The notes under the pieces are model-generated. The model made no database searches. It was not told the DNA's origin and was given only the letters and a program-made list of their open reading frames with translations. DNA of 64,000 bases from Macrostomum lignano (lineage: Eukaryota), in NCBI GenBank assembly GCA_002269645.1, contig NIVC01001979.1, forward strand, positions 62,001 through 126,000, written 5' to 3'. Shown here one piece after another: positions 1-64,000 of the stretch (position 1 is its first letter; every line of letters begins with the position of its first letter). Made by a program: the position numbers and the translations under genes.

Positions 1-811
1 TATAGTTCTAACCGCGATAGCAACAGCGAATCCAGGGACTGTAATCCAGTGCCTCATCAAATAATCTTACGAGCTAAATTTCACAACACCCTGCACTGCT
101 AGCGTCCAATTCAACTGACTCTTAGACTCCACAGTTCCAAAATCTCACAACACCCTTAAACGCTGAACCAAGCAAACCTTAGAATATTACTAGTGGAACA
201 GGCAAAATAGCGTTTTTAATTAATTGAAGGAAGATCGGGAGGGGATATTTGCTTGGCAAAGCAGAACAATCCAGGAGTGGTAAACTAGAATGAAATCTCC
301 CAATGTTCCTCTTGGGGTGTGTGACCGGGAGAAGCGAGAGGGCAGACCCAGCTGCTCGGAGCCAACAATGCAGTGCAGGATTTGCGTAGTGTACGATATT
401 GTTAATATTTGAACAGAATGGCTCCTCAGAACACTGGACTCGGAAACAAGTCCCTATAAGGGGGGTCAACTCTGGGAGAATTGCTTGAGTTGCTTTTTGG
501 GGGATTGGTTTGCCGTGACTCAGCAGCAGGAGCATTAGCGGGAGCAATTGTCCCCTAGTAGCAGGAGAGAGGGGAGCACTGCGGGGTGTTGCGGTTCGTT
601 AGAGTTCGCTCGCGTTACAGCAATATGTGGAGCATAACGAATTGCATTGCATTGTATTGGACTAGCGTAGACTGGGTTGAAAACAGGAATTTCTTCAACT
701 ATAGTTTTTTTAGCTCGAGGTGTAGACTTGTAAACTAAAAAAAATAGGTGAACCAGATGAGGTCCATAGGTTATCAGGAATCACTATCTTTGATAATTTT
801 AAAGCATCCGG

Positions 812-1349
<538 letters not shown>

Positions 1350-1364
1350 TCATGCGACACTCAC

Positions 1365-2451
1365 CCTCGTCAATGTCTGGCGGCAGTCCGCCCACGAACA
1401 CTTTCCGACTGTACCGCTCCTCCCGCAGGCTGCTGCTAACACCGCCGTCTCCGTAGTAGCAGGCGGCAGCGGCAGCTCCCGGATCAGCGGCGCCGAGACC
1501 GTCGACCCCAGCCAGAAGATCGATTGAGTCGAGCAGCTGGCTGTCCAGACAGGCGCGCAGGCTGTCCAGCGGGTTGGCAGACCAGGAGTCGTTTGATGAC
1601 TGCGCTGACCGACGGGCCAGCGACTGCTGCTGCTGCTGACCGGCCGGAGACCAGGAGCCGTGGTTTCCGCCGCTGCCACCGCCGCCGTGGCGCTGCTGCC
1701 ACTTGCTGGTGACGGTCCAAGCGCTGGACGGCGACAAGCCTGGCGACCTCTGGCTGGTTGTACCGAGCTTCTGCTGCTGACTGTGCGGCTGGCCGTAGCT
1801 GCAGTAGCCGGCAGATCGCTGGCCAGTGATAGGCCTGGCCGGGCCGGCCGCCAGCGACCGCCTGCCGCCGAATCCGGTGTGGCGACCGCTGTAGGTGGCA
1901 TCGTCTGGCGGCCAGGAGGCCTGCGAGCTCAAACTCGGCTGCTGCTGCTGCTGCGGCTGCTGCAGGCTGGCGAAAAGCGAGGCGAAATCGGCGGGCCCCA
2001 GGTTGGTGGCAGCAGCGGTGGCGGCAAAGTCAGGAGTGTCGGGTTTTATCGGGCTGTCGGCGAAGAGCAGCGACTGTAGCACTTCGGGCCCAAGCGGCTC
2101 CAGCTGGCCGAACTGGCCGTCGAATGCGGGCAGGGCGGAGCCGGCCGTCGCGTTGCCGCCCGGAGACTCTCGGCTGCTGCCACTGCCACTGCCGCTGGCG
2201 TTTTTGTGGTGGTTGCCATTGGCAACGGCGGACTGAGTCAGAGCGGCGGCAGTGGCGGACGCTTCTTTGTTGAACGAGTCGTCCAAAGATGAGAAGCTGG
2301 TGGCGTCGAAGAAGCCGGAGCTGTTGGCCGAGTCGGTGAAGTCGAGGCCGCTCAGCAAGCACTCGAGGCCAACTGAGGCGGCACCGCCGACACCAACAGC
2401 GTTGTCAACAGGCAGAGTGGATGTACCGTTGGAATAGGTGCTCATTGCCAT
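1365..2451 (-). CDS. CPEB: Cytoplasmic polyadenylation element-binding protein, CPEB2/3/4 (orb2) subfamily; N-terminal coding exon, with remaining exons expected beyond coordinate 1
   Basis: Exon ends ERYSRKVFVGGLPPDIDE+G then GTGAGT donor (1364-1359), matching the start of RRM1 in CPEB2-4/Orb2 (RYSRKVFVGGLPPDIDEDEIT). The N-terminus is low-complexity and Q/S/G/A-rich. In-frame ATGs at 2478, 2451 and 2445; candidate upstream acceptor ttttgcAG at 2528-2527. No further CPEB exon was recognised in 1-800. Confidence 0.88.
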
Positions 2452-4589
2452 GCATAAATGTGACAGGCTTATGCGCATAAACAGAGGCAATGGAAATAAG
2501 TCAGCAATGGCAAATCAAAAGTTTTTCTGCAAAAACAAAATGAAATATACAAAGTTAAATCTGCAGTAATAATCTGGAATAAAATTCTACTGAACAGATA
2601 TCTAGGTAAAAATGCATATAGCTAAGAGCTAATTTAGACTTTTGAGATCTACCTTGTCTACAACGGAGTTAGAATAAAACTCTGAAGTGATAAGCATTGT
2701 AATAAAATTGATGAGTTTTATAAGCAATACTTTTGGTTTCTTTTGTACAGCTCTAATGATCTTAAATTCTTTAGTAGGACTATAGCAAGCTATATTTCAA
2801 AATATTTTCTTACTTGCTTGTGTGTTTAAATTTCATGTAAATGTGAAGAAAACAAACAGCTTAACATGTAAATCAATGCTTGTGCTATATTTGAAATTTT
2901 TAAATAGCTAGTTATACCACAATAGTTAGAAATATAAATGCAACAAATTTGAGTAGGCTGTACATTTTAAATAGTTTGCTTCAGTTATAAAAAATCCAAA
3001 ACTTCATATTGAGTTTTTATTGTTACCTCAATATAAGGTCATTCGAATAATAATATTCAAATCTAATGAATCGATTCTCCCACGCAGTATCAGTATGTAC
3101 GTGTACTTGGATGGATAAATATAAAATATCTAGATATACATGTAATAGCGTTGATGCTAAACACAATTAAATTTGAGTTTTTTTACCATATTTTTAATCT
3201 TTTAAGATAGCAAAAAGGCAAACAATTACTAGCGATATTTACCAGAACCTTATGCACAGATTGAATTTTTGCTCCGTTCCCTAATGTCGAGGTACTCTTA
3301 GAAAGACGCTAACTTCAAAAACATTTTGTCAGCAAATTCGTGCTGCAGTTGTTATAACAAAGGTAGTTCAAGCATATGCATTTAAAAGGATTTTTTAAAT
3401 TTGCAATTTTTATTAAGTAAAAAGAACTTAAGAAATATTTTTCTTCACTAGTGTCTTTATTTATTAAGATCAATGTTACGTTATATTACGCTAAATATAT
3501 CTGCAGTTTATGTATAATATTTTTATACTCAATGATAATCAAACTGAGATGGTATTTTTAGAAAAGAAGCTAAGTTCAGGTTGAATGTAGATTTTTTATT
3601 CAGTTTAGGCTACATGCATATGCAACTCTTGTGAGCGATAGAAATGGCAAGTGCGATTTAGCGTAAATCCGTTATATTTTTGTCAAGCGACAATTTATAG
3701 GAATTTTGGATGATTGATTAGAATAAATGTAATTAATGGAAAGGAACTCGTTACTAGAGGGTAATCGAGATTGTGTTTTAACAACGCAGGGCAGGAGAGT
3801 GACTTAAGATTGAGTTGCGCTTGTGAGAAACAATTATAGTTGTCCATGCAATGACGAGAAATATAAAAGTAGCATAAATGGATTTATAATTCAAAGTAAA
3901 TTGAATATACATGTAAAATTTTATGCGGAAAGAGCAAGTCAATTATCAGCGAAATAATTCTGGGCAAATCTTTTAAAAAGTAACTATTTAATAGTAGAAT
4001 TTAATTTTAACTGACAAGTGACAACTTTTTAACTTAATTTCACCAAAATAACATAAGTTTTAGAGGGAAAGAGTTTAAAGTAAAGTTTTAAACTTAAATC
4101 TTTAAGTAGGCGGAACAGCTGTACTGTAGGGACACTAGGCTTAGGATCTATGCTAGAAGAGTGAGTGGTGTTGTTGAAGTCTACTTGTGACCAAATTATT
4201 GAGAGTTTAATTTTGAGCCACCATGGAAAGGCTGAAGAGAAAATTTCAAGAATTAAGATGTTGATTCAAGAAATTTAGTTTTTATTATATTTTAAAACCT
4301 TTTTGAAGCATAACAAAAACTCTCTTATTATTACTGAATTATTTGGCATAAATTATGATTTTGATTGGCACTGTGGGAATTATTTGAATGAGTATAAGGA
4401 ATAGTTCTGAATGGGAATGATGCTAATATAAGATTTTTGATGCTGGGGGTTGATACTGAGAGGGTATGTTGCTCACGAGCCACTGATTCTGAGGGGGAGT
4501 TTGCTAAAGTGACGATGCTGAGGTGATGATGCTTGAAGGGGTTGCTTTCACAAACGGGAAATTTCATAAGCTAAATCACCCACTTCCAT

Positions 4590-4890
4590 GATAAACGTGA
4601 AAGTTCACAATCGCGAAACTTCACAACAGCGAAACTTCACAACCGCTAAATGTCATATACTTTCATAAACGTGAAACTTCACAAACGCGAAACTTCACAA
4701 CCGCTAAATGTCATATACTTTCATAAACGTGAAACTTCACAAACGCGAAACTTCACAACCGCTAAATGTCATACTTTCATAAACGTGAAACTTCACAAAC
4801 GCGAAACTTCACAACCGCTAAATATCATACTTTCATAAACGTGAAACTTCACAGCCGCGAAACTTTATAACCGCGAAACTTCACAACCGC
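4590..4890. repeat. 56-58-bp tandem repeat with internal GAAACTTCACAA subrepeats, embedded in a degenerate GATGATGCTGAGGG repeat (about 4430-5165)
   Basis: Unit starts CATAAACGTG at 4664, 4722, 4778 and 4834; flanked on both sides by GATGATGCTGAG-like decayed repeats. Confidence 0.9.
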
Positions 4891-5399
4891 TAAAAAAAGA
4901 CTGCCGTATATGAAAGTAAGTGCAAAAATTTGCAAGAATAATGCTGAAGGGATGATATGCTGAGGAAATGATGTTTGAGGTGAGTGATGCTTAGGGAATG
5001 ATGAAAAGGAATGATGCTGAGGGGATGATGCTTGAGGGGATGATGCTGAGGAGATGATGCTGAGGAGATGATGCTGAGGGGATGATGCTGAGGGAATGAT
5101 GCTGAGGGGATGAAGCTTGTGGGGAGTGGTGCTGAGAGGGAATGGTTGCTAAGGGATAATAATAAAAGGGAATGGCGTCTGAAAAAGATTCGCTGACTGG
5201 GCTTTCATTGACTGAGATTTTGAAAAATGCATTTTGTCCTCAAAAAGCTGTGAGATTGCCTGGTTGCAGAATAAATTGCAGCCTTTTCCTTTTTTTAGTT
5301 TTACAAGGACTGCGAAACAAAACCCACAGAAACAACAGCAACAACATAAAAAACAGCTCCATATCCAGCAGGCCTCCGAGCAGCTCTAGACACTTGCTG

Positions 5400-6011
5400 G
5401 GCTGGGACACGAGAGCTGGAATTAAGGTCCCGCTGGGATTGATCCTGGTGGACCTGGTGGCAGGCTCACCAACATGCACCGGCCGTTGGTACAGCCTAGG
5501 TCTTTTAAGTGGAGCTCATTGCCATCCGATTGGCCCTCCAGGATGTCATCACCTGCGCGGCCAGCAACGCCGCCATCCTCACAGACAGCTAGATCGCCAT
5601 TGCCACCATCGCCTCCGACCGCCCAGAGGACCAAAACGCCTTCTGGAGGAAGTCGAGGCGCGATCGTGGTCCAGCAGGCGTTCCACTAGTGATCCATGCA
5701 ATCCGGCACCACCACAAGTTTCAACCGGCTCTGGAGGGCCACCTCCTGGACGTTTATGGCGCACTACGTTGGTCCTCGCAAACAGCAAATCCTGGTCTCG
5801 CAGACCAGGGCGGACTACTGTCCAGAGTCTACACGTACCTGCTATCGGAACCGTACAGGCATCGCGGCCGGGCGGTGTCTGCAGGCTCAGTGGCGAATTT
5901 CCGGAGCAATTTTACCTCCTGGATCGGCTGGCCCTCGTCTTTCGCAGCACCAACGGAGTTGAGCGCCTGTCTGATCTCTGGCGCGGCGATATGGTGGTGC
6001 TGCGATCTTGA
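5400..6011 (+). mobile_element. Degenerate 3' end of an RNase H-bearing non-LTR retrotransposon (I-group-like)
   Basis: Frameshifted and stop-containing reading ELIAIRLALQDVITCAASNAAILTDS*IAIATI resembles the LINE RNase H motifs (AELxAIxxAL...IxTDSxSAI). It is followed by QQILVSQTRADYCP and VCRLSGEFPEQFYLL...LSDLW, resembling the decayed C-terminal CCHC region. Confidence 0.6.
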
Positions 6012-6208
6012 GGGCTTAATTGGAATCTCGGCTTGGCTCAGTAGCTCTGCTCATGCTTGGGGGCCAACCCCCCAACGCACAGTGAAGTGTACATGCCTAA
6101 CGATAAATAAAGTTAGGGTAGCTGTACACTCCTGTGTGAGAGTGTGCCTGTGCGTATGACTGCGTACTGTACGTATCCGCGCACTTGTGTGCCTGCTCAG
6201 GGAAACTG

Positions 6209-6252
6209 AAAGATCGTGTAATTTTTATAGAAGGCCAATTTCCTGGAAAAAA
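6209..6252 (+). repeat. Short dispersed repeat; second copy at 43653-43694
   Basis: AAAGATCGTGTAATTTTTATAGAAGGCCAATTTCCT versus AAAGATCGTGTTATTTTTTGGAGGCCAATTTCCT. Confidence 0.65.
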
Positions 6253-6689
6253 TTCACCGGTCTGCGGAGATAGGATCTATGATTGCATTAGATCTGGGTC
6301 ACTTAATATTATATACTACACAGTGGTCCTCGGACTCTCGTCGGTTGTGTGACAATGTCGGCGTTATATCGCTTAAAGTGCGCCAGGGTGCACACAGCTC
6401 TTCTGCCATGAATTTTTTTCAGCAAAAGTAACGATTTAATTACCTCACTAGTTAATTTACCGTCTAATTTACATCTGATTTGTGTCAGGGGCATGCTTGT
6501 TGATTTTGCATACACAAGTGTTAAAATGATTTACAAAGTATAAACACGTACATATAAAGTACAATTAACGTACACTGTTACATACATATATAAGTAACAT
6601 AAATAGTCATTGTAACGGAAGCTTTTTAAGTTTTCGTTGAACGTACTCCTAAATTATTATCAAGTTGTGAGTTTGTCACATCCTAAGCT

Positions 6690-7383
6690 TCTTTTAAGTG
6701 TATGCAAAAATACATGTACATCTGCATCTAGCTGGTATGGGCATCTTAAGCTTCCCTTAAGTAGCATGCAAAAATACATGTACATCTGCATGTAGCTGGT
6801 ATGGGCATCTTAAGCTTCCCTTAAGTAGCATGCACAAATACATGTACATCTGCATGTAGCTGGTATGGGCATCTTAAGCTTCCCTTAAGTAGCATGCACA
6901 AATACATGTACATCTGCATGTAGCTGGTATGGGCATCTTAAGCTTCCCTTAAGTAGCATGCACAAATACATGTACATCTGCATGTAGCTGGTATGGGCAT
7001 CTTAAGCTTCCCTTAAGTAGCATGCACAAATACATGTACATCTGCATGTAGCTGGTATGGGCATCTTAAGCTTCCCTTAAGTAGCATGCAAATACATGTA
7101 CATCTGCATGTAGCTGGTATGGGCATCTTAAGCTTCCCTTAAATAGCATGTACAAATACATGTACATCTGCATGTAGCTGGTATGGGCATCTTAAGCTTC
7201 CCTTAAGTAGCATGCACAAATACATGTACATCTGCATGTAGCTGGTATGGGCATCTTAAGCTTCCCTTAAATAGCATGTACAAATACATGTACATCTGCA
7301 TGTAGCTGGTATGGGCATCTTAAGCTTCCCTTAAATAGCATGTACAAATACATGTACATCTGCATGTACATGTAGCTGGTATG
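6690..7383. repeat. 64-bp tandem repeat, about 10.5 copies, rich in short palindromes
   Basis: GCATCTTAAG recurs at 6741, 6805, 6869 and 6933 (period 64). Confidence 0.95.
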
Positions 7384-8406
7384 AATTATGCAAATAAACT
7401 TAAAAATGCATTATTAAATTGTTCTCCAGTCGAATTCGAGTCGGGTTATAACAACATTAATTGCACACGATGACAGTATTGTTAAACTTGTTCAGATTCC
7501 GACAATTACTCGTGTATTTATATTAGCAGTTGGTTGACACTGTTGCTACAGTAGCCGTGGGGAAGGGCGGGTGAACATTTTTTAACACACAGCTGCGTGT
7601 TTGCAAACCTAAAAATACACGTTAGCTACACTTATTGGGTAGATAGGGATATAAATTAGGGATATAAATTACATAAAAAGCCGCCATAGCATGCATCAGA
7701 TCTAATTTCACTACTTCAACTCGCGCGGGCATCGGTATCCGAAAATCTCCAATAAAAATGCGCCGACAAAAATGTTCAGTTTGCAAGGTAGAAATTGCGA
7801 ACTTGAAAAAACGCAAGCCTGAGGCTGCCATTTTATTTTCGAGCGTTTAATTTTGGTCACAGATACTAGAAAAACTAGATGGGCCACTCAGCACATTTTC
7901 GTGCAAACTACTTTCAGTTCAGTAGCAAGTTAAACTAGCATTTTAATGTATTTTTAAAGTCAAGGCCCATTTTATTTGCTCTTACCCCCCCTCAGCTTAA
8001 ACCATCCAGCCGCGTTTTTCCGCACTTACCCTCGCCCCGCCCTAACTTTAATTGCCTTTCTCGGAATTCCCGCCAAAAGCTGCCATGTACATTCAGTAGC
8101 CTGGCTAATGTACATTATTGCCGAACCAATTAGCAAGTTTTTTACGCCTGCAAGCTTGGGCTTCCGAGCTTATCAAAGTCATTTCAGCTGGCTTTATTTT
8201 TATAAAATAGCTTATGTATTCTTCTTTGCTACTGAACGTAAAGTATATATGCCTGATTGGCCCATCTAATTATTTTAGCATCTGTGATTTTGGTTGAACA
8301 AAATGACAACAAAAGCCCAATAGAACATGAAACAGACATTGAACACAATCGCGAGAATGAATAGTTCAGTATGAGCTGTTAAACAGATGACAAACACACA
8401 CAAGCA

Positions 8407-11400
8407 TCAGTCGGTCTTGGCCGCTGTGCCGTCTCCGTTCTCGGCGGCCTTGCCAGCGGCAGAGGCGGCGGCCGTCTCGCCCCGGCTGTCCCGCTTCTGC
8501 CGCTTGTGCGACCTCGAGTCGCGCCTGCCATCGCCGGCCTCGTCTTCGCTGTCGCTGAGCTCGTTGTCGCCGGAGACGCGCTTGTCTGAGGAGCGGATGC
8601 TCACCCGCTGCTCGTCCCGCTTGCCGCGGTCCTGCTCCGCCTCCTCCTGGGCGACGTCCTCGTCAACCGCCATGCCGTCTTCGGGGATGTCTGGCGGCGT
8701 TGGGGAATGGAAACTACTGATTGCGAATGCTCAACTTGCTACTTATTAGTAGCAATATGAAATTCTTCAAAGTAAATTTTTTAATATCAATACGATTTTA
8801 GTGCAACAAATCTCAAACTTGCTACTCGTTAGTAGCAATATTCAACTCTAAAGTAAAAACAGGAGAAATCAACCACAGAGATAACTGGCATTCTTTTCAC
8901 TATAACCCCATATGGAATTCTACTGATGGAGATTCCAATGGCTGGGATTTTATGGCAGGGGATTCTACTTAATTCACAGTGTATATCAAATCAAGAGTTT
9001 ATCTTCTTTATGCACCCCCATCCCAAATTAAAAAGCCATTAGCAAAGAACTGCAGGCAGCGCCAGACACGCACCCTGCATCTGCACCCCAGGCGAGTTCG
9101 GCAGCATTCGCAGATTCTCCAGCAGCCGAGTTTTGATCTTCTCCAGGTACTCGGGTGTGTTCTGGTTGGACATGTTCGACGGCTGAATGTGCAGCTTGAA
9201 GTCCGGCCCGAAGTACTCAAAGTAGTCATTGTAGGGCAGCTCGTTTGGAATCTCCTGGCCCAGGGCGATGGCCGTCTCGTAGGTCCAGCAGCGGGCCACG
9301 TTTCTAGGAATTGGGGAAGATTTTGGGATCAGCTGGTCACGTTTCTAGGAATTGGGGGCGATTTTGGGATCAGCTGGTCACGTTTCTAGGAAATTGGGGG
9401 CGATTTTGGGATCAGCTGGTCACGTTTCTAGGAATTGGGGGCGATTTTGGGATCAGCTGGTCACGTTTCTAGGAATTGGGGGCGATTTTGGGATCAGCTG
9501 GTCACGTTTCTAGGAAATTGGGGGCGATTTTGGGATCAGCTGGTCACGTTTCTAGAAATTGGAGGCAATTTTGGGATCAGCTGGTCACGTTTCTAGAAAT
9601 TGGGGGCAATTTTGGGATCAGCTGGTCACGTTTCTAGAAATTGGGGGCAATTTTGGGATCAGCTGGTCACGTTTCTAGAAATTGGGGGCAATTTTGGCAT
9701 CAGCTGGTCACGTTTCTAGAAATTGGGGGCAATTTTGGGATCAGCTGGTCACGTTTCTAGAAATTGGGGGCAATTTTGGGATCAGTTGGCCGCAGCGCCC
9801 AGCATCCCAGATGAAGCACTTAGAAGCACCCCAGATAAGGCACCCATCATCCCAGAAGAGTCACCCAGTATCCCAGATGACACACTTAGCATGAGGCACA
9901 GCATCAAAGATTAGGCATCAAGAAAGAATCCCAGATGAGGCACTTAGCATCCCAGATGAGGCCCCAGCATCCCAGATGAGGCTCCAGCATCCCAGATGAG
10001 GCACCCAGCATCCCAAATGAGGCTACCAGCTCACCTGATGGTGTAGCCGCCGCCACCCAGCAACAGCAGGGGGGTGTCGAACTTCTTCATGAACTGGACG
10101 CAGCGGCCGTGGCCCTTCAGCGACAGGTTGAAGCAGCCAAGGCGGTCCCCAGCCAAAGAGTCGGCACCGCACTGCAGAACGGTGGCGGAGGGCCTGTAGT
10201 GCTCCATGACCTTGGTGATGACGGGGGCAAAGATCTGCTCAAATGCCTCATCGTCAATGCCGTCCCTCAGCGGAAAGTTCACAGCGTAGTGCTTGCCCCG
10301 GCCGGCCCCGATGTCCTTGAGGTCGCCGGTGCCGGGAAAGTACTCGCCGTACTTGTGAAACGAGACGGTCATGACGCGGTCGGTGGTGTAGAAGGCCTCC
10401 TCGACGCCGTCTCCGTGGTGGATGTCGATGTCGACGTACAGAACCCGCTGGTGGTACTTGAGCAGCTCCAGGATTGCCAGCACGATGTCGTTGACGTAGC
10501 AGAAGCCGGACGCCTCGGACTTCTTGGCGTGGTGAAGGCCGCCGCCCCAGTTGATGGCGATGTCGGTGGCGCCCTTGTTCAGCTTGACGGCGCCGGCGAT
10601 GGAGCCGCCCGTGCTGAGCTGGCAGAACTCGTACAGGCCGTCGAACACGGGGCAGTCCTCGCCGACGTTGAAGCGCTGCATCTGCTTGTTGAACTCGTGC
10701 ATGTTGTCCGGCCGGATGGAGCGCAGGAACTTGATGTAGTCGTCGCTATGGAAACGCGTCATCTCCTCGGCCGTGGCCTTGTGCGGCCGGTAGATCTCCA
10801 TCTTGCGGTACAGGCCGTAGTTGAGCAGCAGGTTGTGCGTCATCCTGATGCGGTGCGGCTTCATGGGGTGGCCCTGGCCATAGTAGTAGTTGCCAATGTC
10901 GCCTGGGCATGGTGGGGGTTGTTGTTTTATTAAGTTTAGTAGATACTTAAAAAATTAAAATGCATCCCTTTTAATGAAGGCTCTAAAAAATGAAAGAAGT
11001 ATTCATGTATTCTTGGAAGGATTCTGGTCTGTTTATACATTTGTATGCCTCCTAATGTAATTGTAATATAAGATGAGTTTGAGAAAGCTATGCATTCTAT
11101 TATTATGCAACTGCTAACAAAAAAACTCAACTAATAGAATTCAAACAGACATTTTTAAGTAAGGTTATATGCTATTTACTAAAATAAATAATAATTTGTC
11201 TTACATCATAATTGTCTTTTCTTGTAAAATTGTATCTTATAAAAATAACTATCTATAACTAAGTATATTTGTTGCTTATATGTAGCAAATAAAACAAATT
11301 ATAAAAAAATGTTTATTTTTCAACTTTTTATTTATGTACTAGACAGTGTCAAATTAAGAGCATACTAGTCAGGTCCTATGTAGCATAGATAAAAGAGTAT

Positions 11401-12558
11401 TTGAGAAATATACTTAGCCCTATTTAAAAAATTAATATATATTGTAACTAGGAAAGGCAATAACCATAGAATCCTAAAGCTCCCATTCTCTATACCCTGG
11501 TTTTAGGCAACACGAATTTTGAAAAAAGCAATGTAGAAACAAAGCCTAAATTTGAAATTAGCACTCTCAAAAACAAAAGTATGATCTTATTAAAACTGGA
11601 ACTAATTTATATAACTTAATTTCCAGAAGTCCCTAAAAGCAATATTTCTTGCAACCAGAAAGGGCTATTATTGGCAAAGCCACATGGCAACTAAATAGCC
11701 ACTTATCTTTACAAGGGATGTAGAAAAATAAAATGATAGGAGACCAAAAAATATTAGCAAAGATATTTGAGTAAACCTTTTTTTATTTTTCTATGGACTT
11801 GCCTTTTACTCTTAGGCATTTTATCAAATATTAAAACTACAACTACATAGTACCTTAGTGCCTATCTTTGCTATTACTGATTTCATTGTTGCTAAAAATG
11901 AATCTGTTACAAGAGTAAATTCTTTAAAATTAATATTTTGGGCTTGCAATTAATATTCTTATCTATAATATTTATCTAATTTAAACAACATAGGCCAATA
12001 TTATAAGTTAGTAACAAGATGACCTAGCTATATGGCCCTAAAAGGCCCTAAAAATATTATTTTACATTTGTACACATTTTAAAATATTTGCTTTGAAAAT
12101 TATGCACAAAATCATAACACAGGTAACATTTTAAAGACAGGCCTGAAATCACAGAGCTGAGTGCATTTTAATTCTTAAAATTAATCACAGTGCATTTTTA
12201 CATCTTGCAATAAGTCTAGGCGCCACTTAAAAACACAAAGACAAATATTATAAATTGCTAGGACATAAACTAAAAGCATCACTAACAAGTCTTGACTTAA
12301 GTAAGAACTATAATATTATATAGTTACCATTCCATTTATTCCATCAAAAATTATTTTACTGACATGAAGGAAGTTAAGATCCAGATTTTATTATCAAATG
12401 CATCAAATGCAACTAAAGGTTAGACATTGTAAACATCGTTTTGAATCAAATAAAAAATAATTTGAAGAATAGCATCATTTTCATAAATGATAATTTTTAT
12501 ACCTACCATCATAATAATAGCATACGCGCTTCTTTATTCCTGTTAATTCTGATGTCAT
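8407..12558 (-). CDS. HDAC1: Class I histone deacetylase HDAC1/2 (Rpd3), 477 aa; exons complement(12507-12558, 10035-10902, 9074-9303, 8407-8690)
   Basis: [17 protein letters not shown]|[20 protein letters not shown]...GGLHHAKK...[14 protein letters not shown]...QCGADSL...GGGGYTIR|[10 protein letters not shown]...GVQMQ|DIPED...ELSDSEDE. All introns are GT-AG with phases 1, 2, 1; total 1434 nt, divisible by 3. Confidence 0.97.
9297..9790 (-). repeat. 41-42-bp tandem repeat, 12 units, each containing the HDAC1 intron 2/exon 3 junction
   Basis: CACGTTTCTA starts at 9297, 9338, 9379, 9421, 9462, 9503, 9545, 9586, 9627, 9668, 9709 and 9750; the lowest unit contains the real acceptor (AG at 9305-9304). 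Confidence 0.95.
9800..10030. repeat. Degenerate 20-21-bp repeat (CATCCCAGATGAGGCACCCAG) next to the HDAC1 intron 2 donor
   Basis: Direct reading. Confidence 0.85.
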
Positions 12559-13762
12559 TGCGAAAGTGTTCACTAAAATTCGACGTGTATGGCAATTGAT
12601 ACAAATTCTTAAAGGTACAATGGAGTTCTCGTAGTGGCCAGTTGGCTTTGTCTTGACTGTTAGCTAATAAAGTTAAGAAAAGCGTCGTCGTTTGCTGTTT
12701 TATGTTTCTAACTACGCCGGATTGCGCAAAGCAGCTAAAACATTAAGTACTAAAACAAAAACTGTAGGATAGAGCTAATAATTATTATTTAAACAAAAGA
12801 ATACTATTAATTTTAGCATATCTTACTATACTACTTTTTAGAGTTAAGTAAAAACGAAAACTATAGCTATATTTAGGAGTGTCAGTATTAATTTTAATAT
12901 TAACGTCAATTGCCAATTATGAATGTCGGGATCGAGGTCGTTACAAAACTTAAATTTCTGTTCTTTGCTATGCTGATGCTATGTTCGGCCCACTCCTAAA
13001 TGTAAAAAAACTTGTTTAAAATCCACTTCGAAATGAGCCGAATTTGAGGTTTTTAATATATTATTCTTTACCTGTAGAGTGTACATGCCAGGCTCCATGA
13101 AGTATTTGCTTGTGGTATTCTAAATAGTAAATTCAAATGTAATATCAAAAGGCTTCCATTTGCACATGCTCTCATTTTTTACCTATACTATATATTGTAT
13201 TATATTACCTATAATATTTTATAGTGCGTTGCTATAGAACTAGATATATAATCTATACGAATATCCTATAGCTTAATTAGTTTATTAATTAATTAAAAAT
13301 TGATAAAGATAATTAGATAAATAATCTAGAATCTACAACTGAAGGAAATATAGTTATTTTATCTTTAATTTTTTTTAAACTTAAGGTTTTTTACTTGATA
13401 AATGAATGCTTTGTAAAATTATCTCTTTTATAAAGCATTATAAATTTAATGCACTATCAAAATGCAATTTATGCACTGTTTGTCAAATCCAGCTATTTTA
13501 TATAAAGAAGTATAGTACAAATTGTTGGTGGAATAAAATTAATAAGCAATTTGTGCATAACGAATAGAAACTTCATATGAATTGTTATTTTGCTGCAATT
13601 AATATCAATGTTTAAATATTTTTAATGCTTTATATATATGCCATGTGGTTAGTTAAGCAAGTAGGTTGTTGCTAGTTGGCTTTTATTGTCTTTGTATTTT
13701 CGCAAAAGTATAAGCCATTCAAACATCAATCTATACTTATTCTATATTATAGCCACTTCGAC

Positions 13763-15137
13763 ATGACAACGGATATGCGGCTAGTGAAGAGTTTCTGGGA
13801 AGCTGTTGAGCAGTTGCTGCCAGATGAGGATGAACGGAACCGATTCCATAGCATGCTTCGAGAATACCGATCCAGCCTTGACTTAGAGCGCCTGCTGCGC
13901 GAGATGCGCCGTTTTGTCAACTCGCCCAGGCGTATCCCCCTCTACGAGGCTGTCAGACCACTGATCCCGCTTCGGCACCAGATCGCTTACGATGCCAGGG
14001 CATTGAGACCGCCATCGGATCGGCCGGCGCTGGTCCAGCTGCAGCGAAGCGGCGCCGCCAGTAGCGCTTTTGGCGAGCCGGAGCCCTACGGGTTCAGCGT
14101 ACGGGGCGGCGCCGAGCACGGCATCGGGTTTTACGTGACCTACGTTAGGCCGAGGTCGCACGCATGGGAGCAAGGGCTCATGCCGGGAGATGAACTGGTA
14201 AAATCACTTTAAGTTTAATTGTGGCGGCTTTGTTTTGTATTGCTCTTGGAAAATAAGGTGTGACATAATAGGGTAATTGTCTTATAATCTGTGATCATAT
14301 CTCATCACCTGTTCCATCCTATTAATTTCGAACTGATGACCTCAAATAATCCGGCGCCTCCAGGTCCGAGTTAACGGATTCCGCATCGATCGAGCGATCT
14401 CAGCCGAGCTGGCCGACCTGGTTCGCTCGCGCAACGATCTCAGCCTCCGGGTTCGTCGGGTCGGCCTCATCCCGAGGCGAATTGTGCCGGACGATCCGCT
14501 CAGCTGGGAGCACATCTCCCCAGAGCTGCTGAACACCCACCGGGACACCGTGCGGGTCTTCTTGAACGTCCGTGACGCCGGCGGCGTCGGCTGTTCAGTG
14601 GCCAGCGACGGTCCGCCTGACCGGCCCAACGGCGTCTTCATCCGGTCTGTGAAAGTCGGCTCGCCAGCGGAGCAAGTCGGCCTGGAGGTCGGCGACGAGC
14701 TGCTGGAGGCCAACGGTCAGCGCCTTTCCGGACTGCCGCACTCGGCCACGGTGGTGGCGTTGAAGGCGTCGCCGCACCTACTGCTGACTGTGCGCAAGGC
14801 CCGCCCGCTGCCTGACTATCCAACTGATGAGGACTCAGCTTTGGCCGGCTCCGCAGCCGCGGCCGCCTCCGTTTCACCCATATACGAGGAGGGAAGCTCC
14901 GGCTACGCCGAGCTGAACTCGGCTTCTTCGCCAACTGGAGGTCGTGGCAGCGGCGGCGGCGGCGGTGTCAGCAGCGTCGTCGGCGGCGGCTCAACTGTCA
15001 CCATCGACCTTCACAAGTCGCCACCTCCCGGCGGCCGGGTTACCCGCGGCGAATTCCAACTGGAGCGGCCGCATCCGGCGACCGCAGCCAGGCACGGTGA
15101 CACCTTCGAAGAGCAGGAGATCACTACGTACTTTTGA
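13763..15137 (+). CDS. USH1C: Harmonin (USH1C)-like PDZ scaffold, about 402 aa: harmonin-N domain + PDZ1 + PDZ2 + C-terminal PDZ-binding motif; exons 13763-14197 and 14364-15137
   Basis: RIPLYEAVRPLIPLRHQIAYD matches harmonin [34 protein letters not shown]...GDEL|VRVNG...VGLIP...PDDPLSW matches PDZ1 and its extension. GVGCSVASDGP...GLEVGDELLEANG matches PDZ2. Phase-0 GT-AG intron. Confidence 0.9.
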
Positions 15138-15828
15138 AGTTTGAAAAAATATCATTACTTTCGTTTTGCACCGGAAACTTTTTATAATTGATGCATTGCA
15201 GATGTGACTATCTATAGCTCGTAAACAGCTATTATGCAAAGTATAGTAAATTAGCAGCGAAGGGCTAATTTTAACTGTCAGCTGATGATGTCAGCTGATG
15301 ATGTCAGCTGATGTCAGCTGATGATGTCAGCAAATGGGTCAGTTGATAATTTCAGCTAACAAACTAATTTAAAGCGAAACTTTAACCTCAATAGTCTTGC
15401 TTCAAAAAAATCTAACGCAGGTCTCTAGCTAATCATTCCAGCAGCTGAACCGTCTGTTTTTTATATTTTAGAAGCCTTTCTCACTGAAGTTGTTTTCCAA
15501 TACAAGCACAGCTGCTCACACTAACAGTTAGTTTTCAAACATTATTTACATTCATGTAAAAATAACATGGTTAATAACTTGTAAAAGATAACTCAACAAC
15601 TTCTTAGCCTGTTTTACATTTATTTTATACATTCACTCCATCAATTTAAGCATATTTTTCACACGCTCTAGACTCCATTGTTTTAATCACAATGTCGGGT
15701 TTGTTTATTTCTGATGCTGGACATCCAATGCATAAAAATGAATTTACTATGATATTAATATAATAAGCCTATCTAGATTTGATGTGCTAAGGTGTCTGTT
15801 CTTTTGTTATTTTGCTGTCTGTTTTGAA

Positions 15829-16088
15829 AGGCGTTGTAGCCTAGTGGTTAAAGAGTTGGGTTGAAGGCCGGGGGTTCGATTCCCGATCCCACTGGAAGAA
15901 GTTGTGTCCTTGAGCGACACACTTAACTATGCATTGCTTCAGTTCACCCAGCTGTAAAATGGGTGCTAGCATTAGCTGGGGCACTTAAGGGTGGGTGTGG
16001 CGACCTCTCGATCCCCCCCCCCAGTCCTTGGACCGAACAGCCGTACGCAGCCTTTAGCTAGCTGTGGGTGTAATCAATTATTATTATC
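15829..16088 (+). mobile_element. tRNA-derived SINE with a CORE-like central domain
   Basis: A box GTAGCCTAGTGG, B box GGTTCGATTCC, then GTGTCCTTGAGCGACACACTTAAC...TCAGTTCACCCAGCTGTAAAATGGG, resembling the MIR/CORE consensus (GTGACCTTGGGCAAGTCACTTAAC...TCAGTTTCCTCATCTGTAAAATGGG); 3' (ATT)n tail. Confidence 0.8.
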
Positions 16089-17912
16089 TTTTCTTAAATT
16101 TGCATAAATCTCATTTGTATTAACTTTGAGTATTATTGTGAAGCACGATATTATCTAGTTCATTTTTTCAATATCATTATTTGCGCCATTCTAACATTTC
16201 ACATTTGAGTGCCTTTGCTGCGAGATAATTTATTTTGCGTGTAACTTTACTTTTCGTTTTCAAAATTCCATCATAACTTAGTTTTGATTTTTTAGACGTT
16301 AAGAAACAGCGGAATTTCAAATAGAGGTGGCGTATAGGAAGGAGTTCGATAGTTAATCAAAACAGAAAGTGCAAAACAAGTTTGTATCGCATACAAAAAG
16401 ATGAGGTTAGGAACATCGACAACTTGCAGCTTGCTTTCTGAATTTCACTTGCATAGGGGCATCCTAAACCTTTTAGAATAGCCTATAAGTCCATCTACTT
16501 AGTTTGATTCATTTAAGAATAAAATAGTCTATGGTCGCAAGTTAGGGGGGGGGGGCTTCGCATCCACACCACTATTCCGGGCCCACAATAGTGTAACTTC
16601 GGCATCAAATGCCTATGGTGCCATGTAAATTAGTTACGAGGGAGCCGAGGGAATAAAGGGGAGGAGGGACTGAGGAGAGTAGAGATTAAATAGGAGAGAA
16701 AAGAGAGAGAAAAGAAGGAGAGGAGACAAAAAAGTGAGAGGAGAGATGAGGAGAGGAGAGAAGAGGAGATTCGACAAGACAGCTAAGAATAGACACAAAC
16801 CTCGTGCGGGCCGGGCCGGATTGCTATAGCTAGTGAAGTTTAAGAGGACCCGAGAGCCGGATAAAGAGGCTTCGCAGGCCGCATGCGACCCTTTTGTCTA
16901 TGGCCATTGCTCATTTATGGCCCAACCTGTCTTTATTCTATAGGATTTCAACTGCGGATGTCCGTTTTCTAATTTAGCATGACAAAAGCATAAGCTTGGC
17001 TTAAGGGTTATCATATTGGTGCATTGAACATTTTAATCACGCCGAGTTTTGAACTGCCCAAAGGTAATCTTTTCCTGTGGGAGAGCCCCATGCAATATGG
17101 AGAATAGTCAATGGTGGACGTAGTAAAACATTGAGATTCTAACATGGATTCTTACTGCTTTCAAATCATTTTGTTGAATTTGTCTAATTTTAAATACCCC
17201 TTTGTGAATGTTTTTTTCAGTGAGAAAGTTGTACTTATTTCTAAAAAATTGAATTGTCCCTTTGGTACCATAAATAGATGTTGAAAAGGATTGATTTTGA
17301 AACCCGGGGTTTTCAGCAGATTTTTTACATTGTGAATGTTGTAAAATGTAATTTTGCGTTGCTGCAAAATATAATGCCTTTTTGAACGTAGCAGTTAATT
17401 TTACGTACACTCATAATACTAAAATTCAAAGAATTAACTACACAATTTATGATGTACCCAACTGTTCATATGCATTTTTTGGTGCTAAAGTTATTACCTA
17501 TTTCAGCATCAATCGTTTTCATTGATTAAGTAAGTCATAAGCGATTTATATTACGGCTTCAATGTATTAATTGTATATATATACAGGTACGGTTACTATT
17601 AGTAGCATACTTTGCAAGTAGGCCAAACGCGACGTAGAATCATGATACCCCCAAAAGTGGTATGGACTTATCGACCAGAGTTTGGGGTTGGTCGATGCGC
17701 ACTCGCTATTCAAATTAGCCCTCAACAAACCCCCCTTCCCTGTGCAGTCTATTTCATACCCTACTACAGCACAAGCCCTGCTTGAGTCGGCTTCTGCAAT
17801 ACACTGGCGTTGCGTTCACAATTCTAGGGGACTTAGCAGCAATTTTCATTCACAATTTCGAATCAAGCTGCTATTATAGCATGATATGCCATCGAACATT
17901 TGACTCTATGTA

Positions 17913-20900
17913 ATGAAAGAAGAGACGTGCTACTTGTGGATTAGCCAGCTGCCGCCCAACGTTACTCAGCAAACTTTGACGGATCTGTTTTCAAGGTAAT
18001 TTCTTGATTTTCATTATCACCTACTACAACTTAACGGTATATCTGCATTTAACAAGAATTTTTATATTAGGAGCTTAGTCATTTTATTGTTAAGATAAAT
18101 TAAGACTGGGAGTTTTCTAGTCTTATTGTCGATCCTTCTCTCGCTCCATAGTCAGGAAGGTGGCAGAGTGTGCGCCGGAACAAATTTTGGCCTCTCCCAA
18201 AATTGTGCGCCGTGCGCCGACACAAAAACCCTCGTGTGCGCTGTTGTGCGCCCGCCACTACCTGCCTTGCGACAATAAAAGACCTTTTTTTACAACATAG
18301 CAACATTTTTTGTGCGCCAATATACGGGACGGTTACGGGCTATCTATATTATATTATGAGAAATTGAGATCGTTAAACCGAAAATAGAAATTTAAAAAAT
18401 TTTTAATTTAATTTCTAATTTTTAAAACAAAACAAACATAAAAAGTAAGCAAATGGCAAAAACAAAGGTAAAAAGGAAAAGGAAAATATTTTATTTTATT
18501 TTTTATTTTTTGGTAGAATGCAGTGTTACATTAGATAGAACAGTGAATAGTGTACTGTAACAAGTAACGACTTACATCGTTACATGGGATCGCCACAAGG
18601 GTAACGCTGCATGTGGCGCGGCGCCTGCCGCGCCGCGCCGCCATGCGCCGATGTCCTCTGGTGTGCGCCGTTGTGCGCCGCTGTGTGCCAGTGCGCCGCT
18701 GTGCGCTGTTGTGGCGCGCCGCTGTGCGCCGTTGTGCACCGTTGTGTGCCCAAAAAGGGCTTGTGTGCGCCGGAATTTTCCGACCAAACTGCCACCTTCC
18801 TGACTATGGCTCTCGCTCAGGCTCAGTTCGTTGCCCATTGCCATTGGAATTTTAAGCTTGGGCAGTCACAACTCACAACAACAGTAATGGCATGCGTTTC
18901 CCTGGCACATTAAGTGGCTTGGCTTTAAGTTTAAATTAAATTTTTAAGTTACACTGCATTGTCTCATTAAATCTGACTTCAACTTTTGTCTATTATCTTC
19001 CGAATCTCGTTCTTCTCAGTTCAAACATCAAACACTTGATCAGCTCTCGACTTTGCAACTATGTCTTGCTTAGATCTAGTCATCTATATCAAACATTCCA
19101 GTCATAGCATAGCTCATAGGAGAGTTGTATAATGACCCAAGAATAAGAGACAAGGAAGTTAGGCAATACAAACAAATAAGCAAGTAAACTATAAGAGTAA
19201 TTTGTGTTAATTCATAGTTTATTAATTAGGTTACTAATACTAGCTAGGTCTAGTCATATGTCTAGCAAATGACAATTATTACTGGCTTGCAACTGAATAA
19301 TAAATATATATATATATATATATAAATAAATAACTTGACAATTGATACAGCCACAGCATAGGCTAAAGTTTAAGTACAAAGCCAAAAAGCTTAGCAAAAT
19401 TATTAATGTTTGTATTAACAAAATTTAATGTAGTTTTGTTCTTTTCATTGCAACAGTCTTTTTAATGCAATGGGTCTCCCTCCCTATAGTCTATCTATAA
19501 GTCTAATATCTATTGTATTATGTTTAAATAGTTGGATATTAGTCTACTCTATTGATCAAAGATTAAGATTGGGATCTGAAATATTTGTTCAAATCCTATG
19601 ATTTTGAAATCTAGTTTGGAATCTTATCATATCTTTAGCCTAGATGTGGTCTTTTATAGTTTTATTAATCTGAATTGGCTGAATTGGCCTAATATAGGCC
19701 TTTTCTTTGTTGATTGGTAGAATGTTTTGAATACAAAGCCAAAGTCAATAGATAGCATAAAATTGCAAATATAGAAAAACCCTTAGTCCTTATTTAAACT
19801 TTTTTTGCTATAGACTGCTGTGCTAGTTTGATTCAGTTCAGCTTTATCACTTCTTGAATGGAGTAAATTTATTTAGATAAATAGTTGATTTCATTTGAAC
19901 TGGTTGAGATTAAAATCTTTGACTTGTCAGTCTTGTCTCATCATCATCATCATCATCACAGTGGCCAAAGTTTATTTCAGGAACTTGGGCTTATGCCTCC
20001 TGCAGTTTGTCGCGTTTTTGTAACTAACTATACTTAATTAACCTTTTAGCTACGGCTGTGTCTTAGCTACTAAAATTCACGAGGCTGGCAATTTGCGCGG
20101 CGCAGTGCTGTCGTTTCCAGACGCAAAAGTGGCTGCTAAAGCCTGTGCAGCTCGGCATCTATTGAATGGTCATTCGCTAACTTCCGAACACTGCGATCAA
20201 TCTGGCGAACCTGGACTACAGCGTCTGAAGGATCTGGCCAGCGGCAAGTTTTCGGATAAGTAAGTCGGTGTATTCATGCTTTTAAAGAAAAGTTCGTGCT
20301 CCATAGTCTTTAAATAATGTAACTTTTAGACATCTTTACACATTTTTTAACATACAGGAGCTCTCTAGAAAATGGTTCAACAAGCGTCAATAACAACAAC
20401 AGTCCGCCAATCAGGTAAGAGAAATTGTACAAATAATTAAAGATCTTTTGTTAATTTATTAAGAAATTGCTACGCGTCCTTATCCTTATCGGGCTTGTGT
20501 CTAGTTGAACTCTCAGTTTGGGGTGTATGTACTGCAATTGTGTGTGTGCGTGAACTGCATGCATGCGTGCGTGTGCTTGCAGCCATGCTGCTACTCATTC
20601 GCTCCACTTTTTTCGTTTTCTGTGCTACGACTAAGTCAGAAGAGAACACTTGCAGTGGCACGATTTTTCTCTTGCCCCGCTGTGACGCTCTTGCCCAAAC
20701 CTTAAAGCCGTTTGGCCTTCCTCCCTTACCCTTTCCCTAGTTGTGAGTGAGCCTTGTGTGAGCTGCTTGCTTGTTTTGGTAAGGTTTGGCCTACTGGGCT
20801 ATCTCGGAGCTTACTCATTCTGCCCTCTGTCTATTTCCTTCTCTATCCCTCGCCACTGTTCGTTTCCTAACCAACAACCCCAACCCCTTCCTCTGCGCGT

Positions 20901-23900
20901 GGCGCGTGCGTGCGTACACAAAACAGCGGAGGGTGGGGTTGGCGCCCGGCGGTGAACAGAATAGAGAGGGAACGTTAATGAACGCGCGTGTTCGCGCATC
21001 GGTCGGGGGTTCTGGGGTTTATAGTGTGTTTTTGGCTGACTGACTGCAAGAGCTGGGTAAAGGGAGAGGGAGAGGCGGAAGGTTTGCATGAAAAGAACGG
21101 GTGGGGGGAGGTAGCAGACGTGGTGACCTGAAATTCATTCTTGCTTTGGCTTAGGCCGTAGTCAGCCGCACACCGCACTGTACAGGACAAGCCCAACCCT
21201 TTCATTTGCCTAGTCAGCAAAAGCTTGTGCTTCCACACCCTCCTGTGCAAGTCCTGGCGCGGGACGCGGCATATCGCCGCACTCTGCTTACTAAGCACAC
21301 AAGGTACCCCACTCTGGATCGATACTGGCATTGTCGATGGGACTGGACGGATCCTATTTCATCTTGCATAACTGATTAACCGGTTTTCTCTCTGCAACCC
21401 CTAATATAATTATTATTAAGCTATCTCTATTATACTTTTGGAGATTGTGCTCGCTCGTAGCAATCAAAATTGCTAATAATATCAGTACAATAGATATGAG
21501 GACATTTTTCAGATGCATATTCGATGCATGTTACTCTGAATATGATAGATGCAAACCTTTTCAAAATCGTCTTTCATTTTGCGTTTGATCAATTTCCATA
21601 GTTTATGTAATGTATTTGGTCCTATGCGAGTACATTTGATTCACAATTTTCCACATTGAATTACTGCATTGATAAGGCCTAGTCGTTCTACCTAAACACT
21701 AAATTGGGCTACAGAGTACATTAAGATAGCTATGAGCAATGTGCATATGTGAACGGGTTTGGTTCCTTTGCACATTGGGGTGAAGTATTGATTTTACCAT
21801 GGCCGTTCTTCCCTTTGCTTTGCTCTGCGCTGCGCTGCACTTGGGTGAGAGTGAGACTAGCCTGTCCTGGAGTGAATGAAGGCTAAAGAGGAAGCTGAGT
21901 GGGAAGGGGAGAGATTGGGAGCCAAGGGAAATAGGGGAGTGGAGTCGGGTAGGAACAGGAGAGACGAAAGGGACTCAGAGAGGAGACCGCTTTTTGCAAT
22001 CCCATCTGTGTATAGGCGCGCAGAGGTTTTACTCCGCCTGGCCCTTCGTTCTTCCCGCAGGACCCAAGTCGGCAAGCAGGACGGCAGCAAACTGAAAGTG
22101 CTTAAGGTCTGGAATTTTCCCGACCGTTCCTCTGGTAAGTGTTGATGAGTCGATGTTATAAATTTAAACAGACAGTACGTGTTTAAATCCACAGTTAGCA
22201 TTAGATTTTAGTTTCTAGTTTCTTCTGTATTCGGTTGTACACAAGACAACAACAAAAATTCTTGAACAGTACGAATCGCGTGCACGCACTAACTCGCTTT
22301 TCAAACCCTTTCTTAGTCTTGAAATTTTCACCTACACTATTCTAAAAGGCCCGAGAATTTCTTCTAGTAATATAATATGAGACCTAGAAAAATTGCGTGA
22401 TTTTGCTTCGAGACAAGCCCGATTGAATTAATTAATTCCGCTCTTACCCCGCCCGCGGCTTTATTAATGTCATTGCAGACGGCAGCATTCAAAACGGTCT
22501 GTTTCACGAGTACAGAAAAGTTGGCAAAGTGTCCAGCATTCAAGTGCGCGGCGAGAAAGACGACAGGCATGCGCTGATTGTCTTTAAGCGGGCTGAAGAC
22601 GCCGAGTCCGCTTACGAGCTCACCAAAAGCGGCAAGAGCTTCTTTGGCATGACGCTCAACGTTGAGCGGCTAGAATCGGCTGACGAAGCCGGCGAACAAG
22701 TCTTTGACGAGTTTCACCCGCGGGCGTCAAGGACTTTGCTAGTCAGCAATATTGAACCCGGCGTTCAAGAAGCCGACCTGCGGGAAAAACTTGCCGCCTA
22801 CGGCGCCATCCTGGTGAGTGTTTCTGCTGACTAATGCCCTGCATCCCTTTGTTTTTTATCTGACTTTTGATTGCAGAGTTGCTACGATTTACCTTGACTT
22901 TACTAAGCGTAGTTTTGCCTGTTTTGGTGTTTAGTGGGTTTAGATAAGCATAAAACGCCACCCCAAATTCTCTCCAGGACGTGGAACTAAAGTCTTCAAC
23001 AGATGGGCCAGCCAAGGCAACTGTGCAATTCTCAGACATCCGAGGCGCCGCGGCTGCCCTCCGTCAGTCAGCCGACCTGACCGTTGGCGGTCAGCGAGTC
23101 CGGCTCAGCTATCAAAAATCACAGCCAACCAACTGCGTGTGGCTGGCTAACCTGGCATCCACAGTGACAGAATCGCTACTAAGTAAAACTTTTGCCTGTC
23201 ACGGCCGTCTCAGAGACGTTTGCGTCAATTCGCACCGGCATTGCGCCCTGGTATTCTTTAACGAATTGGACGACGCACGCCGAGCCGTTGATGCAATGAA
23301 ATGCGCCAGTCTGCTTGGCCAACGATTGCTAGTTGACTTTGCTAGCCAGCCTTGTCAGAAGCACTTTGTTGACGAATTGGTCACGTCTGGCCAGTGCAGC
23401 GATTACAAGTAAGAGCTTTTTAATAATAATACCATCATTTTTACTGTAAATTTTGTTGGATCGGGTTAATCGCCAGGCGCCATCTCCAGCGCCTGACTAG
23501 GGTCCGTGGGTTCGATTCCCTGCATGGCCGCATTAATATGGGGCTGGTGCTAGTATGGTTAACAAAACAAGTTAGGGCCGCTGTACACCCTGTTTCACCT
23601 TGGTTTGCGGCAGTGCCCGTAGCCCCTCTCCACCCTGCAAACGAGCTGAGCCTAAATTTAAGTAACTAAGATTGCCATCCTCTGACCTCTTTTTGCCTTT
23701 GCGCCAGGCTTTTCGACCAGCTACTGGCACCCGAGCTTCACCGCGGCATCATTTCCAGTGCGAAGGCGGCGGCTCGTTATCGCGACATGATGCTAGAATA
23801 CGTGAAGGCAAGGAGTCACGGGAACTGGCGCAAAGTTCAAGACTGCGGGTATGTCAATTTTGTGTACTCTCGTTAAAGAACGATTTCGTCTACTCTTAAT

Positions 23901-26900
23901 TAGCTCGTAGATCAGTTTTGGCCATAGACATAGACAAATGTATAGCAAAGTACATTGTGGGAGATTGAGGTTTTTCATTCCTATTTAATGATTGGAGTAA
24001 GCTAGGCTAGGCTTCTCATTCTAGCGTGCATGCAAAAATAAGTCAACGAATTTATACCCTATATACGCCTGTCCAATTTCTGATCCAGCACAAATGAAGC
24101 TGACCAAGACCAAGACGCCAATCGACCAACTAATCCGCCTGAGCTGCGCGAATTCATCGAGTCCCGTCAGCGCGTAAACAGCGGCAGCGTCCGACGCAAG
24201 TCCGGCGGCCACAGCTCGGACGGAGACGTCCCGGCGGCCAAGGACGGGTCGGAGCGAGATCAGCGACTATTAGCCAGACTGTCCTGCTTTGAGGACGCGC
24301 GCAGCGAATGCAGCGATGCGGATACCAGCGGGTAAGCTTTCATTGCTCAGTAGTATTACCATTTTTTAGTTTAAGTATGCACTCATGCCCCTCATGGCAT
24401 TTAGATTGAAAATTGCGTCAAATTCAGCTTATGTATTAAAGTTCTAACACTGGAGTCAGTCCTTAAGTGAGTAGCCCTTCTCAATTCCTGTCCGACAGAT
24501 CCACTGCGGAGCAATCTGGCCTCGTGTCGGACAGCGACCGGCTTTCCACACCCGGCTGGCTGAAGAAGTCCAATTCGCCCTCACTGTCGTCTCGCTCGCC
24601 GGCAGCTTCTACTAGGAAAACGCCTAGAGCTACTGCGGCCGCCTCTGGTGGCCTTCGTCCGGCTGGCCAACAGTCCGTGACTGAGCGGGAAACACGCTGC
24701 CTCGAGCAAGCAGTGTCCGCCTACGAGGCCGCGCTTGGCACCCGCAGCGGATCGGCGACGCAGCCTCTTGTCGGCCTATTCGATTGCCAGTCGCCATCCG
24801 CTGGCACGTGCACGGAGGCCAATCCGACATCCACCATTGGCGAAGAGGAAGTTCGCAGTAGTTCCACCATGCCGACGCCGCCAGAGACTCCGGTGTCACC
24901 AACTCCGCCGCTTCGTGTTGGCCAGTCCACTATGGTGGTGAAACGGCGTCGTAATTCAGAATCAGAGGAAGCTGACTCCGACGCTGGCGGCAGTATTAGA
25001 AGCGGCAAATCTGCCCGGCGCCACATTGGCGCCCAGCCACCAATCAAGCGCGAAAATGACGCGCAGCTCGAGCTGGCATTCGATCCAGCCGATTGGGCCC
25101 AACCGTACGAATCTATGTACGACAAAATCAAACGCCGGCAGGCTTCTCGAACCGCGTCCGCGTCCGACGGCATCAGAAGTCTGACCAGGCCAGGCGAAGT
25201 CCGGCGTTCGGATGAAAATTCCAGGAAACGATCGAGGCCTCGGCCTCCCGCCAGCAGACAGCAGAGCGCCGCTGGCCCATCAGCAAGCGACACCGAGGAT
25301 GAGGCAATGCAGGAAAACGTTAGAACTTATCCTGCACAAGAGGCTGTGCGATCCAAGAAGCAGCATCAGTTGAGTGGCAGTTCCTCGCGATTCCGCAGTC
25401 GAAAGTCGACCACAACCGGCAGCGAAGTCGGCGGTGGTGGCGGCGGTGGCGGCAACGAGAAGCGAAGACGCGGCTCCTCGTCAGCAGCCAAGGCTCCGGC
25501 TTCCAAACGGTTGCACCGGTCGTCTAAGTCAGGCAAGGCTAGCCGCGGCAAAATGTCTGTCGACAGCGTGTTTGGCAGCTCGTCTGACTCTGAGGAGGCT
25601 GCCGCGCCGTCAACTCCCAGCACCGTGCCAATGACTGATTCTAGCCGCGCCGAGTCTGTTGTCGATCCTGGAAGCCCGCCGGCTGGCAGTCGCCTAACCG
25701 ACATATTTGCCGAAGCCAAGGCCCAGTTGGATCCGCGAGCTGTCACTGAGAAATCTCTGTTCTCTTTCTCCGACGACGAGACTTTCGAGCCGGCGCCAGA
25801 CCTGCCGACCATCGACCGCTTTCAGCCAGACGCCGCCGCGATCAGCCCGGACCGAGTCGACGACGATGAGCCGCCTAAGCTGGCGGCCGCCCACGCTGAT
25901 TTAGAAACTACAGCTGCGCACGCTCTGGCCCAGCTAAGCCAACGACCGGCCGCTATCAGCCTGTCTCAACCTCAGTTCCGAGTGCCCGAACTGAGTCTAC
26001 GTCCGCTCATTCCCGCACCGCCACCGCCTCCGCTGCCGCCTGTACCGCAGCCGCAGACGGCGCGTTCTGCTGCGCCGGAGGCGGGCCTGATGCTGCACCC
26101 TGTTGGTCCGCCAGCCCAGCCCGCCCGGCCTCCAATGCAGCCGGCCGCTCAGCAAGATCTTGATCAGTTTGTACAGGATGTGATTCGCAAGGTGCAAGCA
26201 GCTCCGCCCAACCAAGCTGCCTGCTGGGATAATCAGCAGCAACAAGCTGGCGATACTCCTACAGTCACCAGCGCCAGCTCTGCCGTTGGCATCAGCGTCG
26301 CCTCTAGCGCCGAAGTAACGCCTACCCAGCCAACTATCAGTCTGACTGGCGGCCTGGCCCAGCGGCCAGCCAAGAAGTCGCCACCGGCCATGGAAGCCTT
26401 GGCGCTGCAGCACTTGGACGATGTTATTCGCGAAGTTGTCGAAGGAAACATTGATTTGTCGCCTTACATGGAACGCGACCGACTTCGCTATCCGTCTGGT
26501 GAACGGTTCACACTTACCCCCGTGCCGCCGGCGGTCACTCCTGTCCGTCCGCCGTCTGTCACCCAGCCGGCTTTGCCGCCGCAGCCTCCGTCATCGTTGC
26601 CAACGCCTGTGACCACAGCTCCAGAGTTGCGCCTGCAGCCATTCTCCATCTGCTCTGTGACCACCTGCGCTGCTCCCCCTGACACCTCAGCTGCGCCAAT
26701 CCAGCAAGTCTCTCAACTGATGACGCCCCAATCAATTGCGGTTTCATCACTGTCTACTACGTCTACAACTAGTGATTCGACTGGCAATGATGCTTTTGCC
26801 CAGCGGATGCAGCAGCAGCAGCAGCAACAACAGACGCAACAGCAGCAGGTTCAATTGCAGGCTCTCTACATGCAACTATTTGCTAGCGGACGCTATCCTC

Positions 26901-27670
26901 AGGACCTGCTTTACAGCCAATATGTGCCTCAGTTGCAGCTATTCCAGCCGAGTTCCGCGCCGCCGCCTCCGCCACAGCTGCCGGCTCAAACAGCCAGTCA
27001 GCCGCAGCAGCCGCAACAACAGCCGCTTCCGTCGCAACCTCCGCCGCCGCCGCCACCGCCACAACCGCCACAACCACCGCAGCAGCCACCTCAGCAGCAG
27101 CCACCGCAGCAGCAGCAGTCGCAGGCCCCGGCGCAATCTGGACAGCTGGATGCCTTGCTGCGCAAGTATCCAGTGAAATGGCAGGGTCGTCTAGCCTTAA
27201 AGAACGACGAGGCCGGCGTGCAGATGCACTTTGTCCGCGGCAGCGACACGCTGGCCAAAGCGGCGCTGGAGCTGGCTGCGCCAGACGCTGCCCGGGTGTT
27301 GAAGGTCGCTCAGCGGATGCGACTGGAGCCAGCTCAGCTGGAAGGCGTCCAGCGCAAGATGGCGGACGAAGCGGAATATTGCGTATTGCTGGCCGTAGCC
27401 TGCGGCGTCAATGCGCAGGACTATCGGAGCCAGACGCACAATCTGCGCGAGGCCTTCATCAAGTACCTGCAGGAAAAGCAGGCCGCCGGCATTGTCAACG
27501 TCAACTATCCCGATCAGCAGGATGTGCCAGCCTATGTTGTGCACATCTTCCCGCCCGGCCAGTTTGCAACCTCCAAGCTGCAGCAGTACGCCAGCGATCT
27601 GTACGCTAATCTGTTTCCACAGCCCAGTTCTGAGACGCCGCACCTGCTTGTGGTCGTTACGACTGTGTGA
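17913..27670 (+). CDS. spen: Split ends/SHARP (SPEN), about 1581 aa, 4 RRMs + SPOC; exons 17913-17995, 20050-20259, 20358-20414, 22061-22134, 22479-22813, 22978-23408, 23708-23848 (tentative), 24089-24331, 24499-27670
   Basis: MKEETCYLWISQLPPNV matches SPEN RRM1 (MVRETRHLWVGNLPENV). GLFHEYRKVGKVSSIQV, DEFHPRASRTLLVSNI and KSQPTNCVWL match RRM2-4. YESMYDKIKRR motif; C-terminal SPOC LLRKYPVKWQGRLALKN...QRMRLE...EKQAAGIVNV...HIFPP...PHLLVVVTTV*. Phases are consistent; total 4746 nt. Confidence 0.92.
18146..18809. mobile_element. Intact non-autonomous DNA transposon (MITE), 664 bp, 21-bp perfect TIRs, 8-bp TSD, in spen intron 1
   Basis: TIR CCATAGTCAGGAAGGTGGCAG at 18146-18166 and its reverse complement at 18789-18809; TSD CTCTCGCT at 18138-18145 and 18810-18817; subterminal GTGCGCC repeats on both arms. 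Confidence 0.92.
23460..23665 (+). mobile_element. Probable second tRNA-related SINE family, in spen intron 6
   Basis: B-box-like GGGTTCGATTCCC at about 23508; GC-rich island in an AT-rich intron; A box not convincing. Confidence 0.45.
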
Positions 27671-28653
27671 CATCGACCCTACCCAAGCCACCCTGCTCCG
27701 TGCCCGTCCTAGTTACTCTCTCTGTTCTAAGAGTTGGTGTGGTGTTTCTCAACGTAATATCAACATTGTTTCTTCCCCTTCTCTCTTTCTCTGCTTATCT
27801 TTTCTTTTTCTAATTCTTCCCCCTCCCCCTATTTTCAATGTATTCTCACACCGATCTCCCCGCGCGACACAGCCTGGCAGCCAGTTTAGATGCGGAATTA
27901 CCGTTCATTCTTTAGATTTTCTGCGCGACCAGTTTTCTCGTTTTTTGTTTTCGACTTGTTCAGCTTTGTGATTACATACGTTGCACCTGCTTCTGTACAT
28001 ACAATTAGGCTTTGATTGTTCTCCTTTTTGTACAACTTAATTAACTATCCAGGCCATGTCAGCTGTACATTTTTCAAGGTGAATAACAAAAAGCGCTAAT
28101 ACAACTCTCATCCTGCTAAATCTGTCTTCTTTGGATTGAAAACCATGTGTTCGAGTTCGTTTGCCTATACATTTTTATCCGTTTTTTAATGCTTGGGTTA
28201 CAGTTCGGGGACCACGCCCTTCCTATGCAGTAGACAGCTCGGCATATAATAAAGCTGATTAATTTGTAGGACTTTAATGATCCAGCTGGTCGATTTGTTT
28301 TACTAACAGTAGGGTATTTGCGCGATTGCTTTAAAATTTGGGATATTGCTGTAATGTCTAAAGCTAGCAATTTAGAAAATGATCAATTCGAGTTGCGATT
28401 CTGATGTGAAATGATTCGTTTGAACTAGCTCGTAAAATGAAAATTACTGTTATTTTTAGCCTTCATAAAATAAAGCAGGAGGCAATAAATAATATATCTT
28501 CTTTTATGATTTCTTGAAACTTCTGCTTTTTGCATTGCATACTGTTGGTTAGTTGCCTACATGTATATTAGGTTTGCATCACCACCGAAAGTAGGATTGT
28601 ACTACGATACACTAGTATTTCAGCTTTTCTTGAAGTAATTAGATATTAAATAA

Positions 28654-28847
28654 TGCCCCATAATTGTTTCTTTGGCTAGAAGAATGCGCAGAGGATGTGT
28701 TTGTTGCCCAGATGAAGTCTAGAAAACTAAGTATAGCGCTGAATTGATTTTCGCCACATTCGGTCGAGAGATATCCGCGATACATGTAGGAAAATCCAAT
28801 CTTTCGAGAGCATGTAAAAGCGCTAGCGGCACGACAAATTATGGGCA
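28654..28847. mobile_element. Possible small MITE with imperfect TIRs
   Basis: TGCCCCATAATTGT versus the reverse complement of ACAAATTATGGGCA; no TSD identified. Confidence 0.35.
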
Positions 28848-29926
28848 CTCCTTAGGGTCTAGGAACACTTGCCAGCCGAGAAAATTTGCAGCAAGGTTTA
28901 GGTAGGTACCATCTCAGAACTTTAGCAGCTGTTTAATTTTTTAGTTATAATCAAACATCAGAGATAAAGTATATAAAAAGTATACGCGTATCTGATATAT
29001 TTATTTATTGTACAAGCTGTTGCACCCGCGGATTTTGAGCCCGCTGAATTTTAATCCTCTGAACTATTTTTTGCATACATTCCGAAATCTGAAGTTGGCC
29101 TCAAACAAAAGCTCGTTTAATTAGTAGTTAAGATGAAGATAAAAAATTCGTGTTAAAAATAAAATTTGAGGCCTTTGAACCGTCTCTCTTCTCTCCTCAC
29201 TTCTCTTCCGTCTCCTCGAACTCTCTCTTATCTTATCTCCTCTCTCCTTTCTTTTCTCATCTCTCGTCTTTCTCTCTCCTCTCCTCTTTTGTCTCTCCTC
29301 TCTTCTCTTTTCTCCTCTTCTCTCTTCTAATTTTCTCTCTTCTCACCTCCTGTCTCTTCGATCTCTCTCATCTCTAATAGACATATTTAAGTCAGCCTAG
29401 ATATGTATGGTACATCTCTACTTGAGTCATAATTAGTGCGTGCATGTTTAAAAGGCCCATTTACCGGGTTTGGTTTTCACGGACAATTATGAAAGATAAA
29501 ACAACTGATTTACTAAGGTTTAAATATTTCGGATGCAAAGGAATTTAATAGCTTGGCCTAATTTTTATTAGTAAACTACATATAACTAAAATAGAATGCC
29601 ATTTCGCTACGAACAAATTTTTATTGTAATTTAAATCAGTACAGTAATAAATTTTCCTTGGATTCAGATGTCAAACATTCAAACTAAGACTTCAGTCTCG
29701 AGACGTAACGCATACAAGAACTGCAGCAGGGAATTTATAGACTCAATTCGCTTTTAACGATTGGTTTTTGACGCTCTTTCGAAATTATCTAGCGCTTCTT
29801 TTGCCATTAAAAACTTTAATATTTAGTCTACTTGAGATTCTTGACCTAATGTTTAAAAACTAGATATCTTGGTTTGAATCAACACTAACTATTTTTATAA
29901 TTAAGCTTAATATACAATTCATTTTA

Positions 29927-32900
29927 ATGACTATGTCCTCTGAGAAGCAGTCCACATCAGACACCTACTCCTACACCTCAGTTGTTGAAGCAGTTGGTGT
30001 TTTGTACAATAATAGCAATGGCAATGGACATTTGTCCAAAGAGAGTGCTTCACAGTGGCTTGATGGATTTCAAAAATCAGTGAGTCAACTTTTTAAGTAC
30101 TTTCACCATTTGAATTTTAATTAGGATTAAGTTATAATTATGAACCACTGAATTGTATAAATTTAGGCAAATTCATTAAAACATTTTATTAATTCCCAAC
30201 TATTTTCTTTATTTAATTTATTTTAATTATTTAATTATTAATTTTTGTTGCTACTTTTCTTTTTAGTTTCCAATCTAAATAAGTATTTTAAATTTCATCC
30301 ATATGCACCAGTTAATCAGAATGCAGCCCATTTAAGCAAAATATTTTTTGGCAAAAGATAGTTCACAACTTTTGGTGATACTTGGCATAAAAATTTTTTT
30401 TTGGAAACTGGCCATGCTATCTAGTCTAGCATATAAAAATAGTGAAAAAGTGGTATACATGTTCTTGCAGTTGCAGAATCTTAGTGATAAACTTTTTGCT
30501 TTTTTAAAATTAACAATGAATAAAACTTGTGTAAATTATTGCTAAGAATGTAAATTTTGCATTCTCTTTTCTCTAGGTTTAATTTAAGTTTGTTTAAAAT
30601 GAAAATATTCGTAGTATTTGAAAGAATTTTCGTACGAAAGCCTTTCTTAGAAAACTAAGAAAGACCTTTAAGAAAGGCTTAAGGTCTTAGAATGACCTTT
30701 TTTAGGAGGAATTTTTGGCTAAAAAAAGGTTTTTTGGTACATCGCAACACTAAATGAAGCTCGTAACAAGCCTAATTTTTTTTCTAGAATTATAATTTTT
30801 TCTGGGTTGGAAAAAATTTGGTGCAAATAGGCGTACCAAATAAATTGTAGGAGATTTTAGTCCAGCATACATTCAGGATGTTCTGAGTTATAGATATATT
30901 TTGGCCAAAAAAAGTAACCAGTTTGGCTAAAAGATAGATAGGCTATTTATAACTTATAACTATAATTGTAAATATGCCACTTTGGTAGTTGTAGCTTTAA
31001 AAAATTATTCATTGACCACCTTTTACATTATATATTTATAATTTTTAAATTAAAAAAACTTATAACTTAGTTAGTGCTCTATGTTATATACATATAAAGT
31101 GCAATTGATAGATTCTAGGAATGATAGTATAGTTTTTCAGTTCTAGTTCCTAAATTGAACTTTGAAATCTTGATATAAAGGAATGGCACCTAATAAAACA
31201 GCATTTAAATAATAAAGAATTGCCATATAATAAAAGATGTAACAACAAGATAGTCTTTTTTCATTTTGACTTTTTTTAAAACAACTAACTCTTTGCTCTT
31301 TGCTAAAGCTTAGATCTATTGCAACAATTTTTCACTAAAAATGGCTAGCTTTAGATAAAAAATAACTCATTTTTAGGATATAGGATGGTCATTGCAAAAG
31401 TTTTGCTATTATTGACTTTCATTGAAAATTCTTTTGCCAAAGTAGATTTAAACTACTAGTAACAATCAATTACTTATATTAAATATGGCAAGTTAAGCCT
31501 AGTGAAATATATATTAGCCAATTCTATAGGAGTACAACATTTGCTTGTGGGAAGTTTGCTTGCCAAACTTTGCTTGCCCAAGTTTTCTTGTCAAAGTTTG
31601 CCTGCCAAAGTTTGCCTGCCGAACTTTGTTTGCCACACTTTGCTTGTAGATAATTTGGTTGGAGGAATTCTCCTTGCCAAAGTTTGGTTGTAGGAACTTT
31701 GCCTGCCAAACTTTGCTTGTAGGAACTTTGCTTGCTGAACTTTTCTTGTAAGAGCTTTGCTTGCCAAACTTTCTTTGCAGAATTTTGATGTCTGCTTCCT
31801 AGAAATTTGCAATCACTATTGCAAGGTTTTAACTTGCTAAATTATTTTCTTGTTTGCTTGCTTGTTTTGATTGCTTGTGAAGTTTGTCATTCAATTATTA
31901 CTTACTAAAGTCTACAGATGCTTTGCAAGTAGATTCTTATCAGCATCACAAAGTAAACTGACTTGACACTAAGCTTTCAAACTAGGCTTATAGAGTTTCA
32001 TTTTAAGAATTTAGTATATAGAATGATTCGACATTTAGTATAGATAGAAGATAGACAGGGATTGGTAAAAGTATATATCGTTGTAGTTCCTGATTTCCAC
32101 AAGAAAACTGGCTGGCAAACCTCAGCAAGCAAAATTTCTACAAGCAAAGTTCCTGCAAACAAACTTTGGCAAGCTTATATGCAGCAAGCAAATTTTCTGC
32201 AAGAAAAATTTAACAAGCAAAGTTTAGCAAGCAAACTTCTCACAAGCAAACTTCATAGACCTTAATTCTATATCTTTTAGTCATATGTTCTTGTAGCATA
32301 TTCTTGCATTATTATAGAAAAAGTATATGCTACAATGAAATTTTGGCAATAGCTAATGCCCTGGAGGTTACTTCTGTCCTCTCAAAATGTTCTACTTTTT
32401 GAACCAATTTCATAGCTGCAAGCAAGTTGTGAGAGGGCTATTGGTTGTACCTCTAAAATAATTTTATTATGGTTGTTATCAAAGTTTTGATAGAGGTAAA
32501 CTCTTACTATCAATCATTTAACAACTTATAATGGGAGATTTTCTAACTTCACTAATGCTACCAAAGTTGTGCTAGATTACAATTTATCTCTAAGCAATAG
32601 TCTTAGAATAGGGTCTAAGCACTTGTCTAAATATTAGTCTAAGTATATAATGAGTATAAACTGAGAAAAAGTCTGAGTATATATCTTAGTATTTGTCTTA
32701 GTATTTCTTATTACTTTTACTAGCATTCTTACTGGCATTTACTAGTAGCATTCATATATGAAACATTGAATTGCAACAGAAATCTAGATGATATTTAAAA
32801 AATTCAAAATATTTTTGGTTTTTCCAAATTTCAAATAAAAAATTTTTGACTTAAAAAACTTTCAAAATTAATTTTTTAATACATATAGTTATAAAATAAA

Positions 32901-35900
32901 GAAATTTTTTATCTCTAAATATTCTACTTACAAGCCATGCTAAATGCCAACAAACTTTATTAATAAACAATCAATTAATATTATTATATTTTTAGAAAAC
33001 AATTATAAAAATAGTCAAAACATGCATCTTTCCACTACAAGTAACATGAATGCACTAAACAACAAACAATTTTTAAAGAAAATAATATATTTTTTGTTAT
33101 ATTAAACTAGAAAAGGATTTAAGTCTATAACTAGGGAGAATATTAGCATTTCATTTAAGCAGCCATTTGTTGATATAATTACTTAGTTTATTTTATTATT
33201 TTAATATGCTTGTAGTTAATGTAGAGGTATATATCTTAAAAATGTCTTAAAATCTTAAAATCATATCTTAAAATGATGTAAAAAAATCTTGCAGCAACTA
33301 GTTTCTAAACATTAGGATTCTTGCAAAAATAAGTTATATACTTTGCAAATAATATCATCTTAATTTTGATATGGCCCTATTCCAATGAGTACCCTCCACT
33401 AATTGCATTCACACAGATCTACTCTTGGCAAATCTGTAACGACATCCTGCAGCACAACACTGACCTGAGCTGTTGCTACTTTGCCGCTCAGACTATGCGA
33501 TCTAAGGTTGTTCTCTATCTTTGTTTCTTTCTTAGATGTCATTGATATTTGAATGAACTTTTTGTAACCATTTCAGATCAAGTACCAGTTCCACGAGCTG
33601 CCGCCTAATACGCATCATGTATGTCTTTTTAATTTAATTTACAATTTGTTATTTAATTAAGAAAAATGTTTCTACTAGTAGTAGCAACTTGAAGATGGTT
33701 GTCTTATATTTAAAAAAACTCATTTCAATCGCAGGACCTAAAGGCCTCTCTATTCAGCCATCTCAACAGTCAAAGTCGCACCTCGCCTCAGGTAGTCACC
33801 CAGCTGTGCCTGGCCATAGCCGACCTGGCACTGCAGATGGTGCAGTGGCGCAATTCCCTACAGGAAATTATCGTTACATTATCGCGAGACGGCCACTTAA
33901 TGGACAATCTACTTGAGATATTGTTTGTAATGCCGGAGGAGATTAATAATAAATCGTTGCGGCTTGGCCAGAACCGCCGGCGCGAACTCATTGGAGAATG
34001 GGATCAGCACAGGCTGGAGCTGTTGGACTTCTTTGTGAGTTCCGTCTCTGTTGAGTTTGGCTATGCTGACACCAGTTTGGCTATGCTGACACCAGTTTGG
34101 CTATGCTGACACCAGTTTGGCTATGCTGACACCAGTTTGGCTATGCTGATAGCAGTTTGGCAATGCTGACACCAGTTTGGCTATGCTGACACCAGTTTGG
34201 CTATGCTGACACCAGTTTGGCTATGCTGACACCAGTTTGGCTATGCTGACACCAGTTTGGCTATGCTGACACCAGTTTGGCTATGCTGACACCAGTTTGG
34301 CTATGCTGATAGCAGTTTGGCAATGCTGACACCAGTTTGGCTATGCTGACACCAGTTTGGCTATGCTGACACCAGTTTGGCTATGCTGACACCAGTTTGG
34401 CTATGCTGACACCAGTTTGGCTATGCTGACACCAGTTTGGCTATGCTGACACCAGTTTGGCTATGCTGACACCAGTTTGGCTATGCTGACACCAGTTTGG
34501 CTATGCTGACACCAGTTTGGCTATGCTGACACCAGTTTGGCTATGCTGACATTGACAGTATACTGATATGAGTCCATATTTAAGTTTATTAATAAAATCA
34601 AATAACCCCCCCCCCCAAAAGTCATTCTTTTTATATGGAATTTTTTCAAACATTTTAGACTCACATGCTTATATTCTACTTTTGTCAGTAGTAAAATTCT
34701 TATCAACATAGGTTTAACATGTCTACTTTAATCTATTCACAGGCCAGCTGTCTCAGTCAGTACGAATCGGCCGGCAATTGGAAGCTGGCCAACAAACTGA
34801 TTGGCACCTTCGGCCAGTGGTGGTCAGTCGGCGTATTCGCCGATAACGATTTTGTTGAGCAGCATCGAATGGACCTGCTGCTGGCACCTTTCCGGTTCAT
34901 TGCTGGCAGTCAGACCGCCACTGCCGGCTCGTTGTCGCCTGACCTGGCCGAGTCCGCTCACACGACCGCCGCCGAGTGCCTGTGCTCCGCCTTCTACGCT
35001 GTCGAAGCTGTTGACTTGTACCCCACCGTGGTGCCGGCCATGGTTAACGCCGCCTTAGGCCTGGAGCCCGCCTACCAGGCCAGCGTGGCAGCCGAGGACA
35101 CTTCCAGGTTTGTGGGGTATGGCAACCGGTGGCTAGAGACTGAGTTTTCTTCATATAGTGGCGCCCACCGAATCTTGGGGCGGGGGGGGATAATGGCGCC
35201 CCAGCGAATCTTTGTGGGGCGGGGGGGGGGGGTAATGGCGCCCACCGAATCTTTGGAGGGGTGTTGGCACCCACCGAATTTTTGGGCGGGGGGGGGGGGT
35301 AAATGGCGCCCACCGAATCTTTTTTTGGGGAGGATAATGGCGCCCACTGAATCTTTTTGGGGGGGGGATAATGGCGCCCACTGAATCTTGGGGCCAATGA
35401 CGCCCACCAAATCTTTGGGTGGATAATGGCGCCCACCAAATCTTTTTTTTGGGGGGGGGGCGGGGGTAATGGCGCCCACCGAATCTTGGGGGGGATAATG
35501 GCGCCCACCAAATCTTTAGGGGGGGGGATAATGGCGCCCACCAAATCTTTTTTTTGGGGGGGGGATAATGGCGCCCACCGAATCTTGGGGGGGGGATAAT
35601 GGCGCCCACCAAATCTTCAGGGTGGGATAATGGCGCCCACCAAATCTTCAGGGGGGGATAATGGCGCCCACTAAATCTTCAGGGGGGGATAATGGCGCCC
35701 ACCAAATCTTTTTGGGGGGGGGGGGGGGTAATGGAACCCACCGAATCTTGGGGTCAGGGGGGGGGGTAATGGTGTCCACCGAATTTTTTGGAGTGAGATA
35801 GTGACGCAACGTGAAGCATAGGTGGTCGCAAGCCGCAAAAGTCTATATAACCAAGAGTCTACATGGCGTCACTGTTGCAGGTGTATTAGTATCTGCCGAG

Positions 35901-38900
35901 TCTGGTCGGACATGGCGCAGTCCCTCACGCCAAAGCTGACCAACGAACCAAATGTTGGATTGGGCTCGCTGCGCACTCTGGACCTACTGCTGACCGTAGT
36001 CGGGCATCCCTGCCGGGAGCTGGCAGAGTACACACTGTCCTTCTGGTATTCATTTGCCGCAGCTGTGTCAGTTAGTAAGTCTAAAGAACTCTTCCAGCCC
36101 TACATGGAGCGAGTTGTGGTGGCCCTAGTCAAGCACTGCCAGTGCGCTTCGCCCAACTCTACGACTGGCGATGCCGACCAGGATACGACCGGGTTCCACG
36201 AGTTCCGGGAACGGGTAACCGAGCTGCTGGAGGATGTGCTCTATCTGGTGGAGCCGGAGCGACTACTTTGCACAGTGAGCAGCTTTTATTTAAGTCTTGA
36301 AATTCCAAGAAACCTATAATGATGAGTAACTTTGCCGAAATAAAAAATCTTTGTTAGTATTCTGAAATTTAATGGAATCAGAAACATAATAAGAAGCACC
36401 AAAATCAATTGTAATAATGTTATAAAAAGTATATAGTAACCACAGGTGCTTTAAAATAACTAGATGTCTACTCTTTTTCAGTAGTTTGTCTGTGCAGTGC
36501 CACAAGTGAATGCAAGACGAACGAAGCTCAGCCTAGGGGGCAGGCCCAATCTAGCTCAGCCAATGAGAGAGCAGTGAGGAGAGAGAGGGCAAAGTCAGAC
36601 GCGGACGAAACTCAGTCTAGGGGCAGGCCTAATCTAGCTCAGCCAATGAGAGAGCAGTATGGAGAGAGAGGGCAGTCAGACGCGGACAAAACTCAGTCTA
36701 GGGGCAGGCCTAATCTAGCTCAGCCAATGAGAGAGCAGTACGGAGAGAGAGGGCAGTCAGACGCGGACGAAACTCAGTCTAGGGGCAGGCCTAATCTAGC
36801 TCAGCCAATGAGAGAGCAGTATGGAGAGAGAGGGCTAAGTCAGACGCGGACGAAACTCAGTCTAGGGGCAGGCCCAATCTAGCTCAGCCAATGAGTGAGC
36901 AGTAAGGAGAGAGGTCAAAGTCAGATGCAAGCGGGCAAGAGGAAAGCCTACCTGTTTATCGGCCTGTCTGGTTGCTAAGGGTGCCACTAACTTTTTCTTG
37001 CTGCTTCTGTTTAAAAACGCCAGTTTTGCTACTGCCAAAATAGTAGACGAGCGTATTTTTGTGAATGACATATCTAGTTTTTGTGGCAGTAACTATCGCT
37101 TTTTTAGTCTTGTTCAATCGCTCATTTCTTTGCTATATGAACTGTCATAAAAATCATTGCAGATGTTCAACCTGTTGAAGGAATTCGAGGCCAGCTCCTC
37201 CGCTGATTGGCGTCTGACTGAGGCTGTACTGTTCATTCTGTGCATCATTGTTAGCGAAGTGTCCTCGTAAGTGTTAGCAGGCTGCAAGTTGTCTGTGAAT
37301 GTGACACGCTCGTGTACTGAGGGCCACTCAGAAAGTCTTTAGCCTGAGTTTCGAGGCGTGTTTATTCATCCAGTCGTTTCAATTTTTTTGGCACGCATGC
37401 ACGCAGATGTAAGTCGTCACGTGACTTGGAACGGCTGGGTAAACCCCAAAGCTGCGCGCCCCATACATGTACATCGATGTCTATCGATCGATGTACTCGA
37501 GCTGTTGCCACCCCTCGCCCACCCACCGCAGGCAGGAGAACGAGGTCACACCACAGCTGCTGCACGCCGTGCTATCGTTGCCGCCTGATAGCACGCCGAT
37601 TCCTCTTCAGCTGACCGGACTCACCTTCCTAGGCAAGATGGCCGTGTGGGTCAACATCCATCAAGAGTTCCTTGGCGCCGTGTTCCCCGTGCTGCTGAAC
37701 GCTCTGAGCAATCCAGAGCTGGTCAGCGCGTCAGCCTCGGCCCTTGGCCAGTATTGCACATTCTGCAAAACCCAGATGCAGAGCCAGTTTGCTGGCTTGC
37801 TGCAGGTGGCCGAGACTCTGCCTAACAATTCCGGCCTCAAGCCGGATGCGGCACAGGTGAGACTGGTTTATGCCGTCATCCTAATGCTGGGCCAGCCTCT
37901 CAGACTCAGTTATTGGGCCAGCCTCTCAGATCCCCAGTTTCTGGGCCAGCCTCCCAGATCCTCAGTTATTAGGCCAGCCTTCCAGATCCCCAGTTTCTGG
38001 GCCAGCCTCCCAGATCCTCAGTTATTAGGCCAGCCTTCCAGATCCCCAGTTTCTGGGCCAGCCTCCCAGATCCTCAGTTATTGGGCCAGCCTTCCAGATC
38101 CTCAGTTTCTGGGCCAGTCTCCCAGACCCTCAGTTTCTGGGCCAGCCTCCCAGACCCTCAGTTTCTGGGCCAGCCTTCCAGATCCTCAGTTTCTGGGCCA
38201 GCCTTCCAGATCCCCAGTTTCTGGGCCAGTCTCCCAGACCCTCAGTTTCTGTGCCAGCCTCCCAGATCCTCAGTTATTGGGCCAGCCTCCCAGACCCTCA
38301 GTTTCTTGGCCAGCCTCCCAAACCCTCAGGCTAAGCCGCTCCCAGATGCCCAGTCCATCGTCTACCCACTAAGCAAATTCCATTCCCCACCCCGGCCCAC
38401 AGGAGCTGCTGTGCGGCATCACACAGGTGCTGAGCCGGCTTCCAGACGAGCAGCAGATCACGGCAGGCCTGCAGCGCCTATGCGACGTGCAGGTGGCCGG
38501 CCTCGAAGCTGCGTTGGCGGCCCGCATCGCAGCTGGCAGTCGCAGCGGCTGCAGCGGCGGCAGTTGTTGCGGTCCAAACGCAGGCAAAGCCAATCCCATA
38601 CCCTGGCTGGACTGTCTGGCCACGCTATTCAGGGAATTTCATCCCAATTTGAGCAGCTCGTCGGAGTCGCATCCCGGCCTGCCCGTCATGCGGGCCGTCT
38701 GGCCGTCGATTGAGCGCACTCTGGCTCAGTATCCCGACTGCATGCGAGTTGTGGAGCACACCTGCCGGGTCATCCGGTACCAGGTAAGCTTCGGCGAGGG
38801 TATTGTTTTAAATGGCTTACTGTCTTACTACGGTTCTTTTGACTTCTGATTACTAATACATAGCACTAAATTCCAAAATGCATTTCAAGGCTCCCAAACC

Positions 38901-40267
38901 CATGCTGACCCCCAAAGCTCCCAAACCTCGGCTGACCCTCCCAAGGCTCAGAAAACCCCGGCTGACCCACCCCAAAGCTGCCAAACTCCAGCTGACCCAC
39001 CCAAAGCTCCCAAACCCCGGCTGACCCACCCCAAAGCTCCCAAACCACGGCTGACCCACCCCAAAGCTCCCAAGCTCCAGCTGACCCACCCAAAGCTCCC
39101 AAACCCCGGCTGACCCACCCCAAAGCTCCCAAACTCCAGCTGACCCACCCCAAAGCTCCCAAACTCCAGCTGACCCACCCAAAGCTCCCAAACTCCACCT
39201 GACCCACCCAAAACTCCCAAACTCCAGCTGACCCACCCCAAAGCTCCCAAACTCCAGCTGACCCACCCCAAAGCTCCCAAACTCCAGCTGACCCACCCAA
39301 AGCTCCCAAACCCCGGCTGACCCACCCCAAAGCTCCCAAACTCCAGCTAACCCACCCAAAGCTCCCAAACCCCGGCTGACCCACCCAAAGCTCCCAAACT
39401 CCAGCCGACCCACCCCAAAGCTCCCAACTCCAGCTGACCCACCCCAAAGCTCCCAACTCCAGGATGTGAACCTACTGAATGTTAAACCTAAAACATTCCC
39501 TACCCCTGCAGGTCCGCTGCCTCAAGCGGTCGTGTGCACCCCTCCTGCCCCAGCTGGCCGACCGCATCATGCTCAGCTACGCCGCCTGCCCCCACTCCTG
39601 CTTCCTGTACCTGGCCGGCATTCTAACTGACGAATTTGGCGAAGACTCAACCTGCCAGGTGGGCCTGCTGCAGCTGCTCGAAGCCATGATGGGGCCAACA
39701 CTGGCAACGCTGGAGAGCGGCCGCGGCCTGGCCCAGAATCCCGACATGGCCGAGGATCTGTTCCGGCTGTGCACAAGATTCTTGCAGCGCTGTCCGGGCC
39801 AATTATTGGCGTCGCGCGCTCTGCCAACAATCTGGCAGCTGGCTCTGGGCAGTCTGTCCGCCGAGCATCGCGACGCCGTTGCCTCGGTGACAAAATTTCT
39901 GCAGGAACTGCTGCAGCTTGGCCAGCACAATCAGCAGCACAGGGAACCGGTGCTGGCTCTGCTATCGGACTCCGAGCAGGGCGGCGCCGCGCTCACTCGG
40001 GTGCTTGTGCACGCCAGCGTACTGCAGCTGAGTAGCTACTCTGTGCCGGACGCTGCCGAGGTTTTGCACAGCCTGTTGCTATTGGATCAGCGGACAGTGT
40101 CCGACTGGATTGGAGCCGCTTTGCTGCAGCTGCCGGCCACCCGGCCGGACGGACTGGTGCAGGCGACGCCAGACCAGATCCAGCACTTCCACCGGACTCT
40201 GGCTAATAGCAGCGATGTTAGCGATATGAGCCGCCAGCTGCAACAGTTGGCCAGGCTGTTCAAGTAG
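29927..40267 (+). CDS. TNPO3: Transportin-3 / transportin-SR (importin-beta family), about 969 aa; exons 29927-30079, 33417-33506, 33577-33618, 33735-34034, 34743-35107, 35881-36274, 37163-37266, 37532-37856, 38403-38783, 39512-40267
   Basis: KESASQWLDGFQKS|IYSWQI...CYFAAQTMRSK|IKYQFHELP...VTQLCLAIADLALQM...LLEILFVMPEE...SLRLGQNRR...EFRERV...WRLTEAVLFI...HSCFLYLAGIL...PDMAEDLFRLCTRF...LARLFK* is colinear with TNPO3. All introns are GT-AG with consistent phases; total 2910 nt. Confidence 0.95.
31540..32250. mobile_element. Foldback-like element with long internally repetitive inverted arms (TTTGCTTG motifs), in TNPO3 intron 1
   Basis: TTTGCTTGTGGGAAGTTTGCTTGCCAAACTTTGCTTG at 31540 versus the reverse complement of 32214-32250 (TTTGCTTGTGAGAAGTTTGCTTGCTAAACTTTGCTTG). 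Confidence 0.75.
34066..34551. repeat. 20-bp minisatellite (AGTTTGGCTATGCTGACACC)n, about 24 copies, TNPO3 intron 4
   Basis: Direct reading; the variant GATAGCAGTTTGGCAATG recurs 160 bp apart (higher-order duplication). Confidence 0.95.
35159..35785. repeat. G-run minisatellite (GGCGCCCACCRAATCT...G8-12 ATAAT), about 31-37 bp unit, TNPO3 intron 5
   Basis: Direct reading; variable poly-T and poly-G lengths. Confidence 0.9.
36520..36905. repeat. 81-83-bp tandem repeat, about 5 copies, each with CAGCCAATGAG, TNPO3 intron 6
   Basis: CAGCCAAT starts at 36557, 36640, 36721, 36802 and 36885. Confidence 0.92.
37888..38350. repeat. 28-bp minisatellite (GGGCCAGCCTCCCAGATCCTCAGTTTCT)n, TNPO3 intron 8
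   Basis: Direct reading. Confidence 0.9.
38887..39462. repeat. 29-30-bp minisatellite (CCAAAGCTCCCAAACTCCAGCTGACCCACC)n, TNPO3 intron 9
   Basis: Direct reading. Confidence 0.92.
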
Positions 40268-40411
40268 TTTTGGGATTGGATGCTGCTTGTCTTCCACTTG
40301 ATTCTTCATCCGGGTCTCCCTGAGAGTCAGTAGGATTTAGCATATTTTTTCCAGTCATTATCAGTGTCATTTATTTTCACGTGTACCCGTGTTATAGTGA
40401 CTACTCCGTTA

Positions 40412-42104
40412 TTAGTCAGTAGAGTGCCGCCTCCCCCTCCCCAGCCAGCCAGTAGAGTGCCGCCTCCCCCTCCCCAGTGAGTCAGTAGAGTGCCGCCTCC
40501 CCCTCCCTAGCCAGCCAGTAGAGTGCCGCCTCCCCCTCCCCAGTGAGTCAGTAGAGTGCCGCCGCCCCCTCCCTAGCCAGCCAGTAGAGTGCCGCCTCCC
40601 CCTCCCCAGTGAGTCAGTAGAGTGCCGCCTCCCCCTCCCTAGCCAGCCAGTAGAGTGCCGCCTCCCCCTCCCCAGTGAGTCAGTAGAGTGCCGCCTCCCC
40701 CTCCCTAGCCAGCCAGTAGAGTGCCGCCTCCCCCTCCCCAGTGAGTCAGTAGAGTGCCGCCTCCCCCTCCCTAGCCAGCCAGTAGAGTGCCGCCTCCCCC
40801 TCCCCAGTGAGTCAGTAGAGTGCCGCCTCCCCCTCCCTAGCCAGCCAGTAGAGTGCCGCCTCCCCTTCCCCAGTGAGTCAGTAGAGTGCCGCCTCCCCTT
40901 CCTCAGTGAGTCAGTAGAGTGCCGCCTCCCCTTCCTCAGTGAGTCAGTAGAGTGCCGCCTCCCCTTCCTCAGTGAGTCAGTAGAGTGCCGCCTCCCCTTC
41001 CTCAGTGAGTCAGTAGAGTGCCGCCTCCCCCTCCCCAGTGAGTCAGTAGAGTGCCGCCTCCCCTTCCCTAGTGAGTCAGTAGAGTGCCGCCGCCCCCTCC
41101 CCAGTGAGTCGGTAGAGTGCCGCCAGCCCCTCCCCAGACAGTCAGTAGAGTGCCGCCGCCCCCTCCCCGTTGAGTCACTAGAGTGCCGCCATCCCCTCCC
41201 CAGTGAGTCAGTAGAGTGCCGCGTGTTTGTATCATGCCATGTTCTATCTTTAGTTTTCAAAAAATTGCTTAATTCTTGTGAAAACTAATTTGCACTATAG
41301 ATCAGTAAACGCAGCATAGAAATTCTAACTAACTGCCAGCACTGCTTATTGCTGCATCTGTAAATGCCAAATGACAGTCATGCCGCCTCCCCCTCCCCAG
41401 TGAGTCAGTAGAGTGCCGCCTCCCCCTCCCTAGCCAGCCAGTAGAGTGCCGCCTCCCCCTCCCCAGTGAGTCAGTAGAGTGCCGCCTCCCCCTCCCTAGC
41501 CAGCCAGTAGAGTGCCGCCTCCCCCTCCCCAGTGAGTCAGTAGAGTGCCGCCTCCCCCTCCCTAGCCAGCCAGTAGAGTGCCGCCTCCCCTTCCCCAGTG
41601 AGTCAGTAGAGTGCCGCCTCCCCTTCCTCAGTGAGTCAGTAGAGTGCCGCCTCCCCTTCCTCAGTGAGTCAGTAGAGTGCCGCCTCCCCTTCCTCAGTGA
41701 GTCAGTAGAGTGCCGCCTCCCCTTCCTCAGTGAGTCAGTAGAGTGCCGCCTCCCCCTCCCCAGTGAGTCAGTAGAGTGCCGCCTCCCCTTCCCTAGTGAG
41801 TCAGTAGAGTGCCGCCGCCCCCTCCCCAGTGAGTCGGTAGAGTGCCGCCAGCCCCTCCCCAGACAGTCAGTAGAGTGCCGCCGCCCCCTCCCCGTTGAGT
41901 CACTAGAGTGCCGCCATCCCCTCCCCAGTGAGTCAGTAGAGTGCCGCGTGTTTGTATCATGCCATGTTCTATCTTTAGTTTTCAAAAAATTGCTTAATTA
42001 TTGTGAAAACTAATTTGCACTATAGATCAGTAAACGCAGCATAGAAATTCTAACTAACTGCCAGCACTGCTTATTGCTGCATCTGTAAATGCCAAATGAC
42101 AGTC
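40412..42104. repeat. 33-bp minisatellite (AGTGAGTCAGTAGAGTGCCGCCTCCCCCTCCCC)n in two blocks forming a 725-bp tandem segmental duplication
   Basis: The unique 159-bp tail GCGTGTTTGTATC...GACAGTCA occurs at 41221-41379 and 41946-42104; the two minus-strand ORFs start identically 725 bp apart. Confidence 0.93.
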
Positions 42105-42477
42105 AGAAGTCCCAATCGCCTGAGCACACTGAGCACCCTCTTGTATTTTTATATTGTTTTATTTTACAACGTCGCCATTCTGCACTACTGACCCCCGTGC
42201 ATGAGAATGTTTTCCTCGAAAAATTGCTATAATATAGCTTAGTTTATTTATAGTACAGCGTTAATATAAGTGGCATATTTAATGTAAGATATAATTTAAA
42301 ATATTTTTTAAATATTATTAAATTACCTTGTTGACGCCGAAACCTCGAGTGAATTTATTTAATCCCAGTGATAATCCCCTGTCGTAATTCTCTTACCTGT
42401 CTTGAAGCCCCCTCCCCTCCCCTAATAAGCCGCCACATCCGTCCGGTTGCATTTCGCTAATTCCCATCGCGCACGAT

Positions 42478-45400
42478 ATGAGAAGCAAAGTAAATAGTTG
42501 ATAAGTTTTTGTTTGTTTGTTGTGTAATTGTTTGTTTGTTTGTTGCTTTTTTATTTCCAAGCTCACCTATCACATATGCGAATGTGCCGCTTTCTATACA
42601 TAATTATTGCATACCCTTGTATTGAAATCAAAACGAGAGCTCTGGGGCGTCTTCTGTGCCGCTTCAGTGTGCCCCAGGCTCCCCTGATTTTCATTTTGTA
42701 CCCATATTGCTCTTTTTTTTCTTGGAAATCCTGCAGTTCAATGACGCATTACCATAGCAACTACGGAAAAGCTGTCACTTCCATAGCAACTAAGGACAAG
42801 CTGTCAGTGCCATAGCAATCAATGTGAAGCTGTAACTACCAAAGCAACTAAGGGCAAGTTGTCAGTAACCTAGCAACCAAGGTTAAGCTGTCACCACCAT
42901 AGCAACTAAGGTTAAGCTGTCACCACCACCATAGCAACTAAGGGAAAGTTGTCACTACCCTAGCAACCAAGATTAAGCTGTCACTTCCATAGCAAACAAG
43001 GCGAATCTGAAAATCCCATAGCAACTAATGTAAAGCTGTCAGCACCTGTCCCATATGTAGCCAACTAAAAATGTTAATTCCAGCGGCCGGCAGGTGACAC
43101 CAAATCAAAGCGCCGTCAGGTAGCGCCGGATGAAGCGGCGGCCGCAGCGGCCAGCGGGCCCGCAGAAATCTGTCCCAAGCAGCTGGTGCACCCGGCCAGC
43201 GGCCGTCAGCTGATTTGGCAGCAACTGCTCGGTCGGGGCGGCTTCGCCACCTGCCACAAATTTGCCTTCGAAGACGGCGGCAGCAGCGAGGTGGCCGTGA
43301 AGGTGATCACGAAGGCCAGCATCCGGACGCCCTACCTGGCTGATCGACTGCGTCACGAGCTGGAGATTCACTCCAGCCTGAAGCACCCGAACATTGTCCG
43401 GCTGCTTTGGCACCAGTCCGACTCTGCTCGGCACTATCTGGTGCTGGAGCTGTGCCAGCACCACTCTCTGGCTGCTATGCTGCGGCGTAGGCGGGTGCTC
43501 ACTCTGCCGGAGGCGCAGCACCTGTGCCGTCGGGTTGCCGAGGCCTGCTGCTACCTGCACGAGAATGGCGTGGTGAGTTGGTGTTGTTTTCTTTGTGCCA
43601 TTTCGGTGTCTTTGAGCCAAGGACCACTATAGTATAATAGGACGTAGAACTCAAAGATCGTGTTATTTTTTGGAGGCCAATTTCCTAAAAAAACTAATCA
43701 TTTCTTCATCACAAAATCAATTATTGCATTTGATCTGGGGCAGCGAAGATTTACTATTCCTTTTTTGATTTAGCATGCACAGCATGTTATTAATTTGTTG
43801 TATTTTATATACTTGTGTAGGGAAAGGTTCCTTTTCATATTGTTTTGCTTTAATTTCATAAGCCCAAAGTTGTAGATGGATTTGTAAATTAATTGCAGAA
43901 TTGACAGTGGCGAGGTGAAAAATGGAGGCAATATAAAGTGTTATGCACTCGTGTATTATAATGACACATATCAAAGTACTATATTACAATTGTATTCGAC
44001 CAGATTCACCGCGACATCAAACTGGACAATATCCTGCTAGCCAAAGGCATGGTGGCCAAGCTCACCGATTTTGGCTTGGCCGCTCGGCTCAGTCGCGCCG
44101 CTGACGCTAGCAGGCGGCGCACCCGCTGCGGCACTGTGCAGTACATGGCGCCAGAGGTGCTGGACAGGACCGCCGCCGGACATGGCTTCGGCGCCGACGT
44201 CTGGAGCCTCGGCTGCGTGCTGGTCACCCTGCTGACTGGCCGGCCGCCAGTTCGAGCAGCTACAATGGAAGCCACTCTGCGCAGCATCCGCGACTCGCCA
44301 TGGCGCCCGCCTGCGGCCCTGTGCCCGGTGACGCGGGCGTTTCTTGGCCGGCTGCTGTGCCAGAATCCCGAGCAGCGGCCCGGCATGGCCGAGGTACTGC
44401 GGGATCAGTTCTTCCGATTGGAGCCGCAGCTGCTCACCCTGCCGGAGTCCTGTCTCAGCCAGCAGCCCCGGCTCGACCGGCTGATGCCTCCACCGATGCC
44501 TCCACCGATGCCGCCGCCGCGTCAGGCGCCTCAGCTCAAATGCCCAAGGAAGCCATTAGGCTGCCTGCAGACTGGCAACGTTAACAACAACAGCAATAAT
44601 ACTAATAGCAATGCTAACCGAGCTAAGCAACAGCCGCCTGCTGATAAAATTTCCGTTTCGATTCCAAAAGTACAGACAGCTGATGTTGATGCTGCTGTCG
44701 ACGCTGCCGGAGTTGATGGCGGTGTCGCCGTTGATCGAGAAGGCGCCGCTTCCGTCATCTGCGAGCGACCGCCGCTAGCGCCCGGCGATCACAGTCGCTA
44801 TCTGGTGGCGCCACAGTCAGCTGCCGAGGCTCGGGCGGCGGCTGCCGACCTGCTTCGAGTCGCTCTGGCCTCGACGCCTACGGAAGCTCCGGATCTGGCG
44901 GCGCCTCTTTGGGTAGCCCGCTGGATGGACTGCCTGCCGCAGGGCTACGGCTTCGCCTACGAGCTCAGCGACGGCTCCGTAGGCGCCAGATTTAACGATG
45001 CCAGCAGCCTAGTTCGGGCCCAGTCCGCGCCAGGCTGCGTGCAGTTCTACGATGCCGACGGTCGGGAGCGGCTTCTGTCAGCCGACTGCGCTGAACTGGC
45101 CGGCCGGGTCTGCCTGCTGGACCAGCTGGCCGCGTACATGCGCCTCAACCTGGGCCTGGCTGGCGGCCGAGCCGATGTCGGTGGGCCGCCACCGGCAGCC
45201 CGGGTGCCAGCAGTCACGCACTGGAGCCACCGGCCCGAGGCCAATAGTGGAGGCACCGTGTTTGCACTGTCTAATGGGCTCGTGCAGGTGAGAGAGAGAG
45301 AGAGAGAGAGAGAAAGGGAGATTCGTATTTATAAGCCTGTGTCCTTGTGCGTGCCACTCTGTATCCCAGCCAGTTCAATGAGGCGCCACTCTGTATCCCA

Positions 45401-47273
45401 GCCAGTTCAATGAGGCGCCCTCTGTATCCCAGCCAGCTCAATGAGGCGCCACTCTGTATCCCAGCCAGTTCAATGAGACGCCACTCTGTATCCCAGCCAG
45501 TTCAATGAGGCGCCACTCTGTATCCCAGCCAGTTTAATGAGGCGCCACTCTGTATCCCAGCCAGTTCAATGAGGCGCCACTCTGTATCCCAGCCAGTTCA
45601 ATGAGACGCCACTCTGTATCCCAGCCAGTTCAATGAGGCGCCACTCTGTATCCCAGCCAGTTTAATGAGGCGCCACTCTGTATCCCAGCCAGTTCAATGA
45701 GACGCCACTCTGTATCCCAGCCAGTTCAATGAGGCGCCACTCTGTATCCCAGCCAGTTTAATGAGGCGCCACTCTGTATCCCAGCCAGTTCAATGAGGCG
45801 CAACTCTGTATCCCAGCCAGTTCAATGAGACGCCACTCTGTATCCCAGCCAGTTCAATGAGGCGCCACTCTGTATCCCAGCCAGTTCAATGAGACGCCAC
45901 TCTGTATCCCAGCCAGTTCAATGAGGCGCCCTCTGTATCCCAGCCAGTTCAATGAGGCGCCCTCTGTATCCCAGCCAGTTCAATGAGGCGCCACTCTGTA
46001 TCCCAGCCAGTTCAATGAGGCGCCACTCTGTATCCCAGCCAGTTTAATGAGGCGCCACTCTGTATCCCAGCCAGTTCAATGAGGCGCCACTCTGTATCCC
46101 AGCCAGTTCAATGAGACGCCACTCTGTATCCCAGCCAGTTCAATGAGGCGCCACTCTGTATCCCAGCCAGTTTAATGAGGCGCCACTCTGTATCCCAGCC
46201 AGTTCAATGAGGCGCCCTCTGTATCCCAGCCAGTTTAATGAGGCGCCACTCTGTATCCCAGCCAGTTCAATGAGGCGCCCTCTGTATCCCAGCCAGTTCA
46301 ATGAGGCGCCACTCTGTATCCCAGCCAGTTCAATGAGGCGCCACTCTGTATCCCAGCCAGTTCAATGAGACGCCACTCTGTATCCCAGCCAGTTCAATGA
46401 GGCGCCACTCTGTATCCCAGCCAGTTCAATGAGGCGCCACTCTGTATCCCAGCCAGTTCAATGAGACGCCACTCTGTATCCCAGCCAGTTCAATGAGGCG
46501 CCACTCTGTATCCCAGCCAGTTTAATGAGGCGCCACTCTGTATCCCAGCCAGTTCAATGAGGCGCCCTCTGTATCCCAGCCAGTTCAATGAGGCGCCACT
46601 CTGTATCCCAGCCAGTTCAATGAGGCACCACTCTGTATCCCAGCCAGTTCAATGAGGCGCCACTCTGTATCCCAGCCAGTTAAATGAGGCGCCACTCTGT
46701 ATCCCAGCCAGTTAAATGAGGCGCCACTCTGTATCCCAGCCAGTTAAATGAGGCGCCACTCTGTATCCCAGCCAGCTCAATGAGGCGCCACTCTGTATCC
46801 CAGCCAGCTCAATGAGGCGCCACTCTGTATCCCAGCCAGCTCAATGAGGCGCCACTCTGTATCCCAGCCAGCTCAATGCGGCGCCACTCTGTATCCCAGC
46901 CAGCTCAATGAGGCGCCACTCTGTATCCCAGCCAGCTCAATGCGGCGCCACTCTGTATCCCACTCGGTATAATACAAGGTCAGCTAAAATCCCATAGTAG
47001 CTCAGCTAATGCCAGTTACCCAACTACCTGTTTGGCCACGTCAAGGTGAACTTCCGGGACCACGTGAAGCTGGTGCTCTGTCCCAGCACCGAGTCCGTCA
47101 CCCTGATGCCGCCCAACGGGAGCAGCTCCCCCGTGCGCGTCTTCGCCTTCAACTCCGACGCCGCGGGCGCTGGTGAACCGCCGCCGCCCGAGCTGCGCAA
47201 CCGACTGCAGCTCTGCCTCAGCTTGGTGACGTCTGCCCTGTGTGCCCAGCATCCCGAAGGCGGCTGTTTTTAA
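42478..47273 (+). CDS. PLK1: Polo-like kinase (PLK1-like), about 670 aa; exons 42478-42489 (tentative), 43084-43572, 44004-45287, 47046-47273
   Basis: LGRGGFATC, VAVKVI, HELEIH, HRDIKLDN, DFGLA, RRRTRCGTVQYMAPE; linker RKPL D-box; polo box 1 WVARWMD...YGFAYELSDGSVGARFND; polo box 2 VQ|VNFRDHVKLVLCP. The start exon ATG AGA AGC AAA|GT is a phase-compatible guess. The exact PLK subfamily needs a tree. Confidence 0.88.
42748..43030. repeat. Degenerate 29-30-bp repeat, about 10 units, each containing CCATAGCAAC or CCTAGCAAC (X-box-like)
   Basis: Direct reading; lies in the putative PLK intron 1. Confidence 0.85.
45352..46962. repeat. 32-bp minisatellite (GCCACTCTGTATCCCAGCCAGTTCAATGAGGC)n, about 50 copies, filling the last PLK intron
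   Basis: GTATCCCAG at 45361 and 45393 (period 32); the array occupies about 1.6 of the 1.76-kb intron. Confidence 0.96.
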
Positions 47274-47649
47274 CTGCATGACTGTACGAGCTTGTTTAAT
47301 GCATTCGATCATTGAGTCAATCTGCTTCAATTTTTTTATTCCACAAGTCTGTTTTTCTGCTTTTTTAGCTAAAGAGTGTTTTTTGCTTGTGTTTCTTTTA
47401 GTAGCATTTATTATTGGATTCTTTCAGCTGTCAGCTGTATTGTTTTTTGCTTTCTATAAAATCACTGCCATTGTTTTTTGTATCATTTGTTTCTTTTTAG
47501 TTTGAGAACATTGATTGCCACGTAATTCATGTGTGATTAATAAAATGCCTGATTTATAAACTGCTATTAATAACCTACGATTTTAATACCTGACTGATTT
47601 ATGAAATATGTTTCATTTATTACAACTGTGTCACTTTTTTAATGATGTT

Positions 47650-48260
47650 TAGACATTGTCTTTGCCCTCCAAGACCATCCGGGAATTGTGCCTTTACCCT
47701 CAGAGACCAACCGGACATTGTGCCTTTGCCCTCAAAGACCAGCCGGACATTGTGCCTTTACCCTCCAAGACCAGCCGGACATTGTGCCTTTACCCTCCAA
47801 GACCAGCCGGATATTGTGCCTTTACCCTCCAAGACCAGCCGGATATTGTGCCTTTACCCTCCAAGACCAGCCGGACATTGTGCCTTTACCCTCCAAGACC
47901 AGCCGGATATTGTGCCTTTACCCTCCAAGACCAGCCGGATATTGTGCCTTTACCCTCCAAGACCAGCCGGATATTGTGCCTTTACCCTCCAAGACCAGCC
48001 GGATATTGTGCCTTTACCCTCCAAGACCAGCCGGACATTGTGCCTTTACCCTCCAAGACCAGCCGGATATTGTGCCTTTACCCTCCAAGACCAGCCGGAT
48101 ATTGTGCCTTTACCCTCCAAGACCAGCCGGACATTGTGCCTTTACCCTCCAAGACCAGCCGGATATTGTGCCTTTACCCTCCAAGACCAGCCGGACATTG
48201 TGTCTTTACCCTCCAAGACCAGCCGGACATTGTGTCTTTACCCCCCAAGACCATCCAGAC
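47650..48260. repeat. 32-bp minisatellite (CCCTCCAAGACCAGCCGGAYATTGTGCCTTTA)n, about 18 copies
   Basis: Period 32 (47761, 47793). Confidence 0.95.
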
Positions 48261-48271
48261 ATAGTCCCACG

Positions 48272-48304
48272 CACAGATACTATAAAGTGTTTATAGTATC
48301 TGTG
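48272..48304. mobile_element. 33-bp perfect palindrome (15-bp arms, 3-nt spacer) flanked by an 8-bp direct repeat: minimal TIR-only transposon remnant
   Basis: GTCCCACG-[CACAGATACTATAAA-GTG-TTTATAGTATCTGTG]-GTCCCACG. Confidence 0.75.
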
Positions 48305-48834
48305 GTCCCACGTGCTCTCCGCTGCGACCATGAAACCCAGACTACAAGTAACCTCACAAATCCAATTAAAATAACTCTGATCCACTGATCCACTCTACGA
48401 GTACATGTATCTATAATACCAAGCTGAAGTGAATCTAAACCATTGCCGGGCGTTCAAATCAAAATGAAAATGCATATTTTTACTTTACAGCTACTATCAG
48501 TAGCTTCTATACAATTTGCGCTAATTTTAAGTGCAAGAGCATTTCTTCGCACACTAATTTGGGTCAGCTGACTTGAGAAGCTGAGATGAACAGAGCCAGC
48601 GTAAAGTACAAATCCCAACAACTGACCAGCAGCCAGTGCGCAAACCAATGTGAAGTGCATCTAGTTCTTTGCATCCTTCCTGCAGCATAGATTATTTTGC
48701 TGATATGTACGAGTTCTATCTACCTCAAGTGACTGACGGCCTCGAAGTTAGCGTACTGAAAAGCTATATTTAGTACCATTTTATCTACGAGCATTGTCGT
48801 CTTTTAAATTTTAACTTCTAGCATACAATATTTC

Positions 48835-49525
48835 CCAGATCCCAACTTGCATGTACGCCGCCTTCCCAGATTCCCAACTGATGCCACCCTCATAGATCCC
48901 AACTGATGCCACCCTAATAGATCCCAACTGATGCCACCCTAATAGATCCCAACTGATGCCACCCTCATAGATCCCAACTGATGCCACCCTCATAGATCCC
49001 AACTGATGCCACCCTCATAGATCCCAACTGATGCCACCCTAATAGATCCCAACTGATGCCACCCTCATAGATCCCAACTGATGCCACCCTCATAGATCCC
49101 AACTGATGCCACCCTAATAGATCCCAACTGATGCCACCCTCATAGATCCCAACTGATGCCACCCTAATAGATCCCAACTGATGCCACCCTAATAGATCCC
49201 AACTGATGCCACCCTCATAGATCCCAACTGATGCCACCCTCATAGATCCCAACTGATGCCACCCTAATAGATCCCAACTGATGCCACCCTCATAGATCCC
49301 AACTGATGCCACCCTAATAGATCCCAACTGATGCCACCCTCATAGATCCCAACTGATGCCACCCTCATAGATCCCAACTGATGCCACCCTAATAGATCCC
49401 AACTGATGCCACCCTCATAGATCCCAACTGATGCCACCCTCATAGATCCCAACTGATGCCACCCTCATAGATCCCAACTGATGCCACCCTAATAGATCCC
49501 AACGGATGCCACCCTCATAAATCCC
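48835..49525. repeat. 25-bp minisatellite (GATCCCAACTGATGCCACCCT[C/A]ATA)n, about 27 copies
   Basis: Period 25 (48901, 48926); two variants are interleaved. Confidence 0.95.
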
Positions 49526-50261
49526 AATTGATGGCCCTCTCAGATCGATCCCCGTTGTTGTCCAACATGTGGAGTTGGACTCGGCCTATTTTGCAGCGAT
49601 TGCAGTCCGAGTCTGCCGTAATCTGGTGTTGGAATGGGGTTTTGGGTGTTTGGGGTGTTTGGGGCGTTTGGCGTGCTGGAGTGGGGTTATGGTGTTTGGG
49701 TGTTGGAATGGGGTTTTGTTTTGGGATTTGGGGGTGTAGCAATGGTAATTCCATTGTGAATCTGTCAAAGTCGCAGAGCGCACGACACTGACTGACCTTC
49801 ATTTGCTATTGTTTTTGTCTAATAATTGGCATGACCTAATGAAATTGAATTTAGAATCCACGTGGCTAACACTCGATTTCGTATCAATACCTCGCCCTTA
49901 TCTTTATCAAGGGCTAGGTAAGCGCAGGCAACAAAACAGGTGTTCAAACAACATTGCTTGATTAACAAAATTAACAGCAAAGGCGTGTGGACCCAGTGGA
50001 GTGCAAAAAAGGTCGGGTTTAACGCTAAATACAATAATATGGTCCCACGAGGCCACACCCCCTAGACTAGCAGCAAGACTGCAATCGTGGCAGGTAGCAG
50101 TGGCAAAGCACTAGCACCGTAGCAGAAAGACAAGACAGGTGAGAGCCGCCAAAGTTTCTCAACAGACTTTTTGTCTGCAGACAGGCGGGGTTTTTACCAG
50201 CGCGGAAAATAACCTGACTCACAATTACTAATAGCTTTTATAAGCTCTTGAATGTTAAAAA

Positions 50262-50420
50262 TCCTATATACTAAAAATGTGATGTCTATATATATGTGAT
50301 AGATTAGAGAAAAAATGGCTGGACCGATTTTGTTCGAACTTGCACTGTTCGATCAGAAATTTTCCCGTGACTGTACATGCATCGTGGCTAAGAAATTGCT
50401 CGATGCTAAAGGCATTAAAT
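50262..50420 (+). mobile_element. Possible 5' end of a non-autonomous Helitron-type element
   Basis: A|TCCTATATACTAAAA...ATGGCTGGACCGATTTT resembles 5' ends of non-autonomous Helitrons recalled from invertebrates; no 3' CTRR/hairpin was located. Confidence 0.4.
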
Positions 50421-50876
50421 ATTCGAAAAACATGCTTTTTTGCAAAGGTCAAGCAGCTCTTTCGACTTGAAAAACATTGTAAGAATGCTAGAGAAAAACT
50501 GACTGGTTGAATTCTGATTCTGAAATAGATTGCATCATAACTGAATTGTAACTCCGACTTGAATTGAAAATGCAGTGTGGAAGCGTAGCACCAGACTTGA
50601 TTTAAATTGCGTAACCATATTGTTAACTGATACTGACTGACTGAGAAACTGATTATGTCATAACTGCTTCGTGTGATTTACTCTATGCTTGGATTTTAAA
50701 CTGTTGAATTATATATATATATAAGTGCAAAATTTGATGTTATCAAAAAGATGAGAACTAGCCTAGAGGTGAACAGACTGAACTGCTAAATGCAGCGACG
50801 ATGGTTCGAATTTTCATAGAGTATAATTTTTTTAATTAAAGCTTTTCAACCTCAGGAAAACTAAAAGACTTTTTAA

Positions 50877-52510
50877 AAAGAAGCGTCATGTAAAAATCAT
50901 AGTAGCGTCATGTAAAAAATCGTAGAAGCGTCATATAAAAAATTATAGAAGCGTCATATAAAAATCATAGATGCGTCATTTAAAAAATCATAGAAGCATC
51001 ATATAAAAATCATAGATGCGTCATTTAAAAAACCATAGAAGCATCATGTAAACAATCATAGAAGCGTCATTTAAAAAATCATAGAAGCATCATATAAAAA
51101 TCATAGATGCGTCATTTAAAAAATCATAGAAGCATCATGTAAACAATCATAGAAGCGTCATTTAAAAAAATCATAGAAGCGTCATATAAAAATCATAGAT
51201 GCGTCATTTAAAAAATCATGGAAGCGTCATGTAAACAATCATAGAAGCGTCATGTGAAAATCATAGAAGCGTCACGTAAAGAATCATAGAAGCGTCATGT
51301 AAACAATCATAGAAGCGTCATGTAAACAATCATAGAAGCGTCATGTAAAAAATCATAGAAGCGTCATGTAAACAATTATAGAAGCGTCATGTAAAAAAAT
51401 CATAGAAGCGTCATGTAAACAATCATAGAAGCGTCATGTAAACAATCATAGAAGCGTCATGTAAACAATCATAGAAGCGTCATGTAAAAAATCGTAGAAG
51501 CGTCATTTAAAAAATCATAGAAGCGTCATGCAAAAATCATAGATGCGTCATTTAAAAAATCATGGAAGCGTCATGTAAACAATCATAGAAGCGTCATGTA
51601 AAAAATCATAGAAGCGTCATATAAAAATCATAGATGCATCATTTAAAAAAATCATAGAAGCGTCATATAAAAAATCATAGAAGCGTCATGTAAAAATCAT
51701 AGAAGCGTCATGTAAACAACCATAGAAGCGTCATGTAAAAAATCATAGAAGAGTCATGTAAACAATCATAGAAGCGTCATGTAAGCAATCATAGAAGCGT
51801 CATGTAAACAATCATAGAAGCGTCATGTAAACAATCATAGAAGCGTCATGTAAGCAATCATAAAAGCATCATGTAAACAATCATAGAAGCGTCATGTAAA
51901 CAATCACAGAAGCGTCATGAAAAAATCATAGAAGCGTCATGTAAACAATCATAGAAGCGTCATGTAAACAATCATAGAAGCATCATGTAAAAAAATCATA
52001 GTAGCGTCATGTAAACAATCATAGAAGCGTCATGTAAAGAATCATAGAAGCGTCATGTAAAAAAATCATAGATGCGTCATTTAAAAAATCATAGAAGCAT
52101 CATGTAAACAATCATAGAAGCGTCATTTAAAAAAATCATAGAAGCGTCATATAAAAATCATAGATGCGTCATTTAAAAAATCATAGAAGCGTCATGTGAA
52201 AATCATAAAAGCGTCACGTAAAGAATCATAGAAGCGTCATGTAAACAATCATAGAAGCGTCATGTAAACAATCATAGAAGCGTCATGTAAACAATCATAG
52301 AAGCGTCATGTAAAAAATCATAGAAGCGTCATGTAAACAATCATAGAAGCGTCATGTAAACAATCATAGAAGCGTCATTTAAAAAATCATAGAAGCGTCA
52401 TGTAAACAATCATAGAAGCGTCATGTAAAAAATCATAGAAGCGTCATGTAAAAAATCATAGAAGCGTCATGTAAAAATCGTAGAAGCGTCATTTAAAAAT
52501 CATAGAAAAT
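50877..52510. repeat. 23-25-bp AT-rich minisatellite (AAAATCATAGAAGCGTCATGTAA)n, about 1.6 kb
   Basis: Direct reading; followed by decayed GCTGAGATGTCAAGGCTT repeats to about 53600. Confidence 0.95.
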
Positions 52511-53354
52511 CATAAAAATCAAAAATTAAATGCAGCTATAATGCTGTGCTGGGGAGAAAAACTGAGACGTAAAGGCTCTCAGAGAATAACTGCTGAGATT
52601 ACGGGGGGGGGGTTTCTGAGATGTCAAAGCAAAAGTCAGAAGCTACTTCAAAGTTCATGTACTTTACTCAATTTTTTTATTGCATTCTTTGTTGGCTCGC
52701 CACGGGAGGCGCTTATAGAAGAAGAGTCATGTAAAAAATAAAAGTAGCACTACGAGCGTATGTACGAGCTATACATAAAAGAAAAGTCATGTTCAAGTTA
52801 AAAGATTCATTTGGGAATTGCTACGATGTCAAAGCTTGGTGGAAATCGTTATAGTGCTGTGATTCTTAAAGAAGGAATCACTAAAATGTCAAGGCTTAGG
52901 GGAGAAGAATTGCTGAGATTTCAAGGCTTTAGGTTGGGTTAAAGTTAGGTTTAGGTCAGGTGTGGGTTGAGGGTTATATTTTATCGGGTTTCAAGGTTAA
53001 CAGAATAACAGGGGATTTTTTAGATTTCAAGGTTTATGGAGGCCATCGCTGACATGTTAAGGCTTACGGGGGGAATAGCTGAGATGTCAAGGCTCACGGT
53101 GTATAAATGAGATTTCAAGGCTAAAGTCAGAAGCTACATGTAGTTTATTGAAAACTTTTTATTACATTATTTGATGCCTCCTCAGGAGAGGGATCGCTGA
53201 TAAAAAAAGCGTAATGTAAAAAATAAAAGAAGCTTCATGTCGAAGTTAAGAGATTCATTTGGGAATCCCTACGATGTCGAGGCTTGCAGGAAATCGCTAT
53301 AATGCTGTAGTAGTGCTATAGTGACTCTTAGAGAGAATTACTGAAATTTCAATG

Positions 53355-53416
53355 TTAGGTTAGGGTTAGGGTTAGGGTTAGGGCTAGGGTTAGGGTTAGG
53401 GTTAGGCTAGGGTTAG
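53355..53416 (+). repeat. Interstitial telomere-type (TTAGGG)n tract, about 10 units with variants
   Basis: TTAGGTTAGGGTTAGGGTTAGGGTTAGGGCTAGGGTTAGGGTTAGGGTTAGGCTAGGGTTAG. Confidence 0.9.
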
Positions 53417-54518
53417 AAGGTTGACAGATATTTTTAGATTTCCAAGGCTTATTGGGGGCATTGCTGAGATGTCAAGGGGGGAAGTTGATATGTCAAAGCT
53501 TGTGGGGGGGGGGAATTACTGACATGTCAAGGCTTACAAGGTTTGACAGGAGATTTTTTAAGATTTCAAGGATACATGTAGCTTATTAAAAAAACGTGTA
53601 TTGCATTTATTTGGCTCCCCAACGGGGGGCGTAGATTGCTAGTCCATTCTATACATTATCATACATTACTTGTCAATTGTCATCTCATGAAACAGAAGCA
53701 TCAATCTTAAGCAATTTAAGAGACATCATACTAATTATAAACTCATTATCGTATAAAAAATTCCACGCCTAATTACAATAGGTAAACAAAAATGATGCTT
53801 TTTTTGGCTACCCAAACTCCAATGACATAAAAGAACAAAACGCACTCGTCTGTCTTGTACACTAAGAGAGATGCGTACATGTACGGGCAGTACAGTACGG
53901 TGAAAAGGGCGAAGTCTGTTTTGGACTAGGCTTTGATTAGGGAGGGGTTTGAGAAAGAACTTGGTGGGGTGGGGGGAGGGGTGGAGAGATAAGGAAGGGG
54001 GTGTGGTTGGGCCTGAAATCCAGTCTGCTCCGGTTCTGTCCTGCCTGCCTTTCTCACCCTCCTGAGCCAAGGAGAACTTTGATCCAGAAATTGAAGTTAA
54101 ACTCCAGTCTAAAGGCCTGCTGAAGTCTGATGAAATAAAACGACATGTTCGTCTACCATATAAAATAAGAAACACAGGCTTGTTTTGTTCATATAATCAT
54201 TGGCATAAATTTTCGATTCGTTTAATATTAACTTAATAAATAGCTTGTTCATTGTTTCCAGTTCCAAATTCTAGATTTCGATCTCCTTCACTATAGCTCG
54301 CTTGCCTTGGTAAAAGAGACAAATAAAGCCGACAGGGAAAGGAAAACCGTGGGGGGGGGGCAATGCGAGGAAAGAGGAGCTTTGGTACTTTGGAGTTGGA
54401 CCTTCCAAATCTCACCCTCCGCTCCAGTGTATTCAAAATAGGGGTGGGGGCACTGCGGGGGTTTGGGCGCCAGTGTACTTAGCAGCATTTATTCAGTGTA
54501 CATCGGATCAGGGCCTAC

Positions 54519-54525
54519 TATAAAA
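54519..54525 (+). promoter_or_regulatory. Candidate TATA box upstream of the UCP-like gene
   Basis: CTATAAAATAG about 235 bp before the ATG; position only. Confidence 0.35.
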
Positions 54526-54754
54526 TAGACCGCTGTCAGCCCCCTCTTCTTTACGTGCGTCTTTTTACAGTAGCGGCACAGTCGAATGCTGGCCGAGTGG
54601 TCTCGGCGCCAAGCCAACAACTCCCATCCCCCCAAATCCCCCTATAGTAGTAGTATTTACTAACGTATTGTAGCTAGTAGTTTAATAACGTTTTATTAGT
54701 AACTTAACTTATAGTTTAACGTAGTAAGATACGCCCCTTAATTTAATAGAAGAA

Positions 54755-55690
54755 ATGGCAGAACCCAGCCCAGTCACCAAGCTCCTACTTGCCGGCAGCT
54801 GCGCCTGCGTGGCCGACGCCCTGACCTTCCCCATGGACACGGTCAAGGTGCGCATGCAGATGGCCGCCGGCGGCGCCGCTGCCGCAGCCAGCAGTTCATC
54901 CATCGTTGGCACCTTCCGCAACATCGTCTCGAACGAGGGCGCCGCCCGCCTGTACGGCGGCCTCAACGCCGGCCTGCAGCGCCAGTTCGCCTTCGCCTCA
55001 ATCCGCATCGGCTTCTACGAGCCGGTGAAGCAGCTGTACATGGACAGGCTGGGCCTCACCGCCGCCGGCGCCGGCCCGGCCACTCTCATGGCCGTCCGCC
55101 TGCTGGCCGGCATAACCACCGGCGCCATGGCCGTGTGCGCCGCCCAGCCAACCGACGTGGTCAAGGTGCGCATGCAAGGCTCCGCCGGCCGCTACCCGAG
55201 CTGCGCCGCTGCCTATTCAACCATCTGGCGCACCGAGGGCCTCGCCGGCCTATGGAGGGGCACCGGGCCCAGCGTCGCGCGCAACGCCATCGTCAACTGC
55301 GCCGAGGTCGTGTCCTACGACACCATCAAGACCTACCTGGTGGCCCGCCTGGGCATGCCGAACTCGGTCGGCACGCACTTCCTAGCCGGCCTGTGCAGTG
55401 GCTTCATCGCCACCCTGGTCGCCTCCCCGGTCGACGTGGTGAAGACCCGCCTGATGAGCGCCAGGCCGGAGGAGCGCGCCGGAGTCGTCAGCGTCGCCCG
55501 TGGCCTCTACCAGCAGAGCGGCCTGCGCGGCTTCTACAAAGTCTTCATGCCGAGCTTCGCCCGCATCGCCGGCTGGAACATCCTCATGTTTGTGCTGTAC
55601 GAGAAGGCCAAGTCCAGCTATGGCCAGCTGGCCGAACTGGCGGCCGCTCTGCCCCGGCCAGTCATGGCCAAGGAGAGGCAGGTGCTTTAA
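54755..55690 (+). CDS. UCP2: Mitochondrial carrier of the uncoupling-protein UCP1/2/3 type, 311 aa, intronless CDS
   Basis: Three PX[DE]XX[KR]X[RK] signatures (PMDTVKVR, PTDVVKVR, PVDVVKTR); GLQRQFAFASIRIGFY and RNAIVNCAEVVSYD match UCP2/3 (GLQRQMSFASVRIGLY, RNAIVNCAELVTYD). The symbol indicates clade similarity, not 1:1 orthology. Confidence 0.88.
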   Translation: MAEPSPVTKLLLAGSCACVADALTFPMDTVKVRMQMAAGGAAAAASSSSIVGTFRNIVSNEGAARLYGGLNAGLQRQFAFASIRIGFYEPVKQLYMDRLGLTAAGAGPATLMAVRLLAGITTGAMAVCAAQPTDVVKVRMQGSAGRYPSCAAAYSTIWRTEGLAGLWRGTGPSVARNAIVNCAEVVSYDTIKTYLVARLGMPNSVGTHFLAGLCSGFIATLVASPVDVVKTRLMSARPEERAGVVSVARGLYQQSGLRGFYKVFMPSFARIAGWNILMFVLYEKAKSSYGQLAELAAALPRPVMAKERQVL

Positions 55691-56539
55691 ACCCGCGGAT
55701 TGACCAGCGCGAGCCCCGAACCAACACCCCCCGAAGAAGATGAATTTTACTTCGCCTGCTCTCTGCGCTCTTACGTGTATTCGATTTGGAAACTGTCGCA
55801 TTTATAATGCGACAAAAAACGATAAAAACCAGACTGTAGAATGTACTAATAGCCGGCAGATTACATCTTGCAGACCGATCGAAATGTGTTTTAACACCCA
55901 GCGATCCTCCTTCTCGAGTTATTATTTAATTCGGTATGGTATCTAAAACCAACGACTCTGATAATTATTTTATTCAAGCTAACACCAATGTACTGTAAGA
56001 AAATTGATTCCAACTGTTTGTAAAACAAATTTGTAAAACCAGCAACAATGTAAGCAAACGAAGCGGATTTTTTGCGTTGATTAATTCGACATTTTGTTGC
56101 TTAAGCAGCGTCACTTCTGATATACGCTGTGCTGCTGCTATTTTAGACTCAACAGAGAGCCCTACATAAGCAGTCAGAAGCATAATTACATGTAACTTAT
56201 CATGTATCAATCCTTGTATCAATATAATTTAGTCATAATCGCACCAGCCGATAAATTCTGTTGCTGGGCGAGAAAAACAAGCTGAAATAATTATTAAATA
56301 TTGGGATCTTTCGCTATAATTCCTTATTTCTACGAGTAAAGATCGCTGCCTTAAAGTCTTCTAAAAAGGAAGCTCGTATACTCGTGTACTTAGAGTAGGA
56401 ATTCGTGCACATTAAAACATTTTCTACCAAAGTACGAGTAGATCTAACACTTACCGTTAACTAAAGTTAGCAAAGGGTTCTCTACTGGCAAGTCACAAGC
56501 ACAAGGACATTGGGTTCTTGATGGCTATTAGAGGTGATT

Positions 56540-57155
56540 TTAATGGTGCTGGAGGGCGACTCTTGATTTTGCAGGAGGGCGATTCTTGATGTTACTGGAG
56601 GGCGATTCTTGATGTTACTGGAGGGCGATTCTTGATGTTACTGGAGGGCGATTCTTGATGTTACTGGAGGGCGATTCTTGATGTTACTGGAGGGCGATTC
56701 TTGATGTTACTGGAGGGCGATTCTTGATGTTACTGGAGGGCGATTCTTGATGTTACTGGAGGGCGATTCTTGATGTGGTGTTGGAGGGCGATTCCTGATG
56801 TTACTGGAGGGCGATTCCTGATGTTGCTGGAGGGCGATTCCTGATGTTGCTGGAGGGCGATTCATGATGTTACTGGAGGGCGATTCCTGATGTTGCTGGA
56901 GGGCGATTCCTGATGTTGCTGGAGGGCGATTCCTGATGTTACTGGAGGGCGATTCCTGATGTTGCTGGAGGGCGATTCCTGATGTGGTGTTGGAGGGCGA
57001 TTCCTGATGGTGCTGAAGGGCGATTCCTGATGTGGTGTTGGAGGGCGATTCCTGATGTGGTGTTGGAGGGCGATTCCTGATGGTGCTGAAGGGCGATTCC
57101 TGATGTGGTGTTGGAGGGCGATTCCTGATGTGGTGTTGGAGGGCGATTCCTGATT
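56540..57155. repeat. 23-26-bp minisatellite (GGAGGGCGATTCYTGATGTTACT)n
   Basis: Direct reading; the variants are ordered along the array. Confidence 0.95.
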
Positions 57156-57690
57156 CAGAGGGGCCACACTGGAGTGCAGTGTTGAGAACCGAGTGAGAGA
57201 TAGCTTTGTAGATAACTGAGGATCTCTTTTATCTTGCCCTCAGGATTTGCCGGTGAGCGCTTTGAGGATGTTGTTATTTGAGCGGATTTTGCTGTTTAAA
57301 GCCTTGGCTTAATAGCGGGACTGGGGTCACGGAAAGGAAGACAGCTGGAGTCGCCTTGAATTCATGGTTACAGGTGATAAAGAGTGGCGGTCCATTTGGT
57401 CTTCGGTGATAGCGGCAGGTCTTTCGAAGCAAGGAATTGGTTGATCCGGTCAAGGCTGTTGAGATAAGCGGGCCGCGGGTGCAGATCGTGATTTCGTGCA
57501 GCAGGGGGTGCGGGATATCAGCTAAATATAGAAGGCGAAGAGCAGGGGCAAGAGGACGCCGCCCGGGGGGACACCAGCTATGAGGATCCTCGAGGAGGAG
57601 GCGGCGCCTCTGTAGGGGACCCTGGTGCACCGCCCATTCAGGTAGGCGCAGACCAGCTCTAAATCCATGTTCCCACGGTGGGAATGGTAG
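57155..57690 (-). mobile_element. Degenerate non-LTR retrotransposon reverse transcriptase fragment (I/Jockey-group-like)
   Basis: Minus strand: AYLNGRCTRVPYRGAASSSRILIAGVPPGGVLLPLLFAFYI*DIP (RT motif GVPQGSVLxPLLF), then NILKALTGKS*GQDKEIL...TPVWP (cf. NILKALAGTSWGQxKE...APVW). Confidence 0.8.
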
Positions 57691-57804
57691 CGAATTTTGA
57701 CGAATTTAGCGAATTCAAGCGGGAATTTTTCTAACAATTTGGTTGCAAAACTTCAGGGCTTGCTAGCCACCAGAAGTTTCAAGGTCAAAGCGCAGCGGGT
57801 CTAT

Positions 57805-58310
57805 GAAATTTGCTTGCCGAAATCTGCTAAACGGCTAGCAGATTTCGGCTAGCACATTTCGGCTAGCAAACTTCGGCTAGCACATTTCGGCTAGCACATT
57901 TCGGCTAGCAAATTTCTCGCTAGCAAACTTCGGCTAGCACATTTCGGCTAGCAAACTTCGGCTAGCAAACTTCGGCTAGCACATTTCGGCTAGCACATTT
58001 CGGCTAGCACATTTCGGCTAGCAAACTTCGGCTAGCACATTTCGGCTAGCACATTTCGGCTAGCAAATTTCGGCTAGCAAACTTCGGCTAGCACATTTCG
58101 GCTAGCACATTTCGGCTAGCAAATTTCTCGCTAGCAAACTTCGGCTAGCACATTTCGGCTAGCAAACTTCGGCTAGCAAACTTCGGCTAGCACATTTCGG
58201 CTAGCAAATTTCTCGCTAGCAAACTTCGGCTAGCACATTTCGGCTAGCAGATTTCGGCAAGCAAATTTCTCGCTAGCAAACTTCGGCTAGCAGATTTTCT
58301 GCTAGCAGAT
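57805..58310. repeat. 14-bp repeat array (TTCGGCTAGCAMAY)n bracketed by a 24-bp perfect inverted repeat
   Basis: GAAATTTGCTTGCCGAAATCTGCT at 57805-57828 and its reverse complement at 58246-58269. Confidence 0.88.
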
Positions 58311-58628
58311 CTCGTACTCCCAAACGCAGCATGGCCCTCAAAATTTTCTAAACGGGGATCTTTTATTTTAAAAAAAATGCTAGCATGTCAAAGCAGCGTT
58401 CTGTGAAATAAAAAAAACCAAACTGGTAAACAACGTCAAAAGAAAATTTAATTTTTTTATTCCAAGCTTCTCCAGTCAAAGGCGGGACACGCGGTGGTAC
58501 TTTTTATTTTCTAAACGCCAACAACAATCCTCAAGCGTTCGAGCAACAAGCGCCAGATCGATACAAAGAGTCCCTGGCAGACCCATCATCATGATCATCA
58601 GTATTTTTGAAGCATCTCAGGGAGGTTC

Positions 58629-59021
58629 TCAGAAGAAATAGCCGAGAATCTTGCCGCCAAGGTGCTTCCGCCTGGCCTCCTCGTGGTCCATGATGCCGCC
58701 GGAGGTGGTGAGCACGATGAAGCCGAACTGACGCGACGGCAGAATAGCGGATGTCCACTTCTCCAGGTCCTTCAGGTGAATGTCGTACCTGGGCGAGACC
58801 ACGCTGCACTTGTTTAGACGGCCGTTGAGCTCGACAACAATCTTGCCGGATCGGTGATCGTCGATGACCTCAAAGTCGCCGATGTAGTTTTTCCGCTGCA
58901 TCACCTGCAGGAAGCGGATGATGACCTTGGAGGAGGGCCGCAGCAGCACCTGCCGCTTGCCTTTCTTCTCGGCGTGTACAATCCGGTTAAGGGCATCCGC
59001 CAGCACTGACACGCAAACCAT
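58629..59021 (-). CDS. RPS15A: 40S ribosomal protein S15a (uS8), 130 aa, intronless CDS
   Basis: [11 protein letters not shown]...[13 protein letters not shown]...[18 protein letters not shown]...SPRYD...[34 protein letters not shown]; acceptor gcttgcAG 7 nt before the ATG. Confidence 0.96.
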
Positions 59022-60658
59022 GGCTGCTCTGCAAGCTTTGATTAATGGAATTTGGCGATTTTTTAATCTGATAATGCCTACTATAAGTAGCAAGTTCAGC
59101 TTGATAAAATAAAATATGCAACGTTTTACAATTTTGAAAATTTCTTTCCAGATTCTTTTCAAATCTCTGAATTATTATGCTAGTCACTAGGATTATATAG
59201 AAGCATGACAAGTATTATGTTAATATATTGGACAAAGGTGGATTTATATAATGTTTTTATGCAAGTCCAGTATATGGCCTGTTTGACTTTAATACTCAAA
59301 ATAAAATAGTTTTAATTGAACATAAAGATGATATTAAATACGTATACAACTGTATTAAAAAACTTCTATGCTATCAGGCCATAGCTAAATTATTTAAATG
59401 ATTATAATGATTTTTTCTTAGCAAATGTGACAAAGTTTTCAAACAGTCTTAACGATATTTGACAACCTTTTAATTATTTATTTATTATTTTAATTAAAAG
59501 TTAGCCTAAGACCAAAAAGCATAAGGGACTATAGAAATTATTTTTATACCATTTTCTATTATAGCCTTATGTCTTTAATTTCTTTTTCCTTTTGTAGTAG
59601 TAGTATTAAATGTTGTTTCTTAATTGGAGGCAACAAAACTAACCCATTGAAAAAGAAAAAAAACAATAAGACAAAATATGGGGGTATATTGATATAAAAG
59701 GTTAGTTAAGAATTAAGAAATGTTAATATATTGGCTTTATATTTTGTCATCACTATATGTTAGAACTTATTATTTTTGTTGTTTCTTAAATAACAAGTCT
59801 CTTTATAAATTTCAGTTTTATAATAAGTTTGCTATGAAAAAGATGACATATTTTGTCATTGTTGCAATGAAAACTATATATATATTTATAATTTTTTTTA
59901 CATTTAAAAATATATATAGTACTACACACCAAAAGAATAAAGTAGTAATCTATTTTTTATTTACATAAGTCCATTGCAAGTTTACTCATTTAACAAAAAT
60001 TTTTTTTATTTGAATTTGCCTTTTGCATAGAAATTGGCAAGTCAATGGACACTTAGTCTGAAATCCTTAATATAGTAATAATGATCATATATTAGTGATT
60101 ATGAATAAGGATTCTAAAAGCGTTTATAAACTAATATGGTTAGATTAGATGAGATTTTAATCTTGATTTTAGTTAGTTTCAAGATCTTGACAAAAAGTCA
60201 AGGTTTATAACTGTATGAATTTCTATGACTATGATAATAACTAGTTCAATACTAAATAATCTTTGTTTAAACTTTTATTATTGTCATTGTATACATTAAA
60301 AAATAACTAATATAATAATAGTTAATAGGTGTACTAGATGCCAATTAAGCTTAATGTTGAATCTTAATATCTTTAAAAAATGGATTTCAACTTTTTTGAA
60401 AACTTGAAAATCTCAAAAATGTAATAGGCCTATTGTTGAACCCCAAAAAAACTATTTTGCTATTAAAATTAGATGGCTATGGAACATCTTAGCAAAGTAT
60501 TATGTTTTCTCAAATTCATTTTCCAAGGCTTTTTTCTTGGAAAAAAACATTAGAAAAAATCTTTAAAATCTTAAAAATTCATTTTTGAGATACAATGTTA
60601 CTTATGAATTGCCTTTTTTGCAAGAAAAGGGCATGATGTTGTTCTCAGTTTTATCCCT

Positions 60659-60929
60659 ATTGCAGCGCATGGCTTAAGTACGCCAGACGCCTACGCAACC
60701 TGCGCCACGCTGTGAAATGACTTACCTGTGAAAGAAACCCTAAACCAAAATTAACGCAGTTTTGGGTAAACGGCAGGAGTAACTATGACTGTCTTATCAA
60801 GCCTAAATGCCTCGGCATCTAATTAGTACCGCGCCGCGCCGTACTAATCGCCGCGCGCCGTACGCGCCGCGCCGCGCCATATTAGATCCGCGCCGGACGC
60901 CGTCCGCCAAAATGCCCATGCGCTGCAAT
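60659..60929. mobile_element. About 270-bp inverted-repeat element (14-bp TIRs) carrying a 28S rRNA fragment and GCGCC subterminal repeats
   Basis: ATTGCAGCGCATGG at 60659-60672 and CCATGCGCTGCAAT at 60916-60929. Confidence 0.7.
60764..60827 (+). pseudogene. Short decayed fragment of eukaryotic 28S rRNA (helix 69-71 region, R2/I-PpoI target)
   Basis: GGGTAAACGGCAGGAGTAACTATGACTGTCTTATCAAGCCTAAATGCCTCGGCATCTAATTAGT versus conserved 28S GGGTAAACGGCGGGAGTAACTATGACTCTCTTAAGGTAGCCAAATGCCTCGTCATCTAATTAGT. Confidence 0.88.
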
Positions 60930-61704
60930 CAGGAGTTTTATGCTACACCTATCTTTTTGGAATGGATTTTGCATTTTACTATGCTATTCTAATTCTGCTA
61001 TGGATTCTATATTTTACTAGGTGCCATAATGTTACACTTGGGATCTTGTCATTTTGCCAGAAAAATGATAGCATATAGAACCCTTCTCAGGCCAATATCT
61101 TGGCTTGGTACATTATATATATAGCACTAGGAGAGCAGAGCCTAATATTTTAGGGGTGGGGAGCATTAAGCATGGAGCATTGATATTTACATAGTCAAGA
61201 AAATGGCCTTTTTTCACATAAAATTCTAGCACAAAAGGGGGTCAGAAATGTCCTACACTAGTGCATTCTGGTGCAACAGCAAACAAGGAAGAAAAATTTG
61301 CCACAGTATAGTGCAAGACAAAAAGTGGCACAATGTAACATTGCATTTTCTATGAAACAGATTTAAATACAAGTTTTATTGGTATTTTTCAAATGGAAAA
61401 TTACTAATTTTTGCATTTTTTCAAAAAGTTGTAATATATAATGCAAGCAAACTTTTTTTAATAAGATTCATTCTAGTATAAGCATGCTAGGCCTATCTAT
61501 AATCTTGACTATTGTTTATTATATTATTACTTATAGCCTAAAATAAAAAAGCACTAAAAATAATAAACATTAGTTATTATAAATAAAATACTAAAGCACT
61601 AAAAATATCACTAAAAATTCAAGGGGCACAATGCATTATATATGCTAAATGGACTCATTATCTAGGGGGGGAGACACATGCCTCTAGTGCTACAAGCTCT
61701 TGTT

Positions 61705-62300
61705 GCCTATCCAGGATCGAATTCTTGTACAAAAGTTATTAAGTGTTTGTGCACGCTTGTCAAATTTGTGCACACTGAAAAAGAGCCTACTTGTGCACTT
61801 TTAAAGAAGGTGTGTGCGCACTTCATTGTATGCGCTTGCGCAGGAAGAAGCTGTTTGCTGCAGAATCATAGATAGGATTTGACTTTTACATGCATTCAAC
61901 ATGGTTATATGCCATGTGGTATATGCGCACTCAAGTTCTCCTACTTTTCATAGTCCCGAAGGTTGTTTTTATGCCAGAAAATTTCAAAACAAAAGTAAAA
62001 CAAAGAATAATAGTTTTTAGCAAAAACAGTTACTTTAGAGTTTAGTGAAACTCTTATAATTTTTTAAGAATATTTTCTCTAAAAAATGTAGTACTCAAGC
62101 TACTTTACACTTAAAGTAAAACTTTTTAATTTACGTTGGCATAGAATTGAAAAACTAGAAATTTCATTTTTTAGCACATGGGCCATGATTTGCATTATTA
62201 CTTATTTTTATAGCTGGCATGCGCTTGCGCACTGCTCCAAAAATGTGCGCACACATTTTCCTAGGTACCCCCAAGCGAGAATTCCATCCTGGCTACCCAT
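61705..62300. mobile_element. Possible decayed MITE with imperfect TIRs
   Basis: TATCCAGGATCGAAT near 61711 versus the reverse complement of ATTCCATCCTGGCTA near 62281; internal GTGTGCGCAC motifs on both sides. Confidence 0.35.
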
Positions 62301-63061
62301 GTGTAATACAGATGATTGATGATATAGACTATAGTGTGCAATATAGGGCAATGTTCAACATAGCATAGCAAATATAAAAAAGATAGGGCCTAAAATGTAG
62401 GCCTCTACATTTAAAATAAAAACCATTCATACTGTTACTGTGAAAAACACAATGTTTAAAAGGTTAAGTTAAAAATAAACATTTCTACTATTTCATTACA
62501 TTTGAAAAAAATTTAATAAATATAACACCTAGAATAGATTTTAGAATAAAAGAGCAAAATACCTAGAGTAGATTAAAATGTTATGATTTTAAAATCCTGA
62601 CGAGTTACAAATCAAAGAACCAGTTAAAATGGGGCTTTATGCCCTAGTTTTTAGGTTTTAGTTTTCTTTAATTTGCTATTGAGCTCGAAAAATTTTTCTT
62701 AGGCCCTAACTACTGTCTTGACGTACGTAAGCAAGGTGTTTAAGCTAAGTTTATCCACGAATTTTTTATCACAGCTTGTAAAAATTGTAATGCCTCGAAA
62801 AGTTTTGCTAGGATTGGCTAGGATAGGATGAGGGTCCTTATCACTTATTCTGTTACTAGCTTTAATCCCGTCAATCCAACTCTAACTACGAGCCGCGTAA
62901 ATGCTCATATTGTTGAACTAGATGATGATGATTGACTACTACTGACGTCCGTATCAAACTAAAATGCAAGAAATTAGTTCAAAATATATGTTCTACGTAG
63001 AGCAGTAAAACTAAACAAACAACCTTTGTTATTCTTATTGATTGATTTGCGATAAACTACC

Positions 63062-63170
63062 ATAGCTAAAAAGGTCTCTTACTGAGAAGACTCAATTTAT
63101 TGCATGTTAGCTATAACTCTCACGCCCAGTAGCGATGTCCAGGTTTGTCGCTCCTGAGCCCGGACCTCAG
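63062..63170 (+). ncRNA. Spliced-leader (SL)-like sequence: SL RNA gene variant/pseudogene or SL-capped retrocopy
   Basis: GGTCTCTTACTGAGAAGACTCAATTTATTGCATG (63073-63106) differs by one base from the 3' 34 nt of the Macrostomum lignano SL as I recall it (needs verification) and ends in the platyhelminth-typical ATG; short hairpins downstream. Confidence 0.65.
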
Positions 63171-63339
63171 GCAGGGTCCATATGAGCCTTTTCATATTGC
63201 TTGTTCTTGTTCTGGAACCAGATCAAATTTGTAAAGTATTACTTTTTGTCGCCTAAACTAAAGGGATATTCTTGCTATAAGTTACACGAGCTAGTTATTG
63301 AATGGCAAGAAGAATTAGAAGAGAGTTTAAAATTATGCA

Positions 63340-64000
63340 ATTACATTACATTACATTACAACGACGCTAGGGTCGGGGGGCGCTGGCGCGCACACGATTG
63401 CGAAAAAGAGGGGCAGGGCAGGTCGCAGCAGTCTGGGGAGTCAGTCCAATTGCCTCCAGGTCGGCAACAAGTGTCAGCTCCCGGAGCGTCTGGGTCCGCC
63501 CTTGGCCGCGACGGAACCGTTCGGTCGGCGGGTGCAGAACGGCCAGTCTGAGCGGGTTGTCGTCGCCGCGGGCGAACCGCCGCAGGCAGTGTCCCAGCAG
63601 CAGGTTGCGGTGCATTGCGTCCAGGGCCCGTTTGCGCATGGTTGTCATCGGGACAGCCTCCATGCCGTAGAGAATTGGATCGGCTCTACAGGCGCGGAAC
63701 AGGTGGATCTTCAGGTCGTCCCACGCTCCGGAGGTGAAGATCGGCCTGAGGTGGTGTATGGCGCGCCAGGCCTGGGTCCTCCTGTCCGCGATGATCGCCT
63801 CTGGGCTCATCACGAGGGTGCCTAGGTAGCGGAAGTCGCTGCACGTTGAGATGGCCTCGCCGTTGGGCAGGGTCAGCGGTGGGGCATTGTCAGCACCCAC
63901 ATGCAGCACCTCTGTCTTGCCTGCGTTAATCTGCAGGCCGATCCGTCGAGCGCCTTCCTCGGAGAGTCGAGTAAGAGCGTGCTGAGCTGCTACAGTGTCT
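63340..64000 (-). mobile_element. 3' end of an RTE-clade non-LTR retrotransposon with a (TGTAA)n tail, continuing beyond the window; contains lesions
   Basis: GLQINAGKTEVLHVG...CSDFRYLGTLV...RRTQAWRA...LKIHLFRA...ILYGMEA; ATTACATTACATTACATTACA at 63340-63360 is the tail. Confidence 0.85.

What the first reader, a model, noticed from the sequence alone, without database searches (positions are those of the whole stretch)
63062..63340. Spliced-leader-like sequence lacking the GT donor: variant SL RNA gene or SL-capped retrocopy
Seen: a 34-nt SL-like segment ends in ATG (63104-06) and is followed by TTAG rather than GT, although CAT|GTTAG offers a donor one base earlier. It is bracketed by an 8-bp inverted repeat (ATAGCTAA 63062-69; TTAGCTAT 63107-14) that could pair the 5' end with post-donor sequence, as in SL RNA stem I. 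A hairpin CCTGAG-CCCGGAC-CTCAGG follows. No clear Sm site was seen. Further downstream are a hydrophobic ATG start (MSLFILLVLVL) and a helix-like frame (LHELVIEWQEELEESLKL) cut by the RTE tail. Established: flatworm SLs end in AUG, and SL relics mark retroposed mRNAs in dinoflagellates. Inference: either a divergent SL RNA with a new 5' end or genomic evidence of retroposition of a trans-spliced mRNA. The SL identity rests on my recall of the M. lignano leader.
Basis: partly seen in the sequence, partly recalled or inferred. Interest (0 to 1): 0.78.

Follow-up and report, generated by a model that had tools for sequence, protein, structure and literature searches.

The report
Spliced-leader relic on RTE retrotransposon
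A 34-base copy of the flatworm spliced leader lies in the Macrostomum lignano genome not as a leader-RNA gene but as a fossil left when a trans-spliced RNA, most likely a retrotransposon transcript, was copied back into DNA; this kind of relic is already known in parasitic flatworms.

Summary
Window 63073-63106 matches the published Macrostomum spliced leader (SL) at 33 of 34 bases and is unique in the window. It is not an SL RNA gene. I recovered two genuine Macrostomum-type SL RNA genes from public contigs. They have the GTAAG donor, stem I, hairpin II, an AUUUUUAG Sm site and hairpin III. The window has none of these: identity falls from 97% to about 20-25% exactly after ATG. The fold is no better than shuffles, and a covariance model scores the locus like mature trans-spliced mRNAs.

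The window is M. lignano contig NIVC01001979.1. Extending it shows that the neighbouring minus-strand RTE is a 2956-bp insert with a perfect 12-bp target-site duplication. A near-full-length SL sits at its own 5' end, so that SL was on the retrotransposed RNA. With this RTE removed, the finding's SL lies in sense upstream of a second, related RTE-like body. An 80-nt leader and two nested small elements separate them. Two homeologous contigs carry the same arrangement and show no constraint on the relic.

Verdict: an SL relic of retroposition, most likely of an RTE transcript. It is a new member of a known kind.

The parts
63073..63106 (+). SL relic #1. It is a DNA copy of nt 12-45 of the mature Macrostomum spliced leader, with C->A at 63085, and it ends exactly at the exon's 3' ATG.
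   Evidence: 33/34 identity to the published SL. Unique in the window. The covariance model matches only positions 19-48. A BLAST gapped alignment can be stretched to 63067 (TAAA-AAGG), but that extension is not significant.
63107..63186 (+). 80-nt post-SL leader, including the hairpin at 63153-63171. It is unrelated to the SL RNA intron.
   Evidence: 13/64 and 16/64 identity to the two real introns, p=0.68. No copy elsewhere in the sequence in hand. Identical in both homeologs, 0/80 differences. Not alignable with the post-SL leader of RTE#1 (p=0.84).
63187..63339 (+). Left part of a MITE-like dispersed repeat of about 263 nt with terminal inverted repeat CTTTTCAYATT. RTE#1 splits it.
   Evidence: 77-82% identical copies at L008 2664-2940 and 3766-3865 and at L014 4491-4756. 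These copies run uninterrupted across the RTE#1 insertion point. The right part is L013 2720-2611, beyond the window.
63328..63339 (.). 3'-side copy of the 12-bp target-site duplication of RTE#1 (TAAAATTATGCA on the + strand).
   Evidence: The perfect second copy is at L013 2721-2732, equivalent to window position 66296-66307. The motif is present once in paralogous MITE copies.
63340..64000 (-). 3' part of RTE#1. The whole element is 2956 bp (L013 2733-5688). The tail (TGTAA)n is at 63340-63360 and the stop codon at 63367-63369.
   Evidence: Tandem repeat. Open RT-like frame. Homologs carry PF00078. Exo_endo_phos and RVT_1 hits on the rest of the element. Its 5' end carries SL relic #2 at L013 2760-2803.
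63062..63114 (.). Its palindromic core TAGCTA is also a 6-bp direct repeat (63063-68 / 63108-13) bracketing AAAA+SL+T.
   Evidence: It is 7/8 in the homeologs. It could be microhomology or a target-site duplication at the 5' junction, or chance (about 1-3% by my estimate). This is not resolved.

Best explanation
Window 63073-63106 is a spliced-leader relic. It is the DNA copy of the 5' leader that trans-splicing had put on an RNA, written into the genome when that RNA was reverse-transcribed and integrated. It is not an SL RNA gene and has no function as one.

The RNA was most likely the transcript of an RTE-type non-LTR retrotransposon, here called RTE#2, on the window's + strand. Its endonuclease-coding body begins beyond the window. 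The inferred sequence of events is as follows:
1. An RTE transcript was trans-spliced at an acceptor in or upstream of its 5' UTR.
2. The element's own reverse transcriptase copied the capped RNA by target-primed reverse transcription up to, or nearly up to, its 5' end. The last roughly 11 nt of the SL were lost.
3. A MITE-like element and a foldback element later inserted into the leader.
4. A second SL-capped RTE copy (RTE#1, minus strand) inserted into the MITE.
5. RTE#2 lost its 3' part.
6. The whole nested arrangement was then duplicated with the M. lignano genome.

Shown: the SL identity and its exact 3' boundary; the absence of every SL RNA gene feature; the SL of RTE#1 lying inside its target-site duplication; and the collinear homology of the RTE#2 body downstream of the finding's SL.

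Inferred: that SL#1 and the RTE#2 body were one RNA; the order of the nested insertions; and the 5' truncation.
For: (1) SL identity is 33/34 and stops exactly at the exon end. The next 64 nt are 20-25% identical to the intron of two genuine Macrostomum-type SL RNA genes, which are 50/64 identical to each other.

(2) Five independent trans-spliced mRNA contigs show the same pattern, SL...TTGCATG followed at once by unrelated sequence. The covariance model scores the window (16.9 bits, positions 19-48) in their class (21.5-22.9 bits), not with the genes (137-138 bits).

(3) Real genes fold into three hairpins with a single-stranded AUUUUUAG, z -3.3 and -4.6. The window gives z -0.3 and -0.8.

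(4) The window equals NIVC01001979.1 (100% over 14 kb). RTE#1 is bounded by a perfect 12-bp target-site duplication. Just inside the 5' copy it carries CCATAAAGACGGTCTCTTACTGCGAAGACTCAATTCATTGCATG|TTACTC.... That is direct proof that SL-capped RTE RNA retrotransposes in this genome.

(5) With RTE#1 removed, the unit starting at SL#1 is collinear with the RTE#1 5' part in the same orientation. Six blastn blocks show 75-88% identity and tblastx gives 1.4e-35. The endonuclease region is 46% identical, E 8e-27, with the QEH, VYAP and GDFNA motifs.

(6) The intervening 616 nt resolve into an 80-nt leader, a MITE with copies elsewhere, and a foldback element. This leaves SL#1 about 90 nt and SL#2 about 50 nt upstream of the shared body.

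(7) In 212 kb of M. lignano sequence, the only SL-like matches are these two, in each of three homeologs.

(8) There is no constraint. SL#1 has 3/34 substitutions between homeologs against 25/773 in the flank. The true SL exon, by contrast, is identical in three Macrostomum species and two environmental genes.

(9) Precedent: 597 SL-bearing loci next to LINE/LTR elements in parasitic flatworms were interpreted the same way (PMC12582326).
Against: - No target-site duplication or 3' tail was found for RTE#2 within 2.3 kb. Its homology to RTE#1 stops inside the endonuclease domain, so a later deletion has to be assumed.
- The 80-nt leader after SL#1 is not alignable with the leader after SL#2 (p=0.84) and has no other copy in hand. 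Its membership of RTE#2 is therefore inferred from position and orientation only.
- The 6-bp direct repeat TAGCTA brackets AAAA+SL+T. This would also fit a 39-nt SL-only insertion unrelated to RTE#2.
- None of the three homeologs has an empty site.
- The RTE clade assignment rests on architecture, not phylogeny.
- The two reference SL RNA genes come from environmental contigs of unidentified Macrostomum-like species, not from M. lignano itself. They do agree with the published description: 109 bp, GTAAG donor, three hairpins, Sm-like site.
Confidence: 0.72

Rival explanations
1. The relic is independent of RTE#2. One version is a retrocopy of a cellular trans-spliced mRNA or non-coding RNA whose body is the 80-nt leader, with the rest lost. 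The other is a short insertion of about 39 nt holding only the leader (for example a cDNA of the free SL exon or of an mRNA 5' end captured at a break), flanked by the duplicated TAGCTA. On this reading the RTE#2 body lies downstream by chance in a transposon-rich stretch.
For: A TAGCTA direct repeat lies immediately on both sides (9-mer 8/8... TAGCTAAAA/TAGCTATAA is 8/9). The putative empty site ATAGCTAT is a palindrome. The leader after SL#1 is not homologous to that of RTE#1. RTE#2 lacks a tail and a target-site duplication.
Against: Only two SL relics occur in 212 kb, and both lie in sense just upstream of related RTE bodies. No ORF or parent-gene signal follows the SL. The A-run lies 5' of the SL, the wrong side for a poly(A)-primed insert. 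A 6-mer repeat has roughly a 1-3% chance expectation by my estimate, and microhomology at LINE 5' junctions is common (established knowledge).
Confidence: 0.2
2. The locus is an SL RNA pseudogene made by DNA-level duplication of an SL RNA gene. A later rearrangement or insertion replaced everything 3' of the exon and the first 11 nt.
For: ATG|TTA resembles ATG|GTA at 2 of 3 positions. SL RNA pseudogenes without a donor are reported in trematodes (PMC12582326).
Against: This needs two breakpoints, one of them exactly at the exon-intron boundary. Nothing of the 64-nt intron survives although the exon is 97% intact. No upstream similarity to the real genes' flanks is significant.
Confidence: 0.05
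3. The locus is a functional variant SL RNA gene that donates a CTGAGAAG leader, using the GT at 63106-63107 (CAT|GTTAG) as donor.
For: A GT exists one base upstream of the canonical boundary. An 8-bp inverted repeat and a downstream hairpin exist.
Against: There is no Sm site. The predicted fold is not better than shuffles. The covariance model gives only a partial exon match. The C->A change breaks a predicted C-G pair of stem I. The homeologs have three further changes in the exon and a weakened inverted repeat. Rfam gives nothing.
Confidence: 0.01

Closest known systems
SL-bearing loci next to LINE/LTR elements in parasitic flatworms (Evolution of SL-RNA Genes..., Mol Biol Evol 2025, PMC12582326)
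   Same: A leader sequence occurs without any other SL RNA feature, within 500 bp of a mobile element. The authors interpreted these loci as integrated retrotransposon transcripts that had received the SL by trans-splicing. This locus would fail the same filters: no donor, no Sm-like motif, and a mobile element within 500 bp.
   Different: That work covers Trematoda and Cestoda and reports the class in bulk as discarded candidates. Here the host is a free-living macrostomorph. The neighbouring copy, RTE#1, gives the full anatomy: target-site duplication, near-full-length SL, 5' UTR, APE, RT, pentanucleotide tail and target-site duplication again.
DinoSL relics at the 5' end of dinoflagellate retrogenes (Slamovits and Keeling 2008; reviews PMC6050394, PMC5585692)
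   Same: A DNA-encoded leader marks reverse transcription of a trans-spliced RNA.
   Different: There the templates are cellular mRNAs that become functional retrogenes, often with tandem truncated relics from repeated rounds. Here the template is most likely a retrotransposon, the relic is single, and nothing suggests a function.
Canonical Macrostomum SL RNA gene (109 bp; PMC8629364; examples L005:615-723 and L007:1589-1697)
   Same: It shares nt 12-45 of the exon, 33/34.
   Different: The window lacks the first 11 nt, the GTAAG donor, stem I, hairpin II, the AUUUUUAG Sm site and hairpin III.
The mis-assigned 'SL RNA' of the first M. lignano genome paper
   Same: It was an SL joined to non-SL-RNA sequence and mistaken for an SL RNA gene. 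Ustyantsev and Berezikov showed that it maps to the 5' end of a trans-spliced protein-coding gene and does not fold canonically (PMC8629364).
   Different: That case concerns a protein-coding gene's 5' end. I could not check whether the SL is encoded in the genome there.
Site-specific non-LTR elements that insert into SL RNA genes (SLACS, CZAR, CRE in trypanosomatids; NeSL-1 in C. elegans). From my own knowledge, not tested here.
   Same: A non-LTR retrotransposon is physically associated with spliced-leader sequence.
   Different: Those elements interrupt real SL RNA genes at a fixed position within the exon, and the rest of the gene is present on the other side. Here the SL ends at the splice junction and is co-oriented at the element's 5' end. 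That is the signature of splicing, not of insertion into a gene.

Membership tests
SL RNA gene (Macrostomum type) | Full-length 44-45-nt SL exon at the 5' end | tested here: not met
   Only nt 12-45 are present (33/34). The first 11 nt match 4/11, and the gapped score is reached by 7.5% of local 14-mers.
SL RNA gene (Macrostomum type) | GT donor (GTAAG) immediately after the exon's ATG | tested here: not met
   ATG is followed by TTAGC. The genes have GTAAG.
SL RNA gene (Macrostomum type) | Stem I pairing the exon's CGGUCUCUUAC with the donor region, then hairpin II, a single-stranded Sm site (AUUUUUAG) and hairpin III | tested here: not met
   Intron identity is 13/64 and 16/64, p=0.68. Fold z is -0.29 and -0.84 against -3.32 and -4.58 for the genes. 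No RAU(n)GR motif occurs in 63107-63230.
SL RNA gene (Macrostomum type) | Full-length match to a covariance model of the gene | tested here: not met
   16.9 bits over model positions 19-48 of 109. The genes score 137-138 bits and mature mRNAs 21.5-22.9 bits. The model was built from only two genes.
SL RNA gene (Macrostomum type) | Sequence constraint on the exon | tested here: not met
   3/34 substitutions between homeologs against 25/773 in the flank. The true exon is invariant across species.
SL RNA gene (Macrostomum type) | Expression as a TMG-capped small RNA that donates its leader | not testable with these tools
   No read data are available.
SL-tagged retrocopy (relic of a reverse-transcribed trans-spliced RNA) | Leader identity ends exactly at the exon's 3' end and is followed by non-intron sequence | tested here: met
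SL-tagged retrocopy (relic of a reverse-transcribed trans-spliced RNA) | The insert is bounded by a target-site duplication and has a 3' tail | tested here: inconclusive
   For SL#1/RTE#2, none was found in 2.3 kb; only a 6-bp TAGCTA repeat lies around the leader itself. For the neighbouring SL#2/RTE#1 the feature is fully met, with a 12-bp perfect duplication and a (TGTAA)n tail.
SL-tagged retrocopy (relic of a reverse-transcribed trans-spliced RNA) | An identifiable template (parent gene or element) lies downstream in the same orientation | tested here: met
   There is collinear homology to the RTE#1 5' part, tblastx 1.4e-35, and the APE region is 46% identical, E 8e-27. The 80-nt leader itself has no identified parent.
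Processed pseudogene of a cellular trans-spliced mRNA | An ORF or homology to a parent protein-coding gene soon after the SL, plus a poly(A) tail | tested here: not met
   The longest ORF is 24 codons in 230 nt, against 163-433 codons in five real mRNAs. The six-frame protein search found nothing; that search holds M. lignano gene models but not raw ORFs. There is no A-tail.
RTE-clade non-LTR retrotransposon (for RTE#1) | Single ORF region with an APE endonuclease followed by a reverse transcriptase, about 3 kb in all | tested here: met
   Exo_endo_phos E 2.1e-5, 24.9 bits, just above the cut-off. RVT_1 is weak, 19-21 bits, below the cut-off. Homologs carry PF00078. The element is 2956 bp and frameshifted.
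RTE-clade non-LTR retrotransposon (for RTE#1) | Very short 3' UTR ending in short tandem repeats, with no poly(A) | tested here: met
   The stop codon is at 63367-69 and the (TGTAA)4 tail at 63340-60, so about 6 nt lie between them. That this is an RTE hallmark comes from established knowledge (Malik and Eickbush 1998).
RTE-clade non-LTR retrotransposon (for RTE#1) | Phylogenetic placement of the RT within the RTE clade | not tested
   No clade-level library or tree was available. The best database relatives are unnamed metagenome proteins at 55% identity or less.

The most novel reading that the evidence does not exclude
RTE-type retrotransposons of M. lignano may routinely depend on SL trans-splicing to turn read-through or promoter-less transcripts into capped, translatable, transposition-competent RNAs. 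On this reading the leader is a regular, heritable 5' module of new copies. The zig-zag of sense and antisense SL fragments at the 5' end of RTE#1 (antisense nt 17-10, sense nt 7-14, antisense nt 19-12) would record the reverse transcriptase switching strands on the leader's own stem I. Genome-encoded SLs would then date and count retrotransposition events across flatworms.
Probability: 0.3. Interest if true: 0.55.

Novelty: new member of a known kind. Interest (0 to 1): 0.33.

Why it matters
There are three practical points.

1. Annotation. SL-like hits without a donor must not be annotated as SL RNA genes. This error has already happened once for this species (PMC8629364).

2. Retrotransposon biology. 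The neighbouring RTE#1 copy gives clean structural proof in a free-living flatworm that SL-capped retrotransposon RNA is a substrate for integration, because the leader lies inside a perfect target-site duplication. A recent survey of parasitic flatworms only inferred this in bulk. It suggests how 5'-promoter-less RTE elements may obtain a cap.

3. Dating. The relic and its nested insertions are shared by three homeologous contigs, so they predate the M. lignano genome duplication. They could serve as dated markers.

None of this overturns current understanding.

Tried and rejected
- Rfam at gathering threshold on the whole window and at E<=10 on 62900-63400 gave no SL or snRNA family.
- Exact look-ups of window ORFs (63201-63551, 63367-63909, 58629-59162) are not on record, because the collection holds gene models, not raw ORFs.
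- A six-frame translation of 63104-63339 searched against 5.8 billion proteins gave no hit. This says little about paralogous DNA.
- The RTE C-terminus against Pfam gave nothing, and against the protein database gave only relatives at 55% identity or less.
- BLAST of 62500-63340 and of the RTE part against the rest of the window found no other copy.
- A tRNA scan for a SINE head found none.
- I searched for a target-site duplication of the SL#1 5' flank, first within 63100-63345 and then within 2.3 kb after removing RTE#1. Only chance-level matches turned up.
- The hypothetical empty site made by removing the TAGCTA-flanked insert gives only a 67-codon open frame on the minus strand, which is not informative.
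- Extending SL homology into the 11 nt upstream is not significant.
- Aligning the two post-SL leaders is not significant.
- I considered SLACS/NeSL-type insertion into an SL gene. I rejected it because the break is at the splice junction and no other half of a gene is present.
- I considered U6/L1-type template-switch chimeras with SL RNA. I rejected this because such a chimera would carry the intron half of the SL RNA.
- The Wasik et al. 2015 paper (PMC4603488) is not held, so I could not compare its mis-assigned 'SL RNA'.
Full report
**1. The observation**

The window reads ...CCATAGCTAAAAA GGTCTCTTACTGAGAAGACTCAATTTATTGCATG TTAGCTATAACTCTCACGCCC... with the 34-mer at 63073-63106. It occurs once in the window, even allowing three mismatches, and never in 100 shuffles.

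The published M. lignano SL is CGGTCTCTTACTGCGAAGACTCAATTTATTGCATG (PMC8629364). The full consensus is 44-45 nt and begins (G)CCGTAAAGAC (PMC5173321). M. cliftonense and M. hystrix have the same sequence (PMC10468722 supplement).

The window therefore matches nt 12-45 at 33/34, with C->A at 63085. The first 11 nt are not recognisably present: 4/11 match ungapped, and 7.5% of neighbouring 14-mers reach the gapped score.

**2. Is it an SL RNA gene?**

The published gene is described only in words: 109 bp, GTAAG donor, three hairpins, Sm-like site. I therefore scanned public contigs for the SL core. The scans returned seven contigs.
- Five are metatranscriptome-type contigs with the SL at their ends (L001-L004, L006).
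- Two are genomic contigs with the SL inside them: L005, and L007, which is labelled as a Flavobacteriaceae MAG.

L005:615-723 and L007:1589-1697 are complete SL RNA genes. Their sequence is GCCGTAAAGACGGTCTCTTACTGCGAAGACTCAATTTATTGCATG|GTAAGACACCGKTGATCCAATNNTGGATC..TATTTTTAGCAGCCC...GGGCT. They fold into stem I (the exon's CGGUCUCUUAC paired with GUAAGACACCG), hairpin II, a single-stranded AUUUUUAG and hairpin III. Their z-scores are -3.3 and -4.6.

Measured against this yardstick the window fails every test:
- Identity to the 64-nt intron is 13/64 and 16/64 (p=0.68 against shuffles), while the two genes share 50/64.
- The fold z-scores are -0.29 and -0.84.
- Rfam finds nothing.
- A covariance model built from the two genes scores them at 137-138 bits full length. 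The window scores 16.9 bits over model positions 19-48 only. That is the same class as the five mature mRNAs, at 21.5-22.9 bits.

In those mRNAs the sequence after ...TTGCATG diverges at once, exactly as in the window.

**3. Finding the source contig**

Protein look-ups of raw ORFs failed. A homology search with the RPS15a-like ORF at 58629-59162 found annotated M. lignano proteins. Their cluster member P0131 led to three contigs of assembly GCA_002269645.1.

L013 (NIVC01001979.1) is 100% identical to the window over 14 kb. The mapping is: window position = 69028 minus L013 position. L013 extends 5 kb beyond the window end.

L011 and L012 are homeologous copies at about 96% identity. Both carry the SL-like sequence with the same CTGAGAAG change, the same downstream sequence and the same RTE. 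The arrangement therefore predates the duplication, and no empty site is available.

Between homeologs, the 34-mer has three substitutions (GGTC -> AATT). The other counts are 25/773 in the upstream flank, 0/80 in the next 80 nt, and 13/661 in the RTE. This gives no sign of constraint, although the true exon is invariant across species.

**4. The neighbouring RTE is itself SL-capped**

On L013 the minus-strand element of the window runs from 2733 to 5688, 2956 bp in all. It is GC-rich and frameshifted. It gives Exo_endo_phos and RVT_1 signals. About 6 nt separate its stop codon from a (TGTAA)4 tail.

The element is bounded by a perfect 12-bp target-site duplication, TGCATAATTTTA, at L013 2721-2732 and 5689-5700. 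The second copy corresponds to window 63328-63339.

Just inside the 5' copy lie 27 nt made of sense and antisense SL fragments. A near-full-length leader follows, joined to the element's 5' UTR: CCATAAAGACGGTCTCTTACTGCGAAGACTCAATTCATTGCATG|TTACTCTGAGC... at L013 2760-2803.

Because this leader lies inside the duplication, it was part of the RNA that was reverse-transcribed.

**5. What follows the finding's own SL**

I joined the two flanks of RTE#1 in a script and compared the result with RTE#1. This gives six collinear, co-oriented blocks at 75-88% identity: unit positions 716-739, 764-807, 813-867, 1018-1088, 1144-1162 and 1226-1404 match RTE#1 positions 159-826. tblastx gives 1.4e-35. A more permissive alignment starts the homology at about unit position 651-672.

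The region encodes an endonuclease 46% identical to that of RTE#1 (E 8e-27), with the motifs QEH, VYAP and GDFNA. A second, related RTE-like body, RTE#2, therefore lies downstream of the finding's SL on the same strand.

The 616 nt between the SL and that body break down as follows:
- an 80-nt leader, 63107-63186;
- a MITE-like repeat of about 263 nt with terminal inverted repeats CTTTTCAYATT. It has 77-82% identical copies at L008 2664-2940 and 3766-3865 and at L014 4491-4756, and these run uninterrupted across the RTE#1 insertion point;
- 4 nt;
- a foldback element of about 285 nt, L013 2322-2606.

With these removed, SL#1 lies about 90 nt and SL#2 about 50 nt upstream of the shared body. 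The two short leaders are not alignable with each other (p=0.84).

**6. Weak points**

RTE#2 stops inside the endonuclease domain, at about L013 1558. No tail or target-site duplication was found in the next 2.3 kb, so a later deletion must be assumed.

The 80-nt leader has no other copy in hand. The 6-bp direct repeat TAGCTA (63063-68 and 63108-13) brackets AAAA+SL+T. It would also fit a 39-nt leader-only insertion. I rate that, or an unrelated RNA template, at about 0.2.

A DNA-level pseudogene needs a breakpoint exactly at the splice junction, and I rate it at about 0.05. A functional variant gene is contradicted by every structural test, and I rate it at about 0.01.

**7. Comparison with what is known**

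The closest description is in the 2025 survey of parasitic flatworms. There, 597 candidate loci with only a partial leader lay next to LINE or LTR elements, and the authors discarded them as probable integrations of trans-spliced retrotransposon transcripts (PMC12582326).

Dinoflagellate DinoSL relics are the classical analogue for cellular genes. For M. lignano, the only related note I found is that the first published 'SL RNA' was in fact the 5' end of a trans-spliced gene. Searches of the held literature found no description of SL-capped RTE copies in Macrostomum.

I therefore file this as a new member of a known kind. The neighbouring RTE#1 copy is an unusually complete example of it.

**8. 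Handling note**

The RTE copy was used only as it stands in the public contig.

Noticed in passing
L007 1589-1697 (JAGQZA010000190.1, 'MAG: Flavobacteriaceae bacterium isolate HKST-UBA79'): A contig of a bacterial metagenome-assembled genome carries a complete Macrostomum-type SL RNA gene (138 bits, canonical three-hairpin fold). It is most likely flatworm DNA mis-binned into the MAG.
   Followed up: partly
L013 2733-2759 (window-equivalent 66269-66295, beyond the window): The 27 nt between the target-site duplication and the SL of RTE#1 are a zig-zag of SL pieces: antisense nt 17-10, sense nt 7-14, antisense nt 19-12. This looks like template switching or snap-back of the reverse transcriptase on the leader's stem I region.
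   Followed up: partly
window 58629-59027 (-): This is an intronless RPS15a/uS8 gene (132 aa, P0131) with an acceptor-like ttgcag|AGCAGCCATG just upstream. The other M. lignano paralogs (L008-L010, L014) are split by introns over 2.1-4.8 kb and are 87% identical in the last exon. It may be an old retrogene that is now the trans-spliced copy.
   Followed up: partly
window 63187-63339 plus L013 2611-2720; also L008 2664-2940 and 3766-3865, L014 4491-4756: A MITE-like dispersed repeat of about 263 nt has terminal inverted repeats CTTTTCAYATT. Its copies lie upstream of several RPS15a paralogs.
   Followed up: partly
L013 2322-2606; window 31540-32253: These are foldback elements whose arms are built of short subrepeats (TTTGCCCGC-like in L013, TTTGCTTGCC-like in the window). 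They may belong to one class of small palindromic repeats.
   Followed up: no
window 62913-62982: A perfect 8-bp terminal inverted repeat (TTGAACTA/TAGTTCAA) encloses a C-box-like GATGATGA. Rfam gives a weak SNORD100-like hit (15.2 bits, E 3.7). No D box precedes the 3' stem, so it is probably not a snoRNA.
   Followed up: no
L005 596-614: Just upstream of the environmental SL RNA gene, CGCCGTAAACTCTTT partly repeats the first 9 nt of the SL. The second gene, L007, lacks this.
   Followed up: no
window 793-1323, 33934-34651, 40293-41985, 45289-46735, 47561-48392, 48722-49671, 50879-52500, 56459-57178, 57747-58311: Long arrays of 14-33-nt tandem repeats fill much of the intergenic and possibly intronic space between conserved genes. 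Those genes are HDAC 10031-10864, a SPOC-domain protein 24467-27670, transportin-3 37467-40267, Polo-like kinase 44049-45413 and a mitochondrial carrier 54755-55690.
   Followed up: no
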